Shown: piece after piece, positions 1-64,000 of the stretch | Position numbering within the stretch: the first letter of the stretch is position 1 | Layout of the letters: each line of letters starts with the position of its first letter | DNA from: Styela clava | Taxonomy: Eukaryota | Assembly: GCF_964204865.1 (NCBI RefSeq) | Contig: NC_135261.1 | Location: forward strand, 620,001-684,000 | DNA length: 64,000 nt | Direction: 5' to 3' | The notes under the pieces: model-generated | The model's database searches: none | What the model saw: only the letters and a program-made list of their open reading frames with translations | Told to the model about the DNA's origin: nothing | Program-made: the position numbers and the translations under genes

Positions 1-122
1 AGACATTCATTTTGACGTATCTTGAGATTTGCGATATCGACTATTTTTTACACCCTCGACCCACTGACCTGACAGAGGAAGACATTTTTCATATTTTAGC
101 TAGCATACAAAAAAAAAGTTAA

Positions 123-377
123 AAGCCTGACCCACTGCCCTGCACCCTCTCAACCTCCCTCCCGGTTTCCTATCCTCAAACCACCACCCTATCTCCCTCC
201 CGTTTCCCTATCCCCGACCGCATACCTATCTCCCTCAGTCCTCCTGTCTTCGACCCACTGTTCTAACTCCCTTGCCTTCCTATCCTAGACACTATAACCT
301 GTCTTCCTTCCCTCGACGCTAGCCACATCACGCTGACCTCCCCTGACCCTTACGCTATCGACTCAATTTTACGCACG
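123..377 (-). repeat. G-rich dispersed repeat, copy 1 (inverted relative to copies 2 and 3)
   Basis: Reverse complement (CGTGCGTAAAATTGAGTCGA...GGAAGACAGGTTATAGTGTC...CAGTGGGTCG...GGGTGCAGGGCAGTGGGTCAGGCTT) aligns with 5079-5276 and with 13899-14135 plus 24501-24601. Confidence 0.85.
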
Positions 378-596
378 TCCTGATCGTCATATTCAACCCT
401 CCTTGTTTCCGAATACCTGCCAGGCTTTATACAGATCAAGCATGCCAATGATATTATTGAAGAATACGTCGAAGACAGGTTGACAGTTAATGCAGGCTTA
501 TATGCCTGGAATCTCAAATCGTGATTGCCATAATTGGTAGCTCAGAAATGGGCAACTTTATCCAATCTCAACTTTGCGTAATCTCGAGTATTTCTT

Positions 597-636
597 ATCG
601 CTTCTCGGCCTTTTGGCTAAGATCAAGTGTAGTATC
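597..636 (+). ncRNA. U2: U2 snRNA 5' fragment (nt 1-40), truncated at the retrotransposon junction
   Basis: ATCGCTTCTCGGCCTTTTGGCTAAGATCAAGTGTAGTATC matches the conserved metazoan U2 5' end, including the branch-point-pairing GTAGTA. The rest of U2 (TGTTCTTATCAG...) was not seen in the window. Confidence 0.95.
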
Positions 637-755
637 AGTAGTAGGTCGTATGCTAGCTAGACCTGAGTATCGATCTTCGGCTCTTCGGCTAAGATCAAGC
701 CTTAGGAACAAGTTATAGTTGGAATTACAAGATAGTCTAAATACCTTTGGATATT

Positions 756-1973
756 ATGGCCTACGCAAAAGTCGCCGCTATACCCCCAGTAATGACCACA
801 CCAAGTAATAACAGACCGCGATCTCTGATGATCGAGACGGATGACAACATAAATTTTGAAGGACTGCTTGGAGTTTTAAAAACAACACCCGATGTCAACC
901 AGTACTACAATGAAATAAAAGGATTATTTGAAGTGAGAAGAGGTCTCTGGACAATATCCTTTAAACCTACATCAAACGAAACGTCTAGTTGCAGGGATGA
1001 GTTCCTAAGCGCAACCGGTGGCAAGTTGAATTCAATGTATGGGCCTATCCACTTCATGCTACCCGCAGGTACACCGACAAGAATTTCAATCAAAGGCATA
1101 CCCGATGAAACACCGTTTGCGAGGGCCGCGGCAATCATAAACAATCTAGAATGCGGCAAAATTAAAAACGCAATGAAAAACTGGCACAAAGGCACGGAAA
1201 TATATAACGGTTATACCGCTTTTTTCATCACAGACTTTAACAAGGATAAACTACCGGACTATATCATATTCGATGGAATAAGATGCAAAACGTATCTCCC
1301 GCAAGAGTTATACACTCCGACATGCGGCAGGTGTTTACAACAGGGCCATACATTCGTCGCATGTCAGAATACACCGGTATGTAGATACTGCAAAGAGGAA
1401 GGACACCTCGTAAAACAATGCAAAAAACGTATCGACCGACACAATCAGGAAGAACCAACCGCTTGGAACATATCTAAAAGAACCGCTAATACTAACAACA
1501 AAACAGGGATAAATACAAACCGTCACAACGTACCACAACTTAATGCAGGCATGTGCCTTTCGCCGCTATCCTCAACATTGCTAAGAGAAGAGGCAAACAC
1601 AAACAGCAAACCACAAACCGAAGAGGAGAGCACACAAGCAATAAGCGATAACGAAACCTCCTCAAACTGCGAAAACGATGACTTAAACGACGAAACAAAA
1701 GATTGGTCTCTGAGCAGAGACGACTCCCAGTTAGAGAAACCGTTGGACATACCGAGAACACCTAGAAGAAAGTTAAAACCAACTTCAACAATCGGACAGA
1801 CCCCCATAGTACATGAAATGACAAGACAATCGTACGTAAAAGGAATGGTTAGAGGATACGAATCCATCGACTCTTCCTCGTTTTCTGATACGTGGATTAA
1901 TAACTCGGCCCCCGCTCATTTGGGAAACAGTGACTACAATCCAATTGGACAAGCCAGTAGCCAAGAGGATTGA
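756..1973 (+). CDS. Tx1-type ORF1p (nucleic-acid binding, two CCHC zinc knuckles)
   Basis: MAYAKVAA start; CGRCLQQGHTFVAC and CRYCKEEGHLVKQC knuckles; low-complexity C-terminus; homologous to ORF1 of elements 2 and 3. Confidence 0.9.
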   Translation: MAYAKVAAIPPVMTTPSNNRPRSLMIETDDNINFEGLLGVLKTTPDVNQYYNEIKGLFEVRRGLWTISFKPTSNETSSCRDEFLSATGGKLNSMYGPIHFMLPAGTPTRISIKGIPDETPFARAAAIINNLECGKIKNAMKNWHKGTEIYNGYTAFFITDFNKDKLPDYIIFDGIRCKTYLPQELYTPTCGRCLQQGHTFVACQNTPVCRYCKEEGHLVKQCKKRIDRHNQEEPTAWNISKRTANTNNKTGINTNRHNVPQLNAGMCLSPLSSTLLREEANTNSKPQTEEESTQAISDNETSSNCENDDLNDETKDWSLSRDDSQLEKPLDIPRTPRRKLKPTSTIGQTPIVHEMTRQSYVKGMVRGYESIDSSSFSDTWINNSAPAHLGNSDYNPIGQASSQED

Positions 1974-4830
1974 TAGAATTTATAACTCCCGCGAAATCGA
2001 CCCCTTAATTACATACGTAGGACATGCCGTGAACACCGTAGCCGATCACGCTCTATGCCCATATATTAAACTCAGAGTTTTGAAAAATATAAGATGGGGT
2101 CGGGGGATGTGGCGGAACAGTATCTCTCTATACAAAGAAAAAGATTACTTGGAAATTATAAAAAATACATATAATAGGGCCTTGATAAACATTGAAAGTT
2201 TCGAATCTTTACTAGATTGGTGGGACAACTTTAAACTAAACACCAAAAAACAAACTATAGCATACTCAATAAAAAAAGCAAAAGAAGACAATATAACTGA
2301 ACAATTAATAAGACAAAACATTGCGAATACAGTGGCCAACAAGAATAGTACAGACGTAAGAAAACTGGAAAGACTTAGGGTACAGTTAAAAAACTTGATT
2401 GACAACAAAGCCAATTATAAAACAATCCTGGCGGGCATAGAAGATCAAGAAGAAGGAGAAGAACCAACGAAGTACTTCTATGATGGGATCAAAACACGCG
2501 CAAAACAAACATCGATGGATTCTATCCAAAATTTAAACGGGAAGACAGTTACAAGTGAAAACGAAGTAACTAAGGCGGTAGAGGATTTCTATAACGAGCT
2601 ATGGGGCATGAAGTGTAAAATAGACGAATCTCACCAGCACCACTATATCAATCAAATGAGCGCCACACAACTCAGCCAAGATCAAAACGAAGAGATAGAA
2701 AAACCCACAAACGAGGACGAGATATTTTCTATTATAAAAGATATGAAAAATAATAAATCCCCCGGCCTTGATGGGCTAAACAAAGAATCCTATACAACAT
2801 TTTGGCACATGATAAAAGGAAAATTGACGAATATGATTAATATTATCCTGAGCTTCGGCGCTCTACCGCAAAGCTCACACTATGCCAGAGTGAAATTGAT
2901 ATTTAAAAAGGGAAACAAAAATCTACTAAAAAATTGGCGACCGATCTCGAATCTCAACTTTGACTACAAACTGGTTGCAAGGCTTTTAACCAAAAGACTA
3001 GAATCTCCACTCAACACATTGGTAAGCCAACAGCAAAAGAGTACCTTACCTGGACGAAGTATATTTGATGCCCATTACAACCTAGAAGCGGTTGTCCGCT
3101 ACTGTCAAACCAAGCAAATTCCAGGATATTTAGTAATGATCGACAACTTGAAAGCGTTCGACAGAATAGACCATAACTTCCTATTTAAAGTATTACACGA
3201 AATCGGCCTCAGCCCCAAAATAACCAATATCGTCAAAAACATGTACGAAGAAATTTACAAGTACATAGATATTAACGGTAAAATGAGCTCCCCAATCAAA
3301 ATCAATAGGGGAATTCGACAAGGATGCCCATTGAGCATGTTGTTATACATTCTAAACGCAGAACCACCAATTAGATCAGTACAACGAAATTCCGACATAC
3401 ATGGCATCAAACTTGGAAAATTCACACATAAACTGGACCAATTTGCCGATGACGCCACCTACGCAGTGAGAGATATAACTTCCATTCAACAAATCTTCTT
3501 TGAATTACAAAAATACGAAAAAGCAGCAGGACAAAAAATTAATATAGATAAAACCCAGATATTGAGTCTCACAACTGACGCAGCACAACGTCTCCGGAAA
3601 TCCAACTATAATACCCACCGTAAAGATACATCAAAAATCTTGGGGATATATTATGGATTAGGGCGGGAAACAATAACATGGGACGAAACACTTGTCAAAA
3701 TAACCAGAAAATTAAACTTTTTAAAAACACGAAAACTCACCTGGATTGGAAAACTAACAGTAATAAATTCCCTGATCATGTCACTAATAATATATCACGC
3801 GAGATTTGTAGAAATACCGCCAGTATATCTCAACAAGGTACAACACCTAGTTGCTAAATACCTATGGTTCCCCGAGGGAATGGAGGCGATAAAGAGAACC
3901 ACGCTACAACGCCCATGGTTAGAAGGCGGCATAAATATGCCCAATATCAAAATTAAAATTTCAGCATGTATAGCAGAGCGAATAAAAATACTAAGCAATA
4001 TCGATACACCTTACCTTTTTTGGCATCAGGAAGCAGTCTATGCTTTAGGATCCAAAATCATAAAAAACAACCCAAGCTTATATACAAATTCTACCCCACA
4101 TCTCCCCTTCGTCCCCAAAATCTGGCAAAAATATTTGGATACAACAAAGGGAATACATCTTACCAAACAACAGTGGGCTGGCATGAAGCACAAAGACATA
4201 TACAGAAATCTCCTGTACAACCTAAAAACTGAGTCTCCATACCCAACGGGAATAGATTGGACTTGCGTTCACGTAAAGCAAAGAACTCTGAAACATAAAA
4301 CAACAAACAAAGAGAAGATATGTTCGTACAGAATAGTGGCTGATGGGTACATCTTTGGGAATAAAGCGCGGAAAAGATCTATGTTTAGCGATGCGCACGG
4401 CCAAAGAAAACTGCTAAAATGCAAATTCTGTGGAAGCCGTGAAGACAATACCCTACACATTTTCTTACACTGCTCTTACATTTCACGACACCTTTCCAAA
4501 ACCACGGGCATATTGAACAGGACCCTTAAAATACCAGTACAAATATCTAAAGAAAATATCTTCTACAACTCTTACACCATGCCCAACCAGACAGTTCAGA
4601 CCATAAAACTATTTTTAATATTCAAATTAGCAATAATCAACTTCAAAATCAAGTTAGATATAGAAAATAGAACAGTCGATCCGAGCGAGGACAAAATTAT
4701 CCCCAAAACAACTCGAAAATGGTCCGATTTTATCAACCAACTTGACAAAAAATTTCCCAAGGTATACACATCCAATTTGAAACCTAATTGGAAAGAAATA
4801 CTTGCTGGGTACGAACAACAAAATAACTAG
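1930..4830 (+). CDS. Tx1/L1 ORF2p lacking most of the APE endonuclease (RT plus C-terminal zinc finger open)
   Basis: Only the APE C-terminal RIDRIY...ADH remains. RT motifs KSPGLDG, NWRPIS, KAFDRIDH, GIRQGCPLS, FADD; C-terminal CKFC...HIFLHC. Confidence 0.9.
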   Translation: MTTIQLDKPVAKRIDRIYNSREIDPLITYVGHAVNTVADHALCPYIKLRVLKNIRWGRGMWRNSISLYKEKDYLEIIKNTYNRALINIESFESLLDWWDNFKLNTKKQTIAYSIKKAKEDNITEQLIRQNIANTVANKNSTDVRKLERLRVQLKNLIDNKANYKTILAGIEDQEEGEEPTKYFYDGIKTRAKQTSMDSIQNLNGKTVTSENEVTKAVEDFYNELWGMKCKIDESHQHHYINQMSATQLSQDQNEEIEKPTNEDEIFSIIKDMKNNKSPGLDGLNKESYTTFWHMIKGKLTNMINIILSFGALPQSSHYARVKLIFKKGNKNLLKNWRPISNLNFDYKLVARLLTKRLESPLNTLVSQQQKSTLPGRSIFDAHYNLEAVVRYCQTKQIPGYLVMIDNLKAFDRIDHNFLFKVLHEIGLSPKITNIVKNMYEEIYKYIDINGKMSSPIKINRGIRQGCPLSMLLYILNAEPPIRSVQRNSDIHGIKLGKFTHKLDQFADDATYAVRDITSIQQIFFELQKYEKAAGQKINIDKTQILSLTTDAAQRLRKSNYNTHRKDTSKILGIYYGLGRETITWDETLVKITRKLNFLKTRKLTWIGKLTVINSLIMSLIIYHARFVEIPPVYLNKVQHLVAKYLWFPEGMEAIKRTTLQRPWLEGGINMPNIKIKISACIAERIKILSNIDTPYLFWHQEAVYALGSKIIKNNPSLYTNSTPHLPFVPKIWQKYLDTTKGIHLTKQQWAGMKHKDIYRNLLYNLKTESPYPTGIDWTCVHVKQRTLKHKTTNKEKICSYRIVADGYIFGNKARKRSMFSDAHGQRKLLKCKFCGSREDNTLHIFLHCSYISRHLSKTTGILNRTLKIPVQISKENIFYNSYTMPNQTVQTIKLFLIFKLAIINFKIKLDIENRTVDPSEDKIIPKTTRKWSDFINQLDKKFPKVYTSNLKPNWKEILAGYEQQNN

Positions 4831-4926
4831 AAAACCAGATCCTAACAACAATAAATGTAATGAACCTTTTATCTATGCCACCCACAAATGGTAGCATACT
4901 CCTGAGAATACCATCAAACAACCCAA

Positions 4927-5064
4927 CGGAAGTGATGAGTGGATGTCATCTGACCGCCGCATATGCGGCAATGTGATTGCGAGGATTAATACCGATACGA
5001 CTCGGGTATGACGTGTTATTATATGTAACACTGATCCGAGGCAGACCATACATACTCTGATCCG
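4927..5064 (+). ncRNA. Box C/D snoRNA-like structure in the 3' UTR of element 1
   Basis: Terminal stem CGGA(4927)/TCCG(5064); box C GTGATGA 4932-4938; box D CTGA 5057-5060; D' CTGA 4950-4953; hairpin GCCGC-ATAT-GCGGC; C'-like GTGATT; internal K-turn hairpin 5001-5040. Confidence 0.55.
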
Positions 5065-5078
5065 AAAAAAAAAAAAAA

Positions 5079-5276
5079 GTGCGTAAGATTTAAGTGAGTC
5101 GAGTGCGGAAAAGTCAGGGAAGGTCAGCAATATGAGGCTAGCGTCGAGAAAAGGGAGACGGCCCATAGTGCCGAGGATAGGGAGTTAAGGCAGTGGGTCG
5201 AGGATATGGGGAGCTGAGAGAGATAGGGTGTGGGGTCGAGAATAGGGAACCGGAAGGAAGATAGGGTAGTGGTTCG
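5079..5276 (+). repeat. G-rich dispersed repeat, copy 2 (directly after the element 1 poly-A)
   Basis: Roughly 75-80% identical by eye to 13899-14135; internal GTGGGTCGAGGATA(G/T)GG subrepeats. Confidence 0.85.
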
Positions 5277-5515
5277 CTGTTTAATTAAGGTAAGCTGTCT
5301 CGCGCTCTTACCTGAACAGCAGACAGCTTAAGTCGTTTTGGGCGTCGAAACCCCGCTCCAATCCGTCTAGTTTGGGGGAGGCCCTCCCGCTTTATCGCTC
5401 TGGGACTCTCTATAAAAGTTTATAAGGCAGAAAAGATTGTATAAAAAGAGGCAGTAGACCAGGTCAGGAAGATTTTCTTACTCGGATTAACTTGAATATA
5501 CGGATACCATAAAGG

Positions 5516-6768
5516 ATGGATTACGCCACTGCAGCCGCGGCGAATGGAGCAACTGATACTACTACGACAACGAGAACAACCAGACCCCAAACTCTTTTTT
5601 TAAAACAGAACAAAATTTAAATTTCCCAACACTCATGAACATTTTCAGGAATGATGATTCAATAATGAAATACCGTAAACAAATTAAAGGGCTATTTGAA
5701 AGCCCAAAAGGATCCTGGATACTGACATTTGCGGCCTTGGACAACCCAAACGAAAGCTGTCGTGAGAACTTCTCACGAGCAACGAATGGACAAATTCAAA
5801 CGGCGAACATATCAATATCGGTGTCATTACCAAGTGAACCCCCTACTCGTATTTCAGTGAGAGGGATACCTGGTGAAACAACCTATGCAATAGCAGCCGC
5901 GGCCATAAACCGGCTAGGTTGCGGGAAAGTAATAAATGCGACAAGGAATTGGTACCGTGGGACAGATGTGTACAATGGTTACACATCATTCCTGATCGAT
6001 GGATTTAAAAAACAACATCTGCCTGATTTCGTCACAACTGACGGAGTCAGCTGTAAAACGTTCCTCCCTCGGGAACTATACGTGCCAACATGTGGTAGAT
6101 GCCTCCAAACGTGCCTGCATATTTTCACCAATTGCGAAAACCAGGCAGTATGCAGATACTGCAAGAAGCCAGGGCACTTGCAAAAAGATTGCCAGGAGAG
6201 GGCTAAGGAGTTCCCCAAAATAACAAATCTTGGAAACACTTGGTCTATCCCTAGATCAAGAAGGGTGCGACAGGAAAACGCTGCCCAAACACCTAGGAAA
6301 ACACACAATTTGGAAAACAAAACACAAGGCAACGCAGAAAAGGTAATTAATCACGATAAAGAGCAATCAACGGAAAAACAAACATCCGAAAAACCGATAA
6401 TTGAACTAACACAGAACGACACGGTAAACGAATTTTCTTCGTCTGCTTCTGATCTACACAATACTTAAGTGTTAAGCGACTGGTCCGAGTGTGAGGACTG
6501 CATAAGTCCACTGAAAAGCCCCCAGAAAGACCTGCAACTTATAGGACGACCAAAAGATGACGTGCAGCCTGAAACACCAACAAATGACGCGCAACAGGAG
6601 AAACAGAAAAAAACAGTGGGTCGAAGATCTACTTCAACAATAGGAAACACGCCGTACCACCCGAAATCAAAAGGACATGCCTATGTCAAAGTCATGTTGC
6701 ACAATATTGAATATCCGGTCTCATCAAATTCTTCGGTATTTTCAGAAACTCAAAGAGAAATAACTTGA
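5516..6768 (+). pseudogene. Element 2 ORF1 pseudogene
   Basis: MDYATAAA start; frameshift in the T-run near 5595; CCHC knuckles CGRCLQTCLHIFTNC and CRYCKKPGHLQKDC; internal stop at 6468. Confidence 0.85.
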
Positions 6769-9700
6769 AAACCCTGATGTACTGTGTATCCAGGAAGCTC
6801 ATAGAGCTGATAAGACTTTTGTATGGCAGTGGGCACTAACCTGGGATACCATATCCATTGTAATACCCTGAATAGAGAAGACTAGCTCCTCACAGTATAG
6901 GCAAGGGACCGCAATCCTCATACAACACGAGATTGCAACACCGCCATCCCCATATACAATACACATCCAGCATAGATGTGATAGTATTGAGGTGGAACTG
7001 GACAATCGGATCATCAAGACTTTTTCAAACATTTAACTAATATTTTAACCAACTACTGTGATTCGGCCCAAATACTAATTGTCGGAGATTTTAACATGGT
7101 ATTAGAAATCAATGACGTGATAAACTACAATAACTTCAAGTTGCGACCCCCTGAAAAAATATTTAAAAACTTCATACAACGTAATAACTTATTCGATACC
7201 TTCCGAAAAAAGTACCCAGACAAGAAAATTACCTTACCTAATTACCAAGGAATTTTACTTACCATCGTAATATACAAGGTCGTAGATTAGACAGGATATA
7301 CAATTCATCAAACTTAGAAGATTTAATTTCCGACATAACCCACGTCCCGAATACCATCTCAGATCACCTACTATGCCCCAAAATAACCCTAGAAACAATT
7401 AAAAAAAGTTCGATGGGGTAGAGGGATATGGAAAAATACACCTCCCTATACAAAGATCAAAAATATATAACCATAATTAAGAACATCAACCAGGATGCAC
7501 TCACCGACATAGAGAAATTTGACCATCTACAAGAATGGTGGGACATGGTAAAAAACAGAATCAAGAAACAATAGCCTATTCGAAAACCCTAAAAAGAAAC
7601 GAAAAGAACAATTCGATTCGACTAAGAAAACGTTTGGACAAATTAATTAATGAAGGCAAAAAAGAAAATCTGGTGGAAATCAAACGGCTCAAATCTCAAC
7701 TGATGATATATCAGGAAGAACAAAACGAACGGGATAATATAATGGCTAACATGGAAAACCTTGAACAAGGTGAAAAACCAACTAAAACGCTTTACGACAA
7801 AATTCGACAAAGAGCAAAACAAATCACCATCGAAAAACTCAAGGACGATCACGATTGCATGGTAACCGAGGAAGGGGAAATTATGGCCTTAGTGGAAAAG
7901 TTTTATGCGGATTTATGGGGGGAACAAGAACAAAACCAAAATTACTACCTATCTTTGATGGACTCTACAATTATTACGGAGGATGAAAATCTCATTCTAG
8001 AACAAAATGTCACACAGGGGGAAATATATAATTATAGGTCAATAAAATACATGAAAAATAATAAATCTCCTGGCATGGATGGATTAGGTATACAATTTTA
8101 TTTGACTTTATGGAACTGCATAAAAAAGAAATTTACTCATATGATCAACAACATATTTAATTTCAGCCATTTTGCCAAATCTGCAATCACAGCAAAGGTT
8201 AAGTTATTATATAAGAAGGGAGACAAAACGTATCTCAAAAATTGGAGGCCCATCACTACATCGAACGTAGATTACAAAATTGTATCCAAAATTCTCATTA
8301 AAAGACTGGAACCGGTGTTAAATAATATAATTAGTCCGTCCCAAAAGTGCTCTCTCCCCCAGCGAAGCATGGAGGATATACACTATAACATAGATTCTGT
8401 CATACCGTACGCTAAAACAAAAACATCTCAGGGGCAATAGTGCTTATCGACAACCTGAAGGCATTTGATAGGGTCAATCACAACTTCTTGTTCAAATAGC
8501 TTCAACGGATAGAACTTGGACAAAGATTTTGTAATGTAATAAGAGGTATGTATGACGGAATTAAAAGCGTCATAGACGTAAATGGGAGACTGACAAAAGA
8601 AGTAGGCATAGAGCAAGGCATTCGCCAAGGATGCCCTTTGAGCATGTTGCTCTATGCACTAACTTCGGAACCGATGGCAAGATCGGTACATCGAAACGGC
8701 CACATAAGAGGGATAAGACTAGGTAAATATGAACACAAAATTGATCAGTATGCCGATGACATCACTTTTACAATCAGAGACCAGTCATCGATACCGGAAA
8801 TATTTCGAGAACTAAACAATTTTAAATTGGCAGCTGGGCAGAAAATCAATATTGATAAAACTGAGATACTTTGTATAACGAAAACCGCGCATGATTCCAT
8901 ACATAATTCGACATACCGAAATAACATTAAAAACAACACCTGGATACTCGGCATAAATTTTGGAGATAGAGACAAGAAAGAATTTGGCAAGACATCGAAA
9001 ACAGGCTAATAAGGAACTTGAATCACATAAAATTACGGAACCTCACCTTGTTTGGAAAACTAATCGTAAACAATGCATTAGTTATGTCGATTATAATTTT
9101 CCATGCCCGAATCAAATTTATTCCTAATAGAATAATAACTAGGATCCAGAGCGCATGTTATAAATTTTTATGGCTTCCACAACGAATAGAAGCGGTGGGT
9201 AGAAAGACCCTACAGAACAGTTGAGGAAACGGGGCGGGGCAAAAATTAAGGATGCGGGACCTCATAAGCATAAAAACGTCAACACAGTTTTGGCACTTTG
9301 AGGCCCTGTACGCACTGGGTTCCAAAATAAATGTGGTAACAAGCAGCTATACAGCAATTCGATGCCGCACAGTAATGAACTTCTAAAGAAATGGCAGACA
9401 ATATTCGACATTTTCAAAAGAATAAACTACACGCAATCATAATGGGAAAGTGCTCGCCACAGGGATCTGTACGCGAGATTAAAATATAAGCACCCAAATC
9501 AATAAACAACTAGATCTCAATTGGAAAGAAATACATCTACTTACAAATGCATATCGAACCAAATTCACGAATACAGAAAGAGTTTTCTCATACCGGATTG
9601 CAATAAATGGATACATTTTGGAGATAAATTGCGGAATATGGGGCTTCGCTATAAAACATCGGGTGCCCTAAAAATAATGAAATGCAAATTCTGCCAAAAA

Positions 9701-10087
9701 AACACGGATAATACGAAACATATCTTTCTCTCATGCGACAAAGTAGCTAATTATATTTCGGAAATCACTGCAGCATTGAACCAAATTTCCAGTAACAATG
9801 TTATAATAACTCGAGAAGAAATAATGTACAATGGATACTAAGGACTTCAGCAACTACTTGTAACTAAATGTTTCGTATTATTGAAGAAAATCATAATAAA
9901 AGAAAAAATAAAGTTGGATAACCAAGATAAATACATCGACCCCCAGAAAGACACAATCTTGGCCACGACAATACAACAACTCACGGAATTCATCACACTT
10001 CTGGAACACAAATTTGGCGATATTCACTTCCTGGGTTTAACACAAGATTGGAAACGAATTTTAAACGGGTATACATCAAACTGGTAG
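6767..10087 (+). pseudogene. Element 2 ORF2 pseudogene (APE-RT-Zn)
   Basis: Collinear fragments in several frames (7096-7290, 7535-8440, 8548-9009, 9018-9224, 9521-9841, 9881-10087) homologous to element 1 ORF2. Confidence 0.9.
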
Positions 10088-10378
10088 TTTTTTTGTCTTA
10101 ACAAAGTAAGACTACTAACAACCCCAACCACCATAAATGGTAGCCCGATACAAACGCCAAAACCCTCGAAAAAATTTATTTTTTCTCAAGCCCCGATATT
10201 ACCATCTAACATGGCGAAGCTAGCTGGAGGCTCGGATGTAGGTATTGGAGCCGAGAGAGCCCTCCCCGTCGCGAATTTGTACGGGCCTCTCCACCAGCGT
10301 TGAAAGTATAGCAGGAAGCTTTGTATACTTAAGCTAGGAAAAGAATCTATAATTGGATTTATCACCTACCTGGATATT

Positions 10379-11356
10379 ATGTGTAAAACATATCTTCCAC
10401 GAGAACTATACGTACCAACGTGCGGACGATGCCTGCAAACAGGGCACACCTTTGCAGAATGCGAAAATGAAGCCGTTTGTAGGCATTGTAAAAAACCTGG
10501 GCACGTTCAAAAGAACTGTACCTTGCGGGCGAAGGAGTTTCCTGCCCTACTTAGCTCGGGAAATGGATGGGCCTTACCAAAACAGAGGAGAGGAGGACAG
10601 ACACAACAACTAACTGTCCCAAACCTTGCTGGAAACCCACCACCAACTAACGGACAAAAGCTAGTAACTAACCCAGAAAAATCAGGGGAGATGATTGCTC
10701 AGAACAAAACGTCAGAGAAAGACACCAACAATAAAAAATCTCATATTACCGCTAAAGCAATTAAAGAAGCTGTAAACGCATCCACAGTTCCCGAAAATAC
10801 AAAAATAGAAGGAAACAACGAAAGAATTATTCATGCGGAAAAAACAGACAAATTAGATGAAGATAATCAAAACAAAACGAACGCAGACATTTATGAAATC
10901 TTATCCACACAACCCTCTGCTGACTCGTCAAAACAATCCAATGATTGGTCAGAATGTTCTGAAATTGACAACGTCAGTCCTATAAGAACCTCGCCGCCAC
11001 GGATGAACAACCAGCAGTTACCACGATTAAAAACAACATCAACGATTGGTAACACCCCATTCCACGCACCACCAAAAGGAGGGGCCTATGTCAAAGTTAG
11101 GGTTCATAACTACGAGTTGCAGGACACAACATCGTCCTCGCTCTTTGCCGCATCGCCCCATGAGATTCTTTCGGCCCCAGCAAATATGGAAACACCTCTG
11201 CTAAACCTGGACCTGGCCCTAGAGTTAGACGAATCGAACCCGGATAATACAGACCACAACAAAAGATATAGAGAAGACACAACCTCGTCTGAGTCGTCTC
11301 TCGCAAGCAGCAACCCAAAAAAGGGTGGGACAGGTAAAAAGAAAAAAGAAAAGTGA
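10379..11356 (+). CDS. Element 3 ORF1 with in-frame N-terminal deletion
   Basis: ATG is fused directly to CKTYLPRELYVPTCGRC; two CCHC knuckles; basic C-terminal KKGGTGKKKKEK. Confidence 0.8.
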   Translation: MCKTYLPRELYVPTCGRCLQTGHTFAECENEAVCRHCKKPGHVQKNCTLRAKEFPALLSSGNGWALPKQRRGGQTQQLTVPNLAGNPPPTNGQKLVTNPEKSGEMIAQNKTSEKDTNNKKSHITAKAIKEAVNASTVPENTKIEGNNERIIHAEKTDKLDEDNQNKTNADIYEILSTQPSADSSKQSNDWSECSEIDNVSPIRTSPPRMNNQQLPRLKTTSTIGNTPFHAPPKGGAYVKVRVHNYELQDTTSSSLFAASPHEILSAPANMETPLLNLDLALELDESNPDNTDHNKRYREDTTSSESSLASSNPKKGGTGKKKKEK

Positions 11357-11455
11357 GTAAAAATTTTGTGTGTCATTACCTCTCTGTTGAATTTAACTAG
11401 TTCTTCACTCTACCCACCACAACCCGTAGGATAGTCAGCAAAAAAACATCCCAAT

Positions 11456-13891
11456 ATGGCCGACTTGAATATAATTTCCTTGAACGCCAATGGCCTCGAA
11501 CACCATCTAGCGGAAATGATGGCCTTCATAGGGCACGAAAACCCGAGTATCGTGTGCGTCCAAGAGGCTCACCGCCTAAATAAAGACAAAATTACGCATT
11601 GGTCAAATCAGCTAGGTTTCAATGCTTTTTTTAACACCTTGGATAAGGACGAAAAGCACCACGCATCCTTTTGGCAAGGAACTCTGATAATGATCAAGCT
11701 AGAGAACATCTTAACACCGTCCAGTTATACCATACATATTAGGCATCGCTGCGACAGTATTGAAGTTCAGATCGATCAGAAAATCATAAAAATATTTAAT
11801 GTCTAGGCCCCGGCACAAAACGGGCCCCGAAAAACCGAATTCTACGAAAACCTAGTATATATTTTAGCAAATTACTCTGATACAGGAAACTTAATATTAG
11901 CCGGTGACTTTAATATCATTCTGGAACCGATTGATGCACAAAATATCAATAACTTTAAATTACGACCACCCGAAAAAAATTTTCGCCACTTTATACAAGC
12001 CAACAACATTCTGGATACTTTTAAGGACAAATACCCCAATAAACAGATTTTTACTTACAAATTCGGAACTCAGGGACGGAGAATTGATCGGATCTACTTC
12101 TCTTTCGACCTATACAGTACAATCTCAACCATCACCCACACAGTGAATACAGTTTCGGACCACCTGCTCTGCCCTCAAATTAAGCTTAAACAAACAAAGA
12201 AAATCCGCTGGGGTAAAGGAACCTGGCGGAATAACATCACACTCTACGGGGATCAGACTTACATCGAAATAATAAAACATTCATACAATTTGGCCCTTCT
12301 CGAACTAGAAAATAATGACTCAATACTTGATTGGTGGGATAGTACAAAACAAAAAATCAAAAAAGTCACCGTCGCCTTCTCTAAAAATGTCGTAAAAAAT
12401 AAAAAGAACAGGATTACTCAGATACGTGAAATGTTGCATAAACTCATTAATGAAGGAAGAATGGAAAATGTGGTAAAAATCGAAAACCTTAAATCCCAAC
12501 TACTAACGTTGCATGGTGAGCGGAGTGGGCTGGACATACTAATGGCAAATATGAAAGAAATGGAGCAAAATAAAAAACCCACATCCTCCTTCTATGCCAG
12601 AATTAAGAAACGCGCGAAAAATACCACAATAGGGAGTTTAAAAACATCAAATAACGACCTAGTTTCCGACCAAGACGCTATTATGTCCTTAGTTGAAGGC
12701 TTCTATTGCGATCTGTGGGGCAAAGAACAAAAAATAAACAATTACCACCAGCGATACTACTTATCCCTAATGGGCTCGTCCCAAATATCAGAACAAGAAA
12801 ACTGCGTTATGGAGCAACCCGTTAAGAGCGGATAAATCTACAGCGCAATGAAATCACTTAGCAACAATAAATCACCTGGTTTCGATGGACTCAGTAAAGA
12901 ATTTTACATAACCTTTTGGAGCACCATAAAAACTCAACTCACCCAAGTCATCAACAATATCTTCTCATTCGGCCTTTTCCCAAAATCTTGCGCATTAGCT
13001 AAAGTTAAACTTCTGTATAAAAAGAACGACGAGACGGATTTGAAAAGCTGGCGGCCCATATCAACCCTAAATATGGACTATAAAATCATATCTAAAATCG
13101 TAGTAAAAAGATTGGAACCGGTCATATCGAGAATAGTAAGTGCGTCGCAGAAGTGTTCTTTAGCCCAAAGGAGTATACATGACGTCCATTACAACATCGA
13201 TGTGATTGTAAGATACTGTCAACACAAAAACATCCCAGGGACATTGGTCCTGATAGATAACTTAAAGGCATTTGATAACGTCAGTCACACTTTTCTTTTT
13301 AATATCCTGAAACAAATTGGACTGGGAAACAAAATTCATAGTGTAATAAAAAAGTTGTACCAGAACATAGAATCTCAAATTGACGTCAACGGCGAGCTAT
13401 CAAACAAAATCACCATAAAGCGTGGCATAAGGCAGGGATGCCCTCTAAGCATGCTGTTATACGCAATAAGCGTAGAACCTCTGGCAAGATCCGTACAGAT
13501 GAATTCCAACATTCACGGTATAAAACTAGGTGTATGCGAACACAAGCTGGACCAATACGCCGATGATGTCACCTTTGCTATAAGCGACCAACCATCTATA
13601 AATGAAGTATTCAAAGAACTATACCACTTTCAATTGGCGTCAGGACAAAAGATAAATCAAGAAAAAACAGAAATTCTATGTATAACAAAAACCTCCCATA
13701 TTTCAATATTCAACTCTCCATTTAGGCAATATATTAAACAGGATGTTAAACTACTGGGAGTACATTTCGGACGAAAGCCACTAGACAAAATGTGGGATGA
13801 AATTGTGACCAATCTGATTCGAGTAAGACTCGGACATGAAGTGTCTTTTAGACACCGATCCGAAAACTGGAAAAATTCTGATCCGCAATAA
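11456..13891 (+). pseudogene. Element 3 ORF2 (APE plus RT), with stops and C-terminal deletion
   Basis: ISLNANGL, CVQEAH, NV*AP, AGDFN, RIDRIY, SDH, KSPGFDG, GIRQGCPLS, YADD; in-frame stops at 11806 and 12835; homology ends near 13822. Confidence 0.9.
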
Positions 13892-13898
13892 AAAAAAA

Positions 13899-14135
13899 CG
13901 TGCGTGAGATTTTAGTGAGTGGAGTGCCAAAAGTTCAAGAGAGGGCAGCGGGATGAGGCTGGCGCCGAGGAAAGGAAGACAGGTTATAGTGTCGAGAATA
14001 GGAAGGTTGGGGCAGTGGGTCGAGGATATGGGGAGCTGAGAGAAATAGGGTGAGTGGGTCGAGTATAGGAGGAGTGAAGGAGATAGGATGTGGGGTCGAG
14101 GATAGGGAACCGGGAGGAAGATAGGGTAGTGGTTC
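13899..14135 (+). repeat. G-rich dispersed repeat, copy 3, left part (split by Gypsy A)
   Basis: Homologous to 5079-5276; continues at 24501 after the duplicated GGTTC. Confidence 0.85.
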
Positions 14136-14373
14136 TGTAGTGTATTCTGCCTTTAGATCTTTATAAACAAGCACCAAGTTTCCATTACAACTACTTTATT
14201 ATAAGAGTCGAGCACTTCAACATTAAGACACCATAGCAGTAACAGACTAAACAGCAAGTCAGCACTTAACACGTGCACAGATAGAACAAGAATGACAGCC
14301 TCGGATATACAAGGTCAAATCAGTCTGGGTCAATAGCGTCACCTAGCGGTATTACATCATATAATATACAACA
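14136..14373 (-). repeat. Gypsy A 3' LTR (238 bp)
   Basis: Direct repeat of 24261-24500; adjacent polypurine tract on the minus strand. Confidence 0.95.
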
Positions 14374-14417
14374 CTTTTTCCCCCCTTCAAAAAAATGAGA
14401 ATGTCATTACATTTCAT

Positions 14418-15534
14418 TTACATTGTTCCAATCAACCGCTCAGGCTTAACCCTAAGACGTTTTGGATAACGTGAAATTTCAACAGATGTTTCATCAGGGC
14501 ACAGGGTTTCACTTTCAGTACTAACATTAGGATTAACAGGTAAATTTTCATTAGCACTAGGGATATCAACATTAAGATCAATTACATCAGTATTTGGAAA
14601 CACAGAAGGCAATGAAACGTCATCATCCAAACTACTATCATATGATTTCTCTAATTTCACTTTAGACATGTCCAATATTTGATCAATATGTCTTTTCCAG
14701 ATCATTGAACCAACTTTTACACGATAGGTTACAGGACTCAACTTCTTTACGATTATTCCATGAATCCATTTTCGGTTTGGATCTCTATAATCACAAACTT
14801 GAACACGATTTCTAACTTCCAGATTTCTAATAGGCTTTTGCACTGGAGTTGTTCTTTTCTGCATCGAATTACTCAAATTAGGTTTCATTAAATCTAATCT
14901 TGTTCTCAGTCTTCTTTTCATGAATAATTCAGCTGGAGTACATTTCGTTGTAGAATGTGGCGTTGTTCGATAAGTTAACAAGAACGATGCCAACTTCTGA
15001 TTCAGTGTTCCAGGTAATCTTTTTAAAGTTTTCAGTGCAGTTTTGAAGGTACGCACATTTCTTTCAGCCTCACCATTAGAGGACGGATGATACGGACTTG
15101 AGAAGATTTGCTTAATTCAATTTCGTATCATAAAATCTCGAAACTTTTTCGATGACAGGTTAGGAGCATTGTCGCTTACCAATATTTCAGGTAGTCCATA
15201 TTTTGAAAATAAATATCTCAATGCATCAACAGTCTTTTCAGAAGTAGTTGAAGGCATTCTCAACACTTCAGGCCATTTAGAATGAGCATCGACCACCACC
15301 AGAAAGTTTTCATTCATTATTGGACCAGCATAGTCAATATGAATTCTTTGCCATGGCTTCGTAGGCCATATCCATGGATTTCCAGACGTTTTATTCGCAG
15401 GACTTCTTACTTCCTGACAATTTGAACAATCTCTCACTTTCTGTTCAATTCTTTCATCAATATTCGGAAACCAAACATGCAATCTGGCTAATGATTTCAT
15501 CCGAACCATACCAGGATGATTTTCATGCAGTTCA
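14418..15534 (-). pseudogene. Gypsy A integrase (frameshifted)
   Basis: LHENHPGMVRMKSLAR..CSNC zinc finger, PWQRIHIDYAGP, LVSDNAP, SNGEAER, WKRHIDQI. Confidence 0.9.
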
Positions 15535-15720
15535 TCTAGTGTAAGATGATATTTATGACGTCATTATTAATGCTATACTTGTCACCTTTGACCTTGCTTG
15601 CTTGCTCTCTCTCTCTGCTTGTGCTGCTAGATGTTGAGTGCTGTGATCTATGATGTCTATGTTATATCTATAATATACTCAAGCATCCTGAATAGTTGTG
15701 TATTTACCCACAAACAAACA

Positions 15721-15739
15721 TGGTGTCAGAATCGGGATT
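15721..15739 (+). promoter_or_regulatory. Primer-binding site of Gypsy B (tRNA-Leu-like)
   Basis: TGGTGTCAGAA directly after the 5' LTR; complementary to the tRNA-Leu 3' end TTCTGACACCA. Confidence 0.8.
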
Positions 15740-15797
15740 GATGTAAAGTTGCTTGAAAAATATTCTAAAAATCGCGTCAGTGAGCAATCAATTAAGG

Positions 15798-18217
15798 ATG
15801 GCTGATTCGTCGTTGAACAGACCAGATCCTCTGATTTTTGATGGAAATGTTGCTGAAAACTGGAGAATATTCGTACGTGAATATGATATTTTCATCGGAG
15901 CACTGCACAGTGATAAAACTGACAAAGCTAAAGCTTGCATATTGCTTAATTTGATTGGGAAAGAGGGCAGAGAAAAAGAAGAATCTTTTACATATGAGGC
16001 AGCTGAAGGTGACGTTCCTGCTGAGTCTCGTGATGATCCAGAATGCCTGAAGAGAAAATTTGCAGAAATATGCCTACCCAAGTCAAACATAGGACTAACA
16101 AGACATCACTTCAACACAAGAGCACAGATGCCAGATGAATCTATCCAATCATTCGTTGTAGACTTGAAAAACAAAGCCAAGTCTTGTGAATTTGGTGATC
16201 TCAAAGATGAGTTGATTAAAGACAGAATTTTGACTGGCGTTCATGATGATAACCTGCGAAGGCAATTGCTAAAAGAAGCTAATCTTACATTGAAAAAAGC
16301 TATTGATATATGTGTAATATATGAACTTACAAATGAGAGAATGAAATTCCTATCGATGAATGCAACGAAAGAAGTTGATTCCGTATCTCATCATAGAAGA
16401 AACACACGCTATAGTCCGAAATTTAGACCTAACAAGTTCGAAAAGAACAATAGAACATTTCGTGCAAATAATGACAAATTTTATAAGCCTGATTGTCATT
16501 TTCAGAGTGTGTCTAAATTTAATTCAGCTTGCCAATATTGTGGTTTAAATCATACTAAATCACGTGATTCTTGTCCAGCATTTGGCAAGAAATGTAATTT
16601 TTGGCACAAAATGAATCATTTTCAAAGAATGTGCTTTATTAAACGTGGTCAATCAAAAGAATGTCATAGATCTTCATATGATGTTCATGGCAATCAAAAC
16701 CAGACCCCAGTTCATGAGATTAATGACCTGTATAATGCTGATTATTTTTATGTTGGTTCATTTGATTGTGTCAATTCAGTTAAGACTACTGGTCCTGATG
16801 AAGCTTTTGCTGGTTTATATGTGAATAACAACCATGTCAAACTCAAAATTGATACTGGTGCTAAGTGTAATGTCCTACCATTGCATATTTTCAATTGTGT
16901 CAGATCTGATGAAAAGATTGACAAGAGAAATCCTGCATTTTTGATTGGTTATGGGTCTAGTAATAGAATTCCTACAATTGGATCTGTTGTTATAAAATGT
17001 ATTTTCCGTAATGTCCCATATTTGCTTAAATTTCAAGTTGTTGATAGAAATGTCACACCTATTCTTGGAATTAATGATTGTTTAAATTTGAATGTTCTTT
17101 CTTTGAATGTGCATGAGTTGAAACCCCAAAGTGTTCCCTCTGTACTTTCGCCCGAGTCCGTTCAAAAATATGTTGAAAATAAGTTTTCTGATCTATTTGA
17201 TGGTAAGCTAGGTGAATTGCCTATTACTTATCACATGAAACTTCGATCTGATGCACAGCCAGTGATCAGACCTCCCAGAAAAGTTCCTGTTGCAATGCAG
17301 AAACTTGTGAAACAAGAATTAGATAAAATGGTTGCCAATCAGATTATTTTACCAGTTGACGAACCAACTGAATGGGTGTCAAGCATGGTAGTCACAAAGA
17401 AAAAATCTGGTGCCATTCGTATTTGTTTAGATCCTACTTTATTGAATACATATATTTTACGTGAGCATTATCCAATGAGAAATATTGAAGATATTGTTGC
17501 CACAATGCCCAATGCTAAATATTTTGCTGTATTAGATGCATCTTCTGGTTTTTGGCAGATTAAGCTTGATCATGAATCCTCACTGAAAACTACCTTTAAC
17601 TCACCTGTTGGTAGATTTCGTTTTTTGCGTATGCCATTTGGAATTTCGTCTTGCCCAGAAGTGTTTCAGAAGGCTATTGATCAACTTTTTGATAAGCTAC
17701 CCTGTCGTATTGTTGTTGATGACATTCTAATTTGGGGCTCGACTGAGAAAGAATTATTTGATCGTATTTTGCTTATACTTGAAAGAGCTAGAGAAGTCAA
17801 TTTGAAATTGAATTTGTCCAAATGTAAGTTTATGACACAAGAAGTTGAATATTGTGGTCATATTTTGACTTCGAATGGTTTAAAACCATCTCCTCGAATT
17901 ACCCAAGCTATTCGTGATATGCCAGAGCCTACTGATAAACATTCTTTGCATCGATTTATTGGAATGATTACTTACCTTGCTAAATTTTTGCCGAAATTGA
18001 GTGAACATACTGCTAATTTACGATTATTGCTTAGAAATGATGTTGAATGGTATTGGAATGAAAATGAACGTAATGATTTTAATATGCTCAAAATTATGCT
18101 TTCTAATATGCCAATTTTGAAATTTTATGATTGTAACAAAAGTGTAACTTTAACATGTGATGCATCCCAGAAAGGGTTGGGAGCTGCTTGTTTACAAGAT
18201 AATGTACCCATTGCTTA
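15798..18217 (+). CDS. Gypsy B gag-pol, 5' part (gag, protease, RT, start of RNase H)
   Basis: Zinc knuckles, KIDTGA protease motif, LDASSGFWQ, VVDD, CDASQKGLGA; frame continues at 19203 once the mariner element is removed. Confidence 0.93.
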
Positions 18218-19200
<983 letters not shown>

Positions 19201-19202
19201 TA

Positions 19203-20871
19203 TGTGTCCCGTGCATTAACCGATACTGAAACAAGGTATGCACAAATTGAAAAAGAACTTCTAGCTGTTGTTTTTGCTTGTGAAAAATTTCATCATTATA
19301 TATATGGTAAAAAGATTTTGATTGAATCTGATCATAAACCCCTAGAATCTATATTGTCGAAACCTTTTCTGAGTGCACCTCTCAGATTGCAAAAAATGAT
19401 GTTACGTTTACAAAAGTATGATTTGAAAATCATTTATAAAAAAGGTACTGAAATGTATATTGCTGATACATTGTCACGAGCATATGTTCCAAATGATAAA
19501 CTTGTTGATATTATGCATAATTATGATGATTTTGATATTTTGACAATTGTTTCTATTTCCCCACCAAGAGCACACGAGTTGGTTGAAAAAACCAGGACTG
19601 ATCAAACATTACAAGAACTGATTAAAATTATCAAGCAGGGATGGCCTAATACTGTAAAAAGTTTGCCAATCCAAGTTCAGAAATATTTTCCATTTCGAGA
19701 TGAACTCATTGAACATGATGGTGTTGTGTACAAGTCAAATAAAGTTGTTGTTCCCGAGTCATTACAACAAGAATACATTGCACAAATACACCGAGGACAT
19801 ATAAATGTTGAATCCACAAAGAATCGTGCACGTGATTATTTGTTTTGGTGCAATATGTCCAAAGATATTGAAGAAGCTATTTCACATTGTTCTGTTTGCA
19901 ATAGTCTGAAGAATCATCAACAGAAAGAACCATTGAAATTACATGAAATTCCTGATCGTCCATGGTCTATTCTAGCTACAGATATATTTCACTGGTATGG
20001 AAGTGAACATTTAGTACTTGTTGACTCTTATTCTGGATGGTTTGAAATTAACCACTTGCCTGATATTTCCTCATATACTGTTATAAAGAAACTAAAAGAA
20101 CATTTTGCTAGATTTGGCAGTCCAGATGTACTGTTCAGTGATAGTGGTCCCCAATATTCGTCGCTTCTTTTCAAAGAATTTGCTAGAGAATGGCAATTCA
20201 AACATGTTATGAGTAGTCCTGAATTTCCTCAAAGCAATGGACTAGCTGAAAATGCTGTAAAACAATCTAAAAATTTATTGGAGAAATGCAGACGAGATCG
20301 ATCTGATCCTTACCTTGCTCTATTAAATATTCGAAATGTGCCTAGAGATAAAATACTTGGTTCTTCTGCACAACGTTTGTTATCACGTCGAACAAAAGGT
20401 GACATACCTATATCAAAGAATTTGTTGAATCCTGAAATGAGAAATCCAAAAGAAGTGCATGATCAATTGCTGCACAAAAGAAGCCAACAAAAGAAATATT
20501 TTGACAAGTCTTCAAAACTGCTACCTAATTTGAACACTGGTGATATAGTGAGAATGCAAACTAAAAAAGGATATGACAAGAAAGGTATCATATGCCAGAA
20601 TCATCACTTACCAAGATCTTACATTGTTGAGTCTGATGGAAGAAGGTATCGTCGCAATCGAAGACATATCCTTAAAGCAAATGAATCTTACTATCCTCGA
20701 ACAGAAGAAGATATCGATTATTCTAATTTATCTGATTCAAATACTGATGTTCCAAGTCAATCTAATATTGTTAATGGAAGTCCTAATTTTGTGCCCAGTA
20801 TGACTTTTACTAGAAGTGGAAGAAGAATAAGGCCAAATCCAAGATATTACTCTAGTGATTTTGTGAAGTGA
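19203..20871 (+). CDS. Gypsy B pol, 3' part (RNase H, integrase)
   Basis: SRALTDTETRYAQIEKELLA, ESDHKPL, HRGH..CSVC, LATDIF, SDSGPQY, SNGLAE. Confidence 0.93.
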
Positions 20872-21189
20872 ATATTGCATTTTGTAGCTTTGCTGATTGA
20901 TGACAAATTGTTGTAAATGAGATTTGAACTTTCCAGTTGGCATTGCTATTATGTGCATTAGTGTTGTATTTCATGTGTTGATATTTGTTTAAAGAAAAGG
21001 GGATGTAAGATGATATTTATGACGTCATTATTAATGCTATACTTGTCACCTTTGACCTTGCTTGCTTGCTCTCTCTCTCTGCTTGTGCTGCTAGATGTTG
21101 AGTGCTGTGATCTATGATGTCTATGTTATATCTATAATATACTCAAGCATCCTGAATAGTTGTGTATTTACCCACAAACAAACATCTAG

Positions 21190-24043
21190 TACTTCTGCAA
21201 TATACTTTTCAGGAATAATAACTCTTATTCCCCACAGCAATATTCCTTCTTCCACAGTAATTTCATCTTTCCTCCTGTGGAATGGCAACAATTCATTTGT
21301 AATTTCCTCCTTTGCAGGCCAACCATTTATAGTATACAGCAACACTCGTGAGAGCTTTGGATCATTTTCAGTTGCATGGCGGAGCTTTGCAGGAGTTATG
21401 GGAAGCGTATGAACTTGGTTTATGTTCATAATCGTTTCCTCTTCTTCCCAACAATCACGTATTTCAGACTGATCTGTTTTCATGGGCAATCGGGATAATG
21501 CATCTGCATTCCCATTATTTTTCGTGTTTCGATAACATATTTCATATTTATATGCAGACAGTTTTATAGCCCACCTTTGCAATCTGGTTGCAGTTAAAAC
21601 AGGTATACCACGTTTTGGACTCAATAGCATAGTTAAAGGTTGGTGATCAGTCAACAATTTGAAATTTCGACCATATAAATACACATGAAATTTTCTTACA
21701 CCATATACAATTGCTAGTGCCTCCTTCTCGATTTGGGAATAATTTTTTTCAGCACTTGTTAAAGTACGAGAAGCATATGCAATAGGTTTTTCAGCACCAT
21801 TTGGAAGTATATGAGAAATTACAGCACCAATACCTACAGATGAAGCATCAGTGGCAAGTACTAATGGTTTTTCAGGGTCATAGTGTACTAGCACCTCAGA
21901 TGACACCAATATATCTTTCAGTTTCACAAAAGCTTTTTTACAGTCACTATTCCAATTCCATTTCATACCCTTTTTCAGTAACTTATTGAAAGGATCAACA
22001 AGGGTAGACATTGCAGGAATAAATTTACGATAATAATTTACAATACCAAGAAAAGATTGCAATTCTTTTACATTTTCAGGGCTAGGGATTTCCATTATTG
22101 CTTCAATCTTTTTCGGAGAAGGGTGAATACCTTCTGCATTAACAACAAAAGCAAAATATTCAACAGATGATTGCAAAAAACAACATTTAGAACGTTTCAA
22201 TTTTACACCAAATAAATTCAATCTATATAGAAGTTTATCAAGAAATTGCAAATGACTATCATCATCTTTTTCAGTGACAATCAAATCATCTAAAATACAA
22301 CCCACATTTGGCAATCCCTGGAGAATTGTCTCCATAGTTTCTTGGAAAATACTAAGACTAGAAGCTGCCCCATATGGTAACCTTAAATATCTAAATAACC
22401 CCATATGAGTATTAATAGTGACATATTTTTGAGATTCATCATCAAGTAAGACTTGTTGATAAGCTTCTGATAAATCAAGCTTTGAAAATTTCTGCCCCCC
22501 ATTCAATTTACTAAAAAGGGGTCCTCAGGTCTAGGCAAGAGATATTCAGGGACATCTAATTCAGGGTTTATAGTTACTTTAAAATCCCCACAAATTCTTA
22601 CTGAACCATCAGCTTTCAATACTGGAACAATGGGTGAAGCCCGATCAGAACTTTCAACTTTTTTCAGGACCCCCATATTTACTAGTCTTTTCAGCTCATC
22701 CGAAATTTCATCACGAAGAGCAAAAGGAACAGGACGTGGCTTGTAGAATTTCAGAATGGCACTTTCTTTCACCCTTAGTTTAGCAGTTATACCTTTTATA
22801 GTACCAAGGGAATTATCAAAAACAGGGTACTTTTTCAAAATATTCTCAAGCGTGAGCTTGGAACCAATATGACAAATACGATGCCAATTCAATTGCAATT
22901 GGGATAACCAATTTCTACCCAATAGTAATGGACCATTGCCACGAACAATTTGCAAAGGTAAATTTACATACTGTGACTCATATTCAACAGTAACATTCAC
23001 TTTACCTAGGACCGTAATATTTTCACCAGTATAAGTTGTCAATACAACATTAGATTTCAGCAAAGGCAAATGTTTAAAATTCCTTTCATACATGCTTTCA
23101 GAAATGAGTGACACCCCACTACCAGTATCTAATTCAAATTTACAATCACAATTTTCGATTCTCAGTGGAACTACTATTGGACCATAAGAACTAGACTTAG
23201 TAGTAAATACAGGACACATTTCATTTTGAGAACAGTCCGAAGACAGGTTATCATCATTCGTAGGTTGCATGTAGTCACAATTCGAAGACTTTTTACTTTT
23301 CAGAGGCTTGGAACCTCGATAGAAGTTACGTTGCATTGAGCATTTTCGACTTATATGCCCAATTCGTTTACATTTATGGCACTTTGCATTTCTGTAGAAA
23401 CAGCTTTCAGCAGGATGATTACTTTTCCCTTATCGAAAACATTCTTTGAATTTTCGAATTTCAGAACGCGTTGCAAATCTTTGATTATTTTGAACTTTAT
23501 GAACTTTTGGTTTACTTTCATCTACTGGCAATTTTTCAAATTTGCAACTTAATTCATTGGCTTGTTTTTCTGCCAATTCCATACCAGTAGCAATTTTCAC
23601 AGCATTCTGCAGAGTTAGGTCAACTTCAGTTAATAATTTACGTTTCATTCGAGTTGACATTAGTCCACTCACAAATCTATCTCTTAGTGAATCATTTAAG
23701 AACTCACCGAATTGACAATGTTCAGATAATTTCCTGAGCTGTGCCAGGAACTCATTCACAGTTTCTCCATCATGTTGGATTCTTTCATGAAATTTGACTC
23801 TTTCTGCTATCACCAATGGTTTGGGGTTGAGATGCAAGTTCTTTCAGTTGGACATAAGTCTTTTCACCAGGCTTTTCAGGAGCACAAACTGTATGTTTGA
23901 GCCCCGCAAACGCTTAATAATATGGCTTTCTTTTTATCAGCACTTTCAATCTCGTTTGCTTCAAAATAATGTCCTAAGCGTTCAACATATTCAGACCAAT
24001 CTTGGCCATTACTATACTCTTCTATTTTTCCAAATGTAGTCAT
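21190..24043 (-). pseudogene. Gypsy A gag-protease-RT-RNase H (frameshifted)
   Basis: MTTFGKIEEY start at 24043; LVIAERVKFHERIQ gag motif; ELDTGS protease; LDLSEAYQQ, ILDD, ATDASSVG; several frameshifts. Confidence 0.92.
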
Positions 24044-24245
24044 TTCAGGTATAGTAATGTTTCAGCTATGGAATTTCAGGCTCATAAATTTCAGTCTATA
24101 AAGACAATTTCAGCTGCTTATATTTCAGACTCTTCTTTTCAGGTACTTGTAATAACGTTGATTTGAAACACTTACTGTGACACCGGCATGCAGCAGACCG
24201 ATCCCATTGACACAGCTAACGTTATATGGCAGCAGACTAATCCAA

Positions 24246-24257
24246 TCCTCGTCGCCA
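24246..24257 (-). promoter_or_regulatory. Primer-binding site of Gypsy A (tRNA-Ser-like)
   Basis: TGGCGACGAGGA 3 nt inside the 5' LTR; complementary to the tRNA-Ser(GCU) 3' end TCCTCGTCGCCA. Confidence 0.8.
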
Positions 24258-24260
24258 AAT

Positions 24261-24500
24261 TGTAGTGTATTCTGCCTTTAGATCTTTATAAACAAGCACC
24301 AAGTTTCCATTACAACACTACTTTATTATAAGAGTCGAGCACTTCAACATTAAGACACCATAGCAGTAACAGACTAAACAGCAAGTCAGCACTTAACACG
24401 TGCACAGATAGAACAAGAATGACAGCCTCGGATATACAAGGTCAACTCAGTCTGGGTCAATAGCGTCACCTAGCGGTATTACATCATATAATATACAACA
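24261..24500 (-). repeat. Gypsy A 5' LTR (240 bp)
   Basis: Direct repeat of 14136-14373. Confidence 0.95.
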
Positions 24501-24601
24501 GGTTCGATGGTAGGAGGCCGGGGATAGGAAACCGGGACAAGGGTTGAGAGATATGGGTAGAGGGTATAGGAAGGCAGGGTGCAGGGCAATGGGTCAGGCT
24601 T
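24501..24601 (+). repeat. G-rich dispersed repeat, copy 3, right part
   Basis: GGGATAGGAAACCGGGA..GGTTGAGAG..GGGTGCAGGGCAATGGGTCAGGCTT matches the reverse complement of 123-180. Confidence 0.8.
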
Positions 24602-26745
24602 ACGAATGTAGGTTGTGGTTGTAGGCCTACCAAATTTTAAGCAAGGTTGCGAGCGCTTAATAACGTGCCAAGAGCTACTGATACTATAATATTGAATTAA
24701 TTATTGTGTAAAATTGTGCGTTAGTTGTGCAGTTTTTCTTAATTGTGCAGCCATAGTGTTATAAATTTCGTGGGCAATGCCGATCCGGGAACATTTTGGT
24801 CCTTACAAGGACAGTATGGAAACCCTTATATATATTTAACATGATAAGGACCTGGGACGAGCTAATTCTTTGATCACCGAGACGAAAACGAAGCCCAGAT
24901 GGCAATTCTTTCATCTGAGTTATGTTGTCCAGCCTAAGTTGCGTTGTCTGGTTACGTCTATACGTACGTCTGATGGACAAACCAACGAGCTCGTAGCATT
25001 CTACCCCTTGATTAGCTATTCGTATCATCAGCGCTGTAGTTGTCATGGTTACCCTACAGTCAGCGCTCGGAGTCGTTTGCTCCTAATAATACCGTGAATA
25101 CCCTGTCTCTCAAACATATGCATATACGCCACAGGCGATTCTTGTTAGTATCGGGTTTTCTACTTTTTATTCTAGTTTGATTTAATGTTAGTTTTTTTTC
25201 ATTTCGACTACTCACTCTATGATTTAATGTTAGACTTTTCTATAGGTGTTGCTGCTTGATAACCAGTACTGGTTTATCGCGTCGCCTTTCATCATGAAAT
25301 GCAATTTTTCTTCTTTTTACTTCATTTTGTATTTACAATGTGTATTTTCAGTATGGTGACAGAATAAACTGCTGATTTGTTACAAGAGAGGGAGATTAAA
25401 ACTGGGTATTTGCATTGCGATACGCAGGTATGATAAGGAAAAGTCTCTTGTGGGACGATGAAAGACATTTCAGAATATCTGCAATTTACATTGTTTTGCC
25501 AACACCGGTTGTGCTCTGATTAAAGTCCGTATACAAACGGGCACTGGTACGTAATATAGAGCAGGCCAAAATATAAGTTTGCCGAACATGAGTGAACGTA
25601 GAAATATTTTGCAATTAAATCGTGTCTTCTAGAGAGGATAAATAATGCTTGATTTAAGCCTGAGCCGGAGAAACGAGTGGATTCTATTAAGGGGTCCTTC
25701 TGATATCTGGTGGACCTGGGTCATTTTGACACCCCTCTTTAATTTTTTTAATATTTCACCAACCAAGAATGCCAAAAACATTAATGTGTCCTTAAAAAGC
25801 TTATTTTCGTCGCTTTCCACTAAAACGCGCCCAAATTACGTAGCGCAAATGTGTACGCCGTACGACGGTAAGAAAAGAAAAATTTCAAAAAATTTCGAGA
25901 AAAAGTTTCTCACTTTTAACGCTGTGGTCGACACGTGATTGATATGCGAGAAAAATAGTTCTCTTTTAGAAGAGCTATACGTCACCTTCAAGATAAAACA
26001 AGACTGGGATTTGTAAGTGAAGTGATATTCGTTTTATCGAAGAGCATTTGATCGCGTGCTGTCTGGTATCTTTGTTTGTTTATTATGAGCCGAAGAACGT
26101 TGTTGTTGCAAAATAAAAATTATACATAAAAAAATATGATGACATCACTGTAATTAAGAACACTCGGATCAAGCATGGATATTTTAAACTTAAACATTTT
26201 GAGTTTTGAAATTGGTTTTGTTCACATGCAGACCACTATGAAATACTATTGATCCCCCAAAATACATTTAATTTAGCCATAAACCCAAATTATGACACAG
26301 ATCAGCCATTTATGACCAGGCCGAAACCCTAGGGAATAACAAGAGCTCGTACGAGGTCGAGTTTGGTTGAACAGAGAGGATTTTGTGTTTCAATATGGTA
26401 ATGTGGTCGTTCGCTCTGTTTATTTATCTTTAAATGTTACATCTTTTAATGCATCTGAAAAAAAAAAAAAAAAATACAGCGCATTGTTGGCCTACGAAAG
26501 CGATGGGCAATTTCAGGCCAAGCAAAGACTTTTGTGGGTTACCCATACCTACCTCTTCGAGAAATATTTACGAAAACCGAGTCTATGCCGTAGTTTAAAT
26601 TAGCTTTAAAATAGGAAATATACAAAGAAGTTGATAAATAAGAAGCTTGTTCAAGATCAATTCTGGCTGAACGGCGATAATTTCTGTTTTTCAATATCGG
26701 AGATATCGCTTGCTTATTGGCAGTATGTTAACGTATCTCAAAATG

Positions 26746-26953
26746 TGGCACTACCGTAGTATGTGTACCAGGTTAGGGCATAATTTGATTCCTGTTCTCC
26801 CTTTTTTAGTTCTATTACGAGTTCGAGAACTGTTTGTGTAGCCAAGTGAAAATACCCCCTGCCCATAGCATTCCGTCCCTTTACACAACTTTAAGTAAAA
26901 TAGCCGAACAAAATTAGTTACCCTACATATTGGTACACAATTCTGGAGCGCCC
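26746..26953 (+). mobile_element. MITE-like dispersed repeat (second copy ~45915-46110)
   Basis: GTATGTGTACCAGGTTAGG...AAATTAGT.ACC.TA.ATATTGGTACA.A..TTCTGGAG is shared by both copies; imperfect terminal inverted repeats. Confidence 0.65.
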
Positions 26954-27149
26954 AAAATGTTACATCCACTTCATAGAAAATAGTCCGACTCATAGCTGTG
27001 TTACTTATACCAGTGATGGAATTCGCGATTTTAAGAACGGGTTCTCTTTTGTACCGAACTCGCTAACAACGATTACCTCAATAAGAGTGTTCCCAACTAA
27101 GTGTTCTCTTTCCCTACTTGTCTAATTAAGAAAAAAATGTTTTTAAATT

Positions 27150-28390
27150 TCCAATTCTCCGATTAAGCTAATTTCTTAGTTTTCTGAGAAATAAATTTGA
27201 ACTTTATCATTTTTATAATTCATCGATAACGTTTTGTAAGACAATTTTATTCACACAAAGTAGCAAATAATATTTCTGCACTGAAAGTTTACATTATTTT
27301 TCATGAATTTCATTTGTTAAGTTCAGTTCGTGAAAAATAATTTGAACTTTCATTGACAAAATATTTTGCCAAAAAATGATAAGATCCAGAAACACATCTA
27401 ACAAATAAAATATCTGTATGTTCATATTATATATCACACTAATTCACACACAAGAAAATTGAAAAACAAAAGAAATAAAATTTTTGTCATGTTTTGAGAG
27501 CCTGAGGGGGAAGGGGCATACGAAAAATAAAACTTGATTAATTCAAAGAGAAGACAATGCTGTAATTTGTTTTAATTTTGATAAATTCCTAACATTTCCT
27601 CGTATTTTGTTCTTATCCCACTGAAGTTTCAAATTATTTTTCAGCTTTTTTAACTATTGAATAACCAGGAAAATGTCTTATTTAATGGCGTGATTAAGAA
27701 CAATTCAAATAAATGGAATACGATAGCAAATATAATAAAAAAAAATCATCAATCCTTAGAATTCACACACAAGAAAAATAAAATGTTAAGAGAGCTGTGA
27801 GTAATAAAACTTGCTATTGTAAAGCAAAGACAATGCTGTAATTGATTTCAGTTTTTAAACCTAAAATACAAATTGAAAACTCGAACCCAAAGTTAAGGTA
27901 AAACAACTTGATAGTTGTAAAGGATTTCTCAACCTAATTTGATTTTCTGGGAGTTCGAGTGAAAAATGCGACATGCTCGGGGGATTACTCCTGGAAAAAT
28001 TTTGTCTTATTTGGACAATTTCAATATGACTGTTTTTTGATACCGATTCTCTGATTGAGCTGATTTCTTAGTTTTTTGGGAAATGAATTCAGTCTCTATC
28101 GTTTTTAAAATACACCGATGACGTTTTGCAAGACAATTTTATTCACACAAAGTAGCAAATAATATTTCTGCACTAAAAGTTCAAGTTATTTTCCATGAAT
28201 TTCATTTGTTAAGTTTAGTTCGTGAAAAATAATTTCAACTTTAATGGATAAAATATTTTGCCAAAAATTGATAAGATCCAGAAACACATCTAACAAACAA
28301 AATATCGGTATATACCTATTGTATATCACACTAATTAACACACAAAAAAGATATAGCAAAAGTAATGAACTTTTTTTCATGGCTTAAAGA
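27150..28390 (+). repeat. Local direct duplication of ~340 bp (27150-27500 and 28040-28390)
   Basis: Shared blocks GACAATTTTATTCACACAAAGTAGCAAATAATATTTCTGCACT and GATAAGATCCAGAAACACATCTAACAAA. Confidence 0.8.
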
Positions 28391-29049
28391 GTCGATGGGC
28401 GGCGAGTCTGGTAGGTTCAACGGAGAATTTTGCATTTACCAAAGTTTTTATCGTTAAAATTTGATTTTTTTCAGCTTTATTCAAATAAAGTTCAATGACA
28501 AATATCTGAAAACAATTTCTTCCTGTAATTTTTTAAAATTTGAATTTTACGATATTTAGACTCTAAATAGGTTACAGGTACGAAGCCGTTATTCGTATTG
28601 AACATTTTTGTAATTTAATGAAATTTCCTGGACATGTAATATATATTTGAATAAACCAAATTGCCAAAATTTTAAGATTATTTACATCAACACAGAAACA
28701 AATTGAGTTAAAATAATAAATTCAAACTTTTCTTGGACACATCTAGAAAATACAAAACAGTTTGTTTGTTAGAAATCTAACAATGAATATAATATGAGGT
28801 TTATATACCGCATGCAGAATCTATTTACTTTATATGCTTGTTCAACTGTGATACGTGGAAATAGTGAATTTGGGTGTAAATTAAGCTGAATGTATGGATA
28901 ACGAATATTCGGGAATTCAACAGCATAAGCTTGTTCAACTGTGGAAATAGTAAGTTAAAGTTTTAATAAATCTACTAGGGTGAATAACAATTAATCTCAA
29001 ACTCAAGTAATTTTACAGTTTTTGTTTATCGATCATTCAATGTACAGAG

Positions 29050-30030
29050 TTATAATTCAATTTCACAGATGACTCCGGGATATAACTGGGAAGGAGAATA
29101 ATTATAAATCCATTGATCATCCGGGTTTCGATTGACATGAACAACAACAGTTGTGTACGATGCATCGAAATGCTGACGACCATTATACCAAACCTCAGTT
29201 GGTAGAGACATAGCTTGGCCCGTCGTTGAATACAGCTGACCGCCCTGGCGATATAAAATATATTTTCAGAAATATAACAAAGTGCAGTTTGAGAATTTGG
29301 TTTAACCAGTAATCCTTGCCATATAAACTGACAAAGCAAAACAAACTTATTTCGTCTTCAGTAAAAAACTTATGAAGCGTAACGTCATCACGTGACTCTT
29401 CTCCTCAGTCACACTTCAGTGATTACCGTTGGTGGATAAGAATTGAATGAAATAGACACATAAATCAAATTAGTTTGAATTAGAATTTTCTGATTAGGTA
29501 ACAGAGCTGTAAACTTGAAGCGTTCCACTGATGTTGGAGTCAAATTTTGAATCTCCCGGAAATATTACAGGGAGACGAAAGTTTGAAGTTGAATTTTTTG
29601 ATAGAAACCGAAAAACCCTGTCAAATAAATTTTTCTAATCCTGTAGGATTTGATTTGAACTTCTCTTATCAACGGTTATATGGGTTTGGAAACAAAATGT
29701 AATAGCACGTGGTAATGCGGAAGCAATATCGGCCATAACATTTATATTTCATATTATAAACATTATTTTATAATGATTTCATGTATGATCGCATAAACAA
29801 CATGATTCAGACCCGACCTACCACGTAAGTCATTCCCGTACGAACAACAATGTAATCCGATCCATCAGGAATCATTGGTCGTAAATAATCAACAACCCGG
29901 TTGTAGTGTGTGACGTCATAAATGTTAGCAAGTTTCTTTTCGCAAATAGATTCAGCGACGCTTAATGAGACGTTCCAAGTGTCATAAACGATCGCTCGAA
30001 TACATCTTGAATTATAGACGACTCCACATT
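29050..30030 (-). CDS. C-type lectin-like domain (exons 29822-30030 and 29050-29244)
   Basis: CGVVYNSRCIRA..AESICEKKLANIYD..RTGMTYV / GGQLYSTTGQAMSLPTEVWY..PGVICEIEL*. Confidence 0.88.
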
Positions 30031-33000
30031 CTGAAACAAAAATGACATTCAAAAATGTTTGAAGTCAGATATTTATGAAACTATTATTAAGGAGAATATT
30101 TATTTCTACGTTTTAATTGAAAACTTTTATTCGTTTTATTCAGGATAATTGTCTTTTGTAGTTTTTTACAATAATATGATTGTGATCCCTCAGTAGTTTT
30201 GACCATACGTCATTTTGTTGGATTCAAGAAAGGACTCGCAAACTAACTCAGATATAAAGTGAACGTTTTTATGAGCAGATTACGTGCATCCACTGAGCTA
30301 TTAGAACTGAAGAAACATAGCAGTGAAATATGCGATTGAAAATACAGGCCGATGGGACTTGACGAATATGAGCAGGATAAATCTATAACGTACTGAATAT
30401 TAGATAAATGGAGTTCTATAAAAAACTTTTTGTCACGAAGCGAGTTCGTAGATAACCGACACGATCGCCAGTGGTAGCCGCAATTAATCAACAGTATCAG
30501 TGGTTGCCTGCACAGTTTCTTATTTTAATGTAAAAATCTTTCCAAAAATATTAGCTCGTTGCCTATCTGTAAACGTTTGTGCAGAGATTTGTTCTGAGTG
30601 AAGGGATGGTTGAAACCAATAGGCTTTCACCTATCTTTGGTTGCTCCTGTAGAGCCTTGTTCAGAGAGAATGTGTGAAAACTACCAGTCATAACAGCATC
30701 TGCTTAAATATCAGTAATTGCTTGTTCATTCAGAATGAACGTGTTTTAACGCCTAGCTCTTCACGTCGCAATATTTGTTTGTGTAGAATGTTGTTCAGGG
30801 TGAAAGCATGAAAACCGGAAGGTTCAATTCATTTCTGAGTGAGTGCGATGCCAGCAGGCCAGCGGTAATGGCTCGCGAGTCACATACGCTACGCCCCGAA
30901 TTTAGGAGAGAGCACCCGCTGAAGTTAATTTTTAAGAGTAGAAAACGAGGGCAACAGGGTGATGAGTAATGGTGAATGAACTGGAAAAAGTCTGGTGTCC
31001 AATCTGCGCGCAGGCAACAAGAATGAATACGGTGGCGATAGGGATGGATATATAGTCCCAATCGCCATTTTAAATGCCTCCCCTATACAAGGCTATTGGG
31101 CTGCCAAATGGATAGCAGGTTATGGATCGCCATTTAGATGGCCTCTTCCACACAGGGAATATAGACGGTAGTTTAGGGATGGATATATTGCCCCAATCCT
31201 AGACTTGGAGGAATTTACGAAATTACGAAATTTATTTTCGTATACCTCGGCAAATTTCAAATTGCCTAAAGTCGTAATTGTTGACTAAACGCACATAGTG
31301 TTAGAAAAGAGTCGGAAACCACCTTTTTCGTTTTTTTTGGATGACTGAAAAAGTCGCCAATAACGCGTGCCATTGCATTTTCTTTAAATCGCAGATTGTT
31401 TTCATCAGCGCGGTGTGCTACTTAAAGCCTTAAACACCTTCACGTTGATATTTATTCTCTCTAAATCACAAATTACGCGAGGACGATAATATTTACTTTT
31501 CGGTTCTCGCAAGGAATTGTGAGATTGTTGTTAAAAACAAGTCATGATATTATATTCATCGGCGAGGAGATGCTAGAGATAATAAAGAGGTGAATCCACA
31601 ACCCAAATATTTTGATTGAAAAACGGCATTGTAAAATAATAAGAGTAAAACTAAGAGAAAAGCCATAAGTTTTGTTTTAGGAGGCTTGGGACAGATCAAA
31701 AATGCTTTTTGGACATTGTCAATCGCAAATGGCTCACATTATGTTGGATTGTCTTTGACGCTAAAGCGTTTATCGGAAATTACGAATGAAAACAAGATTA
31801 TCGGACACAATGCCACACATTTTTATGACGGCGGCATTTTGAATTAGTAATCCTTTTATATTTTTAGTCAACAAAACAGCAGGTTACATTGAACACAATT
31901 AAAGCATGATATTTTAAATATGTCTGTATGTGGATTAAATGGATTGATGGGTAATGGATTAAGTACTTTGGGCAATTGTGAATTGTACTTGCGAAGTTTT
32001 TAACGCAGACCCAATCGCTATTTAAAGTACCTCTCCCATACGAGGACGTTGGTCTGCAACGTCCCCGTATGAATATATGATCCCAATCGGCATTTGAATG
32101 GCCTCCATCATACAGGGCTACTGGGCTGCCATACAGACAGCAGGCTAGAAATAGGAAATATAGAAAGAAAAAAAAAAACTACCTGGAGCGCACACTGGTG
32201 TTGTGGACCATGAACCGTCAGCTTTGCATGTTCCCGTCTGCCCCCCAGCCAAAATGTAACCATTGCTGCAAGAGTAACTGACTTCCTGACCCTGACTGTA
32301 TAATTCAAGCTCAGGAGTAATTGTTCCCTTATCAAGATTTTGCTTTACACATTGTATAGCTACAAAAAAAAAGATAAAAAAGTTCAACTTAACTTGAGGA
32401 GTATTTGGTACACTAAACCTAACGGCTTCTGTGCGCTCTCAAAACCTTGTTCAGAGAAAACATGCTCAATTTTGTGGTCACGATGGCATTGCGGTAAAAT
32501 CGTTAAACACAGCTGTGTTTCCATCTAACCTTCATGGATATATGATTTATATATGACCCTAATCGCTATTTAAATGACCTCCTGCATACATGGCTATTGG
32601 ACTGCCATATAGACAGCAGGTTAGAAACAGGGATGGTTGAATGGTCCTGATTGCTATAGTAAATAACTCACGAGTGCACACTGGTGTTGTGGACCATGAA
32701 CCGTCAGCTTTGCATGTTCCCGTCTGCCCCCCTTCCAAAGTGTAACCATTGCTGCAAGAGTAACTGACATCCTGATGCTTACTGTACAATTCCTGCTCAG
32801 GAGAAATTGTTCCCTGTTCAAGATTTCGCTTTACACATTGTATAGCTACAAAAAAAATAAAAAAGTTCAACTTAACTTGAGGAGTATTTGGTACACTAAT
32901 CCTAACAGCTCCTGTGCGCATTTAAAACCTTGTTCAGAGAAAACATGCACAATATTGTGGTAAAGATGGCCTTGCGGTAAAATCGTTGAACACAGCTGTG

Positions 33001-36000
33001 TTTCCATCTAACCCTCATGAATATATGATTTATATATGAACCAAATCGCTATTAGAATGTCCTCCCTCACACAGGGCTATTGTGCTGCCGTATGGACAGT
33101 AGGTTAAAGGATGGATATGACCCCAATAGCTATTTAAATGGCCTCCTGCATACATGGCTATTGGGCTGTCATGTGGACAGCAGGTTAGAAACGGGGGTGG
33201 TTGAATGATCCTGATTGCTATAGAAAATAACTCACGACTGCACACTGGTGATGTGGACCATGAACCGTCAGCTTTGCATGTTCCCGTCTGTTTTCCTTCC
33301 AAAGTGTAACCATAGTTGCAAGAGTAACTGACCTCCTGATCTTGACTGTATAATTCATGCTCAGGAGAAATTGTTCCCTTCTCAAGATTTCGCTTAGCAC
33401 ATGGTGTAGCTACAGAAAGAAATGATAAAAGTTTACCTCGCAGAGTATTTGTTTGTGATTCTTTTAAATTTGTAAAATATTTCGTCACTTCAATCAATGC
33501 TTCTTTTGCAAACAGCCATTGATACATTTTAAAAAATACTGGAATCTTACTTACTTACCAAAACCATAACATTCGGAAGAGTTCAAAGTTGTTATGTTGT
33601 CTAACTCTACATTCCCGGATGCGTCAAGCACAAGTTGGACCTAAATGAAATAAAAAAGATTGAAGTTTGAGCGAGGCAGAGACTAGAGCAGGAATGGGCA
33701 AGGTTTTCAGAAAAGGGGCAAAAAAATTGCAATATAAAAGCGGACCATGTAAAAGTGAAGTAAACAGTTACGTTTCATAAAATATTTGAAAAAGCAAAGT
33801 TTAAAATCAAGGAACCTCGAACCAAAACAAAATTTAATCGTAATCTTAACAATTTCTTTGAGCCATTTTTTTTTTAGCTTAAACGCCAAACTTTGATTTT
33901 AGTTTGATTGTGGCAGCATCGGGCGGGCCAGATTAAATTACCCATCGGGCTGTTTTTGGCTAGCGGCCCGTACTTTGCCCATCTGTATTTGAACGTATCG
34001 TAATTGTAAAGGGATTCTCACAGAGTCAAAAGATCTACATTTGAGGTTTATACATGCGGAGTGAAAGGTTGGTAATATGTGTTCCCTGTTTGTAAAGGAA
34101 TTCTAGAAAAACTTCAATTATGCGAAAAAATGATTATAACCCTCTGAGCGCTGATAAAGCTAGACCTGGACCTGGAGCAGAAATTTGGACATTTAGACTG
34201 GCGGGCCATGTAAGTGCGACGTAAAAAATTACATTTTATGAACAATTTCGCAATCGCATTTTTAAAAAATTCCTCAAGTTATTTTCAGCAAAAATGTCAA
34301 AATTTGGTTTAGTTTGGTTGTGGCAGGATCAGGCGGGCCAGATTGAATTTTCCAACTGGCCGAATCTGGCCCGCGGGACGTAGTTTGCCCATGTCAGAGC
34401 TAGACTACGCCCAACCAAAATTTTAAAAAGCTTTCGCGTTTTACGAATTGGGATTCACATCCCAAGCAATTCCGATTTAAATTTTCCAATTTTAAAATTC
34501 CAATTTTCCCAATTTTTGCTAAAAGATGTGTTACAAACCTCGGTATCTGTAGAGTTTACTTTCTTTAAAACGAATTTCTCTGTTTTCCAGGTAGTCGAGG
34601 CAGAAAACGGCCAGATTGCTTTCCTAAAAGTTACAAAACATATAATTGCTGCCTTTACATAGACTTCCACAAAAATCAAAATATGTTATACTCGGTTTTT
34701 TCAAGGAATCCCATTTACATGAAGTCTATTTTTCAGCTCTTTTTCCAAGCGCATCAAATTTAACTGTCTCAAGTCTCCCGCCAATCAGCATTTACCAATG
34801 TGAAATTCACCGCTATAGTTATTTATAGTTTTAGCAGATCTTCATATTACAGTGCTTGCCAGTAGTTTTGTTCCCAGATGATACTCAAAGCAAATTTTTT
34901 GGAATACTCTAAAACAGGGGCGAGCAACCTTCAATAAAAAGGGCCAAATACAAATAACTGAGTGAAGCCGCGGCCCACACTTTTATTTAACATAAGCTTT
35001 GCGTGACAACATGAAATGTTCATAGGCATAGATAATAACTTGGACCGAAATATAGGTTTTGCAACGCAAAGGGATTGGAATTACTCAAAAGTATCAGATT
35101 AAACTACAAATTAGTTTTTCATGCCGCACATTAGACAAAACTGGCACTATGCCGCGGGTCGCACAATTTTTTTTTGTGAGCCGCATTTTCCCATCAGGCG
35201 ACCGGTTGCACACCCCTGATCTAAAACACTGAATTTTCAAATTCCGTTATTGTTTTATAAAAATTATAATTGTATAGTTGCTGCCAACACAAGGCCTTCT
35301 TTGGAGTGAAAGCGGGGAATAATCCGGTAGAAAAATAAATGCAATGTTAGCTACTCACGTTACATTTCCATTGTGAGCCTTGGCCACCAGTTCTCCATCA
35401 GATGTCCCTTTTATGTCGACACTCATGCATAGTTCCTCATTGCCAGCCAAAGCCTTGGGTAAGGATCTGATTGTACCATTACCAACAAGAACATAACCTA
35501 GAATGAATTAGAATATAAAAAAATGTGTATCTGGTGTGAGAATCCGGATAAAACTTGAGCATTTTTCAACGAGCAGAGTTACAGGCACTCACTCAGAAGT
35601 AAAATTGACTCATTTGTAAGCAAAGTTACAGGCATTCACTCAGAAGTAGAGGTGATTCGTTTGTGAGCAAAGTTACAGGCACTCACTCAGAAGTAAAGGT
35701 GACTCATTTGTAAGCAAAGTTACAGGCACTCACTCAAAAAATAAGAGTGGCTCATTTGTATGCAAAGTTAGAGGCACTCACTCATGAGTAAAGGTAACTC
35801 ATTTGTGAACAAATTTACAAACACTCACTCAGAAGTAAAGGTGACTCATTTGTAAGCAAAGTTACAGGCACTCACTCAGAAAGTAAGAGTGACTCATTTG
35901 TAAGCAAAGTTACAGACACTCACTCAATAAGCATTTCATATGGAAACATTACCTGTAACGTCTTTATCTCTGTATTCTCTCTGAAATGTTCCATTAATTT

Positions 36001-39000
36001 TCGTGTAGCCGCATGTAGGGTTAGTTGAAGACTCAAAATCACATGTAAGATCGACTGAAAAATACAAAAGAACTTTTTTAGAGACAGAGCCATTCTTGTC
36101 TAAACCGAATATTATTTTACTGTGAACAGGGCTGTAAAGTCAGATCAAATTATCAATCGACATCGGGTTGAAACAATTTTAACTCTGTCTCAGCTTTTAA
36201 GTCCAGAGATAAATAAATGTCGAAATGTCAGAATGTCAATGGTTACAAGTCAAGATTATCAATAATAATTCATAAACAAGTCTAATTAGGAAAACTCGCA
36301 GAAGTTGGACTTGAGCGCAAATTTCTTTTGAATAAGAGTCAGATTTTGATTAGGAGTTAGCTAAGCTTTGAATATAAGCTTTTCGTATTCATCACACGGC
36401 AGAGGGAAGTCAATGAGACGGTTCAATCCAATCCCACCAGTGGTCTCATTACCAGTCCATTGTGGATTTATAAATAGGTAACTAGTTATTTGTTTCAGTT
36501 AATTTTTGGATGGCATAGTCAGGTGGGGGTTAGGATTGACATATGCAAAAATCGTTTTGATACACCCACTAGAACTACCTGGCGTACGAAACTACACGAG
36601 GCACCAACCACCGATCACCCTGGAGTTTGGAAAATTATCCTCGAATACACAGCGCTTTGTCAACACTTACCTACGCAAGTGGGCACCTCACCCCAGGTTC
36701 CATTTTTGTCGCATTTTCCTATATTTGATCCTTGAAGAACGTATCCAGCATTGCATGAATATTCGATAGTCTGATTAACCTCTAAGGCAGGTGCGGTCGT
36801 AGTGTCTACAGTCCCGTTGTCTGGAGCTTTAGGGGCTGGGCAGGTAAGTACTGTAACTGAACATTGAAACAGTTATAAGTTGCAGACCAAACTTTTCAAC
36901 AAATTTGCCAAATTCTGATTTCATAATTATTTCCACCTCCTTAACCTCGAATAAAAAACAAACAAACAAGGATTTAGAGCCTGGATGGTCAAAACTACAA
37001 CCCGTTACAACCTTTTGTGCGGTCGATCAGCTCTTGATTTTTTGATGATGTAATCAGGTGGGGGTCAGGAATAATGTTACGCCACACCCACCAGAAGTTA
37101 TTCAGATAAGAAACTACAAGAGACCCAGAGTATCAATGTTTTATCATTTACGGTTCAGTCACCATTAAATTCGACACTATCATAGTGAATGGGAATAGTA
37201 ATTGTGAAGTCACATATATAGAACATAAAGTCCAAAAAAAAAAATTCCACTGTGCGGAAAAAAGGGAAATTCCCCCCAATTTAGGGAAAAAAGTTTTGAA
37301 ATTGTCAATTTAACTGAGTTAAAGCGTAATTTTGGTAGGAAATAATTTTTTCTCATCCAATTCATTAATGCAATGTACTTGTTGGACATAATAAAACAGG
37401 TATCAAAATTTAAAAAAATTCCACCTTGCGGAAAGTAGGAAATATCCCCCCACTTTATCGAAGAAAACGTCAAGTTAAGTGAGTTAAAGCGTAATTAGGG
37501 TGGGAAATAAATTTTTCTCATCGAAATCATTAAAACAGTATATTTGACGGACATATACTAAACACATACTAAAATTTGAAAACCTTAAATTCCACCTTGC
37601 GGAAAGTAGGGAAATTCCCCCTATCTTAGGAATAAATTTACGAAATTGTCAATTTAACCAAGTTAACGCGTAATTTTAGTAAGAATTAATTATTTGTCAT
37701 CCAACTCATTAATACAACCGAATACAATCTCCCATACTAATACAACCAAATACATTTCCCCTCTTAATACAACCAAACATAATCCCTGTCGTAGTACAAT
37801 CAAATACCCAATTCCCATCTTAATACAACCAAACATTGTCCCATATTATTACAACCAAACAACTTTTTTCCAACTTAATACAACTAAATACAACCAAGAA
37901 CCCATTCCGATCTTAATAAAACCAAATATATTTTCTCTTCTCAATACAACCAAATATCCCTATTCCCTTCCTAATACAACTAAACATACTACTTTCTTAC
38001 TACAACCAAATACATTTTCTCTTCTCAATACAACCAAACATATCTCCTTTCTTAATACATTCAAATACCATCTCCCGTCTTAATACAACCAAATACCCTC
38101 TCCTGTCTTTGATGCAACAAAATAGCCTCTTCCGTCTTAATACATCCAAATACCATCTCCCGTCTCAATACAACCAAATACCCTCTCATGTCTTAATACA
38201 ACCAAGTATACTCCTATCTTAATATAACCAAAGACCATCTCCCTTTTTAATACAACCAAAAATCCTCCCATCTTAATACAACCTAAACCATCTCATCTTA
38301 ATACAACCAGAAACCATCAATCTTAATACAATCAAGTACCCTCCAAGATTATTACAACCGAACACCATCTCCCTTCCTAATACAACCATATTCCCATATC
38401 ATATTATTACAACCAAATGTCCCAATTTCCGTCTTAATACAACCAAACATCACTATTCCCCTATTAATGCAACCAAAAACTATCTCCCGTCTTAAAACAA
38501 CCCAATACCCTCTCTCGTCTTAATACAATCAAATACCCTCTTCTTTCTTAATACAACCAAAAACCTTCTCCCTTCTTAATACAAACAAACACCCATACCA
38601 TCTTAATACAACCAAATTCCCCAATTCCCCTATTAATACAACCAAAACTATCTCACTTCCTAATACAATCAAATACCCTCTCCTTTCTTAATACATCCAA
38701 GCATACTCCTATCTTAATATAACCAAAGACCATCTCCCTTCTTAATACAACCAAACCTACTCCCTTAATACAACCAAACAACTCCCGCCCTAATACAACC
38801 AAAAACTATCTCCCGTCTTAATACAACCAAAAATTTCCCATCTTAATACAACCAAAAATTCTCGCTTCTTAATACAACCAAAACCTCTACACATCTTAAT
38901 ACAACCAAATAACCTCTGACGTCTTAATACAACCAAACAGCCTCTCCCGTCCTAATACAATCAAAAATACTCCTATCTTAATACAACCAAACCCTGCCAA

Positions 39001-42000
39001 TCTTAATACAACCGAACATCCTCTTCCTATTTTAATACAACCAAGTATACTTCCGTCTTAATACAACCAAAAATATCTTCCCGTCTTAATACAACCAAAT
39101 ACATCTTCCCGTCTTAATACAACCAAAAAATATCTCCCGTCTTAATACAACCAAATACATCTTCCCGTCTTAATACAACCAAAAACTATCTCCCGTCTTA
39201 ATACAACCAGATGATCTCTCCCGTCTCAATACAACCAAAAACATCTTCCCTTCTTAATACAATCAAAAATACTCCTATCTTAATACAACCAAAAATACAA
39301 CCGAACATCCTCTTCCTATTTTAATACAACCAAATATACTTATACCGTCTTAATACAAGCAGTACCCCCAAGATTAATACAACAAAACGCCTTCTCCCTT
39401 CTTAATACAACCAAAAACCCATACCGTCTTAATACAACCAAATTCCCCAATTCCCCTATTAATACAACCAAAACTATCTCACTTCCTAATACAATCAAAT
39501 ACCCTCTCCTTTCTTAATACAGCCAAATAGCATCTCCCGTCTTAATACATCCAAGCATACTCCTATCTTAATACAACCAAAAACCCTCCCTTAATACAAC
39601 CAAACAACTCCCGCCTTAATACAACCAAAAACTTCCCATCTTAATACAACCAAATAACCTCTGACGTCTTAATACAACCAAACTGTCCTCCCGTCTTAAT
39701 ACAACCAAACATTATCACATCTTAATACAACCAAATACATCTCCTTTCTTAATACAGCCAAATACCATCTCCCGTCTTAATACAACCAAAGATATTTTCT
39801 TTTCTTAATACAACCAAAAACTTCGCTTCTTAAGACAACCAAACCCTCTACACATCTTAATACAACCAAAAACTTCCCATCTTAATACAACCAAATAACC
39901 TCTGACGTCTTAATACAACCAAATAACCTCTGACGTCTTAATACAACCAAACAGCCTCTCCCGTCCAAATACAATCAAAAATACTCCTATCTTAATACAA
40001 CCAAACCCTGCCAATCTTAATACAACCGAACATCCTCTTCCTATTTTAATACAACCAAATATACTTCCGTCTTAATACAACCAAATATATCTTCCCGTCT
40101 TAATACAACCAAAAACTATCTCCCGTCTTAATACAACCAGATGATCTCTCCCGTCTCAATACAACCAAATACATCTTCCCTTCTTAATACAATCAAAAAT
40201 ACTCCTATCTTATTACAACCAAACACTTCCAATCTTAATACAACCGAACATCCTCTTCCTATTTTAATACAACCAAATATACTTCCGTCTTAATACAAGC
40301 AAATACATCTTCCCGTCTTAATACAACCAAGTACCCCCAAGATTAATACAACAAAACGCCTTCTCCCTTCTTAATACAACCAAAAACCCATACCGTCTTA
40401 ATACAACCAAATGCCCCAATTCCCCTATTAATACAACCAAAACTATCTCACTTCCTAATACAATCAAATACCCTCTCCTTTCTTAATACAACCAAAAACC
40501 TTCTCCCTTCTTAATACAAACAAACACCCATACCATCTTAATACAACCAAATTCCCCAATTCCCCTATTAATACAACCAAAACTATCTCACTTCCTAATA
40601 CAATCAAATACCCTCTCCTTTCTTAATACATCCAAGCATACTCCTATCTTAATATAACCAAAGACCATCTCCCTTCTTAATACAACCAAAAACCCTCCCT
40701 TAATACAACCAAACAACTCCCGCCTTAATACAACCAAATACTATCTCCCGTCTTAATACAACCAAAAATTTCCCATCTTAATACAACCAAAAATTCTCGC
40801 TTCTTAATACAACCAAAACCTCTACACATCTTAATACAACCAAATAACCTCTGACGTCTTAATACAATCAAATAACCTATGACGTCTTAATACAACCAAA
40901 CAGCCTCTCCCGTCCTAATACAATCAAAAATACTCCTATCTTAATACAACCAAACCCTGCCAATCTTAATACAACCGAACATCCTCTTCCTATTTTAATA
41001 CAACCAAATATACTTCCGTCTTAATACAACCAAATATATCTTCCCGTCTTAATACAACCAAATACATCTTCCCGTCTTAATACAACTAAAAACTATCTCC
41101 CGTCTTAATACAACCAGATGATCTTTCCCTTCTTAATACAACCAAAAATACAACCGAACATCCTCTTCCTATTTTAATACAACCAAATATACTTCCGTCT
41201 TAATACAAGCAAATACATCTTCCCGTCTTAATACAACCAAGTACCCCCAAGATTAATACAACAAAACGCCTTCTCCCTTCTTAATACAACCAAAAACCCA
41301 TACCGTCTTAATACAACCAAATGCCCCAATTCCCCTATTAATACAACCAAAACTATCTCACTTCCTAATACAATCAAATACCCTCTCCTTTCTTAATACA
41401 GCCAAATAGCATCTCCCGTCTTAATACAATCAAGCATACTCCTATCTTAATATAACCAAAGACCATCTCCCTTCTTAATACAACCAAACCTACTCCCGTC
41501 TTAATACAACCAAATACATCTTCCCGTCTTATCACAACCAATAACCCCACTTCCTTCTTAATACAACTAACAATACTCCCTTCTTAATACAACCAAACAT
41601 TCTCCCATCTTAATACAACCAAGTACCCTCCAAACTTAAGACAACCAAACTTTATCTCCCGTCTTGATACAACCAAAAACCCATACCGTCCTAATACAAC
41701 CAAATGTCCCAATTTCCTTTTTAATACAACCAATTTTCCCTATTCCCTTCCTAATACAACTAAACATACTCCTTTCTTAATACAACCAAATACATTTTCT
41801 CTTCTTAATACAACCAAAAATTGTCTCCCGTCTTAATACAACCATATACCCTCTCCCGTCTAATACAACCAAATACATTTTCTCTTCTTAATACAACCAA
41901 ATATCCTCTTCCCCTCCTAATACAACCAAATACATCCCCTGTCGTAGTACAATCAAATACCCAATTCCCATCTTAATACAACCAAACGTTGCCCCCTATT

Positions 42001-45000
42001 ATTACAACCAAATAACTTCTTCCCATCTTAATACAACTAAATATCCATACCGTCCTAATACAACCAAGAACCCATTTCGATCTTAATACAACCAAATACT
42101 CCACACATCTTAATACAAACATCCACTCCCCATCTCAATACAACCAAATAGCCTCCCATCCTAATACAACCAAAGACCTCCCCATCTCAATACAACCAAA
42201 GATCCATTCCCATCTTAATACAACCAAATATCTTCCCGTCTTAATAAAACCCAACTTCCACACATTTTAATACAACCAAAAACTTCCTATCTTAATACAA
42301 CCAAAGATGTTCCCATCTTAATAGAATTCCCCCCAAGATAAGGAAAAAATTTACGAAATCGTCAATTGAACTCAGTTTAAGCCTAATTTATGCAAGAAAT
42401 ATTTTTTTCTTTTAGGGGAGAAATATTTTTCGAGTAAAACACGAGAAAGAAAAGGCCACACCAACCTGTACTCTGTTCGACTTTGGTAGTTTGTGGGCGA
42501 AAAGTAGATAGAAAGGCTTCCTTAGTTGACCACGGGGATGTGGCAGGGACGATTGAAGTAAGAGCCGAAGAAGTTTTCTTGACTTTGTTACCTGTGTGAA
42601 AAAGTGAGTTTATATTACAAATTTATAACAATGTATATAGTTAGGTGACTTTAAGATAAGAATAAGACACTGTTGGCAGCGTTTTTGCACAATCCCTTAT
42701 TACCAATTACTATAACTGAATGAGACTTTTTTAATATCCAGTGCATGCAATACCAAAAGACATAGATTTCCATACCCTGAGGAGTGGTCGTTTCTTTGAC
42801 ATCTACAACAAAGTTCGTCTCTGCTTCTTCCATCACCTTTTCCAATTGATTGAGCTCACTTTTCATCCCGTCTAATCGTTCCGTTAAGGCTGCGAAACAT
42901 AAACAAAAACAGAATTTAAGCAGAGCCCTCAGTTTTACAATATGTCGCACAACCTGAATCCTAACCGGTACACTTATATACTAAGTTCAGGTTGCGTGAC
43001 ATTTTAGTGCACATACTTTTGAAGCTCTGAATTTTTGTTAGAAGAGATGAACCCCTTTTTCTGGTTAAAATAAGAAATATGAGATAGGTATTGCTAAACT
43101 ACACGTCATGATTTGATTGTTAAAAATGGCGCGATAAAAATATAAAATGATTGAAATTTTCTAATAAAACGATGGTACCCTAGGTACTTCTGAAGTATGC
43201 GTACCAAGATGGCGGACATCGGAACGTAGTATGTGTACCAGGTTGGGGTTGGGCCATAATTTTTTGTAATTTACTTACGAGTTCGGTGTCTAGCCGAATG
43301 ACCCCCGTAGTATTTGTTACTTAAATTATGGCTTTACCCCAACCTGGTACACACACTACGTTCCGGTGTCCACCATCTTTGTACGCATACTTCAGGAGTA
43401 CCAATACGATTATTTGCTATCAGACCGATTGACAAATATGAAAAATAGAAAACCCATTTTGAAGGGAATTATATTGTGGACACGAACCTTCCAAAGCTTT
43501 CTCTTCTTCTTTTGTGCACTGTCCTTCCTGAAATAGAACAAGAGAGAAATGTTTAAATATATGGACATGAAGGTTGCACATCCATGCAGTAAGGCCTTAG
43601 CTTAGCAAGTGTTCCCCGTGAAAAAGTGTTCCCATAGATTAAAGTGAAATACCACCAATATGAAACTACTACTAAAGCTCTCACCGTAAGTTCTCTCCAA
43701 GTAGGTTGATCGTCGCAAATCATAGGAATCCAGCATTCCTCTCCTGTTAGAAAAAAAAAAAAATTAGAAATCGAGTTAATTGTTCATTTTAAAATAGGTT
43801 TTTTAACATATAAACGAAAGTTATGTCACTGAACTTTTTTTATAGAGAGACTATTTTAGTACCTATTTCCTTATGGCGCGCATTCGCTTATTCCATATTT
43901 AATTTTATACTGCTACCTACGTCATGCGAACGCACTATTTTCCTCGATGATGATTGGTCGAATCAAATTCAAATTTCACGCCCGCCGTTGAGGAACCTAA
44001 TAATGTTCATCGAACGTGCGCCATATGCAAAGATTTGATTCATACCGTCGGTTTCTAAGAATCGTTCCAATTTTTCTGGCGAACAATAAACTCGCGAAAG
44101 TTCTCCATAGTTTGATGCTTCCTTTATACACCTTTATAACCGAATTCGGCATTTCTACACCCTGGGTGAGGTGATGGGTATAAAATGGAACGCGAGTTTT
44201 TACCCTGCGATGCTAAAATATCCAACAGGATGCTGAGTCCAACGCTTTACCAATGGGCCAGCACACCCGCTAATCTATGAGCGATTTTTCACTTCTGAAC
44301 ATTTGAGTGTATTTGGCGATATTTATTTAGGATTTAGCTTTAAAAACCAAAACATTTTGAATGAGGAAGTTCTCTCATTGGAGATTTCAAAACAAAAATC
44401 TTTTTACAATGAAGGAAGGGCCATTTAGTAAGATCCACGGTCAGGGTGAAATTCAGACGACAAGAGGCCCTAGGCTGCTGAGTTTTCGAGAGTCCTCTTA
44501 AACAATAACGTCATAAAAAAAAATACATTATGACGTCATAAATAAATTACATGGTATTTTAGCTACTGGCAGCATGCCAATTGCACAAGTAGATTAAGAA
44601 ATTGTGTCGTAATAAAACGCCATGAGACCAGAGTACAATTTTTTGAATTTATACAAATTTGTTAGTCTACTATTTTTAATTTTCGAGACGGTGGGTATTT
44701 GAGACGATAATTTATTTGATTAATATCAGCTTCATAAAATTCTGAATTGGTTTTATTCTATAACAATCTTTTACAATTCAAAAGGGACTTGAAACCGAAT
44801 AATTGTACAAAATTGAATGCCGAGGCCCCAAGACTTGGCCTATTTTGCCCGGTAAACTCAGCCCTGTTTACAGTACAGCAACGCATCAAATACGAGACAA
44901 AATTAACGAGGTATTCGAGGGGGAAATCTATCAGATAAAAAATTATTATTTTCAAAATTCAAATTTTGGTTCAACTTTCATCGAGAGACCGAGGTTCGTC

Positions 45001-46749
45001 ATATTATAACGCCGTCATACCGGCTTCCCCTACGCCGCAATATATGAATATTCATCCTAACACAAATATTCCAGCCGTAAATCGAAAAAGCAGATATGAA
45101 ATTTGTCAAATGAATTGTTTCAATCCACAGTTACGCCGTGTCACCTATATTGGCTAAATCGCCAATTTACGAATACATTATGAAATGTTAAAATTTGTTG
45201 AATTCGACAAATATAGTGTTTTTTCATCGTATTTTTGCCCAATTTTTTCGATGTGGTTCGGAAAAAATATTGGAATTTCTACAATAATGTCACTAATACA
45301 CTGTTACAATTAGAACGTATATTATTAAATTTTTGAATTTTATACTTATAATCTTAATACGCTCCGGTGGTATGGCACCAAGATGGCGCACAACCTAATA
45401 ATCCTAGCCTGGTACACATACCATGTTTAGGTTGTACGCCATCTTGGTGCACATACTATCGGAGCGCCCTTAATACTTATATAAAGCGTTCATGCCGTTT
45501 GGATATCATTGGCCTGATTGTTTGAGTCTTCATAGAATTTTTAAATAACTAACAAGCAGGTTCACGCCATGACGACAAAAAATGGCTGTAGCGAATTGGT
45601 AAAGTGTGTGCAATTTTACTGCAATAGAATAGTGCAAAGAACATATATATATATATTCATTGAATAGTGTGAAGTGTTTTTTTTTTTCACAATATTTTAG
45701 TGACAGATTTTCCATAGTTCAGCACGAAATGCTATTTTGCGAAGTGCTTTTTATTTCACTTTTTAAATAAAAAAAAAAAAAAATAAAAAAAAAACTAACC
45801 CTCTGTATAAACCACTAATTTTTATATTCGAAAATCGCTGGGGAGGATTTTAGTATTTATTTTACTTTTTGCTTTTGTAAAATCAACAATAAATATAAGC
45901 CGATTAAAAAACGGTAATGCCGAAGTATGTGTACCAGGTTAGGATGAGGCCAAAATTTTATTTCATTTATATTACGAGATGTTGGGCCATCTGTGTTAGC
46001 CGAGTGAATACCACCCTGCTCATATGTTTCAGTTCCTTTACACAACTTGATATAAGTTAGGCGAACGAAATTAGTCACCTTAATATTGGTACATACACTT
46101 CTGGAGAGCCAAAAAACAGCCAACACTAACAATTTGTAAATTTTAACACAAATTATTCCAGAATATTATTCATGCACAATTATTCGATGTGCAGTTTCAT
46201 TTAGAGCAGCTCAATTATCTTGCCTGATATACTGAGGCAAAAGTTTTACTTGATGTAATAATTATCAATTGGGTATCAAATATCCAACGAAATTATTTAT
46301 TTTATCGTGCAGGGGTGGCAAGGTTTTTGGACAGGGGGTCAAAAATTTTACTAGACTGGCGGGCCATGTAAGTGTGACGCAAAAAGTCACATTTCATCAA
46401 CAGTCTTAACGGTTTTACAAAATCAGAAGAGGAAACCATAAGCCTCCTACCAAAATTTAATCATAATTTCCTCAAATTCCTTGAGCTTTTTTTTAGCTAT
46501 AACATCCAAATTGGGTTTTAGTTTGGTTGTGGTAGCATCAGGCGGGCCAAATTAAATTAACAAACTGGCCAAGTATAGGCCCGCCGGCCATAGTTTGCTC
46601 ATGTCAGTTTTAGTGCGCCCTAAAAAACAAAACTCAGGCAAGCAAGCAAACCCAACAAAGCATGCACGGTTGTACTGACCTTTAATCAATAAACAAGCTT
46701 CCATCATTAGTATGAGTCCGATGAAACTGTGTCGAATCGGAATCTTCAT
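29050..46749 (-). CDS. Secreted mosaic protein, ~643 aa: signal peptide, Cys-rich/coiled coil, S/T linker, CCP, MAM, 3xCCP, C-type lectin
   Basis: 15 GT-AG exons with consistent phases: 46680-46749, 43685-43743, 43488-43527, 42776-42889, 42466-42591, 36671-36856, 35953-36054, 35359-35497, 34539-34623, 33559-33640, 33236-33409, 32672-32845, 32183-32359, 29822-30030, 29050-29244. Total 1932 nt, open frame to TAA. Confidence 0.8.
32183..33409 (-). CDS. Three tandem Sushi/CCP exons (33236-33409, 32672-32845, 32183-32359)
   Basis: C..NL..GTI....Y...V.YSC..GY.L.G.QTGTCKADGSWST.PVC; phase 1-1 exons. Confidence 0.92.
33559..36054 (-). CDS. Compact MAM-like domain (four exons)
   Basis: LTCDFESSTNPTCGY / GYVLV..IRS..LCMSV / IW..TTWK / VELDNI..EC follows the MAM motif order. 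Confidence 0.72.
33688..34397 (+). mobile_element. hAT-type MITE remnants (two adjacent copies; a third at ~46309-46606)
   Basis: Shared TTTGGTTGTGGCAG.ATCAGGCGGGCCAGATT..ATT..GGCCCG..TAGTTTGCCCAT ends and CAGG..TGGGCAAGG start. Confidence 0.6.
34915..35218 (+). mobile_element. hAT/Charlie-like MITE
   Basis: TIRs CAGGGGCGAGCAACC / GGTTGCACACCCCTG; degenerate 8-bp TSD (CTCTAAAA vs ATCTAAAC). Confidence 0.7.
35575..35930 (+). repeat. 47-bp intronic minisatellite (~7.5 copies)
   Basis: Unit AAGTTACAGGCACTCACTCAGAAGTAAAGGTGACTCATTTGTAAGCA. Confidence 0.95.
36671..36856 (-). CDS. First Sushi/CCP exon
   Basis: TCPAPKAPDNG..IEYSCNAGYVLQGSNIGKCDKNGTWGEVPTC; AG/GT boundaries, phase 1-1. Confidence 0.9.
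37240..37712 (+). repeat. ~175-bp tandem repeat (3 units; a further partial unit at ~42326-42410)
   Basis: Repeated AATTCCAC.T.GCGGAAA..AGG.AAATTCCCC..GTCAA.TTAA..GAGTTAA.GCGTAATT. Confidence 0.85.
37709..42325 (+). repeat. 4.6-kb minisatellite: constant core TTAATACAACCAAA plus variable 6-12 nt C/T-rich spacer
   Basis: About 200 units of ~20-25 bp; G-poor plus strand; higher-order blocks recur. Confidence 0.97.
43183..43402. mobile_element. Palindromic MITE with ~80-bp TIRs
   Basis: GGTACTTCTGAAGTATGCGTACCAAGATGGCGGACATCGGAACGTAG... / ...CTACGTTCCGGTGTCCACCATCTTTGTACGCATACTTCAGGAGTACC. Confidence 0.85.
44148..44270 (-). mobile_element. tRNA-derived SINE head (related copies ~51105-51200, ~55088-55180, ~58615-58710, ~62598-62690)
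   Basis: Minus strand TGGCCCATTGGTAAAGCGTTGGACT is A-box-like; the 51.1-kb copy reads TAGGCCGTGTGGTTAAAGCG...GGTTCAAATT (A and B boxes). Confidence 0.5.
45359..45468. mobile_element. Short palindromic MITE (related copies 53315-53405, 56890-56988, 60825-60915)
   Basis: CACCAAGATGGCGCACAACCT...AGGTTGT.CGCCATCTTGG inverted arms. Confidence 0.75.
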
Positions 46750-47277
46750 TTCGAATCCAAGAATTTCGTCAACTTTGCTTCGATGAAAGTAAATTTTCGA
46801 ACAGCGAAGATTAGAATGAAGCTTCAGTCTATTCGCATCGGAATATATCCTATGCAAGCTGACTCACTACTTTTGAGCGGAAAGTGAAATTGTTTTCTCT
46901 CTTTCAAATTTCAGGAGACGTGTTGCGTCACAAAAAGAGAGCTTGGGCTGCTATTTCTATCTTTATGAAACGATGACGACGACGTCACTACCATGCCCGT
47001 GAGAGTCATATTTGATGGAATTTTGGTAAATTTTCGCGCAATATGGCATATTAACCGACACCATGAATCCTATTATATGAAAATCCAGGCCAGACATGTC
47101 TTGCCGGCTTTTAATATTGCGTGGCCCAGTCTGGGTAGATATAAATGTATATATATCAACTGAAAATTAAGAATTTAGGGTTAGAAATGATCTAAAAATT
47201 TGACTTTCTTGCGCAATCTGCTTTCCTAGCCTTCAATCTAACTGGATAATTACAATTTTTTTTGAGCGGGGGCTTAC

Positions 47278-47965
47278 AGGATTTCGGACATCGAATACAA
47301 TATTTTGCATGTCGAATATTGAACTTTACACGTCGAATATTAGAATTTGGACGTCGAATATAGTATTTCAGACGTCGAATATAGAATTTCGGACATCGAA
47401 TATGAGGTTTTAGACCTTTTTTTATCGAATTATACATTTTACAGTTTTTCAAGAACTTTGTATACCTTACAAATACCAATGTTCATTTAGGGCTCAAATA
47501 AACAATAAATTTTAAGAACATATTGTACTGCAATATCATTATGCAATCTAATAGGCTAGTGACCGCAAGTTATAAATTTGACTGACTGCCTTAGCGTCGA
47601 CGGGGATATTGTTCGACGTACATCAAACAAAGTGTATGGCGTCCGAAATCACCAACCCAGACACATGCCCATATTATCTATATAATTTGTGATGTAACAC
47701 CGTGCTCACGTCGGTTCTTAGCGTTAATAACATTTTACATTTCATGTGCGCCGCGTTTGCATTGTTGTATCCAATTGAATATTTTATAGGCTGTACACTT
47801 TTCGTATACCCTTTATCAGTTGTATACCCAACTTTTGGTCTGGTGTACACTTGGGTATACCGTATACCCGGTTGAAGAGCACTGTTTTAGACATCGAATA
47901 TAAGATTTCGGACGTCGAAAATGAGATTTTAGACATCGAATATAGCATTTCGGACGTCGAATTCT
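47278..47965 (+). repeat. 21-bp tandem repeat patches (47278-47420 and 47885-47965)
   Basis: Unit approximately GAC(A/G)TCGAATATAGAATTTCG. Confidence 0.8.
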
Positions 47966-48539
47966 CGGTTCACTTACTTCAGAAGCGCAAAATAAAAAAT
48001 AGCCACATATGAGCGCCTCGTCGCCAAATTCCATTCGTTTTGAGGAAAAGATTTGAATACCCTATGATTCGCTACACGCAAGACTCGTAAAGTAATATTA
48101 AGCATGATTTTGTTAAAAAATTCAAGTTAAAAGCTAATAAAATGGAAAAATGAATAACTTTAGTTATGCGGTTATAAGTTTCAATCAATTTGACCCAGCA
48201 ATAAAGTATGCAGCTCTGCAACGCGACCCATCATCGTTCATACCTGGTCAGTCCTTGCAATAGGAGACAAAGGTATGATTATGTTTTATTTATCCAGCGA
48301 TGATTTCGTAGATGGGCAAGCGATACGAGTGGCTGTTCAGTTGATCACAACATTGCGCATGGCCGTGTGTTAGTGCGTTGAATTTATGTTTGTGCCACAG
48401 TTGAACTAGGATAAATAATAGAAGTTGGCTTCCAATTTAATATATGGAGCTCTGGTCCAGGCCTGGTACTAGATAACATTTATCAAATATGCCGTTGTAG
48501 GTATAGTATAGCATATGGTGCTGAGAACCTGATTATCAT

Positions 48540-51500
48540 AACTTCCTGTGCAATTCCCGCTATCGTTCAACTAATTACCGCTGCATCGTTCATGAGTAAC
48601 ACCATGATTTCAAAGTAACGCAGTTCCAAAGTATATTCGTGGTGAATATACGAGCTCATTATCGTTTAAAATGTCGCGGCAGTTCACGTCAATCATTTAC
48701 TTTCTGTTCAAACAGCGCAACGCAAATTTAATGCTAAATATATCAGTACGATATTCTGATTATGCTTGTAATCGAAGCCCTTTTATATTTTCCAAAAACT
48801 GACATATCACACGTAAAAATGCATTGAAATGCCGCGATTTATGAACATAAAACACGTCGGATTTTGCCATGGCGGGTTGAATTTTATTTTAAGTTCGCAA
48901 AAAGGTAAATTAGGGAAAAAAGGCTGAAAACCTTTGCTATAAATCCCGATAACAGCAAACGAATGGGAGATAGATGGCGGCTTTATTTGCATTGCTATTT
49001 CGTTGGCAATGGCTAAAATGTGAAAAATCGGATGCCAGGGTTATGGCAGTTCAAATCGGCATAAATTTTCAACTTTCATTTCCTGGAAACTAATGGTTTA
49101 TTGACGTAAATCGTGCAGTTATCGTTTAAATTTTTCGATTGAAATAAAATTAAAAATTTTTTATGTCGGTTACTCACTGTTGGATCAGGCATTGATCACA
49201 CACTCTGGAGTTAGAAATATCAGTGACTATCACATGTTATGAAACGTTGTTTTTCCTGATGATCTCCCTTAACCCCCAACGCTTCCGTTCTTCTTGAAAT
49301 ATTTACCATAAGCGCAAAATTGCCGCTTATTTTTGGTGCTATGATTTTAAATTTAATTGGCTTTGTGACAAACCAAGCAGGGCGTTCATATTATTTCAAA
49401 CAACATTTTTATGAGAAATCTACCTTGTGTGGGAATTATCGCTTCGATTTTTATTTCCACTTGTTACGACTTCAAATGGTTTTGGGCGACCTTTTATAAC
49501 AGAAGTAAATTAAAGTGGAAATTTAATTTACAAATACGATAAAAACCCAACATAATTAGAATTTAATTGAATTTTGCTGCCAATATGACCCAACACTAGA
49601 CAGGGTGTCCGAAATTGTAGGGGGGTGTTTGCCCTCTATGGGAGTGGCGTGGGGAAATCACTGCGCTCCACCAGACATTAAACAGCTATTTGCCAATAAA
49701 TAAAGAAAGCCGTCACCTCAAATGAATATAATGAGATAATTTACTAATTTCTTTTTCAATTAATGAACACTATTGGGTACTTTTGGGTTAAAATTAGTAA
49801 ACTAAGTAAAGTGCTAAAGAGTTAAGAACCGCTGCGCTAAAGTGATATAGTGGGACTCGGGTTAGAGTCTTCCTTGTAATTCCCACACAAGGTAGATTTA
49901 CCACAAAAATATTGTTTGCGCGTGCTTGATACATGGGTGGGCTAATTACGGCCCGCGGGCCACCGAAGTGTTTCATCCGGCCCACTTGTGTCTTCTGAAA
50001 TTCCGACTATTCTTTTTATGGATATAAATATACGTTGAAATTATCGATGTAAATTACGTCACGTCAGCCAATCAAATTTGTAATCGGGGTACCGAATGAC
50101 GTGGCAATATTTCTGACATACATCGAAAATTTGAAAATATAGAAAAAAAACACCCTTGGACGTAAGCCAATCAAATTTAAAATCGGGGTACCGAATGTGA
50201 CATACCACGAATATTTAAAAATATAGAAGAAACTTTATTCCAACTTTTAGAATTCATGCTATCGAGGCGCGATATATGTTAACAAAAAAGTAAATTTACC
50301 CAACAACTTACGCTACAATTGTTACGCTATGTGTAGATTGAACCAGGGGTTCTTAAACAATCTCGAGACGCAACCCAATTTAGGGTTTTATGAACATCTC
50401 GCAACCTATACATCGGGAAGATGTTTTCTCCTGTTAGCTAAGTTTAGACGAGACATGGCAATGCAATTTCACTAATGTAAAAAGGTGAAATTTGAGAAAA
50501 AAACACACCCATCGTAAATATGCAGTTGATGGTTAGAGAGGATTTGAAAATTTGAATTTCTAGCGCAATGGAAAATTACTAGTTTTTTTTTGAGTTTTGG
50601 AAATATTGATGGAAAAAGTCCTGCGATGAGAACTAGACAATATTATCAACTTCCCTTTGCAATTCTCGCTATCGCTCAACTAATTTCCGCTGCATCGTTC
50701 ATGAGTAAGACCATGCTTTCGAAGTAACGCATTTCCAAAGCACATTCGTAATTTTACGAGATTATTATCGTTTTAAAAAATCGCGGAAGCTCACGTCAAT
50801 CATTTACTTTCTTTTCAAACAGCGCAACGCAAATTTAACGCTAAATATATCAGCGAGATATTCTGATTATAATTTTACTCGAAGCCCTCACTATATTTTC
50901 CAAAAAAATCACATATCACACGTAGAAATGCATTGAAATACCGCGTTTCATGGACATGAAACAAGTTGGATTTTGCCCCTTTGTGAATTTGCGAGGATTG
51001 CCCTTCACCACGTGATTTGTAACTCCGGGAGTCGGAATCGCAGACTTTCAATGGCGATAAAATGACTCAAAACTTCCTACTAAACTCAATAAAACATTGG
51101 CATTGGCATTGCTTCCCCTAATTTATCACAACCTAGGTTAGGAGGTGGGTATGAAATTTGAACCAGAGATGTAAAACAGCGCTTTAACCACACGGCCTAC
51201 GCTCTATAAAGGAGGAATTAGCATTGTAGGGGATAATCGTAGTTGTATAAACGCAACGCAATCAATTTTATACATCTGCACAATGCTAAGTTGAAATTCC
51301 TTTTTCTAAAGACTTTTTCGTCCGTCGCCCATTGCATAGTGTGGGTACATTTTATTTTCAGTTCGCAAAGAGTTAAATTAGAGAATGAAGGCTGAGAACT
51401 TTTGCTGTAAAGTATACAGAGATGAACGAATTAGCGCAGAGATTAAATTCGATAACAACAGACGAAAGCGAGATGAATTTCTGATTATTTTTCGCATTTC

Positions 51501-54500
51501 TTTTTTCATTTGCAATGGTTGGGGATGTGAAAATTCTGATGCCAGGGTTATGCTAGTTCGAAGCAGCAAAAATTTTTAACGGTCATTTCCCGGAAGCTAA
51601 TGGTCCATTGACGTAAATCGAGCAGTGATCGTTTAAACTTTTTGATTGAAATAAATTTAAAATATTTTTATGTCGGTTACTCACTGTTGAATCAGGCAAT
51701 GATCACGCACTCAGGAGTTAGAAATGCCAGTGATTAATATCGTCGTGTTATTATCGTCGCCATATTGTTTCAAATAACATTTTTTCGAAAAATCTACCTT
51801 GATGGCAATTATCGCTACAATTTTATTTCAATTCACACATTTTACGACTTGAAATGGTTTTGGGCGTCCTTTTATAGCAGAGGTAAAAGTGGGAGTTGAA
51901 AGCCAAAATACTTCAAAAACTACATAATTGGAATTGAATTATATTTCGCGGCAAATATGAGCCAGCAGTCGCCAGGGTGTTTAAAATTTTAGGGGGGTGT
52001 TCACCCTCTATGGGGGTGGTGTGGGGAAATCACTGCCATATCAGACATTAAACAGGTATAGTTGCCAATAAATAAAGGCAGCTGTCACTTTAAATGAATA
52101 TAATGAAGTAATTTGTTATTTCTTTTCCAAAAAATGAACACTATTGGGTGCATTGTGGGTAAACCTAGTAATCTACTGTTGAATACGGCAATGATCACAC
52201 ACTCGACAGTTTTGGCTTTGTGACCAAACAAGTAGGCGCCGCCATATTGTTTCAAAGATTATTTTTGAGAGAAATCTACCTTGTGTAGGAATTATCGCGT
52301 CAATTTTATTCCTATTTCCATCTTCTACGACTTAAAATGATTACAGGCGACCTTTTATAGCAAAAGTAAATTAAAGTTGGAATTGAAAGCCCAAATACTA
52401 TAACACTCAACATAATTGGAGTTAAATTATATTTTGCGGCAAATATGACTCAACACCTGCCAGGGTGTTTAAAATTTTAGGGAGTGTTCACCTCTTATTG
52501 GAGGGATGTGGGGAAATCACTGTACTCCGCCAGACATTGAACAGCTTGTTGCACTTGTATAAAGGCAGCCGTCCCTTCAAATAAATATAATGAAATAATT
52601 TGTAATTTCTTTTTCAATAAATGAGCACTAATGGGTGTTTGGGATTAAAGTTGTGCTAAAGATTTAATTACCGCTGCTATAAAGTGATATAGGTGGGCTC
52701 TGGTTAGATTACCCCTTGTAATTCCTACAGAAATATTGTTCGCGTGTGTGTGATACATGGGTAGGCCAATTATGGCCCGCGGGCCATCGGAGTGTTTCAT
52801 CCGGCCCACTTGTGTCTGCTTAAATAACGACTATAGTTTTTATGGATTTAAATTTGTAAATATGTGTAATTAGCCCACTCGGAAAAGTAATTGCCCACCC
52901 TTGGACGTCAGCCAATCAAATTTGAAATCGGGGTACCAATTGATGTGACGATATTTCTGACATATCACGAATATTTAAAAAAATAGAAAAAATTTTTTTT
53001 TTCCAAATTTTGCAATCCATGCTCTCAACGCATGATAGCTGTTAACAAAAATAGCAAACTTACCACACAACTCACTGTCAGAATTGTCTTTGTCACAGCT
53101 ATTTCCGGATGATTGACATAAGCCCACTGTTTTGGCGACGCGATGGCCTATCGGTTGAAGCGTTCGACTTAATATATATTATACCGAGCTTGTACGGATC
53201 CTTCGCCCCCAACAGAGTCCTGTACAGACAGTCACTGATATTTAACAAATGTAACGCCCAAATCCTTTTTTATCTTAAAAATTGATCGTGCGCTTATAAG
53301 CAAGTTACACAAATGGGTGCTACCGTAGTATGTGCACCAAGATGGCGCACAACCTGAACATATGATTGCGTACCAAGTTCGGGTTCAGGTTGTGCGCCAT
53401 CTTGATCACACACTCAGGAGTTAGAAATGCCAGTGATTAATATCGTCGTGTTATTATCGTCGTGTTATTATCGTCGCCATATTGTTTCAAACAACATTTT
53501 TTAAAGAAATCTACCTTGATGGCAATTATCGCTTCAATTTTATTTAAATTCACACATTTTACGACTTGAAATGGTTTTGGGCGTCCTTTTATAGCAGAGG
53601 TAAAAGTGGGAGTTAAAAGCCAAAATACTATAAAAACCCAACATAATTGGAATTGAATTATATTTTGCGGCAAATATGACCCAGCTCTTGCCGGGGTGTT
53701 TAAAATTTTAGGGGGGTGTTCACCCTCTATGGGAGTGGTGTGGGGAAATCACTGCCAAATCAGACATTAAACAGGTATAGTTGCTATAATAAATAAAGGC
53801 AGCTTTCACTTTAAATGAATATAATGGAGTAATTTGTTATTTCTTTTCCAATAAATGAACACTATTGGGTGCATTGTGGGTAAACCTAGTAATGTAAGTT
53901 AAGTGCTAAAGAGTTAAGAACCGCTGCTATAAAGTGATTTAGTGAGACTCGGGGCAGATTTCGCCTTGTAATTCTCACACAAGATGAATTTTTCACAAAT
54001 ATATTGTTCGCATGTGTTTGATATATGTGTGGTCCAATTACGGCCCGCGGGCCACCAAAGAGTTTTATCCGGCCCACTTGTGTCTGCTGTAATTACGACT
54101 ATAGTTTTATTGATATAAATTTACGTTGGAAATATCCTTCGAACGTCAGTTAATCAAATTTGAAATCGGGGTACCGAATGACGTGGCAATATTTCTGACA
54201 TATCACGAATATTTAAAAATATAGAGAAAATTTTATTCCAACTTAAAGTAAATTTACCCAACAATCCTGAGACGCAACCCAATTTAGAGTTTTATGAACA
54301 TCTCGCAACCTATACATCGGTAATGTTTTCTCATGTTAGCTAAGTTTAGACAAGACATGGCATTGCAATTTCAATAATGCAAAAATGTGAAATTTGAGAA
54401 AAAATCGCAATGGAAAATTACTAGTTTTTTTTTTTGAGTGTATGGAAATATTGACGGAAAAAGTCCTGCGGTGAGAACTAGGCAATATTATCAACTTCCT

Positions 54501-57500
54501 TTTGCAATTCTCGCTATCGCTCAACTAATTTCCGTGGCATCGTTCATGAGTAACACCATGCTTTCGAAGTAACGCATTTCCAAAGCACATTCGTAATTTT
54601 ACGAGATCATAAACTTTAAAAAAATCGCGGAAGCTCACGTCAATCATTTACTTTCTTTTCAAACAGCGCAACGCAAATTTAACGCTAAATATATCAGTGA
54701 GATATTCTGATTATAATTTTACTCGAAGCCCTCACTATATTTTCCTAAGAATGACATATCACACGTAGAAATGCACTGAAATACCGCGTTTCATGCACAT
54801 GAAACAAGTTGGATTTTGCCCTTTCGAAAATTTGCGAGGTTTGCCCTTTATCACGTGATTTGTAACTCCAAGAGTCGGAATCGCAGACTTTCACGGGCGA
54901 TAAAATAACTCAAAACTTCCTACTAAATCTCAAAAAAATTAATTTTACCGTCTGTTAACTAGTTTTATAGATAGGTCACTCATTCACGCCGTTTGATATG
55001 AACAAGGCTTTGTATGAGCTACCACTGATATCTAACGATATGTAAAGAACTACTATCATTCGGAAATACCTAGATTTTTCCGGCTCGGCATTGCTTCCCC
55101 CAATTTATCACACCCTGGGTTAGAAGGTGGTTATGGAATTTAAACCATTGATAGGAAATAACGCTTCAACCACTAGGTCAAAGGGAATCAAACACAATTT
55201 ACATAGTGGCCACTTGAGGCAGAGTTTGGCCGGTTGTGTGCCACATCAGGTTGTTCACAATAAAAGCTCAGATTAAAAAATTCAAATCTGTTCTTACTTT
55301 GATTTTTTCAATCAAATATTTTACCGATGGACAGTGATGTCTCACGACAAGGAATATATGGTTACAATGTATCAATATAAATCTACGCGTCAGTGATTGT
55401 GACGTTAAGAATCCGAGAACTTATATAAAATGTATTACTCCTAAACATCAAACTTGTATAGAAAGTCGGGGGCCACAAACTGTCATCGTGCGGGCCGTAA
55501 TTGGCCCATCGGGCCTAGAGTTTGAGATCCCTGCACTAGGTCATCGCACTATAAAAGAGAAATTAGCATTGCGTGGAATAACTGTAGTTGTGGATACGAA
55601 ACCAATTTAAGTGTTTGCTCAATGCTGAGTTGAAATTCTTTTTTCTTCAAAGATGTTTCCGTCGCATATTGGATAAGAGATAAAAAAAAAATTCAAATTC
55701 GTGAAGAGGTGTAATTAGAGAATAAAGTCTGGGAATGTTTGTTATAAAGATATTTTTATGTCGGTTTCTCACTGTTGAATCAGGTAATGAGTTTTGGCTT
55801 TGTGGCCAAACAAGCAGGCCTCGCCATATTGTTTCAAAGAACATTTTTGAGAGAAATCTACCTTGTGTGGGAATTATCGCGTTAATTTTATCCCTATTCT
55901 CATCTTCTACGACTTAAAATGATTATAGGCGACATTTTATAGCAGATGTAAATTAAAATTGGAATTGAATGTCTAAATACTATGAAAACCTAACATAATT
56001 GGAATTAAAAATATATTTTGCGGCAAATATGACTCAACACTCGCCAGGGTGTTTGAAATTTCAGGGGGTGTTCACCCCTTATTGGAGAGATGTGGGGAAA
56101 TCACTGTACTCCGCCAGACATTGAACAGCTAGTTGTATAAAGGCAGCCGTCCCTTCAAATAAATATAATGAAATAATTTGTAATTTCTTTTTCAATAAAT
56201 GAGCACTAATGGGTGTTTTGGATTAAAGTTGTGCTAAAGATTTAATTACCGCTGCTATAAAGTGATATAGGTGGGCTCTGGTTAGATTACCCTTGTAATT
56301 CCTACAGAAATATTGTTCGCGTGTGCTTGATACATGGGTGGGCCAATTATGGCCCGCGGGCCATCGAAGTGTTTCATCCGGCCCACTTGTGTCTGCTTAA
56401 ATAACGACTATAGTTTTTATGGATTTAAATTTGTAAATATGTGTAATTAGCCCACTCGGAAAAGTAATTGCCCACCCTTGGACGTCAGCCAATCAAATTT
56501 GAAATCGGGGTACCAATTGATGTGACGATATTTCTGACATATCACGAATATTTAAAAATATAGAAAAGAACTTTTTTCCAACTTTTGCAATCCATGCTCT
56601 CAACGCATGATAGCTGTTAACAAAAATAGTAAACTTACCACACAACTCACTGTCAGAGTTGTCTTTGTCGCAGCTATTTCCTGATGATTGACTTAAGCCC
56701 ACTGTTTTGGCGACGCGATGGTCTATTGGTTGAAGCGTTCGACTTAATATATATTATACCGAGCTTGTTCGGGTCCTTCGCCCCCAACAGGGTCCTGTAC
56801 AGACAGTCACTGATATTTAACAAATGTAACGCCCAAATCCTTTTTTATCTTAAAAATGGATCGTGCGCTTATGAGCAAGTCACACAAATGGGTGCTCCCA
56901 TAGTGTGTGCACCAAGATGGCGCACAACCTGAACATAGTATGTGTACCAAGTTCGGGTTCAGGTTGTGCGCCATCTTGGAGCACATACAACAGCAGCGAA
57001 GCTTATGTATAGAAAATGCCCCAGTCACCCCTTGTCCATATTCGGCGTTGTGTGCGTTGATTTCATAGATGGGCAAGCGATACGACCCAACAGTCGCCAG
57101 GGTGTTTAAAATATTAGGGAGTTGTCAACCCCTCATGGGAGTGGTGTGGGGAAATCACTGCACAAATCAGACATTGAACAGCTATTTGCCAATAAATAAA
57201 GGTAGCAGTCACATTGAATAAATATAATGAGATAATTTACTGATTTTTTTCCAATAAATGGGCTTTTCTGAGTGTTTGAAGTTAAAATGATAAATCTAAT
57301 TAAAGTGCTGAAGAGTTGGTGAGAACCGCTGGTGATATAGTAGGTTCGGTTTAGATTTCCCTTGTAATTCCCACACAAAGTAGTTACCTCACAAAAATAT
57401 TGTTCTTGTGTGTTTGATACATGGGTGGGCCAATTACGGCTCGCGGGTCACCGAAGTGTTTCATCAGGCCCACTTATGTCTGCTTAAATTACGACTATAA

Positions 57501-60500
57501 TTTTTATGAACATAAATAAACGTTGAAAATATCGATGTGAATTACGTCACGTAAGCCAATCAAATTTGTAATCGGGGTACCGAATGACGTGGCAATATTT
57601 CTGACATACCACGAGTATTTGAAAATATAGAAAAAAAAACACCCTTTGACGTCAGCCAATCAAATTTAAAATCGGGCTACCGAATGACGAATCGATATTT
57701 GTGGCATACCACGAATATTTAAAAATATAGAGGAAACTTTATTCCAACTTTTAGAATTCATGCTATCAAGGCGCGATAGATGTTAACAAAAAGGTAAATT
57801 TACCCAACAACTTACGCTACAATTGTTACGCTATGTGTAGATTAAACCAGGGGTTCCTAATTAAACGTTTTTGAGACGCAACCCAATTTAGGATTTCAAG
57901 AACATTTCGCAACCTATACATCGGAAAGATGTTTTCTCATGTTAGCTAAGTTTAGACAAGACATGGCAATGCAATTTCAATAATGCAAAAATGTGAAATT
58001 TGAGGAAAAAACACGCCCATCGTAAATATGCAGTTGATGGTTAGAGAGGATTTGGAAATTTGATATTTTAGAGCAATGGAAAATTACTAGTTTTTTTTTT
58101 TTGAGTTTTGGAAATATTGATGGAAAAAGTCCTGCGATGAGAACTAGACAATATTATCAACTTCCCTTTGCAATTCTCGCTATCGCTCAGCTAATTTCCG
58201 CTGCATCGTTCATGAGTAACACCATGCTTTCGAAGTAACGTATTTCCAAAGCCCATTCGTAATTTTACGAGATCATTATCGTTTTAAAAAATCGCGGAAG
58301 CTCACGTCAATCATTTACTTTCTTTTCAAACAGCGCAACGCAAATTAACGCTAAATATATCAGTGAGATATTCTGATTATAATTTTACTCGAAGCCCTCA
58401 CTATATTTTCCAAAAAAATCACATATCACACGTAGAAATGCATTGAAATACCGCGTTTCATGGACATCAAACAAGTTGGATTTTGCCCCTTTGTGAATTT
58501 GCGAGGATTGCCCTTCACCACGTGATTTGTAACTCCGGGAGTCGGAATCGCAGACTTTCAATGGCGATAAAATGACTCAAAACTTCCTACTAAACTCAAT
58601 AAAACATTGGCATTGGCATTGCTTCCCCTAATTTATCACAACCTAGGTTAGGAGGTGGGTATGAAATTTGAACCAGAGATGTAAAACAGCGCTTTAACCA
58701 CACGGCCTACGCTCTATAAAGGAGGAATTAGCATTGTAGGGGATAATCGTAGTTGTATAAACGCAACGCAATCAATTTTATACATCTGCACAATGCTAAG
58801 TTGAAATTCCTTTTTCTAAAGACTTTTTCGTCCGTCGCCCATTGCATAGTGTGGGTACATTTTATTTTCAGTTCGCAAAGAGTTAAATTAGAGAATGAAG
58901 GCTGAGAACTTTTGCTGTAAAGTATACAGAGATGAACGAATTAGCGCAGAGATTAAATTCGATAACAACAGACGAAAGCGAGATGAATTTCTGATTATTT
59001 TTCGCATTTCTTTTTTCATTTGCAATGGTTGGGGATGTGAAAATTCTGATGCCAGGGTTATGCTAGTTCGAAGCAGCAAAAATTTTTAACGGTCATTTCC
59101 CGGAAGCTAATGGTCCATTGACGTAAATCGAGCAGTGATCGTTTAAACTTTTTGATTGAAATAAATTTAAAATATTTTTATGTCGGTTACTCACTGTTGA
59201 ATCAGGCAATGATCACGCACTCAGGAGTTAGAAATGCCAGTGATTAATATCGTCGTGTTATTATCGTCGCCATATTGTTTCAAATAACATTTTTTCGAAA
59301 AATCTACCTTGATGGCAATTATCGCTACAATTTTATTTCAATTCACACATTTTACGACTTGAAATGGTTTTGGGCGTCCTTTTATAGCAGAGGTAAAAGT
59401 GGGAGTTGAAAGCCAAAATACTTCAAAAACTACATAATTGGAATTGAATTATATTTCGCGGCAAATATGAGCCAGCAGTCGCCAGGGTGTTTAAAATTTT
59501 AGGGGGGTGTTCACCCTCTATGGGGGTGGTGTGGGGAAATCACTGCCATATCAGACATTAAACAGGTATAGTTGCCAATAAATAAAGGCAGCTGTCACTT
59601 TAAATGAATATAATGAAGTAATTTGTTATTTCTTTTCCAAAAAATGAACACTATTGGGTGCATTGTGGGTAAACCTAGTAATCTACTGTTGAATACGGCA
59701 ATGATCACACACTCGACAGTTTTGGCTTTGTGACCAAACAAGTAGGCGCCGCCATATTGTTTCAAAGATTATTTTTGAGAGAAATCTACCTTGTGTAGGA
59801 ATTATCGCGTCAATTTTATTCCTATTTCCATCTTCTACGACTTAAAATGATTACAGGCGACCTTTTATAGCAAAAGTAAATTAAAGTTGGAATTGAAAGC
59901 CCAAATACTATAACACTCAACATAATTGGAGTTAAATTATATTTTGCGGCAAATATGACTCAACACCTGCCAGGGTGTTTAAAATTTTAGGGAGTGTTCA
60001 CCTCTTATTGGAGGGATGTGGGGAAATCACTGTACTCCGCCAGACATTGAACAGCTTGTTGCACTTGTATAAAGGCAGCCGTCCCTTCAAATAAATATAA
60101 TGAAATAATTTGTAATTTCTTTTTCAATAAATGAGCACTAATGGGTGTTTGGGATTAAAGTTGTGCTAAAGATTTAATTACCGCTGCTATAAAGTGATAT
60201 AGGTGGGCTCTGGTTAGATTACCCCTTGTAATTCCTACAGAAATATTGTTCGCGTGTGTGTGATACATGGGTAGGCCAATTATGGCCCGCGGGCCATCGG
60301 AGTGTTTCATCCGGCCCACTTGTGTCTGCTTAAATAACGACTATAGTTTTTATGGATTTAAATTTGTAAATATGTGTAATTAGCCCACTCGGAAAAGTAA
60401 TTGCCCACCCTTGGACGTCAGCCAATCAAATTTGAAATCGGGGTACCAATTGATGTGACGATATTTCTGACATATCACGAATATTTAAAAAAATAGAAAA

Positions 60501-63500
60501 AATTTTTTTTTTCCAAATTTTGCAATCCATGCTCTCAACGCATGATAGCTGTTAACAAAAATAGCAAACTTACCACACAACTCACTGTCAGAATTGTCTT
60601 TGTCACAGCTATTTCCGGATGATTGACATAAGCCCACTGTTTTGGCGACGCGATGGCCTATCGGTTGAAGCGTTCGACTTAATATATATTATACCGAGCT
60701 TGTACGGATCCTTCGCCCCCAACAGAGTCCTGTACAGACAGTCACTGATATTTAACAAATGTAACGCCCAAATCCTTTTTTATCTTAAAAATTGATCGTG
60801 CGCTTATAAGCAAGTTACACAAATGGGTGCTACCGTAGTATGTGCACCAAGATGGCGCACAACCTGAACATATGATTGCGTACCAAGTTCGGGTTCAGGT
60901 TGTGCGCCATCTTGATCACACACTCAGGAGTTAGAAATGCCAGTGATTAATATCGTCGTGTTATTATCGTCGTGTTATTATCGTCGCCATATTGTTTCAA
61001 ACAACATTTTTTAAAGAAATCTACCTTGATGGCAATTATCGCTTCAATTTTATTTAAATTCACACATTTTACGACTTGAAATGGTTTTGGGCGTCCTTTT
61101 ATAGCAGAGGTAAAAGTGGGAGTTAAAAGCCAAAATACTATAAAAACCCAACATAATTGGAATTGAATTATATTTTGCGGCAAATATGACCCAGCTCTTG
61201 CCGGGGTGTTTAAAATTTTAGGGGGGTGTTCACCCTCTATGGGAGTGGTGTGGGGAAATCACTGCCAAATCAGACATTAAACAGGTATAGTTGCTATAAT
61301 AAATAAAGGCAGCTTTCACTTTAAATGAATATAATGGAGTAATTTGTTATTTCTTTTCCAATAAATGAACACTATTGGGTGCATTGTGGGTAAACCTAGT
61401 AATGTAAGTTAAGTGCTAAAGAGTTAAGAACCGCTGCTATAAAGTGATTTAGTGAGACTCGGGGCAGATTTCGCCTTGTAATTCTCACACAAGATGAATT
61501 TTTCACAAATATATTGTTCGCATGTGTTTGATATATGTGTGGTCCAATTACGGCCCGCGGGCCACCAAAGAGTTTTATCCGGCCCACTTGTGTCTGCTGT
61601 AATTACGACTATAGTTTTATTGATATAAATTTACGTTGGAAATATCCTTCGAACGTCAGTTAATCAAATTTGAAATCGGGGTACCGAATGACGTGGCAAT
61701 ATTTCTGACATATCACGAATATTTAAAAATATAGAGAAAATTTTATTCCAACTTAAAGTAAATTTACCCAACAATCCTGAGACGCAACCCAATTTAGAGT
61801 TTTATGAACATCTCGCAACCTATACATCGGTAATGTTTTCTCATGTTAGCTAAGTTTAGACAAGACATGGCATTGCAATTTCAATAATGCAAAAATGTGA
61901 AATTTGAGAAAAAATCGCAATGGAAAATTACTAGTTTTTTTTTTTGAGTGTATGGAAATATTGACGGAAAAAGTCCTGCGGTGAGAACTAGGCAATATTA
62001 TCAACTTCCTTTTGCAATTCTCGCTATCGCTCAACTAATTTCCGTGGCATCGTTCATGAGTAACACCATGCTTTCGAAGTAACGCATTTCCAAAGCACAT
62101 TCGTAATTTTACGAGATCATAAACTTTAAAAAAATCGCGGAAGCTCACGTCAATCATTTACTTTCTTTTCAAACAGCGCAACGCAAATTTAACGCTAAAT
62201 ATATCAGTGAGATATTCTGATTATAATTTTACTCGAAGCCCTCACTATATTTTCCTAAGAATGACATATCACACGTAGAAATGCACTGAAATACCGCGTT
62301 TCATGCACATGAAACAAGTTGGATTTTGCCCTTTCGAAAATTTGCGAGGTTTGCCCTTTATCACGTGATTTGTAACTCCAAGAGTCGGAATCGCAGACTT
62401 TCACGGGCGATAAAATAACTCAAAACTTCCTACTAAATCTCAAAAAAATTAATTTTACCGTCTGTTAACTAGTTTTATAGATAGGTCACTCATTCACGCC
62501 GTTTGATATGAACAAGGCTTTGTATGAGCTACCACTGATATCTAACGATATGTAAAGAACTACTATCATTCGGAAATACCTAGATTTTTCCGGCTCGGCA
62601 TTGCTTCCCCCAATTTATCACACCCTGGGTTAGAAGGTGGTTATGGAATTTAAACCATTGATAGGAAATAACGCTTCAACCACTAGGTCAAAGGGAATCA
62701 AACACAATTTACATAGTGGCCACTTGAGGCAGAGTTTGGCCGGTTGTGTGCCACATCAGGTTGTTCACAATAAAAGCTCAGATTAAAAAATTCAAATCTG
62801 TTCTTACTTTGATTTTTTCAATCAAATATTTTACCGATGGACAGTGATGTCTCACGACAAGGAATATATGGTTACAATGTATCAATATAAATCTACGCGT
62901 CAGTGATTGTGACGTTAAGAATCCGAGAACTTATATAAAATGTATTACTCCTAAACATCAAACTTGTATAGAAAGTCGGGGGCCACAAACTGTCATCGTG
63001 CGGGCCGTAATTGGCCCATCGGGCCTAGAGTTTGAGATCCCTGCACTAGGTCATCGCACTATAAAAGAGAAATTAGCATTGCGTGGAATAACTGTAGTTG
63101 TGGATACGAAACCAATTTAAGTGTTTGCTCAATGCTGAGTTGAAATTCTTTTTTCTTCAAAGATGTTTCCGTCGCATATTGGATAAGAGATAAAAAAAAA
63201 ATTCAAATTCGTGAAGAGGTGTAATTAGAGAATAAAGTCTGGGAATGTTTGTTATAAAGATATTTTTATGTCGGTTTCTCACTGTTGAATCAGGTAATGA
63301 GTTTTGGCTTTGTGGCCAAACAAGCAGGCCTCGCCATATTGTTTCAAAGAACATTTTTGAGAGAAATCTACCTTGTGTGGGAATTATCGCGTTAATTTTA
63401 TCCCTATTCTCATCTTCTACGACTTAAAATGATTATAGGCGACATTTTATAGCAGATGTAAATTAAAATTGGAATTGAATGTCTAAATACTATGAAAACC

Positions 63501-64000
63501 TAACATAATTGGAATTAAAAATATATTTTGCGGCAAATATGACTCAACACTCGCCAGGGTGTTTGAAATTTCAGGGGGTGTTCACCCCTTATTGGAGAGA
63601 TGTGGGGAAATCACTGTACTCCGCCAGACATTGAACAGCTAGTTGTATAAAGGCAGCCGTCCCTTCAAATAAATATAATGAAATAATTTGTAATTTCTTT
63701 TTCAATAAATGAGCACTAATGGGTGTTTTGGATTAAAGTTGTGCTAAAGATTTAATTACCGCTGCTATAAAGTGATATAGGTGGGCTCTGGTTAGATTAC
63801 CCTTGTAATTCCTACAGAAATATTGTTCGCGTGTGCTTGATACATGGGTGGGCCAATTATGGCCCGCGGGCCATCGAAGTGTTTCATCCGGCCCACTTGT
63901 GTCTGCTTAAATAACGACTATAGTTTTTATGGATTTAAATTTGTAAATATGTGTAATTAGCCCACTCGGAAAAGTAATTGCCCACCCTTGGACGTCAGCC
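48540..64000. repeat. Complex tandem array of MITE/SINE-derived subunits with a 7510-bp higher-order duplication
   Basis: Identical spurious ORFs recur at an exact +7510 offset (51378/58888, 53437/60947, 53886/61396, 54336/61846, 55647/63157); ~0.7-1.5 kb subunits recur many times. Confidence 0.95.

Follow-up and report, generated by a model that had tools for sequence, protein, structure and literature searches.

The window, a 64,000-nucleotide stretch of the Styela clava genome, carries near its start a LINE retrotransposon (element 1) read on the plus strand. The element begins with nucleotides 1-40 of U2 snRNA (597-636, plus; Rfam U2, 48.1 bits), and a second, degenerate copy of the U2 5' end lies near 674-699 on the same strand. 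ORF1 (741-1973, plus, first ATG near 756) encodes a zinc knuckle matching PF00098 with an E-value of 6e-4, just under the cut-off. The overlapping ORF2 (1840-4830, plus) covers the reverse transcriptase (RT) and a C-terminal region (RVT_1, E 1e-29). Compared with L120, L121 and L124, this copy lacks about 0.9 kb near 1961, inside the APE endonuclease region; the intact ORF2 of L121 combines Exo_endo_phos and RVT_1. A zinc-knuckle ORF1 and an ORF2 with APE and RT are those of Tx1 clade LINEs, and the putative Tx1 label rests on this architecture and on target habits, not on a tree with named Tx1 references, none of which occurred among the 120 matches listed. In the assembly (377 Mb, 380 contigs), the 3' end of element 1 was found in seven near-identical copies and in two more at 81-83% identity.

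The U2 sequence had been taken in the original prediction as the sign of a U2-associated family whose RNP would be routed towards snRNA genes. This part was not supported: the 1-40 segment is a carried 5' head with no U2 3' flank. The same head also starts four other copies, whose flanks are unrelated and lie outside any U2 gene, U2 is the 3' flank of none of the seven near-identical copies, and no poly(A)-U2 3' junction occurs in the assembly, where unassembled U2 arrays could hide a master copy. Because the head recurs in unrelated surroundings and no U2 lies 3' of the poly(A), nucleotides 1-40 are not regarded as the target site. Recurrent snRNA-derived 5' heads, including some on elements of other families, were seen in L285 near 480-560 (minus strand), L083, L286 and the window (597-699), the forms being U2 1-40 with a degenerate repeat, U2 to about nucleotide 50, U2 2-35, and a U2+U1 composite. 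Such U2/U1 heads are as described, in the available portion of PMC4494074, for crocodilian SINEU and Tx1-associated elements. Insertions were observed in tRNA genes (L084, L085, L291), in histone genes (L020, L233-L235, L288, L289) and in other tails (L124, L082, L265), and target preference appears to differ between families. Dense tandem arrays are located at C4 23.3-23.5 Mb, C5 7.9 Mb and C8 7.6-7.9 Mb.

The 3' end of element 1 had been predicted to be built like a box C/D snoRNA, and every motif of that layout was found in place on the plus strand. A closing stem strand CGGA (4927-4930) precedes box C GTGATGA (4932-4938), then come a CTGA proposed as box D' (4950-4953), a GC hairpin (4956-4969) and the C'-like word TGTGATT (4972-4978). 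Box D CTGA, or CUGA in RNA (5057-5060), is followed by the 3' stem strand TCCG/UCCG (5061-5064) and, immediately 3' of the stem, by a poly(A) tail of 14 residues (5065-5078). As RNA, positions 4927-4938 (CGGA-AGTGATGA) would form the 5' strand of a terminal K-turn, made of the CGGA stem, the bulge AGU and box C GUGAUGA. All the sequence hallmarks of a box C/D K-turn are present, namely the C stem, a bulge of three nucleotides with U in last place, G.A/A.G, U.U and G-C, with the 4-bp stem and the 3-nt bulge at K-turn spacing, and boxes C and D are joined by a terminal stem as in box C/D snoRNAs; the nomenclature for standard box C/D spacing follows PMC5579392. Dinucleotide shuffles of 4831-5064, scored for box C, box D in the last 14 nt, a 4-bp stem and the same spacing, reproduced the layout in only 2 out of 20,000 cases, so that shuffled sequences rarely match as well as the real end.

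The Rfam scan suggested along with the original prediction gave no gathering-level match for the tail. Three C/D family matches were returned for 4800-5150, all of them weak (13.8-14.5 bits, E 4.4-7.7), and scans of four tail regions produced nothing at gathering level, SNORD10 and U13/snoR105 included. An identity with snoR105/108 was discarded, the weak match being built on shared box words and TACGAC where most relatives read TATGAC. A SECIS reading was likewise rejected: helix length is a criterion for SECIS elements, and the tail has similar core words but too short a helix. The fold of the short unit of element 1 is weak (z -1.45), and two type B tails, defined below, score -0.57 and -1.89.

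Further conserved parts were recognized in the 3' UTR of element 1. A second CTGATCCG, absent from the original prediction, is found at 5031-5038 and supplies the 3' side of an internal hairpin of K-turn type (5001-5040, plus; CUCGGG-UAU-GA-C-GUGUUA / UAACAC-U-GA-UCCGAG) that is sustained by covariation. The strand with the bulge is the 5' one, an arrangement also seen in the genome's own U4 5' stem-loop. Upstream of the unit, comparison of sequences and folding point to a conserved hairpin (4875-4897, plus) whose loop is of the CAYAAAT type and whose stem differs between families. A PSE-like reading of this upstream CACCATAA hairpin was dropped because the spacing varies from about 29 to 66 nt and the stem covaries. 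The conserved motif ATACCATC (4908-4915, plus) lies about 7-12 nt 5' of the stem; no antisense match to it was found in 18S, the ITS-5.8S-28S stretch, U2, U4 or U6. The segment holding the proposed guide, D', hairpin and C' (4944-4978, plus) is subfamily-specific and looks like a longer interior that has been shortened.

Two other elements of the window retain parts of such an end. The 3' UTR of element 2 (10127-10206, plus) contains the upstream hairpin and TTACCATC and is interrupted before box C. Element 3 had been said to share the ending of element 1: CTGATCCG is indeed present at 13878-13885, before CAAT-A9, but the tail is 5'-truncated and without box C. This partial tail (13830-13898, plus) comprises a variant of the internal K-turn, box D, the stem and A9, and abuts RT sequence directly. 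Elements 1 and 3 share their end point within a repeat that has internal units of 38-39 nt; copies of this repeat occur at 123-378 (minus), 5079-5274 and 13898-14135 + 24501-24601. One copy is split by an LTR element with an LTR-like pair at 14136-14373 and 24261-24500 (98.8% identical). The latter element holds a nested second LTR element (15540-15721 / 21004-21185) whose pol is interrupted by a pair of 300-bp inverted repeats (18216-18515 / 18903-19202, 98%), probably a DNA-transposon insertion. A satellite array made of 161 copies of a 28-bp unit and a tandem duplication of 7.5 kb (97.7% identity) occupy 37887-42305 and 49583-64000.

Within this genome, from which all of the evidence on the module is drawn, the putative C/D-ended 3' module is a clade-wide trait. 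Many APE-RT LINE families and their ORF1-only partners have it at the end of the 3' UTR, with a length of about 130-480 nt (interiors of 130 to 476 nt). The pattern ATACCATC-N13-20-TGATGA has 257 genome matches against 12 for controls, and CTGATCCG-N0-12-A8 has 153 forward matches against 3 (the reverse count being inflated by overlaps, the forward count was used); from these two numbers the copy number is put at a few hundred. The last 90 nt of element 1 gave 41 matches at many other loci from 40 scored of 78 candidates. These loci belong to other LINE families with tails of 330-337 nt. Among 21 long-tail loci ranked by the last 90 nt, 20 start with CGGA-NN-TGATGA about 335 nt upstream, the remaining one being 5'-truncated. 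The 40 fetched sites of the anchor pattern consisted of 29 tails and 11 unrelated sequences; CTGA stands at box D in 24 of the 29, even though the pattern made no demand for box D. A SINE reading of the long tails was abandoned because these tails follow ORF2 or ORF1.

Two further sets were blind to the tail or to part of it. A search with the C-terminal protein of ORF2 yielded 150 matches, of which 50 were examined: the 30 best and another 20 chosen for their position, long ORFs for the most part. Boxes C and D were present at 32 of the resulting 49 distinct loci; eight loci have another tail, and nine are interrupted, truncated or devoid of a recognizable tail. In a box-C-blind set of 20 sites with box D and poly(A), nine reach the start of the module and all nine read xGGA-NN-TGA, box C being TGATGA in three, TGATGT in two, TGAAGA in two, TGACGA in one and TGACAA in one. 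The ORF1-only carriers with a type B tail (L079, L080, L085, L090, L091, L098, L099, L102, L106 and L108) are non-autonomous elements similar to HAL1.

Tailed families form a single RT clade (96/93), more than one substitution per site deep, in a tree from which 12 redundant or long-branch rows and short RT fragments were left out. This clade also takes in P0002, the nearest ORF2 from outside the genome (48-55% identity). Of 80 more distant metagenome relatives (25-38% identity), 39 were examined, and the C/D tail occurs in none of the 36 with downstream DNA. Tail identity reaches 0.70-0.91 where the identity of ORF2 DNA is 0.51-0.65. Tails thus appear to be exchanged between families, and the copies of the module are therefore not independent. 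The exchange looks to be helped by the insertion of elements into one another's tails, as in L124 (duplication of about 55 bp), L082, L228 and L265. A nested sub-lineage (95/93) has replaced the module altogether with a different tail ending in two GTAAGTA words, so the C/D tail is not essential to this ORF2. The replacement tail was observed at L252-L256, L260, L269 and L270 (C4 23.3-23.47 Mb, C8 4.2-4.5 Mb and C6 19.55 Mb) as a conserved 3' UTR of 600 nt without a match in Rfam. It contains a pyrimidine tract and a GC-rich stem with CCACTAGAGGG, presumably a CTCF-like motif (absent in L253), then a T-run and CAG resembling a 3' splice site, two GTAAGTA resembling U1/5' splice sites, and poly(A).

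Boxes C and D had been predicted to be conserved across the family, and they are kept in divergent families while the interiors vary. Two interior types were mainly compared: type A, found in element 1 and in the long tails, and type B, 140-149 nt in length. Their identity does not exceed that of shuffles in any of six pairs (0.52 versus 0.52 in one example), yet both types have the two boxes, the stem and an internal motif that is homologous between them. In 54 distinct tails, picked by a pattern that requires a box-C-like word, CGGA is found in 48, TCCG in 52 and RTGATGA in 52; the first two bases of the bulge take six forms, and its U is fixed, partly as a result of the selection pattern. 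Box C has decayed in some subfamilies (TGATGT, TGAAGA, TGACGA). A third interior type (L326) keeps the internal K-turn with quite different stems.

The covariation suggested as a check was observed in the pair flanking the terminal stem and in the internal hairpin. The core stem itself shows no compensatory change because CGGA and TCCG are nearly invariant; no compensated core stem was found, the 11 of 40 motif matches with stems other than CGGA being unrelated sequence. With RNAalifold, the ends of 12 long tails paired unprompted, and the pair outside the stem was G-C in six, A-U in five and G-U in one. Over the 54 tails this outer pair is formed in 44, a 3' C stands opposite a 5' G in 8 of 9, and the changes amount to about three switches on the tail tree; in the subfamily of element 1 the outer (fifth) pair is an unpaired A.A. 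In the internal hairpin, 94.9% of the cells are paired, as against 24-45% in slid registers, and 4 of 12 pairs show double changes. Its covariation score was reached by none of 500 shuffles, a control that ignores the relatedness of the copies and in which 37 of the 500 equal the double-change pair count.

Outside human L1, it is poorly understood how the 3' end of a LINE RNA is defined, how the RNA survives nuclear decay and how it enters the nucleus with ORF2p. On balance, the folded 3' module likely binds host 15.5K/Snu13 and would thereby set and protect the RNA 3' end. Protection by a 15.5K-type protein is plausible because the K-turn is conserved, the interiors vary, the flanking pair covaries and shuffles seldom match. 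We also lean, by analogy, towards a module working like the snoRNP domain of telomerase RNA and not like a methylation guide. The conserved letters of the candidate boxes are those read by 15.5K, the binding of which is the first assembly step at C/D and U4 K-turns (PMC5579392). The proposed mechanism can be summarized as follows. The terminal and internal motifs would fold as K-turns, 15.5K/Snu13 would bind them, and a partial or full C/D RNP with Nop58, Nop56 and fibrillarin would be assembled. Read-through transcripts would then be trimmed 3' to 5' until the RNP halts the exosome, and an A-tailed end would be left over beside box D for use by ORF2p in target-primed reverse transcription. 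According to the accessible part of PMC10557570, snoRNP core proteins block exonucleases, and snoRNAs receive oligo(A) at the 3' end and are trimmed there. The A-run starts 4-21 nt 3' of box D, and AWTAAA is absent from the last 45 nt of all 54 tails; several of the distant relatives have AATAAA directly before poly(A). Against the proposal, the A-tail could simply be copied from the genomic A-run of the parent copy, and a polyadenylation signal would therefore not be needed. A full C/D RNP tends to hold RNA in the nucleus, at odds with the need for translation.

More tentatively, and with doubts prevailing, the LINE clade may, in the manner of telomerase RNAs, have recruited the box C/D snoRNP of the host for maturing its RNA 3' ends, the cassette being traded between families. 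The RNP would in this case stop exosome trimming, replace the polyadenylation signal and keep the template nuclear for integration, while the tail with U1-type sites of the nested lineage may do the same job via another host RNP. In assembled contigs of four runs guessed to be RNA, depths of hundreds to thousands were recorded on the long tails (many copies summed) and of 0-6 on the tail of element 1, similar to its ORF2, although such contigs cannot show level, ends or strand; one of them spans the tail of element 1 into the upstream UTR. In this clade the module is discrete and mutable, the protein predicted to bind it is clearly named (15.5K), and the lineage in which the tail was replaced serves as a natural control. 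If binding holds, a short cassette giving a protected A-tailed end without AAUAAA could serve RNA design.

Several rival explanations were weighed against binding of 15.5K. The tail could be a 2'-O-methylation guide for U6 C77, similar to SNORD10, or for another snRNA or rRNA site. TGTCAT-CTGA does pair with positions 73-78 of the genome's own U6, with C77 as the fifth (the numbering presumably agreeing with the human one), and two long tails reach p 0.02-0.03 against antisense U6. The pairing is nevertheless limited to 6 bp, and both of the closest relatives break it, L008 at the fifth position of the guide and L009 at the fourth. The D'/hairpin/C' arrangement fails as a family module, D' CTGA being limited to the subfamily of element 1 (L001-L009), with ATGA elsewhere, and the C'-like word being already lost in L008. 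Internal boxes in the D'-then-C' order of a guide snoRNA are absent, and the conserved internal motif has the opposite order. Only 3 of 108 antisense alignments of tails with snRNAs fall below p 0.05, as expected by chance. No conserved antisense element of 10-21 nt before D or D' is common to the families when U2, U4, U6, 18S and the 5.2 kb after 18S are searched. The best rRNA matches (one 12-mer and a few 9-10-mers, against a background reaching 10) are family-specific hairpin strands. Colinear antisense blocks to U6 were also considered and rejected, since they are not significant and pair inside the tail. A guide for U6 C77 as a family trait is already refuted, and a guide role of any such kind is exceedingly improbable.

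A different reader of the module could be the element's own ORF2p, or ORF1p, recognizing it for reverse transcription with no host snoRNP assembled, the K-turn geometry serving folding or binding of the element's protein. The same ends are found on ORF1-only elements, tails move between distant ORF2 lineages, and non-autonomous partners are described as having tails in common with their LINE (PMC4494074, in part). The long tails (e.g. L010:1234-1570) fold into long rods with repeated, symmetric facing GGAA/GGAA internal loops (z -6.5 for L010), which need another ligand; these rods are possibly protein-binding repeats or a means of avoiding long perfect dsRNA, and the unit is expanded to 476 nt in L081. 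Recognition by ORF2p leaves unexplained the exact snoRNA consensus RUGAUGA/CUGA with U.U and G-C (52 of the 54 pattern-selected tails for RTGATGA), and the nested lineage works with a different tail. We consider it rather unlikely, but it does not exclude a snoRNP role and, as the main rival, may hold as well. The two ends of the module come together in a terminal stem, a feature of mature C/D RNAs, and the 5' boundary of the module is fixed at CGGA across families, as would suit a stable orphan C/D RNA of 130-480 nt cut out of a retrotransposon acting as host gene. There is however no conserved guide, no intron context was seen, and no free-standing copy without an A-tail was met among 30 + 20 examined of 514 CGGA-NN-TGATGA sites, which makes this improbable. 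A tail without present function, derived from a snoRNA captured once and then passed on by inheritance and by the swapping of tails between nested elements, would profit from the mutual insertions (L124, L082, L228, L265), by which tails would spread passively. This explanation is already disfavoured and very improbable, as boxes, stem and internal K-turn have survived the full replacement of the interior, and the changes in stems are compensatory. Still less probable is that the conserved words work at the DNA level, CGGAAG being an ETS-like promoter site from which the next element of a tandem array is driven. Such arrays exist (C4 23.3-23.5 Mb) and CGGAAGT in the tails resembles, in our estimation, the ETS consensus, but GGAAG in the long tails is strictly strand-biased (89 sense, 0 antisense), the words face each other across hairpin arms, the stems covary, and box D and TCCG are left unexplained.

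The preferred module, a K-turn end predicted to be bound by 15.5K, can be compared with a number of known systems. No source snoRNA is known for it; the platypus snoRTE is reportedly a snoRNA-like sequence mobilised by LINE machinery. With box C/D guide snoRNAs and scaRNAs it shares box C, box D, the terminal stem, K-turn spacing and the size range, but it lacks a conserved guide, a D'/C' pair and an Rfam match, and in its internal K-turn the bulge strand comes first, a nesting similar to that of the U4 5' stem-loop and different from the D'-then-C' order. The predicted module belongs to no guide snoRNA class, to no Rfam family and not to Keno. Like the Tx1-clade Keno, Tx1-Mar and SINEU, as far as described in PMC4494074, the elements combine APE-RT and a zinc-knuckle ORF1 with tails common to non-autonomous partners, insertions in multicopy genes (tRNA, histone) and other elements, and recurrent U1/U2 5' heads. 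Keno has U2 on both flanks, unlike element 1, which is not inserted in U2 genes (0/7 copies with a U2 3' flank), and the term snoRNA has no occurrence in the available text of that paper. In the open-access literature, with Repbase Reports and most subscription journals outside, no precedent was found for a retrotransposon with a C/D or K-turn tail. In sno-lncRNAs and SPA lncRNAs, snoRNA motifs likewise define the end of a longer RNA (PMC12084880 and PMC4288147, in part). The snoRNA of SPAs is however at the 5' end, and sno-lncRNAs are intronic and unpolyadenylated, whereas the LINE unit lies directly 5' of poly(A). In snoRNA retroposons (PMC1687206) and U3/LINE-1 chimeras (PMC13174262), snoRNA-like sequence is similarly moved by LINE machinery, but as far as these sources describe it the snoRNA is a 5' passenger or head, and the LINE module is a 3' tail conserved on autonomous elements. 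The closest parallel is offered by trypanosome telomerase RNA with its C/D domain. Both this domain of the flagellate (Trypanosoma) RNA and the H/ACA domain of vertebrate telomerase RNA employ snoRNA boxes as a 3' biogenesis domain of an RT template and not as a guide, according to the consulted part of PMC4993307, where binding of Nop58 and Snu13 to the flagellate RNA is demonstrated, the LINE module being known from sequence. In contrast to telomerase RNA, the LINE module is part of an mRNA that encodes proteins of a mobile element and has poly(A) at its end, and the module is multicopy and exchanged between families. If binding holds, a selfish reverse transcriptase and telomerase would have converged on the same host RNP for the stability of their templates.
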